Shown here in pieces: positions 1 through 40,577 of a stretch of 40,577 nt of DNA. The translations under genes were made by a program, and so were the position numbers. The notes under the pieces are model-generated. The model was not told the origin of the DNA and did no database searches. It saw only the letters and a list, made by a program, of their open reading frames with translations. Source of the DNA: a virus; the IMG/VR virus record IMGVR_UViG_3300025164_000611. One strand, written 5' to 3'. Each line of letters starts with the position of its first letter. Position 1 is the stretch's first letter.

Positions 1-1
1 C

Positions 2-334
2 AATGGAGCTGGGTTAGGTGAAGGGGAAAACCGAAATGTTACAATCCCTAAGACCTTCAGAGATGGCTCTAACAGGGTTCCATACGTTTCATCGCAGGCT
101 TGGAAAAGATGGTTGCGAAACACGTTAATTGAAGAAACAGGGTGGCCAGCTAGTGAACTAAAGGCTATTGACCAATCGGCAAAACAAACTACCGTAAAGA
201 TTGCAGGAGAATTGGACCCGGTCAATTTTCCCGAAGATGACATATTTGGGTACATGAGAGCCGAAAAGGGACAAGGAAAACGCCGATCCGAAAATGAGGA
301 GACAGAAAATAGCAATAGCCTTAAGCAAAGCTAG
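2..334 (+). pseudogene. cas7: Type I-B Cas7 (Cst2/DevR family) N-terminal fragment, 5' partial at the window edge and ending at a premature TAG
   Basis: The frame is open from nt 2 and reads NGAGLGEGENRNVTIPKTFRDGSNRVPYVSSQAWKRWLRNTLIEETGW...DPVNFPEDDIFGYMRAEKGQGK. PYVS.Q..K.WLR.TL and P..+..DD+FGYMRA are recognised Cst2/DevR motifs. The ORF track starts it late, at 113. Confidence 0.8.
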
Positions 335-356
335 AAAAAAGGGAGCAAAAGTATGA
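294..356 (+). pseudogene. 3' remnant of a small basic phage gene (AIALSKAR..GAK motif, DUF6496-like)
   Basis: Reads MRRQKIAIALSKARKKGAKV*. Its TGA overlaps the ATG of the next gene (gtATGA). The frame is closed by a TGA at 255-257. Confidence 0.45.
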
Positions 357-1069
357 AAAAGTTAATTGTTATTCCCGTACTACTCTTTGTTTCTTTAGTT
401 GCTCAGGCACAACCCAATTTCAGAGCACCAAGAAATACTAGAGTTGTATTATTACAGCAAGTTCCAGACTCCATACAAGTTGAAGTCTCTTGGAATCATT
501 CCACTCCGAGATCTCTTGTAAGAGGTTATATTGTAAGTGTAGAAACTCCTTCGTGGATTTTATCTGATACAGTGCCAGCAGATCAGAATGCAGATTCGCT
601 ATGGATTCATCGAGATACTGTAGATGTTTCGGTGGAATTTAGAATTATTGCTCTAACAGATGGTGATCCTGTTGCTTCACCATTATCTACCTTTACCATA
701 CCTGCAAGTACAGTAGTTACAGCGCCTGGGAATGTTCAAGTTAAGATAATCACCTCTATTGGTATGTATCCTGATTCTATTTCTCTCGCTGGTTTAGAAA
801 GATATGATACAATACCTAGTATTGGAGATTCTATTCATTTCCTTCCAATTGGTTGGTTTGGTAAAATATCAATGGTTTGTGGTAGTTTAGATACTGGTAA
901 TAGAGGATGGATTCAAGTTGAACCTAAAGCCTCTGCTCAACCATATGGCTGGTATATGACTGATGGAGGGGCATTTATACCAGATAGCGGGTGTGGTTGG
1001 CAAAATTCATATTCAACAGATCGTAATATTGCAGATGTAACATTTAGTGACGTAGGAATAACACTATGA
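353..1069 (+). CDS. Exported protein with signal peptide and Fn3/Ig-like beta domain
   Basis: MKK + hydrophobic core + AQA/Q cleavage-like site; VEVSW...GYIVSV...VEFRIIA Fn3-like pattern; GGGAG RBS. Confidence 0.6.
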   Translation: MKKLIVIPVLLFVSLVAQAQPNFRAPRNTRVVLLQQVPDSIQVEVSWNHSTPRSLVRGYIVSVETPSWILSDTVPADQNADSLWIHRDTVDVSVEFRIIALTDGDPVASPLSTFTIPASTVVTAPGNVQVKIITSIGMYPDSISLAGLERYDTIPSIGDSIHFLPIGWFGKISMVCGSLDTGNRGWIQVEPKASAQPYGWYMTDGGAFIPDSGCGWQNSYSTDRNIADVTFSDVGITL

Positions 1070-1599
1070 TTGCTCCAGCAAATATTCGTTTACTGCGTGC
1101 TACCGGCCTTGATGATGATGGAATATCAGGAGTAGCAGGTGAAATAGGAAGAATTTTAAGTAATGGTATTCCTAATTCTTTAACTTTTGATGATATTCAA
1201 GCTGAGGCAGTATTTACTGTATTAAAAGTATATAGGCGTAAGCCTGATGCTACAAATGCTTATGTTTGTGTATCTACAAGACACAAGATATTTACTCTCA
1301 TAAAGAATGAGAATAGAGAATTTTTTAGATATAATGATCTCCCAATAGAGAGAAATGGAACTGGTTGGCCATTTAGAACTAGAATAATGAGACTGCCTTT
1401 GGTGGATAGGGAATGCGGAGATTGTGGTATTTACATGGCACAAATCAATCCTTCTAGATACTATTGTGATGATTGTTCTAAGGCGAGAAGAAGAGAAAAA
1501 CGGAAGGGGTATGATAAGAAGCGGAGAACAAAGGCTTGTGTTTCTGACCCCGTTACACAAGGAAGTAAGTATGAAACGGGAAGAGGCGAAACTGCATGA
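1066..1599 (+). CDS. Hypothetical protein with C-terminal Zn ribbon and basic helix
   Basis: CGDC...CDDC followed by KARRREKRKGYDKKRR; ATGA-coupled to the upstream gene. Confidence 0.6.
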   Translation: MIAPANIRLLRATGLDDDGISGVAGEIGRILSNGIPNSLTFDDIQAEAVFTVLKVYRRKPDATNAYVCVSTRHKIFTLIKNENREFFRYNDLPIERNGTGWPFRTRIMRLPLVDRECGDCGIYMAQINPSRYYCDDCSKARRREKRKGYDKKRRTKACVSDPVTQGSKYETGRGETA

Positions 1600-1680
1600 A
1601 TCTCTGTATTATACATTACGATAAGGACAAGAATCCATGCACAGACGCCTAACGACGGGAATGAGGATTGAGGGGGGTTA

Positions 1681-1763
1681 TAAGTAAGAGGACCTCAAAC
1701 TGGGTTGAAATACTCAGCATCTCTTGTCCTTAAGTATAATAAAGAGATGAGAGGGCTTACTTA
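1681..1763 (+). ncRNA. Predicted three-way-junction RNA/DNA structure upstream of the portal gene
   Basis: P1 TAAGTAAG/CTTACTTA plus CCTC/GAGG; P2 CTGGGT-TGAAAT-ACTCAG; P3 CATCTCTT/AAGAGATG; possible pseudoknot AGGA(C)/(G)TCCT. Confidence 0.45.
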
Positions 1764-1792
1764 AATTTTAAAAGGAAAAGGGAAACAAAAAA

Positions 1793-3721
1793 ATGCCGTA
1801 TCCAAGAGAAATATACTTGGGTGAAGTGAGAGAAGCTGAGTTGGTTCAACATATTGAGTCTGAACTAGTTCAATATTATATGGATACGAGTGAACATCTT
1901 GATGATTTAATTCAATGGCAATCTGATTACTGGGCTAAACCTACAAAGAAGCAGGCTATTTTTCCATTTAAAGGAGCTTGTACAACTGTAATTCCTGTTA
2001 CAGCTATTGCTGTAGAAGCAATTCATGCTAGAACAGAGACACAATTGTTTGGACAACAACAGTTAGTTGCTGCGCAGTCTATTTCTAATGAGTGGGATGA
2101 GGCCCAGAAGCCTCTTGAAGATTTTATGAATTATTATTTATTTAGGAAAATAAAGATTAAAAGTGAACTTTCTTCTTGTTTTCTAGAGGCTGAAAAATTT
2201 GGTACTATGATTGGTAAACCTGGTTATGAGAGAGTTGTTAGATATGGTGCAAGAGAAATTAATGGTGAGGAGAAAAATTTCTCAGTTGTATACAAAGATG
2301 GTCCTTGTTTTGATGCAATTCCTGATTCTAGATTCCTTTATCCTTATTGGGCTAAAGATGTTCAATCTTCAGATTGGGTTGGGGAGGAACATAGTGAATC
2401 TCCGTATTATATTTATCAAGCGGAAAAAGCAGGATTATTTAGAGAGGGTATATATGAGGATTTAATGATATATATGGAGAATCAGATGTCAGGTTCTCCT
2501 GGTGATGATGGTAAGAAGTTTGATCGTAGCCAGATGGATTTGGAGCATACAAAATATAGTATAGGGAAAAATCTTGAGTGGATTGAGTTTTGGACAGCGT
2601 GGGAAGTGGATAGTAGTGATGTTAAGAAAGAAATAGTTATTCATTACCATAGAGATTCTCGTAAAATTATGTCGATTAGATATAATTATTTATCTGATCT
2701 TCGTCGTCCTTATCGTATAGGTAAATATTTCCCAGTAGAACATAGAAGTCGTGGTATTGGTATTTGTAAGATGAATGAGCAGTTCCAGCGTTCTATTACC
2801 ACTAGGCATCGTCAGTTTGTAGATAATGCTACTCTTGCTAATATCAGGATGTTTAAGATTCATAAGTTATCTGGATATGGAAATGGCGAGCCTATCTTCC
2901 CAGGGAAGATGTGGTTCTTAGATAATATGGATCAAATAGATACAATACAGATGGGTGAGGTTTATCCCTCTGCTTATCAAACAGAACAATCCGATGTAAT
3001 TTATTCTCAACAGAGGACTGGAGTTAATGATGTAACTCTTGGTATGCCTCAAGTTGGTACTCCAGGAACTGCAACTTCTGATTTAGCAAGAATCCAAGAA
3101 GGAAATAAGAAGTTTGATCTGTGGTATATGAGGGTTAGAGATTTTGGTGATGAAGTTATTATGGATATTGCTGATCTATACCAACAGTTTGGGCCAAGGA
3201 ATCTTGAATATTTCTATACGGCTGCTGGTGGTGAAATGGTTAGAGCATTTATGCAATTACCTTCATCTTATATCAGAGAAGGGATTATTATTAATCTGAA
3301 AGTGTCATCTCAAGTTCATAATAAGGTTCTTGATCGTCAAAATTGGCAACAAATTGCTGGATTTTTGAATCAATATTATCAAGGTTTAGCTCAATTAGCT
3401 ATACCTCTTGGTAACCCTCAAATGATTCAATTGATTTTCACTAAAGGCTTAGGTGCCTTAACTGAGGCTATGAGACAGATTCTTGAGACATATGATGTTA
3501 GGAATATTGATAGAATTATTGTAAAAGAACTTGATTTGATGTTAAAGGGTCAGATTCCATCTATACTTGGAGGAGGTAATGGACCTCTCCCGCTACCTAG
3601 TGGAGCCCAACCAAATAATAGAGTTACAGGAGCTGGTGAAGCGACCGGAATGGAGCAACTTTTATCACTTATTACAGGAAATAGAGAAGGAGGCGGCGGA
3701 AACGGTTCTAGAATCTCCTGA
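1793..3721 (+). CDS. Portal protein (head-tail connector)
   Basis: 642 aa; first gene of the head module; podoviral portal-like segments (YFPVEHRSRGIGI, VDNATLAN, QRTGVNDVTLG). Confidence 0.85.
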   Translation: MPYPREIYLGEVREAELVQHIESELVQYYMDTSEHLDDLIQWQSDYWAKPTKKQAIFPFKGACTTVIPVTAIAVEAIHARTETQLFGQQQLVAAQSISNEWDEAQKPLEDFMNYYLFRKIKIKSELSSCFLEAEKFGTMIGKPGYERVVRYGAREINGEEKNFSVVYKDGPCFDAIPDSRFLYPYWAKDVQSSDWVGEEHSESPYYIYQAEKAGLFREGIYEDLMIYMENQMSGSPGDDGKKFDRSQMDLEHTKYSIGKNLEWIEFWTAWEVDSSDVKKEIVIHYHRDSRKIMSIRYNYLSDLRRPYRIGKYFPVEHRSRGIGICKMNEQFQRSITTRHRQFVDNATLANIRMFKIHKLSGYGNGEPIFPGKMWFLDNMDQIDTIQMGEVYPSAYQTEQSDVIYSQQRTGVNDVTLGMPQVGTPGTATSDLARIQEGNKKFDLWYMRVRDFGDEVIMDIADLYQQFGPRNLEYFYTAAGGEMVRAFMQLPSSYIREGIIINLKVSSQVHNKVLDRQNWQQIAGFLNQYYQGLAQLAIPLGNPQMIQLIFTKGLGALTEAMRQILETYDVRNIDRIIVKELDLMLKGQIPSILGGGNGPLPLPSGAQPNNRVTGAGEATGMEQLLSLITGNREGGGGNGSRIS

Positions 3722-3920
3722 AAATAAGTTTATAGAAAATAAACATTTTAGGAGAGGTATTAAGTTTGTGTTGGATTTGGTGGAGTCTTTAAACCCAACT
3801 AAGTTACAGGAGCTAAAGAAAGAAAATGAGCACAAAAGAAAAGGAAATTCCGAAAGTGGAGGGAACACATTCGGAGGAATCAATCCAGGAGACGAAGTCC
3901 CAAGAAGATCCGCCTATTGA
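3579..3920 (+). CDS. Small head-module protein overlapping the portal 3' end and scaffold 5' end
   Basis: GGAGGAGG RBS before ATG 3579. Helical EW..F...L.E.E...L...RG+ pattern resembles small post-portal podovirus proteins. Confidence 0.6.
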   Translation: MDLSRYLVEPNQIIELQELVKRPEWSNFYHLLQEIEKEAAETVLESPENKFIENKHFRRGIKFVLDLVESLNPTKLQELKKENEHKRKGNSESGGNTFGGINPGDEVPRRSAY

Positions 3921-4623
3921 GGTAACAGTAGATCCAAATTATGTATCGTCTCTTGAACAGAGATTAGCAGAACAGCAGGTTCAGTATCGTAGGTTAGAGA
4001 AGTTGATTGATAATGTAAAACAGAGTAAGGAAGAAGTTTCTGCTCCGACTCCGAAATCTAGAAATGTTGAAGAAGAAAGAAAAAGTTTTTATGAAGATCC
4101 TACTGGTGCTCTTGATGCTAGGGATGATAAGATTTTGAGGCAGATGGAAAAGATGTTAGAACCTATTAAGCGTGTTGCTTCTTCATTTCAGAATGATAGT
4201 GAATATAGGAATTTAAAACTATTGATTAAACAAGATCCTTATTTTGGAAAAGGGATGAGAGATCCTGATGTTGAATCTGCTGTTGATACTATTATGAATC
4301 AACCTGGGGTTGAGATTAATGAAAATAATATTAAATCTGCTATCTCTCAAGCTGTTGGTATGAAACAAATGGGAATGTTGGGTTCATCTAGATCATCTAA
4401 TACTACAACAATAAATGAGTCAATTGATCCCCCACATGTTAGAACCACTAGAACTAGAGTGGTAAAGGAAACTGATGTGAGAAAAGAATTGACTGAAGAT
4501 GATAGACTTGCTATGAAAATTGCTGGATTGAAACCTGGTAATCCAGAACATGAGAAACAATATTGGGAGTTAATTGAAGATGAAACTATGGTTCTTCCTG
4601 TTCATAAGAAGAAGGAGAAATAA
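3826..4623 (+). CDS. Putative capsid scaffolding protein
   Basis: Charged coiled-coil protein located between portal and capsid genes. Confidence 0.6.
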   Translation: MSTKEKEIPKVEGTHSEESIQETKSQEDPPIEVTVDPNYVSSLEQRLAEQQVQYRRLEKLIDNVKQSKEEVSAPTPKSRNVEEERKSFYEDPTGALDARDDKILRQMEKMLEPIKRVASSFQNDSEYRNLKLLIKQDPYFGKGMRDPDVESAVDTIMNQPGVEINENNIKSAISQAVGMKQMGMLGSSRSSNTTTINESIDPPHVRTTRTRVVKETDVRKELTEDDRLAMKIAGLKPGNPEHEKQYWELIEDETMVLPVHKKKEK

Positions 4624-5226
4624 ATGTCTGATTCTCTTTTTACCAAATATCGTCCTAATGAGCCTGTAAGGGATTATGATGATAAATCAGAAGTTATTGA
4701 GCAAGGTTTAGATCCGAAAATAGCTGAACGTATTAAGAAGGCTGAACGTGGTGAGTTGAGGGCTAAGTTAGCTTCGATTTTAGATAGAGGAATAGTCCAG
4801 GATAGGTTATCGGTAGAACTTCCAGAAGATTTGCATGGTGAATGGGTTAGAAATGATCCTCTTGAGATTCGTAGATTAGAAACTTTAGGTTTTAGAATTG
4901 ATAATGAATATGCTGTTAAGAGAGCTATCCATTCTGATGGTACTAGTAGCGCTATTGTTGGTGATGTAATTCATATGATTTGTCCAAAGGAAGTTAAAGA
5001 TGTAATTAGTGAGATTCGTATTGAGAGGATGGTTAGGGAACATGCTGGTAAAAGAACAGGTAAGAGTAATGTCAATAAGGAAGAACGGGAGTTGTTGACA
5101 GATGTTAATAAGTTCCGTGATTCAGGTGTATCTGCTTTCATCAATTCTTCTGAGAGGCCGGCTGGGAATAAGGAATTAGCTGATATTGTAAAATCTATCG
5201 ACTCACAGACGAAAAAGTTTGAATAG
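4624..5226 (+). CDS. Conserved head-module hypothetical protein
   Basis: W+R....+..GF ... VGD+++M..PKE pattern recalled from podoviral head clusters; position. Confidence 0.55.
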   Translation: MSDSLFTKYRPNEPVRDYDDKSEVIEQGLDPKIAERIKKAERGELRAKLASILDRGIVQDRLSVELPEDLHGEWVRNDPLEIRRLETLGFRIDNEYAVKRAIHSDGTSSAIVGDVIHMICPKEVKDVISEIRIERMVREHAGKRTGKSNVNKEERELLTDVNKFRDSGVSAFINSSERPAGNKELADIVKSIDSQTKKFE

Positions 5227-5234
5227 GAGATAAA

Positions 5235-5765
5235 ATGCCTAGAGTTTTCATTCCTGCTACTGGAGCCAAGACAGTTCCTACTGTTCGTTCTGCTGTTTAT
5301 GATGTAGCAGAAACGTTCTTAAAGGGAGCTGTTCTTGGTACAAATGCAGATGGGGAAGTTATTGAGTTGACTACTGGTGCTGGTGTTGTTGATGTTGTTG
5401 GTGTAGCACTAGAAGATGTTGCTTCAAAGCCTGGTTGGAATGCTGCAAATGATGATAAGATTGTTTGGCGTACTGGTGTTGTTAGAGAAGTTTCTATTGT
5501 TGATCTTATTGAAGATCCTAATCAGATCTTTAGTGGTAGGTTAACTACTGCTGCTGGAGTTGATGTTGCACCTACACAGAGTCATATTCTTGAATCTCGT
5601 GGATTACTTCTTCTTGCTAGTGGAGAGTGGACTGTTAATGATGATAATGTAACAAATGATGCTGTTCAGATTGTTGATATTGTTGTTCGTGATAGTGTTG
5701 CTGGTAGTTATGTATTATTCAAATTCTTGGCTTCTGTTATCGCTGCTTCCGCTAACATTTCATAA
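5235..5765 (+). CDS. Putative capsid cement/decoration protein
   Basis: Val/Gly/Ala-rich beta protein immediately upstream of the major capsid gene; VVGVA motif. Confidence 0.55.
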   Translation: MPRVFIPATGAKTVPTVRSAVYDVAETFLKGAVLGTNADGEVIELTTGAGVVDVVGVALEDVASKPGWNAANDDKIVWRTGVVREVSIVDLIEDPNQIFSGRLTTAAGVDVAPTQSHILESRGLLLLASGEWTVNDDNVTNDAVQIVDIVVRDSVAGSYVLFKFLASVIAASANIS

Positions 5766-5780
5766 GGGAGAAAATACAGA

Positions 5781-6695
5781 ATGAACACACAGGCATCGCT
5801 AAACCTGCTTTTCAGGGCTGGATTACGGAAAAATTTCAGGGACACCTGGAATGAGTACGATCCAGAATACCCTGAGTATTTAAAAGTAGATAATACTGAT
5901 GAGCCAGAGATTCGGGCTACTATTATTACATCTATTTCTCGTTTAATGGAACGAGGAGATGGTGAGCCAGTTATTTATGATGATATTATTCAGGGACCAC
6001 AGGTTATTGGTGTTGATAAGGAATTTGCTGGTGGTATTATTATCACTCGTCGTACTTTAGAGGATGATAAGTACGGTAAGGCCAATCAATCAGCAAAGCA
6101 TCTTGCTCATGCTGGTCGTATGACTTATGAGTATAGGGCTGCTTCTATTCTTGATGATGCCTTTACTGGTGCTTTCTTCCGTGGTATTGATAATCTTCCA
6201 TTAATTTCTGTTCTACATACCAATCTTAACTCACCAGCTCTTAATCCTAATCGTCCTGCTGCTGATGTTTCTCTTTCGGTTACTGGTATTACGGCTTTGT
6301 TAGATTTGGCTCAGAGAGTTACAGATCATAATGGTGATCCTATTCGTATGTCTCCTGATAAGTTAATTGTTTCTAACAATGCTGCTGATGTGAATACTGC
6401 TCTTGCTATTTGGAACTCTGCTCTGGAGCCGTTTACTCCTAATAACACTGACAATGTAATTCGTCGCCGTATTCCTAATCCTACTATTGTTATTTCTCAC
6501 TACAAGGATCTTACAAGTCGTTCGTATTTCTTACAGGATAGTCGTTATAATGATGCATTCCTTAGTGTTAAAAGAGCCCTTGAGTTTGATGATACTTTCG
6601 ACTTTGATACTCAAGCTGCAAAAGCTCAGTCTACTACTAGATTCCTTATTATGTTCGTTGATTACCGCGGTTGGTGGGGTGCTGATCCTACTTGA
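5781..6695 (+). CDS. Major capsid protein (HK97 fold, Mu gpT-like family)
   Basis: 304 aa; ITRRTLEDDKYG, GDPIRMSP.KL+V and C-terminal DYRGWWG patterns; GGGAG RBS. Confidence 0.85.
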   Translation: MNTQASLNLLFRAGLRKNFRDTWNEYDPEYPEYLKVDNTDEPEIRATIITSISRLMERGDGEPVIYDDIIQGPQVIGVDKEFAGGIIITRRTLEDDKYGKANQSAKHLAHAGRMTYEYRAASILDDAFTGAFFRGIDNLPLISVLHTNLNSPALNPNRPAADVSLSVTGITALLDLAQRVTDHNGDPIRMSPDKLIVSNNAADVNTALAIWNSALEPFTPNNTDNVIRRRIPNPTIVISHYKDLTSRSYFLQDSRYNDAFLSVKRALEFDDTFDFDTQAAKAQSTTRFLIMFVDYRGWWGADPT

Positions 6696-6728
6696 ATATT
6701 AACATCTATATAGATAAGGAGAACAGAG

Positions 6729-6998
6729 ATGACTCTACTTGGGAGATCAGGTGAGTATCATACATATCCACCTTTAGAATCAGCAGTAATTGCAGGTGGA
6801 GCAGCTGGAGATTTAACTGTTACTGGTATTAAGACTTCTGACACACTGAAACTTGTTCAAAGAGTTGATGCTGCTGGAGCAAATTTAGCTAGTGAGTTTA
6901 CTATTACAGCCGCTGATACTGTTAACAATACTGGTGGAACGGATACAACTGGAATGCTACTTTTATTTGTGTGGTATAGTGCAGAGCTAGGACTATGA
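6729..6998 (+). CDS. Small virion structural protein (putative)
   Basis: Gly/Thr/Ala-rich, directly after the capsid gene, AGGAG RBS. Confidence 0.55.
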   Translation: MTLLGRSGEYHTYPPLESAVIAGGAAGDLTVTGIKTSDTLKLVQRVDAAGANLASEFTITAADTVNNTGGTDTTGMLLLFVWYSAELGL

Positions 6999-7231
6999 AT
7001 ATAGTTTTACTACAAGCGGCTTCTGGTCCTGATATTAATGGCCCAGTTGTTAGGGTTCCACCAGGAAATTATGATATTGAAAGAAGTGGAGTTTTTGAAA
7101 GTTGTTTAATGTTCTTAAATAAAGCATCTATTCCTCTTAATGGTCAGGTTCTATTAAGTAATCATACTTCTGTTAAATTACAAGCGAAGAATGCAAAAGA
7201 TTTAACTGTTAAATTCGTTCGAACAATATGA
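6995..7231 (+). CDS. Hypothetical protein
   Basis: ATGA-coupled ORF in the head module. Confidence 0.55.
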   Translation: MNIVLLQAASGPDINGPVVRVPPGNYDIERSGVFESCLMFLNKASIPLNGQVLLSNHTSVKLQAKNAKDLTVKFVRTI

Positions 7232-7239
7232 TGAGGGTG

Positions 7240-7268
7240 GTAGGGGTATAGTGAATCTATATCCCTAC
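7240..7268 (+). terminator. 12-bp hairpin between head and tail modules (attenuator or processing site; no U-tract)
   Basis: GTAGGGGTATAG-TGAAT-CTATATCCCTAC. Confidence 0.35.
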
Positions 7269-7293
7269 AAACCCCAATTGGAGGAAGTAAAAG

Positions 7294-7956
7294 ATGCCGA
7301 TGGCTATTGCTGATATGAGGCTAGGAGTTACTAGACCTTTAGGTGTTAATGTTGGTGGAACACAAATGCCCACTGATCAAGTTGATCTTTATTTGAATAG
7401 AGCATTCTGGGAAATTCAAAATAAATATCCTCTTAGAGAAAGGCAAGCTATTTCAACATTTTTAACAACCATTGGTGTTCGTAATTATGATGTATCATTT
7501 CCAACTGAATCTGTAGATCATATTGCAATCACTGAGAAAAGTTCTGGTCAAGGTCAACATTATCCTTTGATTCAAATTACTAGAGATGTATATGAGCAGA
7601 AGTATGCAGATACTGAGGATCAGTGGGATATTCCGGTTGAGTATGTAAGAGAAGCTTGTATTGTACGCTTATGGCCTACACCTGATGATGAGTATACTAT
7701 TACAATTAGAAGAAATGTTGCGCTTACTGATCTTAGTTCTATTCAATCTTCATCCATAATCCCACAAGTTTGGGATGAGATAATTGTGATGGGTGGTTTA
7801 TGGAGAGCTTGTGTTGATCTTGGTGATGTTGCTAGGGCTAATTTCTTTAAAAGTCTCCAGAGTGAGATGATTAATACAATAGTTCCGACTGAAGCTAATG
7901 AAGCTCAATCCAATTCTCAACTTGCTCATGTAGAAGTTCTTGGGTTGGAGTACTGA
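7294..7956 (+). CDS. Head-tail adaptor / tail tubular protein A-like
   Basis: 220 aa; YLNRA.WEI, RLWPTPDD.YTITI and WDEII+MG.L patterns; position; GGAGG RBS. Confidence 0.7.
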   Translation: MPMAIADMRLGVTRPLGVNVGGTQMPTDQVDLYLNRAFWEIQNKYPLRERQAISTFLTTIGVRNYDVSFPTESVDHIAITEKSSGQGQHYPLIQITRDVYEQKYADTEDQWDIPVEYVREACIVRLWPTPDDEYTITIRRNVALTDLSSIQSSSIIPQVWDEIIVMGGLWRACVDLGDVARANFFKSLQSEMINTIVPTEANEAQSNSQLAHVEVLGLEY

Positions 7957-8378
7957 TGAATAACGAAGTGAAAAATGGGATTATTCCTTCAAGTAATAAG
8001 GAGTTTTGGATTCTCTTAAGAGGTCTGCCTTATCATCTTCAATTTTTTGTTGCTGTGGTTTTGATAGCTAGTGTTATTGGTATTCCAAATGGTGTTTATT
8101 CATTTGTAAGAAATGATGGTGTTAGAGCGTTAACAGATTCGTTGGCTATAAGGGTAGATAATATTGAACATGATTTATTTGATCATGCAAAACAGAATAA
8201 TGATTTAGTTGCAAGAGTTGATTCTGTAGCTGGATTGGTTTTGCGTTATGGAGAAAGTCTTGATTTCCTTTGGTGTTTGAATGAAAAGTCTGAACTTCCA
8301 GAAGTTAGAACGTATTGTGGTGAACTTAGAGATGATATAAGAGACGCATTAAAAATAAGAGCTGGTGTTGCGAGATAG
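7956..8378 (+). CDS. Membrane protein with coiled coil (holin- or spanin-like candidate)
   Basis: Hydrophobic FFVAVVLIASVIGI segment, then a heptad-like region and two Cys. Confidence 0.4.
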   Translation: MNNEVKNGIIPSSNKEFWILLRGLPYHLQFFVAVVLIASVIGIPNGVYSFVRNDGVRALTDSLAIRVDNIEHDLFDHAKQNNDLVARVDSVAGLVLRYGESLDFLWCLNEKSELPEVRTYCGELRDDIRDALKIRAGVAR

Positions 8379-8397
8379 TACCGGAAAGGGAGTAGAG

Positions 8398-9453
8398 ATG
8401 CTTAGATTCTTTTGCAGTTTTGATGGTTTCAAGATTAGAGAACATCTTGATGGTAGATTTACAAGAGGTTCTACCAGTACAGCAATTGATATTATAACAA
8501 CTGCTGGTAGAAATGGTAAAGGTGCATTATATCTTGGTGAGATTGGACCAGATGTAAATGGTGTCTCGTTTGAACTTCCTTCTGGACCACATACATCTGG
8601 AATAGTTTTGGGTATTGCTTATAAAAGATATAGCTCTCCACCTGCACGTCTGACAGGTATTTTTACATTAAAGAACTCTGGTGGGTCTAAAATCTTTACG
8701 TTACTTAAGAATGCTGGTGGATATTTAGAGGCTAGAAAAGGTTCCTCAATAGGAACACTTTTAGGTACAGGAGTTATTAATATAGATAATGGAACCTGGT
8801 ATTTTATTGAACTTAAACTAACAATTCATGCTTCAACTGGAACAGTGGAAGTTCATGTTGATGGTGCAGAAGATACTCCATTAACATTAACTGGTCAAAA
8901 TACGGAAGGTGCTACTGGTGGAGCTACACAATGTACTTTACATGGTATACATTCTGCGTATGAAGTTGTTGGCTTCTTATTTGATGACCTTTACTTCGCA
9001 GATGCTGTTGCTGGAATCGTAACTGATTTTGTAGGTAATTGTCAGTCTACAGTAACAGTTCCAGCAGCAGAAACGGCACAAATAGAATTTACACCTTTAA
9101 GTGGCACTGATAATAGTGATATGGTAGATGAAGCACTTCCTAATGACGATGTTGACTATAACCAATCTACTACGTCTGGGCATAAAGATAGATTTACTGT
9201 AGTTCCTCTTGGGTTGTCAGGAGTAGAAGTATTAGGAGTTAGTGTTACCTCGATAGCAAAAGAACCATCTGCTGGAGGTTCTCAGATAAAGAATGTATTG
9301 AAATCAGGAACAACAGAGGAATCTGGAGATGCTAAGACTTTAAATACTGACTATAAGTCTCAGACACATTTGTGGGAAGTAGATCCAGATACTTTAGTAC
9401 AATGGGTTCCTGCTGATGTTGATGGTGTTGAAATTGGATATGAGCTAGTATAA
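8398..9453 (+). CDS. Tail/fibre protein with ConA/LamG-like beta-sandwich
   Basis: WYFIELKLTI...GTVEVHVDG and FDDLY motifs. Likely start is ATG 8398, after GGGAG. Confidence 0.6.
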   Translation: MLRFFCSFDGFKIREHLDGRFTRGSTSTAIDIITTAGRNGKGALYLGEIGPDVNGVSFELPSGPHTSGIVLGIAYKRYSSPPARLTGIFTLKNSGGSKIFTLLKNAGGYLEARKGSSIGTLLGTGVINIDNGTWYFIELKLTIHASTGTVEVHVDGAEDTPLTLTGQNTEGATGGATQCTLHGIHSAYEVVGFLFDDLYFADAVAGIVTDFVGNCQSTVTVPAAETAQIEFTPLSGTDNSDMVDEALPNDDVDYNQSTTSGHKDRFTVVPLGLSGVEVLGVSVTSIAKEPSAGGSQIKNVLKSGTTEESGDAKTLNTDYKSQTHLWEVDPDTLVQWVPADVDGVEIGYELV

Positions 9454-11523
9454 ATGTCTGAGGCAAGATTAACCTCTGCTCAGTTAGAAGTTTTAACTAA
9501 AGCTAATGCTGCTCGAATTACTTCTACTCAGTTAGAAGTATTATATAGGGCAGCGGGAAGTGGTTCAGCTAGAATAACATCTACTCAGTTAGAAGTTTTG
9601 TATATTTCAGCAGCTATTAAAATATCTGGTATTGCTGTAGATCCAACACAAAATGATATTATTATAATTGGAGATTCTGGTGCTCCCGTTTCATATGATC
9701 TACATAGATCATTAACACCAGGATTTACTCTAAATGTGGGAAATAAAATTCAGGCAGGAATTACTCCAACTGGGTTACCACAAACCTTATCTGATCTTAC
9801 AATAACTGATGTTGATTGGTATTTCTATAAAGTAGTTGAAAATAATGCTGGGGGGACATTAGTTAGCAATGAAATAGCTATTGAATCTCTAGGTTATGGA
9901 ACTCCACCAGTTTTGTCTGTATCTAATACAACTGGAACAGAAGCGCTTTTAAGTGTTCATTTAGATCCAATATACACAGAAGTTCATTATGTTATAGCTC
10001 TAGATGTAGATCCATATTATCTATCTCTTATTTTCGAAGTGTCTGATACATCTAGCAGTAGATTCCTTGTTCTAGCTACAGGTTTAACAAATGGAGTGAC
10101 ATATAGAGCTAAAGCAAATTGGTTAGGACCATTAGGTTGGAGTGGATATTCTAATGAAGTTGTATTCTTATCAGCAGCGACTATTTCACCAGCTACGTTT
10201 GATACAATAGTTAGACCAAAGTTTGGTGAGACAATTAGAGGCACATATATAGTTACTTGGCCTTCACTTCAAGGTGGAGAAGTTGCTGATTTAAATATTA
10301 GTGATGATTTAGGAGCTACATGGACTAATCTAGCTAGTGGTTTAACTGGAACAACTTATTATTTGAATACACTTCTTTACGCAAATGGTGTCGATTATCT
10401 ACTTAGGATTACAGGAGATCTAGGAACTGTATACTACCAACTTTGCTTTTATATTGATAATGCTACAGCTGGTGATTATTACTGGCATGATGATTCTGGT
10501 TATGATGTTGATGTATATGATCCGACTAAATTTGTAAAGGCTTTGAATGTTAATGGTAACTGGCAGGGTCATATTACAGGTACAAATTTTGCTATGCTTG
10601 CTCAAGGTGGAGGAACTGATTTATCTCTTTTATTAGCTAAGGCAATACAAAGACATACTGATTTAGATATAACAACTAATGCTTTAGCTGATAGTGGTGA
10701 AGGTGGTTATCCTTGGGCACTATATTGGGCAGCAGAAGGTTTGGAATTTGGTGTTGCTGGACTTGTCAACAATTATCTAGGTGTTGGGGCATTTATTTTT
10801 ACTGGATTAATATGGCCTTATGGAACATATCCAGCAATATATGGTCCAGGTCCAGAAAAAGGATCTTCTACTAGTTCAAAATTTGTAGTTCAACTTGCTT
10901 CAAATAACTTTGGTAGTGCTTATCCTTTAGCGCAACATATTTCCTTAGCACGTAATCTTCCTAGAATATATACAAGACAACGTGGTTATTATGATATGCC
11001 ACTTTACTCAATTAGGTTAAAAGTTACACATCCAGATAGAACTAATTTTCCTTATAGAGTTAGAGTAAGAGCCACTACATTTGGTCCGGGCCTACTTTTA
11101 CCAGTAAACTTTGTTTCTGATTATTGGTTAATAGATGAAACGTTTGATCTAACAGCTTCAATACCACCATTTACTGAGTATCCTTTTGATTGTGGTTGTG
11201 CTGGTGCTTTAGGTGGAAAAATTCATGGTTCTAGTGATGAAGGTAGAGCTGAGTATTCTACTTTAGGTGCAGCTGTACTTGACGTTGATTGTATTGATCT
11301 TGGTGGAAGTGTTTGTACTGGAGTACCTGTAGTACCTGTAGTTAATCCAAATTATCCAATACCAGTAAAAGGCCCAATACCATGTATTGTTTGTGCTGTG
11401 ATTCCTAATTTTGTTGGTGATTCTGCTACTTTAATTCTTGGATCTGATACTGAGAATTGTGGATCTATACTAGTATCTTCAGACGATGATAATGGCCTTC
11501 CTGTTAATTATAAGTGTGCATAA
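9454..11523 (+). CDS. Tail fibre/spike with N-terminal repeats and Fn3-like domains
   Basis: Three AR(L/I)TS(A/T)QLEVL repeats; GLTNGVTYR and DYLLRITG Fn3-like strands; Cys-rich C-terminus. Confidence 0.65.
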   Translation: MSEARLTSAQLEVLTKANAARITSTQLEVLYRAAGSGSARITSTQLEVLYISAAIKISGIAVDPTQNDIIIIGDSGAPVSYDLHRSLTPGFTLNVGNKIQAGITPTGLPQTLSDLTITDVDWYFYKVVENNAGGTLVSNEIAIESLGYGTPPVLSVSNTTGTEALLSVHLDPIYTEVHYVIALDVDPYYLSLIFEVSDTSSSRFLVLATGLTNGVTYRAKANWLGPLGWSGYSNEVVFLSAATISPATFDTIVRPKFGETIRGTYIVTWPSLQGGEVADLNISDDLGATWTNLASGLTGTTYYLNTLLYANGVDYLLRITGDLGTVYYQLCFYIDNATAGDYYWHDDSGYDVDVYDPTKFVKALNVNGNWQGHITGTNFAMLAQGGGTDLSLLLAKAIQRHTDLDITTNALADSGEGGYPWALYWAAEGLEFGVAGLVNNYLGVGAFIFTGLIWPYGTYPAIYGPGPEKGSSTSSKFVVQLASNNFGSAYPLAQHISLARNLPRIYTRQRGYYDMPLYSIRLKVTHPDRTNFPYRVRVRATTFGPGLLLPVNFVSDYWLIDETFDLTASIPPFTEYPFDCGCAGALGGKIHGSSDEGRAEYSTLGAAVLDVDCIDLGGSVCTGVPVVPVVNPNYPIPVKGPIPCIVCAVIPNFVGDSATLILGSDTENCGSILVSSDDDNGLPVNYKCA

Positions 11524-11876
11524 TGGAACCTAGAGAAAATATTAAGGGAGAAGTTAATTTTGAGGACATGACCTCTAGGAATGTCTTGGAGAAGAAAAAT
11601 GTTCAAAATATGTCTGGTGAAACTCCTAGTGTATTGAATAAATCATTTTTTGTTGGAGCTAATTCTTCTCCTATTAATGTTACAGATTTCTTGAATGGTG
11701 CCCCAGGACAGAGATTATATATTTTGGGTGATGGAAACATGACAATTGTTAATGGTGTTTTGGTATTTACTAACACTGGAGCGAACAAGTTATTAGCAAT
11801 CAATAAAGTATATCGATTTACCTTCTTTCAGATAGAGGGGCCACCACGTTCACATATATGGGTGGAGGATGAATGA
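11523..11876 (+). CDS. Small tail-associated beta protein
   Basis: TAATG coupling to the fibre gene; VTDFLNGAPGQRL.I+GDG...W+E pattern resembles fibre C-terminal modules. Confidence 0.5.
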   Translation: MEPRENIKGEVNFEDMTSRNVLEKKNVQNMSGETPSVLNKSFFVGANSSPINVTDFLNGAPGQRLYILGDGNMTIVNGVLVFTNTGANKLLAINKVYRFTFFQIEGPPRSHIWVEDE

Positions 11877-12214
11877 GAATAGAACAATGGGGTTATTTAA
11901 AATATTTTGGTTCATCAGAGTTTAAAGATCCTGAAAAAATGGATTATGATTTTCTCTTAAAATTGGACAAAGCTAGAGGGATAGCTGGTATACCTTTTGT
12001 ATTAAATTCAACTTATCGTGCTAAAGATAAGCTATCTCATGGTAAGGGTTTAGCTGTTGATATTAATTGTACGACTTCAGTTGATAGACTTAAGATTGTA
12101 TCGTCTCTAATTGAAGTTGGTTTTGTTAGAATTGGTATATATAATAAACATATCCATGTTGATTGTGATAAATCTCTACCTCAAAATGTAATGTGGTGGG
12201 GAACTAGCAAGTAA
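11873..12214 (+). CDS. Peptidase M15 family endolysin
   Basis: STYR, SHGKGLAVDI (SxHxxGxAxD-like) and HIHVD zinc-ligand motifs. Confidence 0.85.
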   Translation: MRIEQWGYLKYFGSSEFKDPEKMDYDFLLKLDKARGIAGIPFVLNSTYRAKDKLSHGKGLAVDINCTTSVDRLKIVSSLIEVGFVRIGIYNKHIHVDCDKSLPQNVMWWGTSK

Positions 12215-12223
12215 GGAGAAATA

Positions 12224-12772
12224 ATGCCAGGATATACGAATCCTTGGTCTGATACTGATCCACCTGGATCTCAGAATGCTAATACTATTGATGATGAATT
12301 TAGGCAATTGAGATTAGATATTCATGAAAGGATGGATGATATTGTTGATGATTGGACTGATGATCCTGTTGTTTTATCTGGGGCTGCTGGTTCTATTGGA
12401 TCTTCTGAGAGATGTGATTATTTAGATGCTTCTCCTGGTGGAAATAAAGCTGCTAATCTTGTTGATATTAAATCCCATATGTTTGTAGCTTATGTTGGAA
12501 CTACTGGTAGTGGTGGGGGAGTTCTTATTAATATTAATGAAATAAGTATTTTAACTGGTATTGTTTGGAACATAACTACACACGGTCTTAATATTATTTT
12601 AATGGATGGTCGTAGGACTTCTGGTCAAGTTCCAGTATTTATGACAGTTGTTGGAGCTAGCGGTATAACGAATATATTTACTTTACAATTCCAATATGGT
12701 GATGGGGCTTTAGTAAATAATATACCAATTAACTGTACATTTCTTATCACAGCTCAAGTTACTCCTACATAA
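12224..12772 (+). CDS. Tail protein (fibre-anchor-like N-terminus)
   Basis: P.GS.NA.TIDD..RQL+.D+.ERM N-terminal motif; AGGAG RBS. Confidence 0.55.
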   Translation: MPGYTNPWSDTDPPGSQNANTIDDEFRQLRLDIHERMDDIVDDWTDDPVVLSGAAGSIGSSERCDYLDASPGGNKAANLVDIKSHMFVAYVGTTGSGGGVLININEISILTGIVWNITTHGLNIILMDGRRTSGQVPVFMTVVGASGITNIFTLQFQYGDGALVNNIPINCTFLITAQVTPT

Positions 12773-12773
12773 T

Positions 12774-14471
12774 ATGCCTAGAAATAGAAAGATTCTTAGG
12801 AATAGAACCATCAGAGAGTGGTCTGGTGGTGAGCAAACTTTTAAGAAACCTAATATAAGATTAGTGAAATTGATAACATCTAGGATTAATAGAGGTATGA
12901 TTACTTCTATTGATTCTACTGATATTCCAAGAGAAGCTCTACAATTAGCTAAGAATACTAAAGTTGTATTTGATAAAACTAGCCGTAGAGATGGATTATC
13001 TTCATTTGAAAGTGCAGCTGATAATTCTCCAGTTCTCAAGATGTCGTTTTTGAAATCTCCAGATGGGACAGGTCATACATATAGGTTTACTCCGGATTCT
13101 ATTTATGATCTTCAATCTTCTATATGGAATCCAATAACTGAGACTGTACCTTTAATTGGAACAGTTAATGATAGATTCAATGTAGCGACAGTTTTTGATA
13201 TTTTTGCATTTACTAATAATGGCGCAAATGCTGTTCAATGGATTGATTCGACCCTTGATGTTTCAGATGATTTGATTGATAATTATTTTGAGTATGCAGA
13301 AGGGGCTGAATTTAGATATTGTACAGGATTTTACAATAGGATTGTTTTAGCTGCTCTGAGGGAACAAAATGAAGTTTTACTTGCTTGGACTGGGGAATAT
13401 GGTTCTAAAGCTACAGCTAAACATGGTTTAGAGGACTTAGATCCTCTTGTTAATGAAACTAGTGGATTTTCACCTTTAGTAGATTCCCCAAGTGATGTTG
13501 GTGATTTTATTACAGGGGTATTTGGTCTTACATCTATTATGGTTATCTTAAGAGAAAAGAGTATTTGGCTTGCTACTAAACAAGCATCTTTTTCCAATCC
13601 ATTCAATGCCTATGCGGCTGTTCCAGGTGTTGGTTGCGATTCTCCTTTTAGTACTAAAGTTACCAGATATGGATTATCTTGGTTAGATCGACGTTCTCGT
13701 ACAGTTTATCATTATACTCCAGGTGGAACTCCTGAACCTATTGGTAGACCTGTTGAGAAAAGTATTATTAATAATATTACAGACCCTGATATTGTATTTG
13801 GTGCTTATGATCCTATTGAAGATTCATACTCAGTCTGCATTCCTGCTGTTGGTTCAGGGATAGTTAGAGCATGGACGTATTATTTCCAAGCGCAGGCTTG
13901 GACTTATAATGAATATAATGAAATCTCTTCATTTGATACAATTGAGTTGCTTACTGGATATGTTGCTATTGATGATCTTGTTGGTACAATGGATGGTTTA
14001 ATTGGTACGATTGATGGATTATCTCCTGTTGTACAGGGTGTACCTCAGAGAATATTTGGATTTACTGATGGTACATTAGCTATCCCTGATCCTAATGCTG
14101 ATACTGATTTAGGAGTAGAGTTTGAGACTGATTTAGTATCTGCGGCCTTCATGTTGCCTGGTGATGATATATATGTAGCCAATGTAGTTGTTGAATACAA
14201 TATGAAATTGCCTGGAACTTTAGAGTTCTGGTATGCTCCTGATGGTGGTGTTGATATATATAGGTCTCTCATGCCAACATCCTTTATATTAGGTGATACT
14301 TTTACACCTACTGTTTTGAATAAACCTCAAATATTTACATTCAAGCGTGTTATCCATAGTAGAAGGTATGCTTTTTCGATTAGGGCTTTTAGAGGTCAAT
14401 TTGATATTCTTGGATATGAAATTTGGGTAGCTGGTGCTGGTGATGTATCTATGATAAGGCAAGTCCCATGA
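12774..14471 (+). CDS. Tail nozzle / tubular protein B (P22 gp10 / T7 gp12-like)
   Basis: 565 aa beta-propeller-like protein; GVGCDSPFS, GRPVEK and AYDP....YSV motifs; position. Confidence 0.75.
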   Translation: MPRNRKILRNRTIREWSGGEQTFKKPNIRLVKLITSRINRGMITSIDSTDIPREALQLAKNTKVVFDKTSRRDGLSSFESAADNSPVLKMSFLKSPDGTGHTYRFTPDSIYDLQSSIWNPITETVPLIGTVNDRFNVATVFDIFAFTNNGANAVQWIDSTLDVSDDLIDNYFEYAEGAEFRYCTGFYNRIVLAALREQNEVLLAWTGEYGSKATAKHGLEDLDPLVNETSGFSPLVDSPSDVGDFITGVFGLTSIMVILREKSIWLATKQASFSNPFNAYAAVPGVGCDSPFSTKVTRYGLSWLDRRSRTVYHYTPGGTPEPIGRPVEKSIINNITDPDIVFGAYDPIEDSYSVCIPAVGSGIVRAWTYYFQAQAWTYNEYNEISSFDTIELLTGYVAIDDLVGTMDGLIGTIDGLSPVVQGVPQRIFGFTDGTLAIPDPNADTDLGVEFETDLVSAAFMLPGDDIYVANVVVEYNMKLPGTLEFWYAPDGGVDIYRSLMPTSFILGDTFTPTVLNKPQIFTFKRVIHSRRYAFSIRAFRGQFDILGYEIWVAGAGDVSMIRQVP

Positions 14472-15046
14472 TTTTTGAATGTTCATGTAAAGAGCATGGA
14501 ATATTCATTAATAGAACTGTTTGGTTGATGGATTATTCTGTTGATAATTTGAGGAAATTGTGGGAAAAATCTAGTGAACATAGAATACTTTTCTCTGATG
14601 ATGTAAATGGTAATTTTCAAAAGTTTTGTAGCATATTCCTATCTCAAGATCCTAATACTGGTAATTTGTTTTCTAATGGTTTAGTTTGGGTTGTAGACGA
14701 TTTTGTTGGTATATTATTTATGTCTCAGATTCATGGAGATGAGGCTCTACTTCACTTTTCATTTTTCGATGGAAGATTGCGCTATGATATATCGAGGAGA
14801 ATGATTGATTATATTTTCTCAGAATATAAATTTAATAGATTAAATGCTGAAATTGTGCCATTTGCATCGAAAAGAGTATTTAGTTTTATAGAAAGTTTAG
14901 GTTTTAGGAGAGAAGGTAAGAAAAGAAAAGCCCTTTCATATAAAGATGAAAGATTTGATTTACTACTTTACGGATTACTAAGAGAGGAGTTCTACGAATG
15001 GGATACAAAGAACGTACCGTTGGAGGTGGCCCAGCTAAGGGTTTAG
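14468..15046 (+). CDS. GNAT-family acetyltransferase (T7 gp13-like position)
   Basis: FIESLGFRREG...DLLLYGLLREE RimJ-like GNAT signature, between nozzle and ejection genes. Confidence 0.75.
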   Translation: MIFECSCKEHGIFINRTVWLMDYSVDNLRKLWEKSSEHRILFSDDVNGNFQKFCSIFLSQDPNTGNLFSNGLVWVVDDFVGILFMSQIHGDEALLHFSFFDGRLRYDISRRMIDYIFSEYKFNRLNAEIVPFASKRVFSFIESLGFRREGKKRKALSYKDERFDLLLYGLLREEFYEWDTKNVPLEVAQLRV

Positions 15047-15714
15047 CTAATGATTTTGTAAGTTTTTTACAGAATTTTATTACTAGTGGTAAATTTGGTG
15101 GAGCTGAAACTAGAGGTGGTATAGGTGGCTCATCTGCTACATCTCAGTTTAATGCTGAGAATCCTATGGCAGATAGTGCTGGTATTTTTGGGTTATTAAA
15201 TTCTATTATATCTAATCCCCAAGCTGACAAGAGTGTACAGGATCTAATATCTAAGGATGTTGAGCGTGGCAGGAACGATCTAAGGGCTAGGTTTGGGGCC
15301 AGTGGTGGTATGGCCTACGGGTCGCCCGCTGCGTTCGCTGAGTCCCTATATCAAGCTGAGCAAGCCCCTAGAACGGCCTTGGCCTTGGATCAGATGGCCC
15401 AGTCAAGAATCGGGTCTTTAATGCCATTTTTTCAAATGTTAATGAATACATCTTCTCTTGGGATTCCGCAAGCTCAAACTACAATGGAACCTAGTAAGTG
15501 GATGCAGGGATTCAATATGCTTCTAGATACAGCTAATACTGTTGCTAATTTTATTCCTTTTGCTGGTGGAGGAGAGACTAATGCTAGAGCAGCTAGTATG
15601 CCAGTTCCAAAACCGGCTATGGTTCAGCAAAGTATTAATAATCCTATGCCTTATGTTAGACCAGAAAATTTAAGATTTATTCCTACTCCTTCTAGTTCTC
15701 CAGGATGGGCATAA
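14998..15714 (+). CDS. DNA ejection/pilot protein (putative)
   Basis: Gly/Ala/Met-rich helical protein; position after the GNAT. Confidence 0.55.
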   Translation: MGYKERTVGGGPAKGLANDFVSFLQNFITSGKFGGAETRGGIGGSSATSQFNAENPMADSAGIFGLLNSIISNPQADKSVQDLISKDVERGRNDLRARFGASGGMAYGSPAAFAESLYQAEQAPRTALALDQMAQSRIGSLMPFFQMLMNTSSLGIPQAQTTMEPSKWMQGFNMLLDTANTVANFIPFAGGGETNARAASMPVPKPAMVQQSINNPMPYVRPENLRFIPTPSSSPGWA

Positions 15715-15715
15715 G

Positions 15716-16990
15716 ATGCCTGTTACTATACTTCCCGGTGTTGATGAGTACCTCCGCCCAGGAATTGAGAAGTTAGGTGATACTATTTCTCTATTTACAG
15801 AAACTGATAGAAGAACACAAAGAGCTATTAGGAATATGCTCATTGAAAATCCATCATTAATTCAACAGTTTGCAGACTTAGAACATAAAACTCCAGGATC
15901 ATTAAAGAAGATGGGTTTTGGTAGTGTATCAGATTTAATCTCTGGAGTTGGTCCTTCTCTTGAATTACAAGAGCAAGAGAGACTTGGTGGTAAGAAATTG
16001 GATGTTTCAGAAAAAAGATTAAATCTTGAAGAAAGACAGATAGGTCTCGAAGAAGAAAGTATTGGTTTTAAGGAAATTCAGAATCAGATGTTGAAAGATT
16101 TATTGAAAGCTAATCCTAAATTAACAGAAGATCAGGGTAAGTCTGCGGTTGCTCAATTTATGGGTGTTCCAACTGAGAAAGAAATAGAAGCATCAGGTTA
16201 CGAATTAGATATTGCTAAGATGAATGCAACTAGAGCTACTAGATTACAAGAGTTGATGGATAAGGGATTAGATAAAGAAGGTCCTATGTTTAGTTATGTA
16301 GCCAAATTTAGAGCTGGTCAAGATGATCCTAATGAAACGGCTGCAATTTTAGCTGATCCTATTTTGGGTCAACAGTTCCAATTATTGTATGAGTTACAAA
16401 ATGAAAGAGAAGCAAAAATCAATAAAGAGACTGGGAAAGTTCCAACTGCTATTTCAGATTTGCCAGTAGCTATTCAAGGTCAGTTTGCTCAAATTGCTCC
16501 TGTTAGAGATTCTTTTAGTCATTATAGTGATAAAGTTCAAAAATTTATGGCTTTACCAAGTTCTGAAAGATTAGCTGCATTAGTAGGAGCTGGATCTCAC
16601 CAACAGGAATTGGGTGAATTGAGGAGCTTACAGAGTGGATTAATGGGTACATTTAGACCCTTACTTTCTCCTGGGCCTTTGTCTGTTGCTGATATGAGAA
16701 TGTTAGAGAATATGCTTGGTAATGTATTATCAACATCTTCTTTCGTTAGAGGTAAAGAATATGTTGATGGCCAGTTAGAAGGTGTACAGAGATTTATTGA
16801 ATCTAAAATCCAAGGATTAACTACAATATATCCAACTGTAAAAGTTCCAAAGACACCAGTATCTCAGATTCCTACTGATATGATTGATAAAATGATAAAA
16901 GATGGTATGACAAATCAACAAATAATGAATGAACTTAGCAGGAGAGGTTATGATGTTAGTGGACTTACTTCTATTGGGGTAGGAAAATGA
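15716..16990 (+). CDS. Internal virion/ejection protein (putative)
   Basis: Helical, coiled-coil-rich 424 aa protein in the ejection cluster. Confidence 0.55.
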   Translation: MPVTILPGVDEYLRPGIEKLGDTISLFTETDRRTQRAIRNMLIENPSLIQQFADLEHKTPGSLKKMGFGSVSDLISGVGPSLELQEQERLGGKKLDVSEKRLNLEERQIGLEEESIGFKEIQNQMLKDLLKANPKLTEDQGKSAVAQFMGVPTEKEIEASGYELDIAKMNATRATRLQELMDKGLDKEGPMFSYVAKFRAGQDDPNETAAILADPILGQQFQLLYELQNEREAKINKETGKVPTAISDLPVAIQGQFAQIAPVRDSFSHYSDKVQKFMALPSSERLAALVGAGSHQQELGELRSLQSGLMGTFRPLLSPGPLSVADMRMLENMLGNVLSTSSFVRGKEYVDGQLEGVQRFIESKIQGLTTIYPTVKVPKTPVSQIPTDMIDKMIKDGMTNQQIMNELSRRGYDVSGLTSIGVGK

Positions 16991-18216
16991 GTACTCCTAA
17001 GAGCAACCTGTATGATTTATTTTTTGATGCAGCAACTACACAATATGATCTACCAGCAAATCTACTTCGACAAGTGGCTAGATTTGAATCTAATTTTGAT
17101 CCTGAGGCAATTAGTTATAAGGGTGCTGTTGGATTAATGCAAATAATTCCTTCTTTGCATCCAGATGTAGATCCAACCGATCCATATGCTTCTATTGATT
17201 ATGCAGGTAAATTATTAAGTGATCTCCATAAACAATTTGGGTCTTGGGATCTCGCTTTAGCTGCTTACAATTCTGGACCTGGGAATGTTAAGAAATATGG
17301 GGGTGTTCCTCCATTTGAAGAAACACAGAATTACGTTAAGAATATTTTAGGTAGTTTAGATAATGTAAGTACTGAAGAAGGTAGAAGTGCTTTTGAGTTA
17401 TTATTAGAAAAAAGAAGAAAAGAATTGAGTATTACTAATCCTACACCAGGATCTCAATTACCAGCTGAGATTCCAGAAGAAGGTAGGGGTCTTATTTCTA
17501 AAGCTCTTGGTTTTGTAGGAAGTGGTATTGATAAAATACAAGAGCGTCGGCAGCAACAATTAGAATCAATGTCACCTGAACAACGTAGAACGTATGATGA
17601 ATTACAAAAATATTCTAAGCATGATATTGGACCTTTATCATGGGTATCTCCAGGTGGTGTTGGTTTTGCTTCTAGAGCTTCTAGACTTGGAATTATTAGG
17701 AGATTTTCTCCTTTTAGAAGGAGTGGATCAAAGCTATCTGGTGCGGTAGAAAAAATGTCATCCTCTAGACCACATGGGGTAGCTGAGGATGTTCTTAGAT
17801 TAGAAGAATCATCTAAAGTAATTGCTTCCCTTGAAACTAAGGGATATAATATTTGGACTAAAAGTTTGGGTGGCAAAAATCCTTCAGAGTTTGCTAAATT
17901 GATGGGTGAAATGACTTCTGCTGAAAAACCTATTGCTCAAAAAGGTATGTTATTGTCTTTACAAGAGAATCTTGCTAATATGAGTAGGTTGAGTAGAGAA
18001 GCACAACAAAATTTAATGTCTCCTGCTGGTAAACTTAGGTTACAAGCGACTTTTGATGGATTACCGTCAGAACACCTTGAATATTTCAATAGATTGGTAG
18101 AAACAGGACAATATCAAAGACTTACTAGGTGGTTAGGTGTTGTATCCTTAGCTTATCCTTGGGCACGTAAGGTTGGTAGGAGTGTACTAGAAAGACTTGA
18201 AGGAGGAATTTACTGA
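16987..18216 (+). CDS. Internal virion protein with N-terminal SLT lytic transglycosylase
   Basis: FESNFDPEAISYKGAVGLMQI and LALAAYNSGPGNV motifs. Confidence 0.88.
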   Translation: MSTPKSNLYDLFFDAATTQYDLPANLLRQVARFESNFDPEAISYKGAVGLMQIIPSLHPDVDPTDPYASIDYAGKLLSDLHKQFGSWDLALAAYNSGPGNVKKYGGVPPFEETQNYVKNILGSLDNVSTEEGRSAFELLLEKRRKELSITNPTPGSQLPAEIPEEGRGLISKALGFVGSGIDKIQERRQQQLESMSPEQRRTYDELQKYSKHDIGPLSWVSPGGVGFASRASRLGIIRRFSPFRRSGSKLSGAVEKMSSSRPHGVAEDVLRLEESSKVIASLETKGYNIWTKSLGGKNPSEFAKLMGEMTSAEKPIAQKGMLLSLQENLANMSRLSREAQQNLMSPAGKLRLQATFDGLPSEHLEYFNRLVETGQYQRLTRWLGVVSLAYPWARKVGRSVLERLEGGIY

Positions 18217-18683
18217 TGACTCCTCAACAAGTAGCTATTGATTTTATTTCTAAATTTAATGGTGATAGTTCTAAAGCTATGGGTGAATTTTCTAATCAAT
18301 CACAGATGAAATTATCTGGTGGGAATGCTCCTAATGAGAAATTTACTCAAGTATCTACTATTTTAAATAAAATATCTATGATTCAAGATGATGTTGATAA
18401 GATAGGAGATGCTACAAAAATATTCGAAAGTCCTGCATTTAATACAATGATATTTAATCGCGTTAGTGAGATGAATAATCTTCTTGGAGGTGAGATTTAT
18501 GAGACACCTGATCCAATGAGTTTATCTAAGAATGTATTTGATTATGAACAAGCTTTGATTGAGATGGAAAATGAAATTCCTAGAATTAAGAAACAAGAAG
18601 ATAGGATGAGTGCTCTTTGGGTAATCAATGAGTTAATGATGTCCATTGACGCTCTTAAGGGTGCAAACAATGTCCAGGCCTGA
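18216..18683 (+). CDS. Hypothetical helical protein in the ejection cluster
   Basis: TGATG coupling; GGAGG RBS. Confidence 0.55.
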   Translation: MTPQQVAIDFISKFNGDSSKAMGEFSNQSQMKLSGGNAPNEKFTQVSTILNKISMIQDDVDKIGDATKIFESPAFNTMIFNRVSEMNNLLGGEIYETPDPMSLSKNVFDYEQALIEMENEIPRIKKQEDRMSALWVINELMMSIDALKGANNVQA

Positions 18684-20850
18684 AGATAAGATTCCTCCAA
18701 TAGATCAATTATTTATCCGGCAAGATGTTACTCGTGTAAGTCTAGGAGAACCTAGACCTTACATTGGATGGAGAGAAGTTGTTAGGCAATATTTACCAGA
18801 ACATTTAAAATCTCTAATTCCATCTTCAGCTGAAACTGATGAATATAAATTAAAAGAGAGTCTTAGAAGTAGAATACCTCTTGATAAGAATCTCCCATAT
18901 CGAGAAGCAGAGAAGGCAAGAGATCAGGAGATTGAAAATCTTATAGCCAGAGGTGATACTGATTTACTTATTCCAGTTGAGAAATCTTTATTTGAGAAAG
19001 TTATACCTACTGAAATTAGAGAATTTTTTCGCCCATCTACTATTACAAGAGAATCTCTTGCTGCCAAGGGTTTGAAAGTTGCTAGGACAGTTTCTGGTAT
19101 TGATGAACCATTTAGCATGATTGATCCAACTCCACTTTTCCGTGCTGGTGGAGCTGCTGTAAGAGTTGGGAAAGTAGGAGCTGAAGTAGTAGAATCGAAG
19201 AAAATATTAAGTGCAATGGATAATATTATATCCGAAGCTAGAACAGGAGAAGGTCTTGTTGGAGCAGGTTTTGATCCTTCATTATTTAAGAAACTAGGTG
19301 CTAATTTATATAAAGGGGATCTTCCGGCTGTTGCAATTAAAGAAACTCTACAAAATGCTGTTGATTCAGTAAGAGGTATTGAAGGTGGAGGAAAAATTAA
19401 ATTAGACTTCAGTAGTTTTGATAGGAAATTTAGGATTGCTGATAATGGTCATGGTATGAGTCCTAATGTTATAGCTAAAGAATTTATGGATGTCGGTGGA
19501 AGTTTGAAGAATGCAGAAGCTAGTGGTGGGTATGGTTTAGCGAAGGTTGGAATTTTTAGTCAAGCGGAAGAAATTAGAGTTATATCTACAGCAGAGGTAC
19601 AAGGCAAAAAAGTTGAAACTACATTGATTGGATCTGGTGAAGATTGGATAAATGGTAAGATGAGAATTGAAGCCCATCCAATTGAAAAGAAAGCGCCGAC
19701 AGGAACAATAATGGAGATTGTACTTACTCCAGAAGCTGGAGCTATAGACAAATGGCATTCTGCTGAGGGTTTTGTAAGAGATTTTCAAGAGTCTAATAAG
19801 TTAAAAAATATTGATGTAGAATTTACTAGAGATGGTAAATCGTTTAAGATGGGTACATATACTTTTGTAGATGCTCCAGTTGAAACTCTCCATCTTGAAA
19901 AAGCTGATATTGATATTTACCCTAGTACTTCCTTATCTATTACTGGTTACACCCGACCTCGCGTTTTAAATAATGGGTTGTTTCAATTTGAGAGTTACAT
20001 GCAGAAACTTGGAAAAGATGCTCCACTTTCAGTCATCTTTGATGTAAAGCCAAAAGTTGGAGTTGATGATCCTGGTTACCCTTTTACTACTTCTAGAGAA
20101 GAACTTAAAGGTTCTACCCAAGAGGCTGTTAATAATTACTTAAAAGATATTGGTACTTTATCAGCAAGAACACAGTTTAATTTACTCCTTGATAATATTA
20201 CAAAACCTACTAACATCAAGTCTAGTTCGTATGGAATGAGTGTCTATAATATTGATAAAGCAAATACTCCAGAAATATTAGAGATAGCTTCAGGAGCTAA
20301 ATATTCAGGTACATTATCTGATGTAGCATCTGATGTATCTGCTTCGCTTTATAACGATATTAGTACTATTAGACGATATAAAAATATTAAGTCCTTTGAT
20401 TTTGGTGGATTTGGCTTAAGCCCATTGAATTTAGGTGTTAATATTGATCGGAATGGGTTAATTAATAGTGGGATATCAATAAAAGCAAATGTTGGAGGAA
20501 TTAGCGAAGGTAACTTGATTTTAATTAATCCATATACAATTTTGGATGAGGTAATTGATGAATTAGGAAGACTTTCTCCTAGAAGAGCAGCTCAACAAAC
20601 ATGGGAAGTATTAATTCATGAGGTTGTACATCAACTTGCAAGAGGTCATGATGAAGATTTTGCCGCAGCTTTTACTAGAGTAATCCATGCTGTTGCACCA
20701 TCATCTGAAATTAATATAAAGAAATTAAATTATGCATGGGAATATGCAATTCAGAATGGTATTGGTGAGGATTTCAAACTAATCAAAGCTAAATGGAGTA
20801 TTAACAATGCAGAAAATATATTCAGAGGCTTCACCGGACATCTTAGGTAA
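18670..20850 (+). CDS. GHKL (Hsp90/rIIA-like) ATPase fused to a C-terminal HEXXH metallopeptidase-like domain
   Basis: N box KETLQNAVDS, G1 IADNGHGM, G2 GGSLK...GGYGLAK, G3 GT; middle-domain PFTTSREEL; C-terminal LIHEVVHQLARGHDEDF. Confidence 0.8.
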   Translation: MSRPEDKIPPIDQLFIRQDVTRVSLGEPRPYIGWREVVRQYLPEHLKSLIPSSAETDEYKLKESLRSRIPLDKNLPYREAEKARDQEIENLIARGDTDLLIPVEKSLFEKVIPTEIREFFRPSTITRESLAAKGLKVARTVSGIDEPFSMIDPTPLFRAGGAAVRVGKVGAEVVESKKILSAMDNIISEARTGEGLVGAGFDPSLFKKLGANLYKGDLPAVAIKETLQNAVDSVRGIEGGGKIKLDFSSFDRKFRIADNGHGMSPNVIAKEFMDVGGSLKNAEASGGYGLAKVGIFSQAEEIRVISTAEVQGKKVETTLIGSGEDWINGKMRIEAHPIEKKAPTGTIMEIVLTPEAGAIDKWHSAEGFVRDFQESNKLKNIDVEFTRDGKSFKMGTYTFVDAPVETLHLEKADIDIYPSTSLSITGYTRPRVLNNGLFQFESYMQKLGKDAPLSVIFDVKPKVGVDDPGYPFTTSREELKGSTQEAVNNYLKDIGTLSARTQFNLLLDNITKPTNIKSSSYGMSVYNIDKANTPEILEIASGAKYSGTLSDVASDVSASLYNDISTIRRYKNIKSFDFGGFGLSPLNLGVNIDRNGLINSGISIKANVGGISEGNLILINPYTILDEVIDELGRLSPRRAAQQTWEVLIHEVVHQLARGHDEDFAAAFTRVIHAVAPSSEINIKKLNYAWEYAIQNGIGEDFKLIKAKWSINNAENIFRGFTGHLR

Positions 20851-21085
20851 AGAAATATTGCCAGGAGTTTTGGCTGCATCATTACAAGAACCATTGGATC
20901 TTGGTTGGATTAGACAGATTGTAGAACATGGTATTGATTTAGGTCTACCTATGTCTGATATTTATGAAAATAAAAGGAATAAGGCTATTAATCTTAGAGG
21001 CATTGCTGTTCCATCATTCTCTGAATTGATGAAGAATAGTGATAAAGTTAAGAAAAAGGTCTCTATGGACTTTCTATTTGATTAA
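20807..21085 (+). CDS. Hypothetical protein, last gene of the + arm
   Basis: GGAG RBS 8 nt upstream of ATG 20807. Confidence 0.5.
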   Translation: MQKIYSEASPDILGKEILPGVLAASLQEPLDLGWIRQIVEHGIDLGLPMSDIYENKRNKAINLRGIAVPSFSELMKNSDKVKKKVSMDFLFD

Positions 21086-21215
21086 TTACTTTATAAGAAT
21101 CACATTCATCAACAATCTCGATAATTATATCTCTATGACCACTTTCAACAATTATTATACTTGCATCAATAGACAACAATTTCTTTGGTAGTTTAATCTT
21201 AATCTGTTCTCTCAT
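21063..21215 (-). CDS. 50-aa hypothetical protein not in the ORF track
   Basis: MREQIKIKLPKKLLSIDASIIIVESGHRDIIIEIVDECDSYKVINQIESP; starts 1 nt after the upstream stop. Confidence 0.45.
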   Translation of the reverse strand: MREQIKIKLPKKLLSIDASIIIVESGHRDIIIEIVDECDSYKVINQIESP

Positions 21216-21216
21216 A

Positions 21217-22398
21217 TTATTTAGCCCTCAATTCGAGGTCACTTCCTTTTGGAGTTATTGTTATTAACCCCGCAGATGATAACCCTTTAATCAATTCTTC
21301 TAATTTGGATGATTCGGCCATAGAAGAAAATTCTCTTAATATTGTTGAAACTAAAACAGGGCCATTTTCTTTGATATAATAATATATTGCTTTTATTTCG
21401 CTCTTATAGACATTCTTTCCCATTCCCCCAACAACCTGTTGCATGTTATGCTCAATTGATTCGAGTACCTGTATGGCTTCTTCGATATTAATCCAGTCGA
21501 GTATTAGCTGATCTTTGTGTATTATATTACCATCAGCTATCTTTAGAATCATAGCTACTTTCATCACAAAAGCAGGTTTTGTCTCATAATATCCTTTAAG
21601 CCTATCTAATTTACCTTTTTTGTATCCAGCTCCATCTACATACCATTGTTCAAATTTTTTCCATGTCACTTCATCCATACCAAAGTCTCCAAATAAATTA
21701 TTAGATATAAATTTTAAATCGTGAATTAGATTATTCTTAAACTCCTCATTGATACCTTTCACATCTACATCTTTATATATCAATTTTCTCCTTCGTGTAT
21801 CTTCTTCATATACAAATATACACCTTCTTCCAAATCCACCATCCAAAGCTGATTGTGGTAAAATAACTCCTAATGTTTCTAATGTACTAGCACCTAAAAA
21901 ATTAATACAAGGATTCTCAGCTAACTCAATGTTTCTTATGTGCGTTCCTACCGATAACTTCTTAGCTCCATCATAAGCTCGTGTTAAAAAAGAATACATA
22001 TCAGGACCAGCTTTGGCTATAAATTCACTTAATTCTCCAGCATTAATGTACATCGCACATTCTTCAGCCTCAGATAGTGATGAAGCTAGTTTAGGTACAG
22101 TAATTTGGTCTGGAGCTGAGGACAATCCTGGAACATCTTCTAATAAATCAAGAGAATATTTAGTTGTTGTAGTTTTCTTATTCCCAGCAGGTCCAATGAA
22201 TAATAGATACAAATAAGGATAACACTCCCAACTACCCAGATACTCCTCTCCTACCTTTACATGACGACGGAGAACACAAGCTAATGTAAATAATCCTGTC
22301 CAGAAAATATACGATTCCTTAGCTTCGCTCCTTGGAATTGTCCATCTAAGATAGTCACTCAACCAATTCTCGCATTTACGTGGATGCTCATCGTTCAT
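21217..22398 (-). CDS. DUF3987/YfjI-like P-loop ATPase, putative replicative helicase
   Basis: LYLLFIGPAGNKKTT Walker A-like motif, PDQIT, ELSEF, GGFGRRCIF. Confidence 0.65.
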   Translation of the reverse strand: MNDEHPRKCENWLSDYLRWTIPRSEAKESYIFWTGLFTLACVLRRHVKVGEEYLGSWECYPYLYLLFIGPAGNKKTTTTKYSLDLLEDVPGLSSAPDQITVPKLASSLSEAEECAMYINAGELSEFIAKAGPDMYSFLTRAYDGAKKLSVGTHIRNIELAENPCINFLGASTLETLGVILPQSALDGGFGRRCIFVYEEDTRRRKLIYKDVDVKGINEEFKNNLIHDLKFISNNLFGDFGMDEVTWKKFEQWYVDGAGYKKGKLDRLKGYYETKPAFVMKVAMILKIADGNIIHKDQLILDWINIEEAIQVLESIEHNMQQVVGGMGKNVYKSEIKAIYYYIKENGPVLVSTILREFSSMAESSKLEELIKGLSSAGLITITPKGSDLELRAK

Positions 22399-22612
22399 CT
22401 AACGATTCTATTGCCTCAGTTAGTGTATTTTTTTCTTCTTTAGTTAATTTACCTATATTTTCTATACACCACTTAATATAATTAGGATCATCGTACACAA
22501 CATCTAACCAACTCCAATCTTTATATTTACCAAATTTAATTGTTGAATTTAAGAACTCATCTGGTTCGAATTCAAACGGGCTTCTACCTTCTCTCATTTT
22601 CGCCTTCTTCAA
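22388..22612 (-). CDS. Small FGKY-motif protein (exonuclease X C-terminal / DUF3820-like)
   Basis: IKFGKYKD....V...DPNYIKW. Confidence 0.6.
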   Translation of the reverse strand: MKKAKMREGRSPFEFEPDEFLNSTIKFGKYKDWSWLDVVYDDPNYIKWCIENIGKLTKEEKNTLTEAIESLDER

Positions 22613-22904
22613 TTAGAGCATATAATAAAGTTGCATAATTACGTAGATCAATGAATCTACTTAATACACTTTCTCTCTGTCTAACATTTCCATTAACCAT
22701 CTTCATAATACCAATAAAATGTTTAGACATATATACAGCCGCAACTTGTATTGGTGTGACTCTACCTTCTAATAACCTAGATACAAGTTTGAAATTATCA
22801 AGGGAATCTTCTGTAATAGCATACTCTGTATTAGCTTTTCTTAAAACTTCACTACAATGAACTTCAAGAGCATCGTGAGTTTTCAATAGATTTTCGATAG
22901 TCAT
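22584..22904 (-). CDS. Nucleotide-modification-associated domain protein (DUF1599/Nmad1-like)
   Basis: K.N.EY...D.L.NF ... RFIDLRNYA.L pattern. Confidence 0.55.
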   Translation of the reverse strand: MTIENLLKTHDALEVHCSEVLRKANTEYAITEDSLDNFKLVSRLLEGRVTPIQVAAVYMSKHFIGIMKMVNGNVRQRESVLSRFIDLRNYATLLYALIEEGENERR

Positions 22905-23665
22905 ATTGACCCCATTTCACTTTTGAGTTCACCATCTTCAAGTTTGAAATCTTCAAATAGATTTGGGGATTCCTCTTTTAAAATATTCCAAACTTCAATT
23001 GCCAGCCTTCTAATTTCAGTATCTGCATGCATATTTCCCCGGAGAACAAGAAAATGTCTCCAAGCCCTAGCATTTCCAGTTACAACGATTTTAGTTTCGG
23101 TGCAATTTGGTAGAACCGAACGAGCAGTTTGGCGTATTCTTTTCTTGAGTTGGGTTTTGGGTATGTCTTGGTTTGATAATGATTTTTCTAATTCATTCAT
23201 TAACAATTTATATCTAACTATAGATGTATCACAAGCATCATACCAAATTCTGTATGCTTCATCAAATGAAGATAATTCCGGTGGAACTACAAATCCAACT
23301 TCACTTTCATCAACATATCTTTGAGAGAGTTGCGAATAACTGAAATGTCTATGTCGCACAAGCTCATGAGTAAGGCTACGGCTAACACCTTCGATAAGGA
23401 TTGTGTAGTTTGCGTGTTCGATAACGCTTCCGTGTTTGACGTTAAGTATATTAGCAATGTATTCTTTAGATGTAGTTCTTCCTTGGATTGTTTTATGTCC
23501 ATCTACTGTACCCTCCCCAAATGAAAGGTAACATAGACGACCAGCAAATTCAACTACACTTTCTTCTGGTAAATCCTCACTGAACTCGAAATCATATGGG
23601 CCATTAATTAGTGCAGGGTATGTACTAGCTATTAATGTAACTTTAGGTCCATTCCAGATTTTCAT
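22901..23665 (-). CDS. thyX: FAD-dependent thymidylate synthase
   Basis: RSLTHELVRHRHFSYSQLSQRY (RHRX7S) signature; HGSVIEH, ARSVLPN, NARAWRHF. Confidence 0.96.
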   Translation of the reverse strand: MKIWNGPKVTLIASTYPALINGPYDFEFSEDLPEESVVEFAGRLCYLSFGEGTVDGHKTIQGRTTSKEYIANILNVKHGSVIEHANYTILIEGVSRSLTHELVRHRHFSYSQLSQRYVDESEVGFVVPPELSSFDEAYRIWYDACDTSIVRYKLLMNELEKSLSNQDIPKTQLKKRIRQTARSVLPNCTETKIVVTGNARAWRHFLVLRGNMHADTEIRRLAIEVWNILKEESPNLFEDFKLEDGELKSEMGSI

Positions 23666-23991
23666 ATCTTCCTCCCCTCATGTCTAAAATCTCTATTTTC
23701 ATTGTATTTCATTTTTAATTCAAGAGCTTCCTCTAAATCTATATGATATTCACCACAAAAAAGTGCAATTCTAATGATACAATCAGCTAATTCAATTGGG
23801 ATACCTTTTGGTTTACCATCATCTAAAACAAAATATATTTCATCATATCTTTTTCCATTTCTAAATTCTTCTAGGGCCTCAGATAATTCAGAATGCATCA
23901 ATGCAATTAAATCTCCAAAAGATCTTTCTCCCCCCCAACCTTTTGATCTTGCAGTATATACAGATTTAAATACAAGTTCTAGGATTGTCAT
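23662..23991 (-). CDS. MazG-like NTP pyrophosphohydrolase
   Basis: ALMHSELSEALEE ... ELADCIIRI ... KMKYNENR. Confidence 0.8.
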   Translation of the reverse strand: MTILELVFKSVYTARSKGWGGERSFGDLIALMHSELSEALEEFRNGKRYDEIYFVLDDGKPKGIPIELADCIIRIALFCGEYHIDLEEALELKMKYNENRDFRHEGRKI

Positions 23992-24230
23992 TTTTTTAGA
24001 CCTCTAAGAGATGGAATTGGATATTGTTCTACAAAAGCTTTATTTCTTTCATCAAGGAGTTTGTATTGTTCCTCAATCAATAAATTTTGCCTCTCCAAAG
24101 CATCAGCGATCCTTCTTAATTGATGAATAGGATCAGCTCTAAGAAGGGCTTCTGCAATTTCTCTTTCTGTATTTTCTCTTGTTTCTCTATTATTATTCAT
24201 ACCAATTTCTCCATTTCTCCCTCGCTCCAC
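23988..24230 (-). CDS. Hypothetical coiled-coil protein
   Basis: ORF track; likely start at the internal MNNNRE, ATGA-coupled to polA-C. Confidence 0.5.
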   Translation of the reverse strand: MERGRNGEIGMNNNRETRENTEREIAEALLRADPIHQLRRIADALERQNLLIEEQYKLLDERNKAFVEQYPIPSLRGLKK

Positions 24231-25030
24231 CTATCACCAATAAGACCATCAGTGGGAATTGTAAATTCTTCATCTTTGATTATAATTGGACGTCTTAATA
24301 ATTCCTCCGCCTGTAATCCAATATCTCGCGCATTTTCTTTGGGTAATTCTAAAATACATGAGTCGTGTGACATATTAGTAATTTTATGATCTTTGTATGG
24401 TTTAATTAGTTGTCTATATATCTCAATCAAACCTCCTTTCTTCCTAACAAGAGGATGTACCATCCCAGAGAAATGATCTGCTACAGTAGATTGTGGTTCA
24501 AATGCAATCTTCTTTCTCTCAAGATCATCTCCCCACTCATCATAAAAAATTCTAGTTCTTCCATATGATGTTGTCATTATACGATCTTTCCCTAATACCT
24601 CAGCCCACCAACCTTTGACATTGTAAAAGTTATGCCAATTCTTGTGATGCTCATCGGATTCTTTCAATGTGATAGATATATATGGTGGTTTATCGGAGTC
24701 AGCATTGATAATTCTCATAGCCTTATCTGGACCCATTCCATATGAAGATGCGTGATTGCGACGTTTAGATAAATACCTTTGATCTTTAGTTAAAATAACT
24801 CTACACTTAGTGCAACTTAAAGTCTCTTTCACCCAATGATGATCGCATCCTGTTTGGAAATACAAAGCCCCACCAGTTTGGCAATGAATATCAGATTTAT
24901 GTAATGCATACTTCATATTTCTTTCATCTGCTAAATATGCAACAACCCAAGACTCTGCTTGAGATAAGTCTGTTACTACTAGTAACTTACCAGGTGGTGC
25001 AACGAAGATGCTACGATAATCGAGTTTCAT
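24197..25030 (-). CDS. polA: Family A DNA polymerase, C-terminal (palm/fingers) subunit of a split gene
   Basis: RSIFVAPPGK, motif A DLSQAE, motif B RYLSKRRNHASSYG, motif C HDS. Confidence 0.9.
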   Translation of the reverse strand: MKLDYRSIFVAPPGKLLVVTDLSQAESWVVAYLADERNMKYALHKSDIHCQTGGALYFQTGCDHHWVKETLSCTKCRVILTKDQRYLSKRRNHASSYGMGPDKAMRIINADSDKPPYISITLKESDEHHKNWHNFYNVKGWWAEVLGKDRIMTTSYGRTRIFYDEWGDDLERKKIAFEPQSTVADHFSGMVHPLVRKKGGLIEIYRQLIKPYKDHKITNMSHDSCILELPKENARDIGLQAEELLRRPIIIKDEEFTIPTDGLIGDRWSEGEMEKLV

Positions 25031-25158
25031 TTTATAAGCTTGATTGTTTTAGTTACTAATCCACAACATCTTCTGATAACGATGTAATGATCTGTCATTT
25101 TTATTTGTCCTGAAATCCCCATTATATTATTACATATTGGGCATCTAATCGTCATCAT
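25027..25158 (-). CDS. 43-aa Cys-rich (Zn-finger-like) protein between the two polA halves, not in the ORF track
   Basis: MMTIRCPICNNIMGISGQIKMTDHYIVIRRCCGLVTKTIKLIK; GAGG RBS; ATGA overlap with polA-C. Confidence 0.6.
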   Translation of the reverse strand: MMTIRCPICNNIMGISGQIKMTDHYIVIRRCCGLVTKTIKLIK

Positions 25159-26908
25159 CTTCCTCTTTTTCTATATCATTAACAAAACGTGCATCATTTT
25201 TGTACTTTTCATAATCTTCATCAAGAACTTCAATAGGATCTCTAGGGTTCGTCTGGTGATTATATCCACTTCCATCTACATACTTCTGAGCTGCCCATCT
25301 TCCTGTATCTGGTCCATATTTATAACTACTCCTACTACGTCCATCATCACTTATTCTTGCTTCCATATACATACTATATCTCTGCCTGAGATTCCTAATC
25401 TCTCGAATAGCTCTAATAATATTATATTTCACTCTATACTTCTTTTTTGTTTCATCTTTGATACTTTCATCTACTTTACTCTTACACCACGCAAGAAGTG
25501 ATACAAGAGCATCGTCATTAGTAGTCACCTTCGTTTTCACACTTCTAGTTGGCAATCCTAGACCAGTAGCTTTATTATATAACCAATCTTTTAATTTAGG
25601 AGATCGAACATTGACCTCAAAGCCCGAAACTCCATCTAATAAATATTGTAATTTTGCCCATCTGGTAATAAGAGCACCTTTTAATAGAGCAAATCTATCT
25701 TTATCAATTAACATCCCGCTATCAGAAATGTGAGTTTGCATTTCTATTGCAGACATCTCAAACTGAAATGTATTGATATTATCCGAATTTTGAAGGTCTT
25801 TTAATTGACCTAAAAATACTTCAAATGTACCACAAGTATCTTTTCCATTATATACCATTAAACGCTCAAGATCAACTTTCCGTGACCAACCTTTTTGGTC
25901 TGATTCTTCTTTACCTTCTTGTTTGTAATATGGCATCCTTGTTCTCATACTAACTTCAAATGCTAACGTATGAGGCATTTCAGGATCTATTACATGAGAT
26001 GCTAAGTAAGTATCCCAAAAATAAGGAGTATTGTACTCTTTACTTATTTCATCTTGAGCTATATAGAATCCATTCAATTTCAACATAGTTGTATCGAAAT
26101 ATCCAAAATGGAATATCTTTCTTAGACTAGAAGATAATATTTCAGATATGTATCTTTCATTATTCTGAATAGGGAGAACTAGAGCATGATATGGTGAGAT
26201 TGAGAATGATATTGTAAGGATTATTGTAGTTCCCTTGATGGATTCAATATCTATTGATATAGTATCACTTTTTAATACTTTCTCAACTTCTGAAATCAAC
26301 TTAAGACCTGGGGGATTTGTAATGATTGTTCTATTATCATAGTTTAATCCTCGAAATTTAGATTCTTCTTTTACTCTCTTAATGTCTGCATCAAATATTG
26401 GATATAAACCTTTTGATCTACTTACCGCGGCGGGGTGATATAATGGTATTACTTTAATATCTTCATGGACATTTCCTTGATCGTCTACATACGGAAGAAT
26501 ACTCCCTCTCCAGTTTCCAATTCCAATTATACTACCCTTAGCTTTCTTACCTTTTCCAGTTAAATAATGCATTGGATAGTTACCTAATGCAGCTATTACA
26601 ATTGGACGATAAGAAAGAATATATTCATGAATTAATCTTATTCCAGATTGCAAGAAGGGTGTCCCCAATACGTTCTCAAACCTATCATTCCAAGGGCGGA
26701 TGTTACATAGATTTTCTATTCGAATAATCTCACGTGGTATTCCATGTCTAGATAAGCAATTATTGAGAACTATACCCGCTCTACCCACAAATGGTTCTCC
26801 AAATAAAACTTCATCATTACCTGGAGATTCCCCAACGGCGAGAATATCAGCTCCAATTGGACCTAAACCATTTACCTTTTTATCGAGATAAGCAAGGTAC
26901 TTAGTCAT
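25145..26908 (-). CDS. polA: Family A DNA polymerase N-terminal subunit: family-4 UDG-like domain, 3'-5' exonuclease and thumb
   Basis: GESPG..E...GEPFVG.AG and YHPAA (UDG); IDIES, FDTTML, YNGKD (Exo I-III); TGRW...G.N.QT.P. Confidence 0.88.
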   Translation of the reverse strand: MTKYLAYLDKKVNGLGPIGADILAVGESPGNDEVLFGEPFVGRAGIVLNNCLSRHGIPREIIRIENLCNIRPWNDRFENVLGTPFLQSGIRLIHEYILSYRPIVIAALGNYPMHYLTGKGKKAKGSIIGIGNWRGSILPYVDDQGNVHEDIKVIPLYHPAAVSRSKGLYPIFDADIKRVKEESKFRGLNYDNRTIITNPPGLKLISEVEKVLKSDTISIDIESIKGTTIILTISFSISPYHALVLPIQNNERYISEILSSSLRKIFHFGYFDTTMLKLNGFYIAQDEISKEYNTPYFWDTYLASHVIDPEMPHTLAFEVSMRTRMPYYKQEGKEESDQKGWSRKVDLERLMVYNGKDTCGTFEVFLGQLKDLQNSDNINTFQFEMSAIEMQTHISDSGMLIDKDRFALLKGALITRWAKLQYLLDGVSGFEVNVRSPKLKDWLYNKATGLGLPTRSVKTKVTTNDDALVSLLAWCKSKVDESIKDETKKKYRVKYNIIRAIREIRNLRQRYSMYMEARISDDGRSRSSYKYGPDTGRWAAQKYVDGSGYNHQTNPRDPIEVLDEDYEKYKNDARFVNDIEKEEDDDD

Positions 26909-27081
26909 TTTATATTATAATCTTCCATCAATTTATCTAACATATTATCATCATATAATTTATCTAATACTCTCATAGCTATATCTAACATCATTATAGC
27001 ACCATCTTGTATTTGACTCCAACCTATATGATTTCTAATTTTATTTAATTTTTCTTGCCTCTTTAATTTATTATCTAACAT
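26905..27081 (-). CDS. 58-aa hypothetical protein not in the ORF track
   Basis: MLDNKLKRQEKLNKIRNHIGWSQ...EDYNIK; ATGA-coupled to polA-N. Confidence 0.5.
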   Translation of the reverse strand: MLDNKLKRQEKLNKIRNHIGWSQIQDGAIMMLDIAMRVLDKLYDDNMLDKLMEDYNIK

Positions 27082-27694
27082 TATAATCCTCCAACTTTGG
27101 ATTAGGTGAATTTACGTTATATGTTTTACCTATTAATGTGAATGTTTCAGCTATAATTTCCATTACTGATTCGTATGTTACATTGAAAAAATGTCCATCT
27201 TTATCTTTGAAATATAATCCTGGAATCTCTGTTTGAGGTTCATCACCTAATTTAAATTCAATAAAATCTTCAGGCAAGATAATAAGTTTACCTTCGCCTT
27301 CAACATTAGCTAATGTTCCAGTATATCCACTAAAGAAAACATAATCTCCAATCTTAATATCTTTTACTTCTCTACCAATGTATTTTACAATCCCCTGGTC
27401 ACATCTTTCCCCTGCATCTAAAGTATCAACCTGTTGATCTTCTCTTCGTATTTTATAACGTAATTGTATATACCCTTTATTCTCATACTGCTCAATTAAA
27501 TAATTGGCTCGTTCCTTACTTTCACATTCATCAAGTTTTCTAGATTCATCTCCGAAATGTTTACTTCCATAAACATCAAACCTTTGAACTGTTCTCTTAT
27601 AATCATAAGAGGAGGGTTTGATTATACCTCCTCGTGATATTTTTGCATCATAGATTGGGACAACTGCAACTTTATTTCTTGGTATTATTATCAT
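27071..27694 (-). CDS. groES: GroES/Cpn10-like co-chaperonin with insertion and C-terminal extension
   Basis: P.NKVAV.P......SRGGII.P ... GIVKYIG.....IKIGDYVFFSGYTGT....EG...IIL.EDFI. Confidence 0.75.
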   Translation of the reverse strand: MIIIPRNKVAVVPIYDAKISRGGIIKPSSYDYKRTVQRFDVYGSKHFGDESRKLDECESKERANYLIEQYENKGYIQLRYKIRREDQQVDTLDAGERCDQGIVKYIGREVKDIKIGDYVFFSGYTGTLANVEGEGKLIILPEDFIEFKLGDEPQTEIPGLYFKDKDGHFFNVTYESVMEIIAETFTLIGKTYNVNSPNPKLEDYNVR

Positions 27695-27971
27695 GATTGG
27701 GCACCATTGGAATTGTTACTATTGAGTTCTCGATTGATATTCTTACAATTGTATATGTTTTTTGTATATCTTCTGGTGTTACTTTCAAGACTAGAAATTC
27801 TGGATTCTCCATTGCGCCAACTAGATTTCCAAGAATATAAGTAGTTATACGATGTAGAACAATAGTATTTAAAATAGCAGATGGATGTAATCCGTATTTA
27901 GCAGCTTTATTTAGGTAATTCTTTTCTTCATCACTTAATTTTATATCATGTAGAGTTGGTAAATCATCCAT
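27672..27971 (-). CDS. Hypothetical protein
   Basis: ORF track; coupled to neighbours. Confidence 0.5.
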   Translation of the reverse strand: MDDLPTLHDIKLSDEEKNYLNKAAKYGLHPSAILNTIVLHRITTYILGNLVGAMENPEFLVLKVTPEDIQKTYTIVRISIENSIVTIPMVPNHDNNTKK

Positions 27972-28305
27972 TTCTCACCAATTTTTCTTCATCCAGTTTG
28001 TGATCTCCACACCAATCATATGGAAATACAGCGGGAAATCCACCTAATGTTGGAGCATGTCTACGACATCTACCAATTTCTATATTAGAATGAGATTCTT
28101 TAGGTACGTAGAACATACAGGATGAGCAGAGCATATTGGTAGAACGATGTTTCCAAGGATCTTTCTTAATTGGTTCTCTAAAAGTTGTATTCTCTGATTG
28201 TGGTTCGTCTCGTGAATTGAACAAGGGTTCTCTTTTACTCATTCTAATTCCTCCGATTATATTTTCATTAGGATCAGTTAGTGGGTACTTGTATGTTTCT
28301 TTCAT
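27964..28305 (-). CDS. Cys-rich small phage protein
   Basis: CSSC...GRCRRHAP...P.V...DWCGDH. Confidence 0.6.
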   Translation of the reverse strand: MKETYKYPLTDPNENIIGGIRMSKREPLFNSRDEPQSENTTFREPIKKDPWKHRSTNMLCSSCMFYVPKESHSNIEIGRCRRHAPTLGGFPAVFPYDWCGDHKLDEEKLVRNG

Positions 28306-28475
28306 AATTTTTCTCTAATAAACTTATCTATTTCCTCTCTAAAATATGTCATTCTCCTGTACAATGTTTTTGGATGAACTTTTAATATATCTGCTACAGT
28401 TAATATAAGAGCTATTTTTTCGCTTCCAATGGTTCCTAAATATTCTTTTACAAATTCTTCATCTCCAGTTGTCAT
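28302..28475 (-). CDS. 57-aa helix-turn-helix protein not in the ORF track
   Basis: TVADILKVHPKTLYRRM HTH signature; ATGA overlaps at both ends. Confidence 0.65.
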   Translation of the reverse strand: MTTGDEEFVKEYLGTIGSEKIALILTVADILKVHPKTLYRRMTYFREEIDKFIREKL

Positions 28476-28687
28476 TTTCCCTCACATGCAATAGATGCAT
28501 TAGCTGTCATTACTGCCTCTCTAATCTTTCTAATGGCATCTGTTTGATCTGCACTTGGTGGAGTATTATACAATAAAATCTCAGCAAATCTCTTGGCTGC
28601 TCTTCTAATATTGTTATATTTATCTACCTGATCTTCTGCTGGTGAATGATACATAAACCAATTATCTAGTTGTTCTTGGTTTATCAT
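28472..28687 (-). CDS. Acb2/Tad1-like helical hairpin protein (candidate signalling-nucleotide sponge)
   Basis: LDNWFMYHSP...Q..KY..IR..AK.FA..+....P.S.D...AI.K+.EAVM.ANASIA; GGAG RBS before ATG 28687. Confidence 0.65.
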   Translation of the reverse strand: MINQEQLDNWFMYHSPAEDQVDKYNNIRRAAKRFAEILLYNTPPSADQTDAIRKIREAVMTANASIACEGK

Positions 28688-28700
28688 TTTGTTCTTCTCC

Positions 28701-28803
28701 AAAAAAAGAGGAGCCGGGGAGGCTTCTGCGTCATGTTCGGTGTTATCCGTGTTCATCTGGGGAAGATGAACCACCAATGACACTTATTCCTTCCCCGGCA
28801 CTC
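28701..28803 (-). ncRNA. GC-rich multi-stem structure ending in a U7 tract (terminator/attenuator or ncRNA)
   Basis: GCCGGGGAAGG/CCTCCCCGGC outer stem; GTGTCAT/ATGACGC; GTTCATCT-TCCCC-AGATGAAC; CGG-ATAACA-CCG; then TCCTC and T7. Confidence 0.55.
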
Positions 28804-28810
28804 AGTTAGA

Positions 28811-29344
28811 TTATGAAACTGGAACCGGCCTTACCACATCCCACTTCTGTTGTTCTTTCTCATTCTTGTCTTTCACTACGCTAAGAGAAGCAATAATCTC
28901 TCTACTGGTAAGAGCCCTCCATGCTTCTCCACATTCTCCAGTATCAGGATCGAAACTCCAATCTAATGCCGGATCATCTGGGTTTTGTTCTCTCAATTCT
29001 GCAATCTTCTTATTGAACTCATCTTCTTCTCTCAGGGAGAAACCAAAACCTGCGAGAATGAATCCTTTGGAATAGTTACGAGAATCTTGAGTATGATAGT
29101 ACAACCGATTATAAACCTTTTTTGCTTTATATTCTACAGGAGAAGAAGAACCAGCATCATCAACAGGCCCTTCCACAACAGTACAAAGAAAGCCAATACC
29201 ATAATTCTCCTGTCCAGCATTAGCGCCTTCCTTTGTCTCTCCCTTGAAAGCTTTTGGCTCTCCAATAGAAAGACGATAATCACCCTTTGGGAGGACTGGA
29301 AATCCAGCGGTATCTTTGGTGGGATCAGCAGTATACCTAGCCAT
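28811..29344 (-). CDS. Single-stranded DNA-binding protein (DUF669-like OB fold)
   Basis: GFPVLPKGDY.L.I; position next to Sak4. Confidence 0.6.
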   Translation of the reverse strand: MARYTADPTKDTAGFPVLPKGDYRLSIGEPKAFKGETKEGANAGQENYGIGFLCTVVEGPVDDAGSSSPVEYKAKKVYNRLYYHTQDSRNYSKGFILAGFGFSLREEDEFNKKIAELREQNPDDPALDWSFDPDTGECGEAWRALTSREIIASLSVVKDKNEKEQQKWDVVRPVPVS

Positions 29345-29345
29345 T

Positions 29346-30269
29346 TTAAGTCTCCTCTACTTGAGATTTGAAGGATGGGTGGAGCTTGTTCTCAGTCCTT
29401 CGCTGATATAATTGCTCATATGACTTATTAACTTCAAAGTGAGCAAATACACCAGCCCTTCTAGTTTTAGTTAACTCAAGTCCACCTCCTCCTGTTTTAA
29501 TTTGTGAATAGCTTCCTCGTTTGTCATCATATTTTGCAGAGATATACCATACCTCATCAAAGTGCTTAGGTATCTCATCTGGGAAAGTCTGCCCACTAAA
29601 ACCGGGTCTAACTGATTTAAGTGGTCTTTCATCCATCTTCTTTACAGCTTTTCCATATGTTTGTCTTTCGTGGGCAGTCAATAAGAAATTGATTCCTTCA
29701 GCTCTAAAGATAGGAATATACTGTTGACAGAACCAATCAATCATTGACATTTCACGGAAAACGTCATCAGGTTCTTGTTGAATAAATCTATTTAATTGTC
29801 TCCGTGATGTTCCACTCAAGCCTCTTTGGTCATCAAAGATTTCTACCGCTCTTAACTTTGCAAATGAGCGTAAAGCTGTAGCATCATCAATAATAATAGT
29901 TCTAACAAAGTCTCTTAAATCAGCATCTTCAAGAAACATATCAATAGTATCAGTTACTTTATCAAATCCAATAGCTTTCTTAATTGTTCCTTGGTCAAAT
30001 GTTTCATAAATATTAACTAATTTCCTTTTGATATTAGGATATTTAATCTTAAACAATGGTGATCTCAATGTATCAATTCCACCACCTGTATTTAAGTATA
30101 GACTTCTGTCAGCCGTCCCTGCCAACCATGTCTTACCTGATCCACTCGCGCCATAAAGTAGAGTAATCCAACCACTTCTTGGATTAAATGAGTCATCAAA
30201 ATCCTCAAACTCGATTTCATATCTCGGTTTGATTGGAATGCTAGCAGGTTTAGCTAATTTCTCAAACAT
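29346..30269 (-). CDS. Sak4/AAA_24-like ssDNA-annealing ATPase
   Basis: LLYGASGSGKT Walker A; TIIIDDAT Walker B; LLTAHE; IPKHFDEVW. Confidence 0.75.
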   Translation of the reverse strand: MFEKLAKPASIPIKPRYEIEFEDFDDSFNPRSGWITLLYGASGSGKTWLAGTADRSLYLNTGGGIDTLRSPLFKIKYPNIKRKLVNIYETFDQGTIKKAIGFDKVTDTIDMFLEDADLRDFVRTIIIDDATALRSFAKLRAVEIFDDQRGLSGTSRRQLNRFIQQEPDDVFREMSMIDWFCQQYIPIFRAEGINFLLTAHERQTYGKAVKKMDERPLKSVRPGFSGQTFPDEIPKHFDEVWYISAKYDDKRGSYSQIKTGGGGLELTKTRRAGVFAHFEVNKSYEQLYQRRTENKLHPSFKSQVEET

Positions 30270-30485
30270 TTACTCAACCTCATCAATTTCATCATCATCA
30301 GCTTGAACATTCAACCATAATCTCATGTTACCATCCCAATTTAATGGAACAGAATTAATGATAACATCAATATGGCCCTTCTCAGTCTCATATCCCTTTC
30401 CTATTTGAATATTGAGATACTTCTTATCTCCTGTATCAGAGAGCTTCTTCCTAAAAGTTACGTTGAATCTCTTTAACATTGACAT
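30270..30485 (-). CDS. Small beta protein (paralogue of 39573..39758)
   Basis: VTFRK, IGK and P+.WDG motifs. Confidence 0.6.
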   Translation of the reverse strand: MSMLKRFNVTFRKKLSDTGDKKYLNIQIGKGYETEKGHIDVIINSVPLNWDGNMRLWLNVQADDDEIDEVE

Positions 30486-30694
30486 TATAGCTCCTCGATG
30501 TTAATTGGTCGCCCCATGACATTCACAACTAAAACTTCTCCACTTTTATCATCCCATATTTCTATTCTCTTGTTGTATTTTAAATATACATAACAAGTGT
30601 AGTTAATACTCCCGAGAGTATGTTTCAATACAAAACCTTTTGATTCTATGTACCTTTTTGTGTCCTCAAGTTCCCAATTTATTTTACTCATCAT
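30485..30694 (-). CDS. Hypothetical protein
   Basis: ORF track; coupled to neighbours. Confidence 0.5.
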   Translation of the reverse strand: MMSKINWELEDTKRYIESKGFVLKHTLGSINYTCYVYLKYNKRIEIWDDKSGEVLVVNVMGRPINIEEL

Positions 30695-31925
30695 CCATCC
30701 TAGATGGGTCTCTCAATTTCTTTTGGAATTTATTTTCTAGCGTATAAACCATAGATGCCTCAGAACCCTTTCTACATACAATATTGTATTCACACCACGC
30801 ACATTGAGTCTCAGTTTGAGGCCATACATCTTTCTCTCTACATAATTCTAGAATATTATTCCATTGTACTTGTTCCTCCTCCCATTGTTCAAGCTCATAA
30901 TCAGTTACCTCAATAATTTCCTCATAAATATCTGGACCCTTTGGACCCTGTTTTGTGCTTTTTCCATTAAATAGAGCTTGAATTAGAATCCCTCTAACAT
31001 TTCTATTTGATAGTCTAGATGTTCCAAAGGTATATGTTCTAACCTGATTATTTGGATTTAATTGATTCTTAAACCATTCTTGAGGTTTTCCAGTAGTCTT
31101 GAAGTCTCTACCCCATAGTTCATCTTTTATCTCAACAACTTCATCTGTTCTTCCTTGTACATATCTACCATCTTTGATTTGAACATTGAAATATTGTTCG
31201 ATAGTTATAACTTTTACTCTCCCTAACTTTCTCTCACTTACCCAGTGCTCAAATGCTTTTACAAGTGAAGAATAAAATCTTTCAGTTGTATACCAATCAT
31301 ACTTAGTACCTACCTTCTGATCCTCTCCATGTTTATGCCAGTAAGCTGTAGCTTCTCTAGCCGCTTGTTTATGTGCATCTTTAGCTTTTTCCTCATCGTA
31401 CACTTTAGGTTCATTTTCACCGTAGCCATATAATTCAGACAATTTTTCTCTATATATGTGGTAAGCAGTACCCCAGGGTAGGAATATAACATTATGTTCA
31501 TTGGTAATTAAATTAAGAATCTCTCGATAAAAATACTTTCTAAGACACTGTTTTGCAATAATTATTCCAGAATGATCTTTGTGCTTCAATTCGTGTCGAG
31601 GGAATTGTTTCATAAAGCGGGGGTTGTGATCTTCATATTCTACATTCTTTAAACCACTTACATCCTTTGGAGCCCCAGAAGTTTTCTTTAATCTATCAAA
31701 TACATTGGCTTGTTTATTTAGCATCTCTTGTACTTTTTCTCTTATTTCTATATTTTCTTCTTTTCTTTCTTTCTCTATTATTTTTCCTCTTGCTTCTTCA
31801 ACAATAGGAATCTCTGAAGTCTTTTCCATATATCTAGTTATGATATTAGGAACAGCTACAACCTCATCTTTTATTTCTGATTTTTTATCATTAATACGAT
31901 ATTTAGAAAAGATTGAGTCAGCCAT
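30684..31925 (-). CDS. PD-(D/E)XK RecB/Cas4-like exonuclease
   Basis: CLRKYFY; GRTD...GRDFKTT; C-terminal CAWCEYNIVC (Fe-S-type Cys pattern). Confidence 0.8.
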   Translation of the reverse strand: MADSIFSKYRINDKKSEIKDEVVAVPNIITRYMEKTSEIPIVEEARGKIIEKERKEENIEIREKVQEMLNKQANVFDRLKKTSGAPKDVSGLKNVEYEDHNPRFMKQFPRHELKHKDHSGIIIAKQCLRKYFYREILNLITNEHNVIFLPWGTAYHIYREKLSELYGYGENEPKVYDEEKAKDAHKQAAREATAYWHKHGEDQKVGTKYDWYTTERFYSSLVKAFEHWVSERKLGRVKVITIEQYFNVQIKDGRYVQGRTDEVVEIKDELWGRDFKTTGKPQEWFKNQLNPNNQVRTYTFGTSRLSNRNVRGILIQALFNGKSTKQGPKGPDIYEEIIEVTDYELEQWEEEQVQWNNILELCREKDVWPQTETQCAWCEYNIVCRKGSEASMVYTLENKFQKKLRDPSRMDDE

Positions 31926-32367
31926 TTAGTTGTAAACCCCTTGTAGTTAGTTTGTATGTATAGTCATTCTGTATACACCATACTGACAGTATCTCATCAT
32001 CACTATCTGATAATTCTCTAATATCAGGGAAAATCATATTTTTCAATTTGAGACCAATAGCACATCCTATTACTTCAATTACATCATTTGTGTCTCTTAT
32101 GATTGTTCCATTCACTATTGCATGTGATTTTAGTTTCGCTGTTACTGTATCTAGTGTTACCCCTATTTTGTATTTACTTCCTAAAACTGCATACTTTTTA
32201 TATTCAGGCTTATTACTTTTAACTGCATACTTAATAGCTTGCCATATATTGTAAGCTAATTTTTTAGGTTTCGCAACTGACCATTCTAGATCAATATCAC
32301 ATTCTACCATCTCATCTAATAGAATCTCTACCTTCTCTATCGTTTTTGGTGTTCGACTATATGCCAT
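31918..32367 (-). CDS. Hypothetical protein
   Basis: ORF track; overlapping starts and stops. Confidence 0.55.
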   Translation of the reverse strand: MAYSRTPKTIEKVEILLDEMVECDIDLEWSVAKPKKLAYNIWQAIKYAVKSNKPEYKKYAVLGSKYKIGVTLDTVTAKLKSHAIVNGTIIRDTNDVIEVIGCAIGLKLKNMIFPDIRELSDSDDEILSVWCIQNDYTYKLTTRGLQLNG

Positions 32368-32602
32368 AGTTCTTATATTGTTGGTATCTTTCTATGGCAA
32401 ATTCAATTGTTTCATTTCTATCTTTTTCTAATGATGCAATAGCGGCTGTATAAAATATCTTCATTTTCTCGTCTTTCATGAAGAAGGATTCTATTTCTAA
32501 CTGATGAACAGCATCTTGAAGATTAGATGCACGTCTAAATAGATCCCATGATTCTTTGTAGAGTTTTCTTTTTGGGTCTGGAATATCGAAATCTACGTTC
32601 AT
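32357..32602 (-). CDS. Hypothetical protein
   Basis: ORF track; ATGA coupling. Confidence 0.5.
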   Translation of the reverse strand: MNVDFDIPDPKRKLYKESWDLFRRASNLQDAVHQLEIESFFMKDEKMKIFYTAAIASLEKDRNETIEFAIERYQQYKNYGI

Positions 32603-33018
32603 TTTTCAAAAACACTTTTGAACATAAGACTATATGGATCTCTAATATCATGACTGCTTAAAATTTCTACTACTATATCTTGTAATTCAATAATCCATTC
32701 TATTGGAATTGGAAGCTTTGCATCTCTATATCTAATACAAGCATGATATACATCTCTATATCTTTCTATTTTAATTTTTTCCTCCCAAATTTTCTTAGGT
32801 ATTACTCCAAGAGGAGGTTTCTTTTCTGTTCTCATATGTTTTATAGCATCTAGATTTATTTCTGATGGGAAGATTGAAACTTTTTCTTCCATATTTCTAT
32901 CTCCTTCTAAGACTTCTGAATCTCGAAGAATATTCAAAAGTAACTCATTAGAACTTTCAGCCCAACTAAGATTAACTAGTTCTCTTTGAAATTTACTATA
33001 ATCAATAATCATTTTCAT
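32599..33018 (-). CDS. Hypothetical protein
   Basis: GGAG RBS; PPLG++P+.IWEE ... IP.EWI.E pattern common in small phage proteins. Confidence 0.55.
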   Translation of the reverse strand: MKMIIDYSKFQRELVNLSWAESSNELLLNILRDSEVLEGDRNMEEKVSIFPSEINLDAIKHMRTEKKPPLGVIPKKIWEEKIKIERYRDVYHACIRYRDAKLPIPIEWIIELQDIVVEILSSHDIRDPYSLMFKSVFEK

Positions 33019-33037
33019 GTTAGTCTCCTAAGTTTTA

Positions 33038-33229
33038 CTATTTCTTTTCCTCCATAAATATTTTAATCAAAGATATTTCATCTCCAATTGCATAGTATGC
33101 TACATGATTTTTCTTCTTATGCCCAGTTTCTCTCTTATGATCCAACCACTCTCCCATATTCCTAAATACTACTGAACATTCACACTTAACTGTGTGTTTT
33201 ACTTTGATTATATCATCAAAAATTATCAT
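33038..33229 (-). CDS. C2H2-type zinc finger protein
   Basis: CECSVVFRNMGEWLDHKRETGH. Confidence 0.55.
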   Translation of the reverse strand: MIIFDDIIKVKHTVKCECSVVFRNMGEWLDHKRETGHKKKNHVAYYAIGDEISLIKIFMEEKK

Positions 33230-33546
33230 TTTTTTTCCAATTCATCAATGAATTTATTATGTGAAACTACAATAGCAGCAGATTTAAAACTATAAATTAC
33301 ATCAATAATCCATTGCATAAAATCGATTACATCATATAACTCATCAGTAGATAGATCATTTAATTGTTTATGTGATACATTAAGAGCACTAAGAGAATTA
33401 GATTTAAGTATATTTAAAATACCACTTTTTCTCAATACCTCTGAGTTTTCTACCATTGCAATTAATGCTAATCTACCCTCTACTAGAAATTCTTTATTTG
33501 TCATGATTAATCCTCTATTTGAATATTCCTGTCTCTGGGATCTCAT
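33226..33546 (-). CDS. Hypothetical protein
   Basis: ORF track; ATGA coupling. Confidence 0.5.
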   Translation of the reverse strand: MRSQRQEYSNRGLIMTNKEFLVEGRLALIAMVENSEVLRKSGILNILKSNSLSALNVSHKQLNDLSTDELYDVIDFMQWIIDVIYSFKSAAIVVSHNKFIDELEKK

Positions 33547-33793
33547 CCCTAAAGTAATGGGCTTGATAGATTTTCATTGTTAACAATTCTACAATTTTCT
33601 TATCTAACCAATCATATACCAAAACTTGAGAAGCTAAGAACTCAATAGAGAAACAAACAAGATCCCAGTTTGTGATGTTATTATTAGTATCTTTTATTAA
33701 GTTTAATATATATCCCGCTCTAATTTCTGGCGAGGGTGTTTCTCCATCTCTTTCTTCCATTCTTGATTCAACTGACTTATTATCCTCGCCCAT
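33515..33793 (-). CDS. Hypothetical protein
   Basis: ORF track; AGGA RBS. Confidence 0.5.
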   Translation of the reverse strand: MGEDNKSVESRMEERDGETPSPEIRAGYILNLIKDTNNNITNWDLVCFSIEFLASQVLVYDWLDKKIVELLTMKIYQAHYFRDEIPETGIFK

Positions 33794-33942
33794 TTTTCCT
33801 GCTCATCCCTATCTCCAAGACGTATGTGTCCGATTGTATCTTCTTTTAATTCTTCATCTATCTGGGATATGATACCGATTGTAGTACCATATCTAGGCAT
33901 GAATTCTATTTTATATTGCATTTCTTTGCTATTGTTATCCAA
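33703..33942 (-). CDS. Hypothetical protein (start uncertain)
   Basis: ORF track; overlaps both neighbours. Confidence 0.35.
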   Translation of the reverse strand: MDNNSKEMQYKIEFMPRYGTTIGIISQIDEELKEDTIGHIRLGDRDEQEKWARIISQLNQEWKKEMEKHPRQKLERDIY

Positions 33943-34055
33943 TAATTTATTTTCTTTCTAAGAATTGGAGCACACATTGTAATCTTTCCATTCTCAACCA
34001 CAAATCCTGCACAAAGATATGATGTTGTTACTTGATATAATCCATCAGATAGCAA
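33906..34055 (-). CDS. 49-aa small phage protein not in the ORF track (TTG start)
   Basis: MLSDGLYQVTTSYLCAGFVVENGKITMCAPILERKINYWITIAKKCNIK; GAGG RBS. Confidence 0.5.
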   Translation of the reverse strand: MLSDGLYQVTTSYLCAGFVVENGKITMCAPILRKKINYWITIAKKCNIK

Positions 34056-34413
34056 CTTGATTCCTCTTGTGTTTTTGTCTCTTATACTCTAGAAATGCAA
34101 TAACTATACCTTCAGGACCACTACCAACCCTAACACCTACATTTGTTTTAATTGTTCTGCTATTAGTAATATTAGATAAATTATCAATAATTTCTGAGAT
34201 AGGAGTTTTCTTCTCAAGCAACATATTGACGAGAATATCAACAGCTTGTGCCCAAGCAGCTAAAGCTGATCCGGCTTTTCCGAATGTAGATATAACTTTA
34301 ATTGGGATATTTTCTTCAGATTCACAGATAGTATAATACAACACCCCATCTGGAGTATTTACCTCAATGGTCATACTTGGTAATTCTTCTCTATTTTTCA
34401 TACCCTTCTCCAA
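34045..34413 (-). CDS. Stand-alone TSCPD-like domain (class II ribonucleotide reductase C-terminal domain)
   Basis: T.EV.TPDG.LY.TI ... FGKAGS...AW.QA+ ... SGPEGI; no RNR catalytic subunit in the window. Confidence 0.65.
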   Translation of the reverse strand: MEKGMKNREELPSMTIEVNTPDGVLYYTICESEENIPIKVISTFGKAGSALAAWAQAVDILVNMLLEKKTPISEIIDNLSNITNSRTIKTNVGVRVGSGPEGIVIAFLEYKRQKHKRNQVAI

Positions 34414-34650
34414 CTACTCCTCTAATTCATTCTCGATAAAAACTGCATTTGGTAATGGAATTATTGTTGTATCTTGATTAAAGGAAACAGATTGTCCATT
34501 TTCTATGCTAACAGCATTAAATGCATAATTAGAGCTTGTTCTTAATTTTATATAAATATTACCATGAATAGATTTAAATGCTGATCCCGGCTTAACCCCA
34601 AAGAATGTTGGGTCTGGTCCTTTTACACTTTTAGCTCTTTTGATATTCAT
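34414..34650 (-). CDS. Small beta protein (paralogue of 35953..36195)
   Basis: F..+K....F....YIK...NAV....G...SFN..T.I pattern; GGAGG RBS. Confidence 0.55.
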   Translation of the reverse strand: MNIKRAKSVKGPDPTFFGVKPGSAFKSIHGNIYIKLRTSSNYAFNAVSIENGQSVSFNQDTTIIPLPNAVFIENELEE

Positions 34651-34674
34651 TATTCCCTCCTTAAGATTCCAACA

Positions 34675-34727
34675 TTCCCACGGCAGGAATTGAACCTGCT
34701 ATTAATAGTCTCCAGCTATCGTGGGAA
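34675..34727 (-). ncRNA. 53-nt tRNA-like element lacking the anticodon arm
   Basis: TTCCCACG / ATAG-CTGGAGA-CTAT / TAATA / GCAGG-TTCAATT-CCTGC / CGTGGGAA. Confidence 0.6.
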
Positions 34728-34740
34728 ACTATTTTACCTT

Positions 34741-34992
34741 TTATTTCTCCTCATCTTCCTCTTTCTCATCATCATCACCCCAAAATCCTGCAACTTCATC
34801 TTCTTCTTCCTCCTCATCTTCTTTTCCAATTTGATCAATAGGAATAACCATAGCAACTAACTCGTCACTCGGACTGAACCCTAATAGATTTAACTCACTC
34901 TTAAATTTACTTACTACCACATCTTCATCATCACTAATACTATCAACAATAAATTCGACGAAGGAATCAACGAACTCATCACTTTTTGTCAT
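34741..34992 (-). CDS. Highly acidic small protein (DNA-mimic candidate)
   Basis: 31 of 83 residues are D/E, with 6 K and no R; first gene after the strong promoter. Confidence 0.6.
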   Translation of the reverse strand: MTKSDEFVDSFVEFIVDSISDDEDVVVSKFKSELNLLGFSPSDELVAMVIPIDQIGKEDEEEEEDEVAGFWGDDDEKEEDEEK

Positions 34993-35038
34993 CTTTTCCT
35001 CTTTTTGGTTTTAGGGTGCCCCCCCGGTGACAGGGTAC

Positions 35039-35067
35039 AATATAACGCACCCGGCCCCCCGTGTCAA
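35039..35067 (-). promoter_or_regulatory. Near-consensus sigma70-type promoter
   Basis: TTGACA (35067-35062), 17-nt spacer, TATATT (35044-35039), in an intergenic region facing the downstream - strand genes. Confidence 0.8.
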
Positions 35068-35107
35068 GGGTCACGTTGGCGAATGAAACTCACCATTTTT
35101 ATACTCA

Positions 35108-35608
35108 TTATTTACCTCCTGGCTCATCTTCTTCTTCTGTGAAAGCTAGAACAGATAAATCATTGAGTAATGTAATCCGCTGAATGTCTGGAATTAATGA
35201 TATTGAAAAGGCTAAGTCCTGCACCGCGGATTCCATTACCCTTTTCCAATTCTCATTCAATGTAGCACGAAACTTTGGCGCTTCTCCATCTTCGAATAAT
35301 CTATTAATTACTTGTACATGTTCCTCTGCCATTGGTGCTAATGAAATATGAAGTAACTCATGAATTATACTTAAACGTCTATTAGACTCATTACTATCAA
35401 GCCAATGACCAAAAATTGTTATATTTGTCCAGCGATAGTGTTCATTCGTCTCCGAGCTACCCTCAGCCCAATAGTTATCAGTTTTTGATACACCATATCC
35501 TAGATGTAATACTCTAATCCAAGGTGGGACTAACCATAAGTAGTTTAATAATATCGGACGCACAACATTACGAACTTCTGGTGGAAAGAAACCCCATCTT
35601 ATAATCAT
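35108..35608 (-). CDS. HEXXH zinc metallopeptidase-like protein
   Basis: RRLSIIHELLHI. Confidence 0.6.
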   Translation of the reverse strand: MIIRWGFFPPEVRNVVRPILLNYLWLVPPWIRVLHLGYGVSKTDNYWAEGSSETNEHYRWTNITIFGHWLDSNESNRRLSIIHELLHISLAPMAEEHVQVINRLFEDGEAPKFRATLNENWKRVMESAVQDLAFSISLIPDIQRITLLNDLSVLAFTEEEDEPGGK

Positions 35609-35610
35609 AT

Positions 35611-35949
35611 TTATTCCTCTACAAGTTTTCCTGTATTAGCTTCTACTTGAAAACAACGATCATCCCATAATTCTACCATACCAAAGTCTTTGATATTAGT
35701 TACTTCTAATCTTATACCTATATGTTTCTCACACCAATCTTGAATAATTGTTTTAATTTCCTCTACTGATTTACCATCCTGGTCCTCACAAATTCGAGCT
35801 GTGAATATTTTAACATCATTACCATCTGATAACCAACCAATTACTCTATCAACCATTAATGGAATAGGATCTCCAATATGGTCTATTCCTTTCCAACCAT
35901 AATATTCAGCTAGAGTACCATCCAAATCCACACCTATCCAAGGTTTCAT
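35611..35949 (-). CDS. HAD-superfamily phosphatase (PNKP 3'-phosphatase-like)
   Basis: WIGVDLDGTL, IFTAR, WDDR motifs. Confidence 0.8.
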   Translation of the reverse strand: MKPWIGVDLDGTLAEYYGWKGIDHIGDPIPLMVDRVIGWLSDGNDVKIFTARICEDQDGKSVEEIKTIIQDWCEKHIGIRLEVTNIKDFGMVELWDDRCFQVEANTGKLVEE

Positions 35950-35952
35950 TTT

Positions 35953-36195
35953 TCATTCCTCTCTAAATGATATATGAAGTTTGGCTATAGAAGCCATTTC
36001 AATAACAGTAGATAGATTGAAAGATTGTAATAGACCATCAGTGAGCCTTATACTATTATTTATAGCATTACTTTCACTAATCTTTAAATAAAAATAATCA
36101 TTGGTGCCAGAAATATACCTAAATACGTCTAATACTTTAAGATCTCTAAAGCATATCATATTCTTCTTTTGTGATTCAACATGAATAGTTAACAT
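35953..36195 (-). CDS. Small beta protein (paralogue of 34414..34650)
   Basis: FRDLK..DVF...YLKI...NSI....G...SFN..TVI. Confidence 0.55.
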   Translation of the reverse strand: MLTIHVESQKKNMICFRDLKVLDVFRYISGTNDYFYLKISESNAINNSIRLTDGLLQSFNLSTVIEMASIAKLHISFREE

Positions 36196-36196
36196 T

Positions 36197-36538
36197 TTAT
36201 TTCATCTCCTCTTCAAATGGGTTCCTTATTTTTCGTATTTCTTCCAAAGAATGATCTACATAGGACAATGGAACATCGAATGCAATTTTAACTGCACTCT
36301 CTAGTTTTCCTATTTCTTCAATAGTTTCATCAATCCTCCAATTCTCTTTTAACTTTCCAATTTTCTTATCTACTTTATCTGTCATCTGTCCACACAATCT
36401 CTCAAATTCTTCCAATTTCTTTTTCAATTTTTTGATACGTTCAATGGAGAAAGCAATTTTAGTTTCCTCAGTCCAATTGCTTTGACCAGCTAACTGAGAA
36501 TCTAATACTTCTTTCTTTAGCTCATCAAACTCACTCAT
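36197..36538 (-). CDS. Coiled-coil hypothetical protein
   Basis: Heptad-rich sequence; AGGAG RBS. Confidence 0.55.
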   Translation of the reverse strand: MSEFDELKKEVLDSQLAGQSNWTEETKIAFSIERIKKLKKKLEEFERLCGQMTDKVDKKIGKLKENWRIDETIEEIGKLESAVKIAFDVPLSYVDHSLEEIRKIRNPFEEEMK

Positions 36539-38761
36539 CTATTCTCCTCTCACTTTCTTATTGAAGGAATCCCTAAGTCTTTCAATGATCTTGTTAGTAA
36601 TATTAGCTTCAATATCTTTGCCTTCAACAACCTTGTCAATTGTATTCTGCTTTATCCCTTGCAATTCGGTGATCCATTCCTCAATAGAATCATTCATAGT
36701 GAGGTACATAGAATCTCCACCGTGCATATCAGATTCACGATAGAATGCTCTACCCTCACATTGAATATGAGCAGCAGGATTCCAAAATAGATCATTGAAC
36801 ATAACTACACCAGCTTTAGTTATATCCAATCCTTCCCTAGCACTACCTTCTGTAGCAACTAAGAATCTAATGCTTGGATCACTATGGAATTGTTCCACAA
36901 CCTTCATTCTATCTTCCATTTTCATCGTGATAAAACCACCATCAGTCCTAGTCACGAATGTAATGGCTTCATTACCTAACTTTCGTGCTATAGTATTAGC
37001 TGTTCCTCTGAATTTCGTGAATATGAGAATCCCATTCCACTTTTCTTCTTCTATTGAATCTGCGATCTCTACTGCTCTCTCAACGGTATGATCTACCTTA
37101 TCGGCTGCACATACCTTAATCATAGCATTAATCTTCGGGAGGATGGATCTATATTGCTTTATCCAACCACCTACACCTTGGGAGTCATATGCTGCAAATT
37201 CTTCATAAATACCTTCTAGAATCCTATCGTATATTCTACGTGCTTTCTCTCCCATCTCGAATGTCTCTACAATCCGATTGATGGGGGGTAGATTCTTACT
37301 AATATCTTGCCTCATTCTCTTAATCATGATAGTCTCTAACAGACTACGCAACTTCTTAGCTTCATACGAACCAATACTACGACCAAAGCCATATTGGTTA
37401 AGGAATGTTTCATAATATGGGAATGTCTCAGGATGTAACCAATTTAGAACAGACCACAATTCTCCCGGCCTATTCATAATTGGAGTACCTGACATTGCCA
37501 TCTTCATTGTATCTTTATTCCCCAACTGGCGTAGTGCCTTAGACTGTTGTGATGTTGGATTCCTAACATAGTGTGATTCATCTACTACAATATAATCTGG
37601 ACGATAAAGATTCAATATATCAACCCAAGGATAACGTTCGTTTGATTTGAATATATCATCCTTGGTATTGTCAACCTTCATCTTAGTTCGCAGGATCTCA
37701 TAATTAATCATCACATATTTCGGATGATTGGTCATCAAGTATTTTAAATCTTCTTTAGTTGGTGTTCTACCTGCTAGGATAATAGGTTCTACACCAGTAT
37801 GGTTGATAAGATGTTTCCGCCAATTTGCTCTTACTGATCCAGGAACAACGAAAAGGATTCTTTCTGCTCCTGATCTAATTGCATCAGCTATACTAATAGC
37901 CGTCTTTCCTGTACCAGTACCATATGCAACGATTGTTCTGTGATCTACTAAATCTGAAAATTCTAACGCTACTCTTTGATGTGGACGTAGGTGGAAATCT
38001 GGAAAGTTCTCAAATATAAAATCTACCTCACTATCTTCTGCATCATGAATAGTTGATACCCTAAGTCTCTTCTCAAATTCCTTCTTTACTATCTCTATCA
38101 ATCCCTCTGACCATTCACACAACTTAGACTTTTCCTCTGGATGAATGAGATACAACCTCCAACCTTCACTGAAGGGTACTTCATAATACTTATTCCTCAA
38201 TAGGATTCCGGGGATTGTACTAGAGTTCTCTTTATTCTCATTATTCTCGAATCTCTTAAAGTATCCACTTGGATTGGTAATGGGATTCCATTGAAGGATA
38301 AGATTCTTGTCTCTCTTAGCTATCTTCCAATACGGTTGATAGATGGGATCGAAGTTGATCCACTTAGTATTTGGGAGTGCGTCATTTATCTCTTTTACAA
38401 ACTCATCAAATTTATCAATATGAATTGTTGATATATTGCTATTGATATAATTGTAATTATTGATTATATCAACAACAATTGGATTACCATGCTCAAGAAT
38501 GAATGTAATGTTACCATAATTGAATGATTGAAACTTGATTACTTCTGGTTTCTTCCTTAATTCCTCTTTCTCTTTCTCTTCCTTGATCCTCTTGATCTCT
38601 TTCTTCTTCTCTTGGATCTCTGTTAGTTTCTTTAGTAATTCTGCTTCTTCAAATAATACTTCTTCCTCAATTAAAGGATGTGGATTCTCCGATAGTAACT
38701 GAAGGGGGTTATATTTGGGCTCGTTCTTCTTCTTCAATGATTCGATATATTTATTAAACAT
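36539..38761 (-). CDS. SNF2/SF2 helicase with N-terminal extension
   Basis: GTGTGKT, VVDESH, MSGTPIMNRPGELW, GLDIT, QCEGRAFYR. Likely start is ATG 38761, after GGAG. Confidence 0.9.
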   Translation of the reverse strand: MFNKYIESLKKKNEPKYNPLQLLSENPHPLIEEEVLFEEAELLKKLTEIQEKKKEIKRIKEEKEKEELRKKPEVIKFQSFNYGNITFILEHGNPIVVDIINNYNYINSNISTIHIDKFDEFVKEINDALPNTKWINFDPIYQPYWKIAKRDKNLILQWNPITNPSGYFKRFENNENKENSSTIPGILLRNKYYEVPFSEGWRLYLIHPEEKSKLCEWSEGLIEIVKKEFEKRLRVSTIHDAEDSEVDFIFENFPDFHLRPHQRVALEFSDLVDHRTIVAYGTGTGKTAISIADAIRSGAERILFVVPGSVRANWRKHLINHTGVEPIILAGRTPTKEDLKYLMTNHPKYVMINYEILRTKMKVDNTKDDIFKSNERYPWVDILNLYRPDYIVVDESHYVRNPTSQQSKALRQLGNKDTMKMAMSGTPIMNRPGELWSVLNWLHPETFPYYETFLNQYGFGRSIGSYEAKKLRSLLETIMIKRMRQDISKNLPPINRIVETFEMGEKARRIYDRILEGIYEEFAAYDSQGVGGWIKQYRSILPKINAMIKVCAADKVDHTVERAVEIADSIEEEKWNGILIFTKFRGTANTIARKLGNEAITFVTRTDGGFITMKMEDRMKVVEQFHSDPSIRFLVATEGSAREGLDITKAGVVMFNDLFWNPAAHIQCEGRAFYRESDMHGGDSMYLTMNDSIEEWITELQGIKQNTIDKVVEGKDIEANITNKIIERLRDSFNKKVRGE

Positions 38762-39359
38762 CTGTTTTCTCCACATTAATTTCAATATTCTCAATGCACT
38801 TTTCAAGTGCTTCTCTAATTAAATCATACTCTGGTCGATTGTTTGTATCAACTATTGCATATGAAGTTTTTGTTTCTTTGTGTATAACAACTACTTTTAC
38901 CTCACGGTGTACTGAGATTTTGAAATCGCGTCTCTTGATGTTATGTGGATTATATGCACTTACTTTCCATGTAAATGTTCCTTTCTCTCCCCTGATATAT
39001 TCATGTACTTTGTCTGAGATTATGAGAGGATTGAATAGCTCATCATCATTGTTAATTTTTGGGAGGGATAGGTACCTGAATATACTTCTAACTGCCTTCT
39101 TCAAAACTCTAATAGATGATAATAATGCTTCTCCTACATCCTTATTCTTATCTACCCAAGGTATTGTTAGAGCTATCTGTACAACAGCCCCATTTGTTAT
39201 CCTAGATATTACTGGGTACATTCTAGGTTCAGGGTTTATTAGATTGATACGAAATGTATTCTGATAAATCTTGTATTCATGGGCAATACTATTAGCCCAC
39301 TTATTTATTTGTTCTTCTAGCTCATCTCTAAATCTGGTGGGGTGAATGTACTGTATCAT
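38754..39359 (-). CDS. Hypothetical protein
   Basis: 201-aa ORF with GGAG RBS. Confidence 0.55.
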   Translation of the reverse strand: MIQYIHPTRFRDELEEQINKWANSIAHEYKIYQNTFRINLINPEPRMYPVISRITNGAVVQIALTIPWVDKNKDVGEALLSSIRVLKKAVRSIFRYLSLPKINNDDELFNPLIISDKVHEYIRGEKGTFTWKVSAYNPHNIKRRDFKISVHREVKVVVIHKETKTSYAIVDTNNRPEYDLIREALEKCIENIEINVEKTDV

Positions 39360-39374
39360 ATTAAAAACTCCACT

Positions 39375-39560
39375 TTAGTTAGGAAATGTTTTCTTGTATT
39401 CTTCCATATGAGTATTGTAACATTTGTTGCATACAACAATTCGACCATGTTCTGTCATTATTGATTTTGTATCCTTCCAACTAAAACTCTTTCCGTATTG
39501 ATGTGTGTTCTCTGCTTCAAAGTGTGAATGGTGCTCACATTTACAATTATATTGTTTCAT
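39375..39560 (-). CDS. Small Cys/His-rich protein
   Basis: CKCEHHSH ... VCNKC; GGAGG RBS. Confidence 0.55.
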   Translation of the reverse strand: MKQYNCKCEHHSHFEAENTHQYGKSFSWKDTKSIMTEHGRIVVCNKCYNTHMEEYKKTFPN

Positions 39561-39572
39561 TTTTCCTCCAAT

Positions 39573-39758
39573 TTATTCATCTTCAAACAATGTTAACCTT
39601 CCATCCCAACCTATAGGAATCGCATCTAGTTTTATATCAATCTTCAACTTCTCATTCTCTTGTACATCTATGAATGCTTTTCCTATCACTGGCCATGCAA
39701 ATTGCTTACTTCCACTATCAGCTATCCTCTTTCTGAATGTTACTTTACATGTTCTCAT
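39573..39758 (-). CDS. Small beta protein (paralogue of 30270..30485)
   Basis: VTFRK, IGK and P+GWDG motifs. Confidence 0.6.
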   Translation of the reverse strand: MRTCKVTFRKRIADSGSKQFAWPVIGKAFIDVQENEKLKIDIKLDAIPIGWDGRLTLFEDE

Positions 39759-39973
39759 CGTGGCTCCACACGCATTAGAGGTAGTTGGACCATAAGCCTA
39801 TCAAACTCCTCCTTGACACCGAGCGCCGTGGCAAATCCTATAGCAATCAACGTGACTTTTGTATTGAAATGCCCATCGCTCTGCCAATCCTTCATCAATA
39901 ACAATGCCGTGGCGATGTGCTCTTTCGCGGCTCGGCTGGTTAGATCAATTGTAGGGAGAATAGCTTCCATCAA
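39755..39973 (-). CDS. Hypothetical protein
   Basis: AGGAG RBS; ATGA coupling. Confidence 0.5.
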   Translation of the reverse strand: MMEAILPTIDLTSRAAKEHIATALLLMKDWQSDGHFNTKVTLIAIGFATALGVKEEFDRLMVQLPLMRVEPR

Positions 39974-39998
39974 TAATCTCCTGTTAGAGAATTTAAAA

Positions 39999-40082
39999 TG
40001 CCCTCAAAGGGACTCGAACCCTTATTCTCTTTCGAGATGCAGATTTTAAGTCTGCTGCGTATACCAATTCCGCCATGAGGGC
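39999..40082 (-). tRNA. tRNA-Leu(TAA), CCA not encoded
   Basis: GCCCTCA acceptor; GCAGA-CTTAAAA-TCTGC anticodon arm; long variable arm; AAGGG-TTCGAGT-CCCTT T-arm; A73. Confidence 0.92.
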
Positions 40083-40087
40083 TCATG

Positions 40088-40297
40088 CTACATCATCCCA
40101 CGATTAAAAACATAATTTATACGATAAATTCTCGTTGATCTTTTGCTAGTATAACGTTGTCTAAAAGACTTAGCTGCACGGAGAGAGGAGAACTTTGTAG
40201 CATAGATAACATCTTTTGTGGTTGTACCCCAATCACCAATATATCCCTTATCGAGATCATATAAGACATAGAACCTACCCTTGGTTTTCATTTTCAT
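40088..40297 (-). CDS. Hypothetical protein
   Basis: GAGG RBS; A.KFSSL.AAK.F pattern. Confidence 0.5.
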   Translation of the reverse strand: MKMKTKGRFYVLYDLDKGYIGDWGTTTKDVIYATKFSSLRAAKSFRQRYTSKRSTRIYRINYVFNRGMM

Positions 40298-40386
40298 TCC
40301 TCACTGGTTATTGGATTATTGTAACAAGGAAATTGTTCTAGGGCAGAAAAAGCTCTTTGTGTACATGGAACATCTCCAGTGAAAAA

Positions 40387-40480
40387 TGATCTAGCCAGAG
40401 ATTTGAACTCTGATACTAGGCGTTACCCATATCGGCGGTAACCTTTATAAATACCTAGTAGTCCAAGTTTACTAGTAACC
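40387..40480 (-). ncRNA. Atypical tRNA-like element: T-arm intact, no canonical anticodon loop
   Basis: CAGAG-TTCAAAT-CTCTG T-arm; TACTAGG/CCTAGTA stem enclosing GTTACC/GGTAAC; AAACTTGGAC D-loop-like segment. Confidence 0.35.
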
Positions 40481-40551
40481 TAATAAACTGTCCCAGACCT
40501 AGACCACGTAGCTAACGGGTTGCTTCTAAGTACGTTCTATTTAGCTATCTA

Positions 40552-40577
40552 TGGTCTAACTAGGGAATCGAACCCTA
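40552..40577 (-). tRNA. 3' part (T-arm and acceptor strand) of a tRNA or tRNA-like RNA, truncated by the window edge
   Basis: TAGGG-TTCGATT-CCCTA followed by GTTAGACCA; identity cannot be determined. Confidence 0.6.

Follow-up and report, generated by a model that had tools for sequence, protein, structure and literature searches.

The question at the left end of the record

Virus record IMGVR_UViG_3300025164_000611 opens inside what reads as a CRISPR-associated gene and passes directly into virus genes. The question is whether a virus has acquired part of a type I-B cas7, whether it has inserted into one, or whether two genomes have been run together in assembly, these being the readings offered by a first-pass annotation made from the sequence. 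The window analysed here is the whole stretch of 40,577 nt, and the features around the join are as follows.

2 to 334, plus strand: the open frame as reported, made of 103 native Cas7 codons, 7 out-of-frame virus codons and TAG
1 to 289, plus strand: cas7-only DNA from parent 1, spanning codons 24 to about 119 in an archaeal type I-B Cas7 of 370 aa, 100% identical to L003 113-401
290 to 310, plus strand: the exact 21-mer GAAAATGAGGAGACAGAAAAT, common to both parents, with the crossover inside it
291 to 356, plus strand: 3' remnant (21 codons and a stop) of a 60-aa virus ORF, translating to KMRRQKIAIALSKARKKGAKV, with its 5' part missing from the window
311 to 7298, plus strand: virus-only DNA from parent 2, 99.9% identical to L002/L006

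The open frame and its Cas7 identity

The frame runs for 110 codons from the window edge, where it is open, to a TAG at 332-334. It contains the motifs PYVSSQAWKRWLRNTL and DDIFGYMRA, which had been recognized at first pass as those of a Cst2/DevR Cas7, with a profile search named as the check. That recognition was sound: NCBIfam TIGR02585 (type I-B Cas7/Cst2/DevR) matches with E = 1.7e-20 over profile positions 12-102 of 321, and its 73.3 bits narrowly exceed the curated cut-off of 72.75. Pfam gives weak matches to DevR and Cas_CT1975, both below their cut-offs, so that with Pfam alone the Cas7 call would stay under threshold and it is NCBIfam that settles it.

The native part of the frame covers residues 24-126 of the 370-aa Cas7, ending after about the first third of the protein, as had been judged from the position of the stop. 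That placement holds, but the TAG is not the boundary that it was taken for. The cas7-only DNA ends at 289, the next 21 bases belong to both parents, and the frame's last 7 codons (SNSLKQS) come from an out-of-frame reading of virus DNA. The cas7 seems to be truncated in its variable loop because the shared 21-mer happens to sit there. A full-length RAMP protein of this kind has about 320-370 aa, against the 103 native codons found in the window, and the window holds no start codon for the Cas7 N-terminus. A cas operon would place the gene beside cas8b and cas5; here, virus genes lie downstream of the Cas7 piece and there are no cas neighbors in the window.

The composition also changes near this point. 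Bases 1-289 have a GC content of 46.0% and 41.5 CpG per kb, compared with 35.4% and 13.5 per kb for the rest of the window, and only 0.75% of equal-sized stretches elsewhere in the window reach either value. The enrichment in GC and in CG dinucleotides noted for the first ~300 nt is therefore real. The values resemble those of L003, the contig carrying the cas7 parent (GC 42.4%, CpG 35 per kb), and not those of the virus.

Two intact parents

L003, a JGI soil metagenome contig, was reached by searching for longer Cas7 proteins with the 96 cas7-only residues as the query, which returned hundreds of full-length Cas7 of about 360-370 aa. The named sources among these relatives are MAGs of Nitrososphaerales, Nitrososphaera and Bathyarchaeia. 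The top match, P0001 (370 aa), is 100% identical to the Cas7 piece and is encoded on L003, where window 1-310 equals 113-422 with 310/310 nt identities. L003 has the intact 370-aa cas7 at 45-1157, then cas5, and then the start of cas3. A 93%-identical protein, P0002, lies within a full cas locus on the NCBI MAG contig L004 in the order cas6, a 647-aa ORF, cas7, cas5, cas3, cas4, cas2, cas1, csa1; the 647-aa ORF occupies the cas8b position and has no Pfam match. The cas loci on L003, L004 and L005 were compared with the whole window by blastn, which found the cas7 piece only and no spacer-like matches to the virus.

The second parent is a virus whose head genes follow the join.

353 to 1069, plus strand: 238-aa ORF with a hydrophobic N-terminus resembling a signal peptide
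1066 to 1599, plus strand: 177-aa ORF
1793 to 3721, plus strand: SU10-type portal (Pfam E = 2.5e-14; PHROG portal E = 6.7e-12)
5781 to 6695, plus strand: major head protein, a weak match (E = 2e-4)
7294 to 7956: virion structural protein

The portal and, on its weak match, the head protein agree with the earlier description of a phage head module beside the Cas7 fragment. Among virus records the nearest is G002 (contig L002, also numbered L006), whose positions 3248-10256 are 99.9% identical to window 290-7298; the IMG/VR contigs L007 and L008 reach 99.9% as well, their matches starting at window base 290. A further contig, L010 from JGI, is identical over the 60 nt on either side of the 21-mer to these virus contigs. 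Window 1-289 is unmatched in L002/L006, and likewise in L007, L008 and L010. It had been suggested that related virus genomes be searched for the same join. What these four contigs (L006, L007, L008 and L010), from four different metagenomes, have instead is the native virus flank, with the left side of the 21-mer reading ...CAGTCAAAAGA in all of them and not cas7. In L002, the stretch 164-3314, upstream of the equivalent of base 290, holds a large terminase gene with Ns interrupting it, together with a methyltransferase-like gene (459 aa) and a basic ORF of 60 aa. The last of these is the full version, at L002 3132-3314, of the ORF whose 3' remnant is seen in the window, and it ends in the same ...KMRRQKIAIALSKARKKGAKV. 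The virus's own terminase region is thus absent from the window.

Two further observations concern these relatives. L010 1-318 aligns to window 290-581 at only 86.8% over 318 nt, despite the identical 60 nt at the 21-mer, so the 238-aa ORF beside the join appears to vary among strains. In L008, positions 1-8987 give about 9 kb upstream of the join that matches nothing in the window, which puts the virus genome at no less than about 49 kb and makes the window an incomplete copy of it.

The shared 21-mer

The two parental alignments overlap by exactly 21 nt, at window 290-310. The native cas7 has this 21-mer at L003 402-422, and L006, L007, L008 and L010 have it on the virus side, each with its own flanks. 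It reads ENEETEN in cas7 and KMRRQKI in the virus ORF, one frame over, and since the two genes use different reading frames the overlap is not homology. The word is purine-rich and is found in two unrelated JGI metagenome contexts as well, one being L011 and the other the group L009/L012/L013, which shows that it recurs by chance; it is absent from the genome_contigs collection.

Independent contigs across the join

Twenty public runs contain part of window 1-620. Two soil runs, X1 and X2, are flagged as possible sources, with 0.99 and 0.97 of 69 sampled 31-mers, and in 15 further runs about half of the sampled 31-mers are present. Words specific to the join (9 of 590) are expected to contribute about one to such a sample, and the 0.99 of X1 would fit the case in which only that word is absent.

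The Logan contigs of X1-X4, built at k = 31, were aligned to window 1-1500. Because a 21-nt repeat is unable to merge paths at k = 31, these contigs are an independent test of the join, within the limit that contigs can drop rare variants. Among the k = 31 contigs of the four runs, there is no record bridging 289 and 311, and no joint is reported. The cas7-side contigs stop fitting at 310 and continue with CCCGAACCCGAAGAAACGGGGG, which is the native cas7 continuation except for its first base, a C in the runs and a T in L003. The virus-side contigs (up to 8.9 kb) fit from 290 and read leftward into ACCATCAACGCTTAAGAAGCAGTCAAAAGA, the native virus flank as in L006. X1 and X4 have loose ends at 290 and 310 with native continuations on both sides, and X2 and X3 have the native virus flank plus a separate cas7 contig.

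Depth gives the same account. In the bin 251-300, depth is 5.6 + 5.33 x 11/50 = 6.77 in X1 and 4.57 + 10.8 x 11/50 = 6.95 in X2, in each case the sum of the two parental contigs, so no third contig is hidden there. Contig depth on the cas7 side is 2.3-5.6 versus 5.3-22 on the virus side, up to 8-fold apart.

How the join may have been made

With a probability of roughly 0.9, we take the window to be a de Bruijn-graph chimera of two co-occurring genomes that meet at a shared 21-mer. Of the first-pass readings, the assembly chimera is thus the one that gains, from the exact 21-mer in two intact parents and from the lack of a bridging contig in the probable source runs. Likewise, the composition shift, which had been held to favor a recent join or a chimera, proves to be real, and of those two options the chimera is strongly supported.

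The left 289 bases would then be part of the intact type I-B cas7 of an archaeon present in the same soil samples, one with relatives in Nitrososphaerales and Bathyarchaeia, and would be foreign to the virus. A purine-rich 21-mer is by coincidence present in both this cas7 and the small virus ORF. A usual smallest k of assemblers is 21. An assembler that used a small k, alone or as one of its steps, may have merged the two paths at the 21-mer, and the path coming from the virus side would have entered cas7 in place of the virus upstream DNA with its methyltransferase-like gene and terminase. No molecule with the cas7-virus join need exist. Under the same account, the false join would be what lies behind the composition step, the TAG stop, and the ORF that looks like a truncated Cas7.

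Metagenome de Bruijn misjoins resemble the present case in having two intact parents in the same sample, an exact short shared word at the crossover, a step in GC, CpG and depth at the join, and a position at the contig end where independent contigs do not cross. We find no feature in which the window differs from them, with the proviso that the assembler as the maker of the join, the k involved, and hence the k = 21 step itself are what we infer.

The biology is ordinary on this account, and the practical use of the case is to caution that bases 1-289 need trimming before the virus is annotated. Left in place, they may lead to the virus being catalogued as the carrier of a cas gene or of a possible anti-CRISPR, or being assigned a host by way of cas7. 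A quick recipe for such calls is to find both parents, to measure their overlap, and to see if independent k = 31 contigs pass over the join.

Other origins for the join

The alternative that survives best is that the window comes from a real but rare recombinant virus, formed by microhomology-mediated illegitimate recombination at the 21 nt, with the 5' third of a host cas7 replacing the terminase side; we consider this improbable. An exact 21-nt identity is sufficient for short-homology recombination, so the shared word could have acted as microhomology, and both parents are found together in four runs. The evidence against a bridge is at the contig level, where low-frequency variants can drop out, yet no k = 31 contig bridges the join in any of the 4 runs, two probable sources included, and the flank is the native one in each of the four related virus contigs. 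The product would also have lost its terminase side and have a truncated virus ORF, hence would be defective.

The host bears on this alternative too. An archaeal MAG, G001 (36% GC, 1.4 Mb, 86% complete), has virus contigs in its bin, and the virus's host may be broadly similar to the owner of the cas7. Set against that, the cas7 parent contigs are at ~42% GC compared with 36% for both the virus and G001, so the cas7 owner and the organism with which the virus is binned look different. The Cas7 of the window has no match in G001 either, although at 86% completeness this does not imply that the gene is absent. That a minority of real recombinants is present in the source soil itself, having gained the 5' third of an archaeal host cas7 through the 21-nt identity, is very unlikely. 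If true, it would capture the viral acquisition of cas-derived genes at its first step.

A different proposal was that the join marks an insertion disrupting a host cas operon: a provirus or transposable virus would have entered the host cas7, and the window would run from chromosome into provirus. The window does start within a host-type gene and proceed into virus DNA, as this requires. The breakpoint on the virus side, however, lies neither at a genome end nor at an att site but inside a small ORF between packaging and head genes. There is no integrase among the ORFs tested in the replication half (DUF3987, PolA, UDG, ThyX, SNF2, PD-(D/E)XK nuclease and AAA ATPase). The same runs contain an intact cas7, and in them virus contigs continue over the breakpoint; an exact 21-nt overlap of unrelated sequences is not the trace of site-specific integration or transposition. 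These findings leave an insertion highly improbable.

Weakest is the proposal of a captured, virus-encoded truncated Cas7 acting as an anti-CRISPR by way of a faulty Cascade subunit. Its precedent is a pair of Listeria phage proteins that inhibit type I-B systems, AcrIB3, which is homologous to Cas5, and AcrIB4, which is homologous to the C-terminus of Cas8b; both are encoded by complete ORFs, share about 38% identity with the Cas protein, form clades of their own and are conserved in phages (bioRxiv 10.1101/2023.06.24.545427). The likeness is that virus genes adjoin a sequence homologous to a type I-B Cascade subunit. The difference is that AcrIB3 and AcrIB4 are diverged, complete and phage-conserved, whereas the Cas7 piece is an identical host copy (100% at the nucleotide level), incomplete at both ends, with no start codon in the window and ending out of frame in virus DNA, and present in one contig only. 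It breaks a virus ORF, is absent from the four related contigs, and has no close relative encoded on any IMG/VR contig. This reading also needs the join to be real; its probability is close to negligible.

The remainder of the virus and its possible host

G001 appears to be archaeal, since it encodes a Hef nuclease that scores above its curated cut-off, and its contigs have no match to the bacterial SSU rRNA model. Its contigs C25, C40 and C91 (L014-L017) are short, wholly viral, and 99-100% identical to window 22115-40383, the replication half; there is no G001 match to window 1-1200 or 290-20289. Either the virus infects the G001 archaeon, or the viral contigs were co-binned by composition. 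If it does infect that archaeon, the virus would belong to the head-tailed viruses of archaea and have an SU10-type portal.

The 8,987 upstream nt of L008 have no overlap with the right end of the window or with G001 contig C91, and the virus genome is not closed. C91 reaches ~160 nt beyond the window end, and ARAGORN finds no second tRNA in it. Other features observed in the window are these.

18646 to 20850, plus strand: protein of 734 aa that closes the structural module, with a GHKL-type ATPase domain (HATPase_c_3, E = 1.9e-6)
22901 to 23665, minus strand: ThyX flavin-dependent thymidylate synthase (E = 2.3e-55)
24197 to 25030 and 25145 to 26908, minus strand: family-A DNA polymerase split over two ORFs
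39999 to 40082, minus strand: tRNA-Leu (anticodon TAA)
40560 to 40577, minus strand: the last bases of the window, resembling a T-arm (GGGTTCGATTCC)

In the split polymerase, the upstream ORF has a uracil-DNA glycosylase domain fused to the 3'-5' exonuclease, and the downstream ORF has the polymerase domain.

Follow-up and report, generated by a model that had tools for sequence, protein, structure and literature searches.

What is a tRNA-like structure without an anticodon arm, lying between two phage genes, where did it come from, and does it have a function? The question is raised by a mini tRNA-like element of 53 nt (including the -1:73 pair) at positions 34675-34727, minus strand, of the window, by which we mean the whole 40,577-nt stretch of viral DNA that was analysed, IMG/VR record IMGVR_UViG_3300025164_000611.

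Genomic context of the element

The window comes from an uncultured tailed phage that encodes an SU10-type portal, an SNF2 helicase, UDG-PolA, ThyX and a PD-(D/E)XK nuclease, and neither DNA searches nor tblastn with the helicase found a close relative of it among cultured phages. Upon scanning 30 window ORFs against Pfam and PHROGs, we found no integrase and no tRNA-repair, tRNA-modifying or tRNA-metabolism genes. The locus is present in 20 runs, all of them DNA metagenomes from one groundwater/sediment campaign, and the nearest MAG (G001) is doubtful as the host of the phage.

The earlier note had placed the element between an acidic-protein gene and the next ORF, downstream of a strong promoter, and this placement held. 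A sigma-70-type promoter (TTGACA-17-TATATT, 11/12) lies at 35067-35039 on the minus strand, with its hexamers and spacing kept in two related phages, L191 and L192. The first gene after it is an 83-aa, highly acidic ORF (34741-34992, minus), which is hypervariable in the population and has no Pfam or PHROG match. The element starts 13 nt past the stop codon of this ORF and ends 24 nt ahead of the ATG of a 78-aa ORF (34414-34650, minus), whose Shine-Dalgarno sequence (34655-34662) begins 13 nt after the element; the 78-aa protein is an ORFan, found in this phage only, and matches PHROG 6570, of unknown function. Beyond it lies a TSCPD-domain gene (34045-34413, minus; Pfam PF12637), the conserved downstream synteny anchor of the locus. 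The strand that carries the element, minus, is the sense strand of every neighbouring gene, and no terminator was found between the element and those genes. An intrinsic terminator at the element itself was rejected, there being no U tract and no terminator match, and a stimulator of stop-codon read-through was rejected as well, the next in-frame stop coming 4 codons later.

Anatomy and fold

Upon folding the element with RNAfold, we recover as the MFE structure of 34675-34727 (minus) the plan that had been described for it from the letters, namely an 8-bp acceptor stem, a 4-bp stub, a 5-nt linker and a T arm, and the claim that every stem is perfectly paired also stands (17/17 Watson-Crick pairs, 8 of them in the acceptor). 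Read 5' to 3' on the minus strand, the acceptor 5' strand (positions -1 and 1-7; 34727-34720) pairs with 34675-34682 and is followed by the stub hairpin (34705-34719), with a 4-bp stem (34719-34716 with 34708-34705) and a 7-nt loop that contains GG (34715-34709). Then come an A/U linker of 5 nt (34704-34700), which corresponds to the variable region of the longer forms described below, and the T arm (34683-34699), with a 5-bp stem (34699-34695 with 34687-34683) and a 7-nt loop (34694-34688) that matches the GGTTCRANYCC motif. The acceptor 3' strand (positions 66-73; 34682-34675) abuts the T stem directly, and no CCA is encoded after it. Equivalents of G53, T54, Psi55, C56, R57, A58 and C61 are all present in the T arm; the anticodon arm, a 5-bp stem with a 7-nt loop, is absent, the 5-nt linker being all that lies between the stub and the T arm.

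The fold is both the MFE and the centroid structure of the 53-mer (-18.4 kcal/mol, z -2.99), with 1 of 200 shuffles being as stable, and the same cloverleaf-type fold is the MFE in an 86-nt context and in the variant carried by a second allele of the locus. Furthermore, we scanned 1.6 Mb of phage loci with a descriptor that demands an 8-bp acceptor, a 5-bp T stem and a TTCRANN loop. It matched 40 times there and never in the reversed control made from these loci and scanned on both strands, which excludes chance.

The mini element is not called as a tRNA. ARAGORN finds only a tRNA-Leu(UAA) at 39999-40082 in the window, and an Rfam scan of the window at gathering thresholds gives the same result, with tRNA-Leu as the only hit and the mini element uncalled. 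The bacterial, intron and mitochondrial (armless) modes of ARAGORN return nothing at the element; its pseudogene mode alone forces a call there, which we judged absurd. A permissive Rfam scan of the element yields only a 9.9-bit tmRNA-clan match to the T arm, and a covariance model built on the family described below scores it at 30.9 bits (E 0.0013), a value that does not discriminate, since ordinary tRNAs score similarly.

A long-arm tRNA-like family at the same site

Using protein homologues of the helicase and of the TSCPD protein, the latter of which led to L191 and L192, we found that related uncultured phages carry tRNA-like genes of 80-120 nt at the same site, upstream of the TSCPD gene. 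The elements of L191 (L191:2289-2404), L022 (L022:8531-8632), L024 (L024:7423-7523), L025 (L025:8603-8713) and L026 (L026:8262-8343) lie 7-40 nt after a stop codon, the upstream gene being the orthologous acidic gene in L191, L022 and L024, and a more distant phage has a long form as well (L036:3166-3285). Additionally, gene maps of the contigs carrying P0002, P0003/P0028 and of one P0029 contig leave gaps of 89 nt and 180 nt at the expected site. L192 (TSCPD 72% identical) has nothing of the kind between its acidic gene and its TSCPD gene, which directly adjoin each other; the element is thus accessory, and this lineage can dispense with it.

The long forms agree in their 5' acceptor-connector-D-stem sequence, and they have canonical T and D arms, the latter with GG. 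Where a tRNA would have its anticodon arm stands a helical hairpin of 22 to ~62 nt, and its sequence shows no relation from one phage to another. The earlier note had proposed a search for homologues and covariation, and it yields these same-site relatives with acceptor and T stems that covary: compensatory changes occur in 10 of 13 pairs over six members, and 78/78 cells are paired, a figure partly biased by a descriptor that enforced 7+5 pairs. The -1:73 pair, which was not enforced, is formed in 9/9 elements checked, including L191, as U-A, C-G or G-C; L068, in which this pair is unpaired and which is not counted as a member, was left out of that count. As judged by these pairings, the acceptor of the family is 8 bp long and forms with the T stem a stack of 13 bp. 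The G-U pairs, namely U1-G72 in L024 and another within the L025 D stem, are consistent with an RNA of the same sense as the genes, and the discriminator and -1 bases vary across the family. The mini element shares with the family its site and the 8-bp acceptor, and its 5' acceptor-connector-D-stem sequence is identical to that of L191 and 13/14 identical to that of L024; it is without the canonical G18 G19 D arm and without the long arm. By its homology to these longer tRNA-like genes, which occupy the same site in relatives, the mini element is tRNA-derived.

We also examined whether the long forms read as decoding tRNAs. The Rfam tRNA model gives three of them 38-45 bits, and ARAGORN without introns calls only L026. 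Intron-tolerant ARAGORN makes six calls on the orthologues with five anticodons (GCA, GAU, ACU, AUG, GGA and GAU again), an inconsistency that argues against decoding. Archaeal-type introns were rejected, the arms being continuous helices without a bulge-helix-bulge, and L026 and the L036 long form could descend from a tRNA-Ile(GAU).

Searches for further copies returned little. IMG/VR held nothing for the exact 3' half of the element, for the 78-aa protein, for the helicase as a single sequence or for the family pattern with a short or a long interior, and a metagenome scan with the helicase added only near-identical copies and distant phages. A fixed pattern of stub plus T arm gave 53 matches in IMG/VR, all of which were rejected, none passing the acceptor test and most looking like ordinary tRNAs with the pattern on the anticodon stem. 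In 596 Gb of species-representative genomes, a degenerate T-arm/acceptor pattern matched once, in an unrelated Roseibium tRNA cluster; the family is not a copy of a common host tRNA.

Origin of the mini form

The closest relative with DNA is L191 (TSCPD 81% identical, same promoter, orthologous acidic gene), whose 115-nt gene has an irregular hairpin of ~62 nt and no anticodon loop. Upon global alignment, the acceptor 5' strand and the connector are identical (13 nt), and the T arm and acceptor 3' strand agree at 24/25 positions, the sole change being purine-to-purine in the T loop. Between these two blocks the alignment places one gap of 54 nt, with CU microhomology, and the window there lacks the D loop together with the D-stem 3' strand and the greater part of the long arm; the junction falls between 34716 and 34715. 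About 16 nt of the long arm are left, and this remnant shows three small indels and two substitutions relative to L191. On this alignment the mini element is a deletion derivative of a longer tRNA-like gene, and since the long form of L191 has no anticodon loop either, the anticodon was lost before the 54-nt deletion. The earlier note had taken a full tRNA in relatives as the mark of a recent deletion; a longer gene is indeed present in L191, and 54 nt of it are deleted here, but that gene is not an ordinary decoding tRNA.

The same alignment bears on the identity of the stub: its 5' strand consists of the connector and one further base, the first of the D stem, and its loop and 3' strand align to the long-arm remnant. 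The GG of its loop is probably not G18 G19, coming instead from the 3' strand of the old long arm; an alternative alignment that keeps the D-loop GG needs more events, and the most parsimonious one was used. What had been read as a D-like arm is thus not a D arm, the real D loop and D-stem 3' strand falling in the deleted 54 nt, and the suggestion that the element mimics the tRNA elbow is weakened, because the stub is not a D arm and the D-loop GG is deleted. If only the 54-nt block is removed from L191, the MFE structure breaks the innermost acceptor pair and gives no clean cloverleaf; the extra small indels of the window yield the clean fold with its tidy 4-bp stub.

Furthermore, we observe an independent mini form in L036 (L036:691-742), which follows a stop codon at a distance of 8 nt and leaves 33 nt to the next ATG. 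This phage carries both a mini and a long form, and its helicase is only ~37% identical to that of the window phage. The plan of its mini form comprises an 8-bp acceptor, a stub able to form 4 bp and closing a 7-nt loop with GG, and, after an A/U linker, a T arm. The stub loop of the window is conserved neither in this mini form nor in L191, and this is relevant to whether the element could be a reduced decoder, that is, a D-armless tRNA whose 7-nt loop, C-U-GGA-G-A, serves as the anticodon loop for serine codons. The loop does have a pyrimidine at 32, U33 and a purine at 37, yet we regard such a decoder as very improbable: its stem would be only 4 bp and abut the acceptor without a connector, the ARAGORN modes named above find nothing, and the loop, besides varying between relatives, is by descent the remnant of a long hairpin that was not an anticodon arm.

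Constraint or recent deletion

Of the retained acceptor and T-arm positions, 37/38 are identical between the window and L191, at a locus where neither flanking spacer can be aligned between the two, the downstream genes differ, and the dS of five neighbouring genes is 0.65-1.5. Identity of this order despite such divergence implies either that the top half of the structure is constrained or that the deletion is recent. Were the whole path neutral, the observed identity would have P ~1e-10; with neutrality over all of the window's own branch P is ≤1e-4, over half of it ≤0.019, and with the deletion placed in the last 10-25% of the branch 0.08-0.66, a second figure for a quarter of the branch being 0.03-0.2. 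The earlier argument that perfect pairing sets the element apart from a decayed tRNA is consequently not enough by itself, a recent relic being tolerated in roughly the last quarter of the branch or less.

The population data are silent on selection, all sampled strains being nearly identical. A second allele, revealed by comparing contigs of 4 runs, differs by 34 substitutions and 9 gapped bases across 34730-34959, with the two alleles of the acidic gene lying ~12-15% apart and bounded by the promoter and the element. The differences stop 3 nt upstream of the element, which is invariant in the population, as are equally the 430 nt downstream of it, and the 53-mer is unchanged in nine near-identical contigs (L013-L017, L110). 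One contig of the nearest MAG breaks off within the T stem, at 34696, and together with the frequent overlap of phage att sites with tRNA 3' halves this end might suggest that a host tRNA gene fragment has been kept here as the phage attachment site, attP. The break is, however, explained by the two-allele bubble at 34700-34989, no integrase was found among the ORFs scanned, both acceptor strands are present and covary as RNA, and the only match to the degenerate pattern in species-representative genomes is the unrelated Roseibium cluster, so that an attP origin appears extremely unlikely.

The main competitor to a functional element is a recent relic, in which the long gene was inactivated by the 54-nt deletion and the stems are intact merely for lack of time. 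We consider this a serious possibility, although not the leading one. It agrees with the nearest relative having the long form, from which the window differs by a single large deletion, with the absence of the element from L192, which indicates that loss is tolerated, with a neutral history that is not rejected for a deletion in the last 10-25% of the branch, and with sampled strains too similar to reveal selection. Against it, the relic must be young, as the probabilities for neutrality over half or all of the branch indicate; the bare 54-nt removal misfolds L191, and it is the further indels of the window that give the tidy stub; and the independent mini form of L036 has the same plan and the same after-stop position in a distant phage. 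Moreover, every lineage already tolerated change in the variable arm, and function need not end with its loss.

Proposed function

We propose, tentatively, that the best reading of the mini element is a processing signal for RNase P and RNase Z of the kind known as t-elements in plant mitochondria, and it is favoured because the fixed placement after a stop codon and the terminator-free operon match those elements. RNase P, RNase Z and the CCA-adding enzyme require no more of a substrate than the acceptor/T-arm minihelix. The conserved and presumably functional module of the family is the top half, which the mini form keeps, because the long arm varies from 22 to ~62 nt without conserved sequence. 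The element would be transcribed inside an early operon from the promoter at 35067-35039, and the host tRNA-maturation enzymes would recognise its acceptor/T-arm minihelix. RNase P would cut on the 5' side and RNase Z or another 3' enzyme on the 3' side, possibly with CCA addition to follow, and the cleavage would separate the acidic-gene mRNA from the downstream cistrons and set their ends and stabilities. Several observations count against processing: the lost D loop helps form the elbow that RNase P and other enzymes sense, L192 does without the element, the population shows no special conservation of it, and an alternative fold that includes the Shine-Dalgarno sequence is about as stable.

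That alternative fold would allow a cis-acting translational switch, in which the cloverleaf alternates with a pairing of the T-arm and acceptor 3' strands to the Shine-Dalgarno sequence of the 78-aa ORF. When the Shine-Dalgarno sequence is included (95 nt), the MFE structure becomes a two-hairpin fold that sequesters it (-22.5 kcal/mol), the cloverleaf being the MFE without it (-21.8 kcal/mol), and the long-arm loop of L022 holds a run resembling an anti-Shine-Dalgarno. Nonetheless, the 95-nt fold has a weak z-score (-1.65), its first hairpin uses 34730-34732, bases that differ in the second allele, for which the cloverleaf is the MFE, and the downstream spacer and gene are not conserved in L191. 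A switch therefore seems quite improbable.

A further explanation is an anti-defence decoy, in which an abundant early RNA mimics the acceptor end and soaks up toxins or sensors that target the tRNA acceptor/T-arm, offering no anticodon loop. The element adjoins a hypervariable, acidic early gene, a position typical of anti-defence functions, the top half is the conserved module, and the acceptor sequence is kept beyond mere pairing in the window, L191 and L024, which fits sequence-specific recognition. On the other hand, no defence system, toxin or binding partner was identified, none of the 30 window ORFs scanned was recognised as a tRNA-repair or tRNA-modifying gene, L192 has no such element, and the variable discriminator and -1 bases make no single aminoacylation or toxin identity evident. 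A decoy is in our judgement unlikely, and the narrower idea of the earlier note, a decoy that escapes anticodon nucleases, found no specific support.

The processing reading can be widened to the family. It is conceivable, though on balance doubtful, that these elements form a class of phage ncRNAs built on a tRNA scaffold, with a conserved top half placed after stop codons and an exchangeable long hairpin, the top half alone being sufficient for the selected function, be it RNase P/Z punctuation or an acceptor-end decoy. The long hairpin would then possibly be an effector, antisense or protein-binding module. If such a class exists, phages use tRNA mimicry, for mRNA processing or counter-defence, in a manner so far documented only in organelles and eukaryotic systems. 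Processing of the mini form, if it occurs, would mean that the tRNA-maturation enzymes of the host punctuate an early operon of the phage by way of tRNA mimics. In full-text literature searches we found no description of anticodon-less tRNA-like RNAs in phage operons and none of the long-arm family with its 8-bp acceptor. The locus offers a natural series at one site, from a 115-nt long form through the 53-nt mini form to no element, which shows how a mini form arises and makes it testable which parts of the tRNA fold processing or decoy activity needs. For annotation, the implication is that tRNA finders overlook elements of this kind, and their long-arm relatives too, or give them wrong calls.

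Comparison with known systems

tRNA-like processing signals are established for mitochondria, where they belong to the tRNA-punctuation model reportedly put forward by Ojala and colleagues in 1981, and for some eukaryotic RNAs. mascRNA, from MALAT1, and the TMERs of murine gammaherpesvirus 68 are tRNA-like, non-aminoacylated RNAs; they bring in RNase P and/or RNase Z, which cleave the longer transcript of which they are part. The TMERs are a case of a virus that uses tRNA mimicry for processing. In contrast to the mini element, mascRNA and the TMERs are eukaryotic and have a four-arm cloverleaf with a degenerate anticodon arm, and there is no sequence relation. Among bacterial RNAs, the Y-RNA-like YrlA, which is said to have been described by Chen and colleagues in 2014 and to occur also in phages, reportedly has a tRNA-like module with acceptor, D and T arms and no decoding anticodon. 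Its topology differs from that of the mini element, the Ro-binding stem being made by the two RNA ends and the tRNA-like module lying distal to it; the window showed no Ro/Rsr gene. Additionally, the early RNase III sites of T7, for instance the one after the acidic anti-restriction gene 0.3, define mRNA ends. They resemble the present case in placing a structured RNA after the first acidic early gene of a polycistronic transcript that is driven by a strong host-type promoter, but they are long hairpins cut by RNase III, and the analogy is functional only.

The tRNAs of Lak megaphages carry short, 'enigmatic' inserts in the anticodon region (Devoto et al. 2019, PMC6784885). The long relatives described here are similar in sitting in or near tRNA genes, in carrying anticodon-region inserts and in scoring as tRNA, whereas they differ from Lak and ordinary phage tRNAs in that the orthologues have no consistent anticodon and no bulge-helix-bulge and the mini form has no anticodon arm. 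Allo-tRNAs, known from environmental bacteria and phages, have an 8/4 or 9/3 acceptor/T configuration, and some have been proposed to be regulatory (Mukai et al. 2017, PMC5389517). They share with our family an acceptor stem of more than 7 bp, but have a 12-bp branch, an anticodon arm and a decoding role, whereas the family has 8+5 = 13 bp and no anticodon loop.

The closest parallel is with plant mitochondrial t-elements, whose borders coincide with mRNA ends made by RNase P and RNase Z, some of which gain a non-encoded C or CCA (Forner et al. 2007, PMC1920247). Those elements are organellar, ~74 nt long, with cloverleaf-like arms and mapped ends, whereas the present one belongs to a phage, measures 53 nt, and has an 8-bp acceptor in a 13-bp acceptor/T stack and a re-formed stub where the D and anticodon arms would be. 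What the two have in common is a non-decoding tRNA-like fold, the GGTTCRANYCC motif in the T arm, and a location near ORF ends in a polycistronic transcript.

Allelic variation of the acidic early gene and the spacer in relatives

We found that the acidic early gene exists in two alleles within the same samples, which differ across window positions 34730-34959 by 34 substitutions and 9 gapped bases. The pair forms a bubble in the assembly, the limits of which are the conserved promoter on one side and the tRNA-like element on the other. The pattern resembles that of a cassette undergoing diversification or recombination, as would be expected of an anti-defence gene.

The spacer between the stop codon of the acidic gene and the tRNA-like element differs between the window and L191, the closest relative, which carries a long tRNA-like gene. 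In L191 an 11-nt unit, repeated three times in tandem, fills this spacer (L191:2249-2288), instead of which the window has a spacer of 13 nt. In another relative (L022:8560-8600), the long arm that takes the place of the anticodon arm has a 13-nt terminal loop carrying the anti-Shine-Dalgarno-like run ACCUCC. The long arms of the other relatives have no motif in common.

Other features near the promoter and in a related phage

Two genes upstream of the promoter, a 112-aa ORF (35611-35949, minus strand) begins with a DxDGT motif. Against PHROGs it weakly matches the phosphatase portion of polynucleotide kinase (E 1.8e-4), and it has no Pfam match; it may encode a HAD-type phosphatase. Separately, a related phage contig (L026:413-472) has a match to the type III hammerhead ribozyme with an E-value of 3e-5 and 40.1 bits, the latter below the gathering score of 48.5.

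tRNA-like elements at the window's right end and the nearest MAG

Further odd tRNA-like elements were observed on the minus strand in the rightmost part of the window (40387-40577). One consists of a T arm and an acceptor 3' strand truncated by the window end (40550-40577), and a second T arm lies at 40391-40407, with its acceptor partner far upstream, near 40499-40506. The truncated element is complete in the copy of this region on a contig of the nearest genome, the MAG G001, where it spans 64 nt (L010:5580-5643), starts 8 nt past a stop codon, has an eighth pair G-1:C73 and a 7-bp hairpin, and is without a D stem. The window and this contig diverge from 40384 onward.

G001 (1.4 Mb; loci L194-L216) contains the phage only as separate contigs. 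An intron of 10-30 nt was called in 8 of its 22 tRNAs, in some cases off the canonical position 37/38, half of the tRNA genes (11/22) are 89-115 nt long, and the RNase P RNA match is weak (40 bits). The tRNAs of G001 have an archaeal look, whereas the promoter and the tRNA-Leu of the phage are of bacterial type and the phage also has Shine-Dalgarno sites. G001 is therefore unlikely to be the host, and its association with the phage probably reflects co-binning.

Unusual tRNA-like genes in other phages and in a cellular genome

tRNA-like genes in which the acceptor and T arm are intact and the middle is oversized or irregular were found in many other phages, reached via the SNF2 helicase, including L037:5169-5257, L044:8302-8393 (also in L046 and L066), L088:9059-9162 and L032:2237-2330. 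Non-canonical tRNA-like genes seem to be common in these uncultured phages. Among cellular genomes, the T-arm and acceptor pattern of the family gave a single hit, on a Roseibium aggregatum contig (L270:1203-1275). The 74-nt tRNA-like gene at this position, directly followed by another tRNA gene, shares with the phage family the unusual A-U connector that follows the acceptor.
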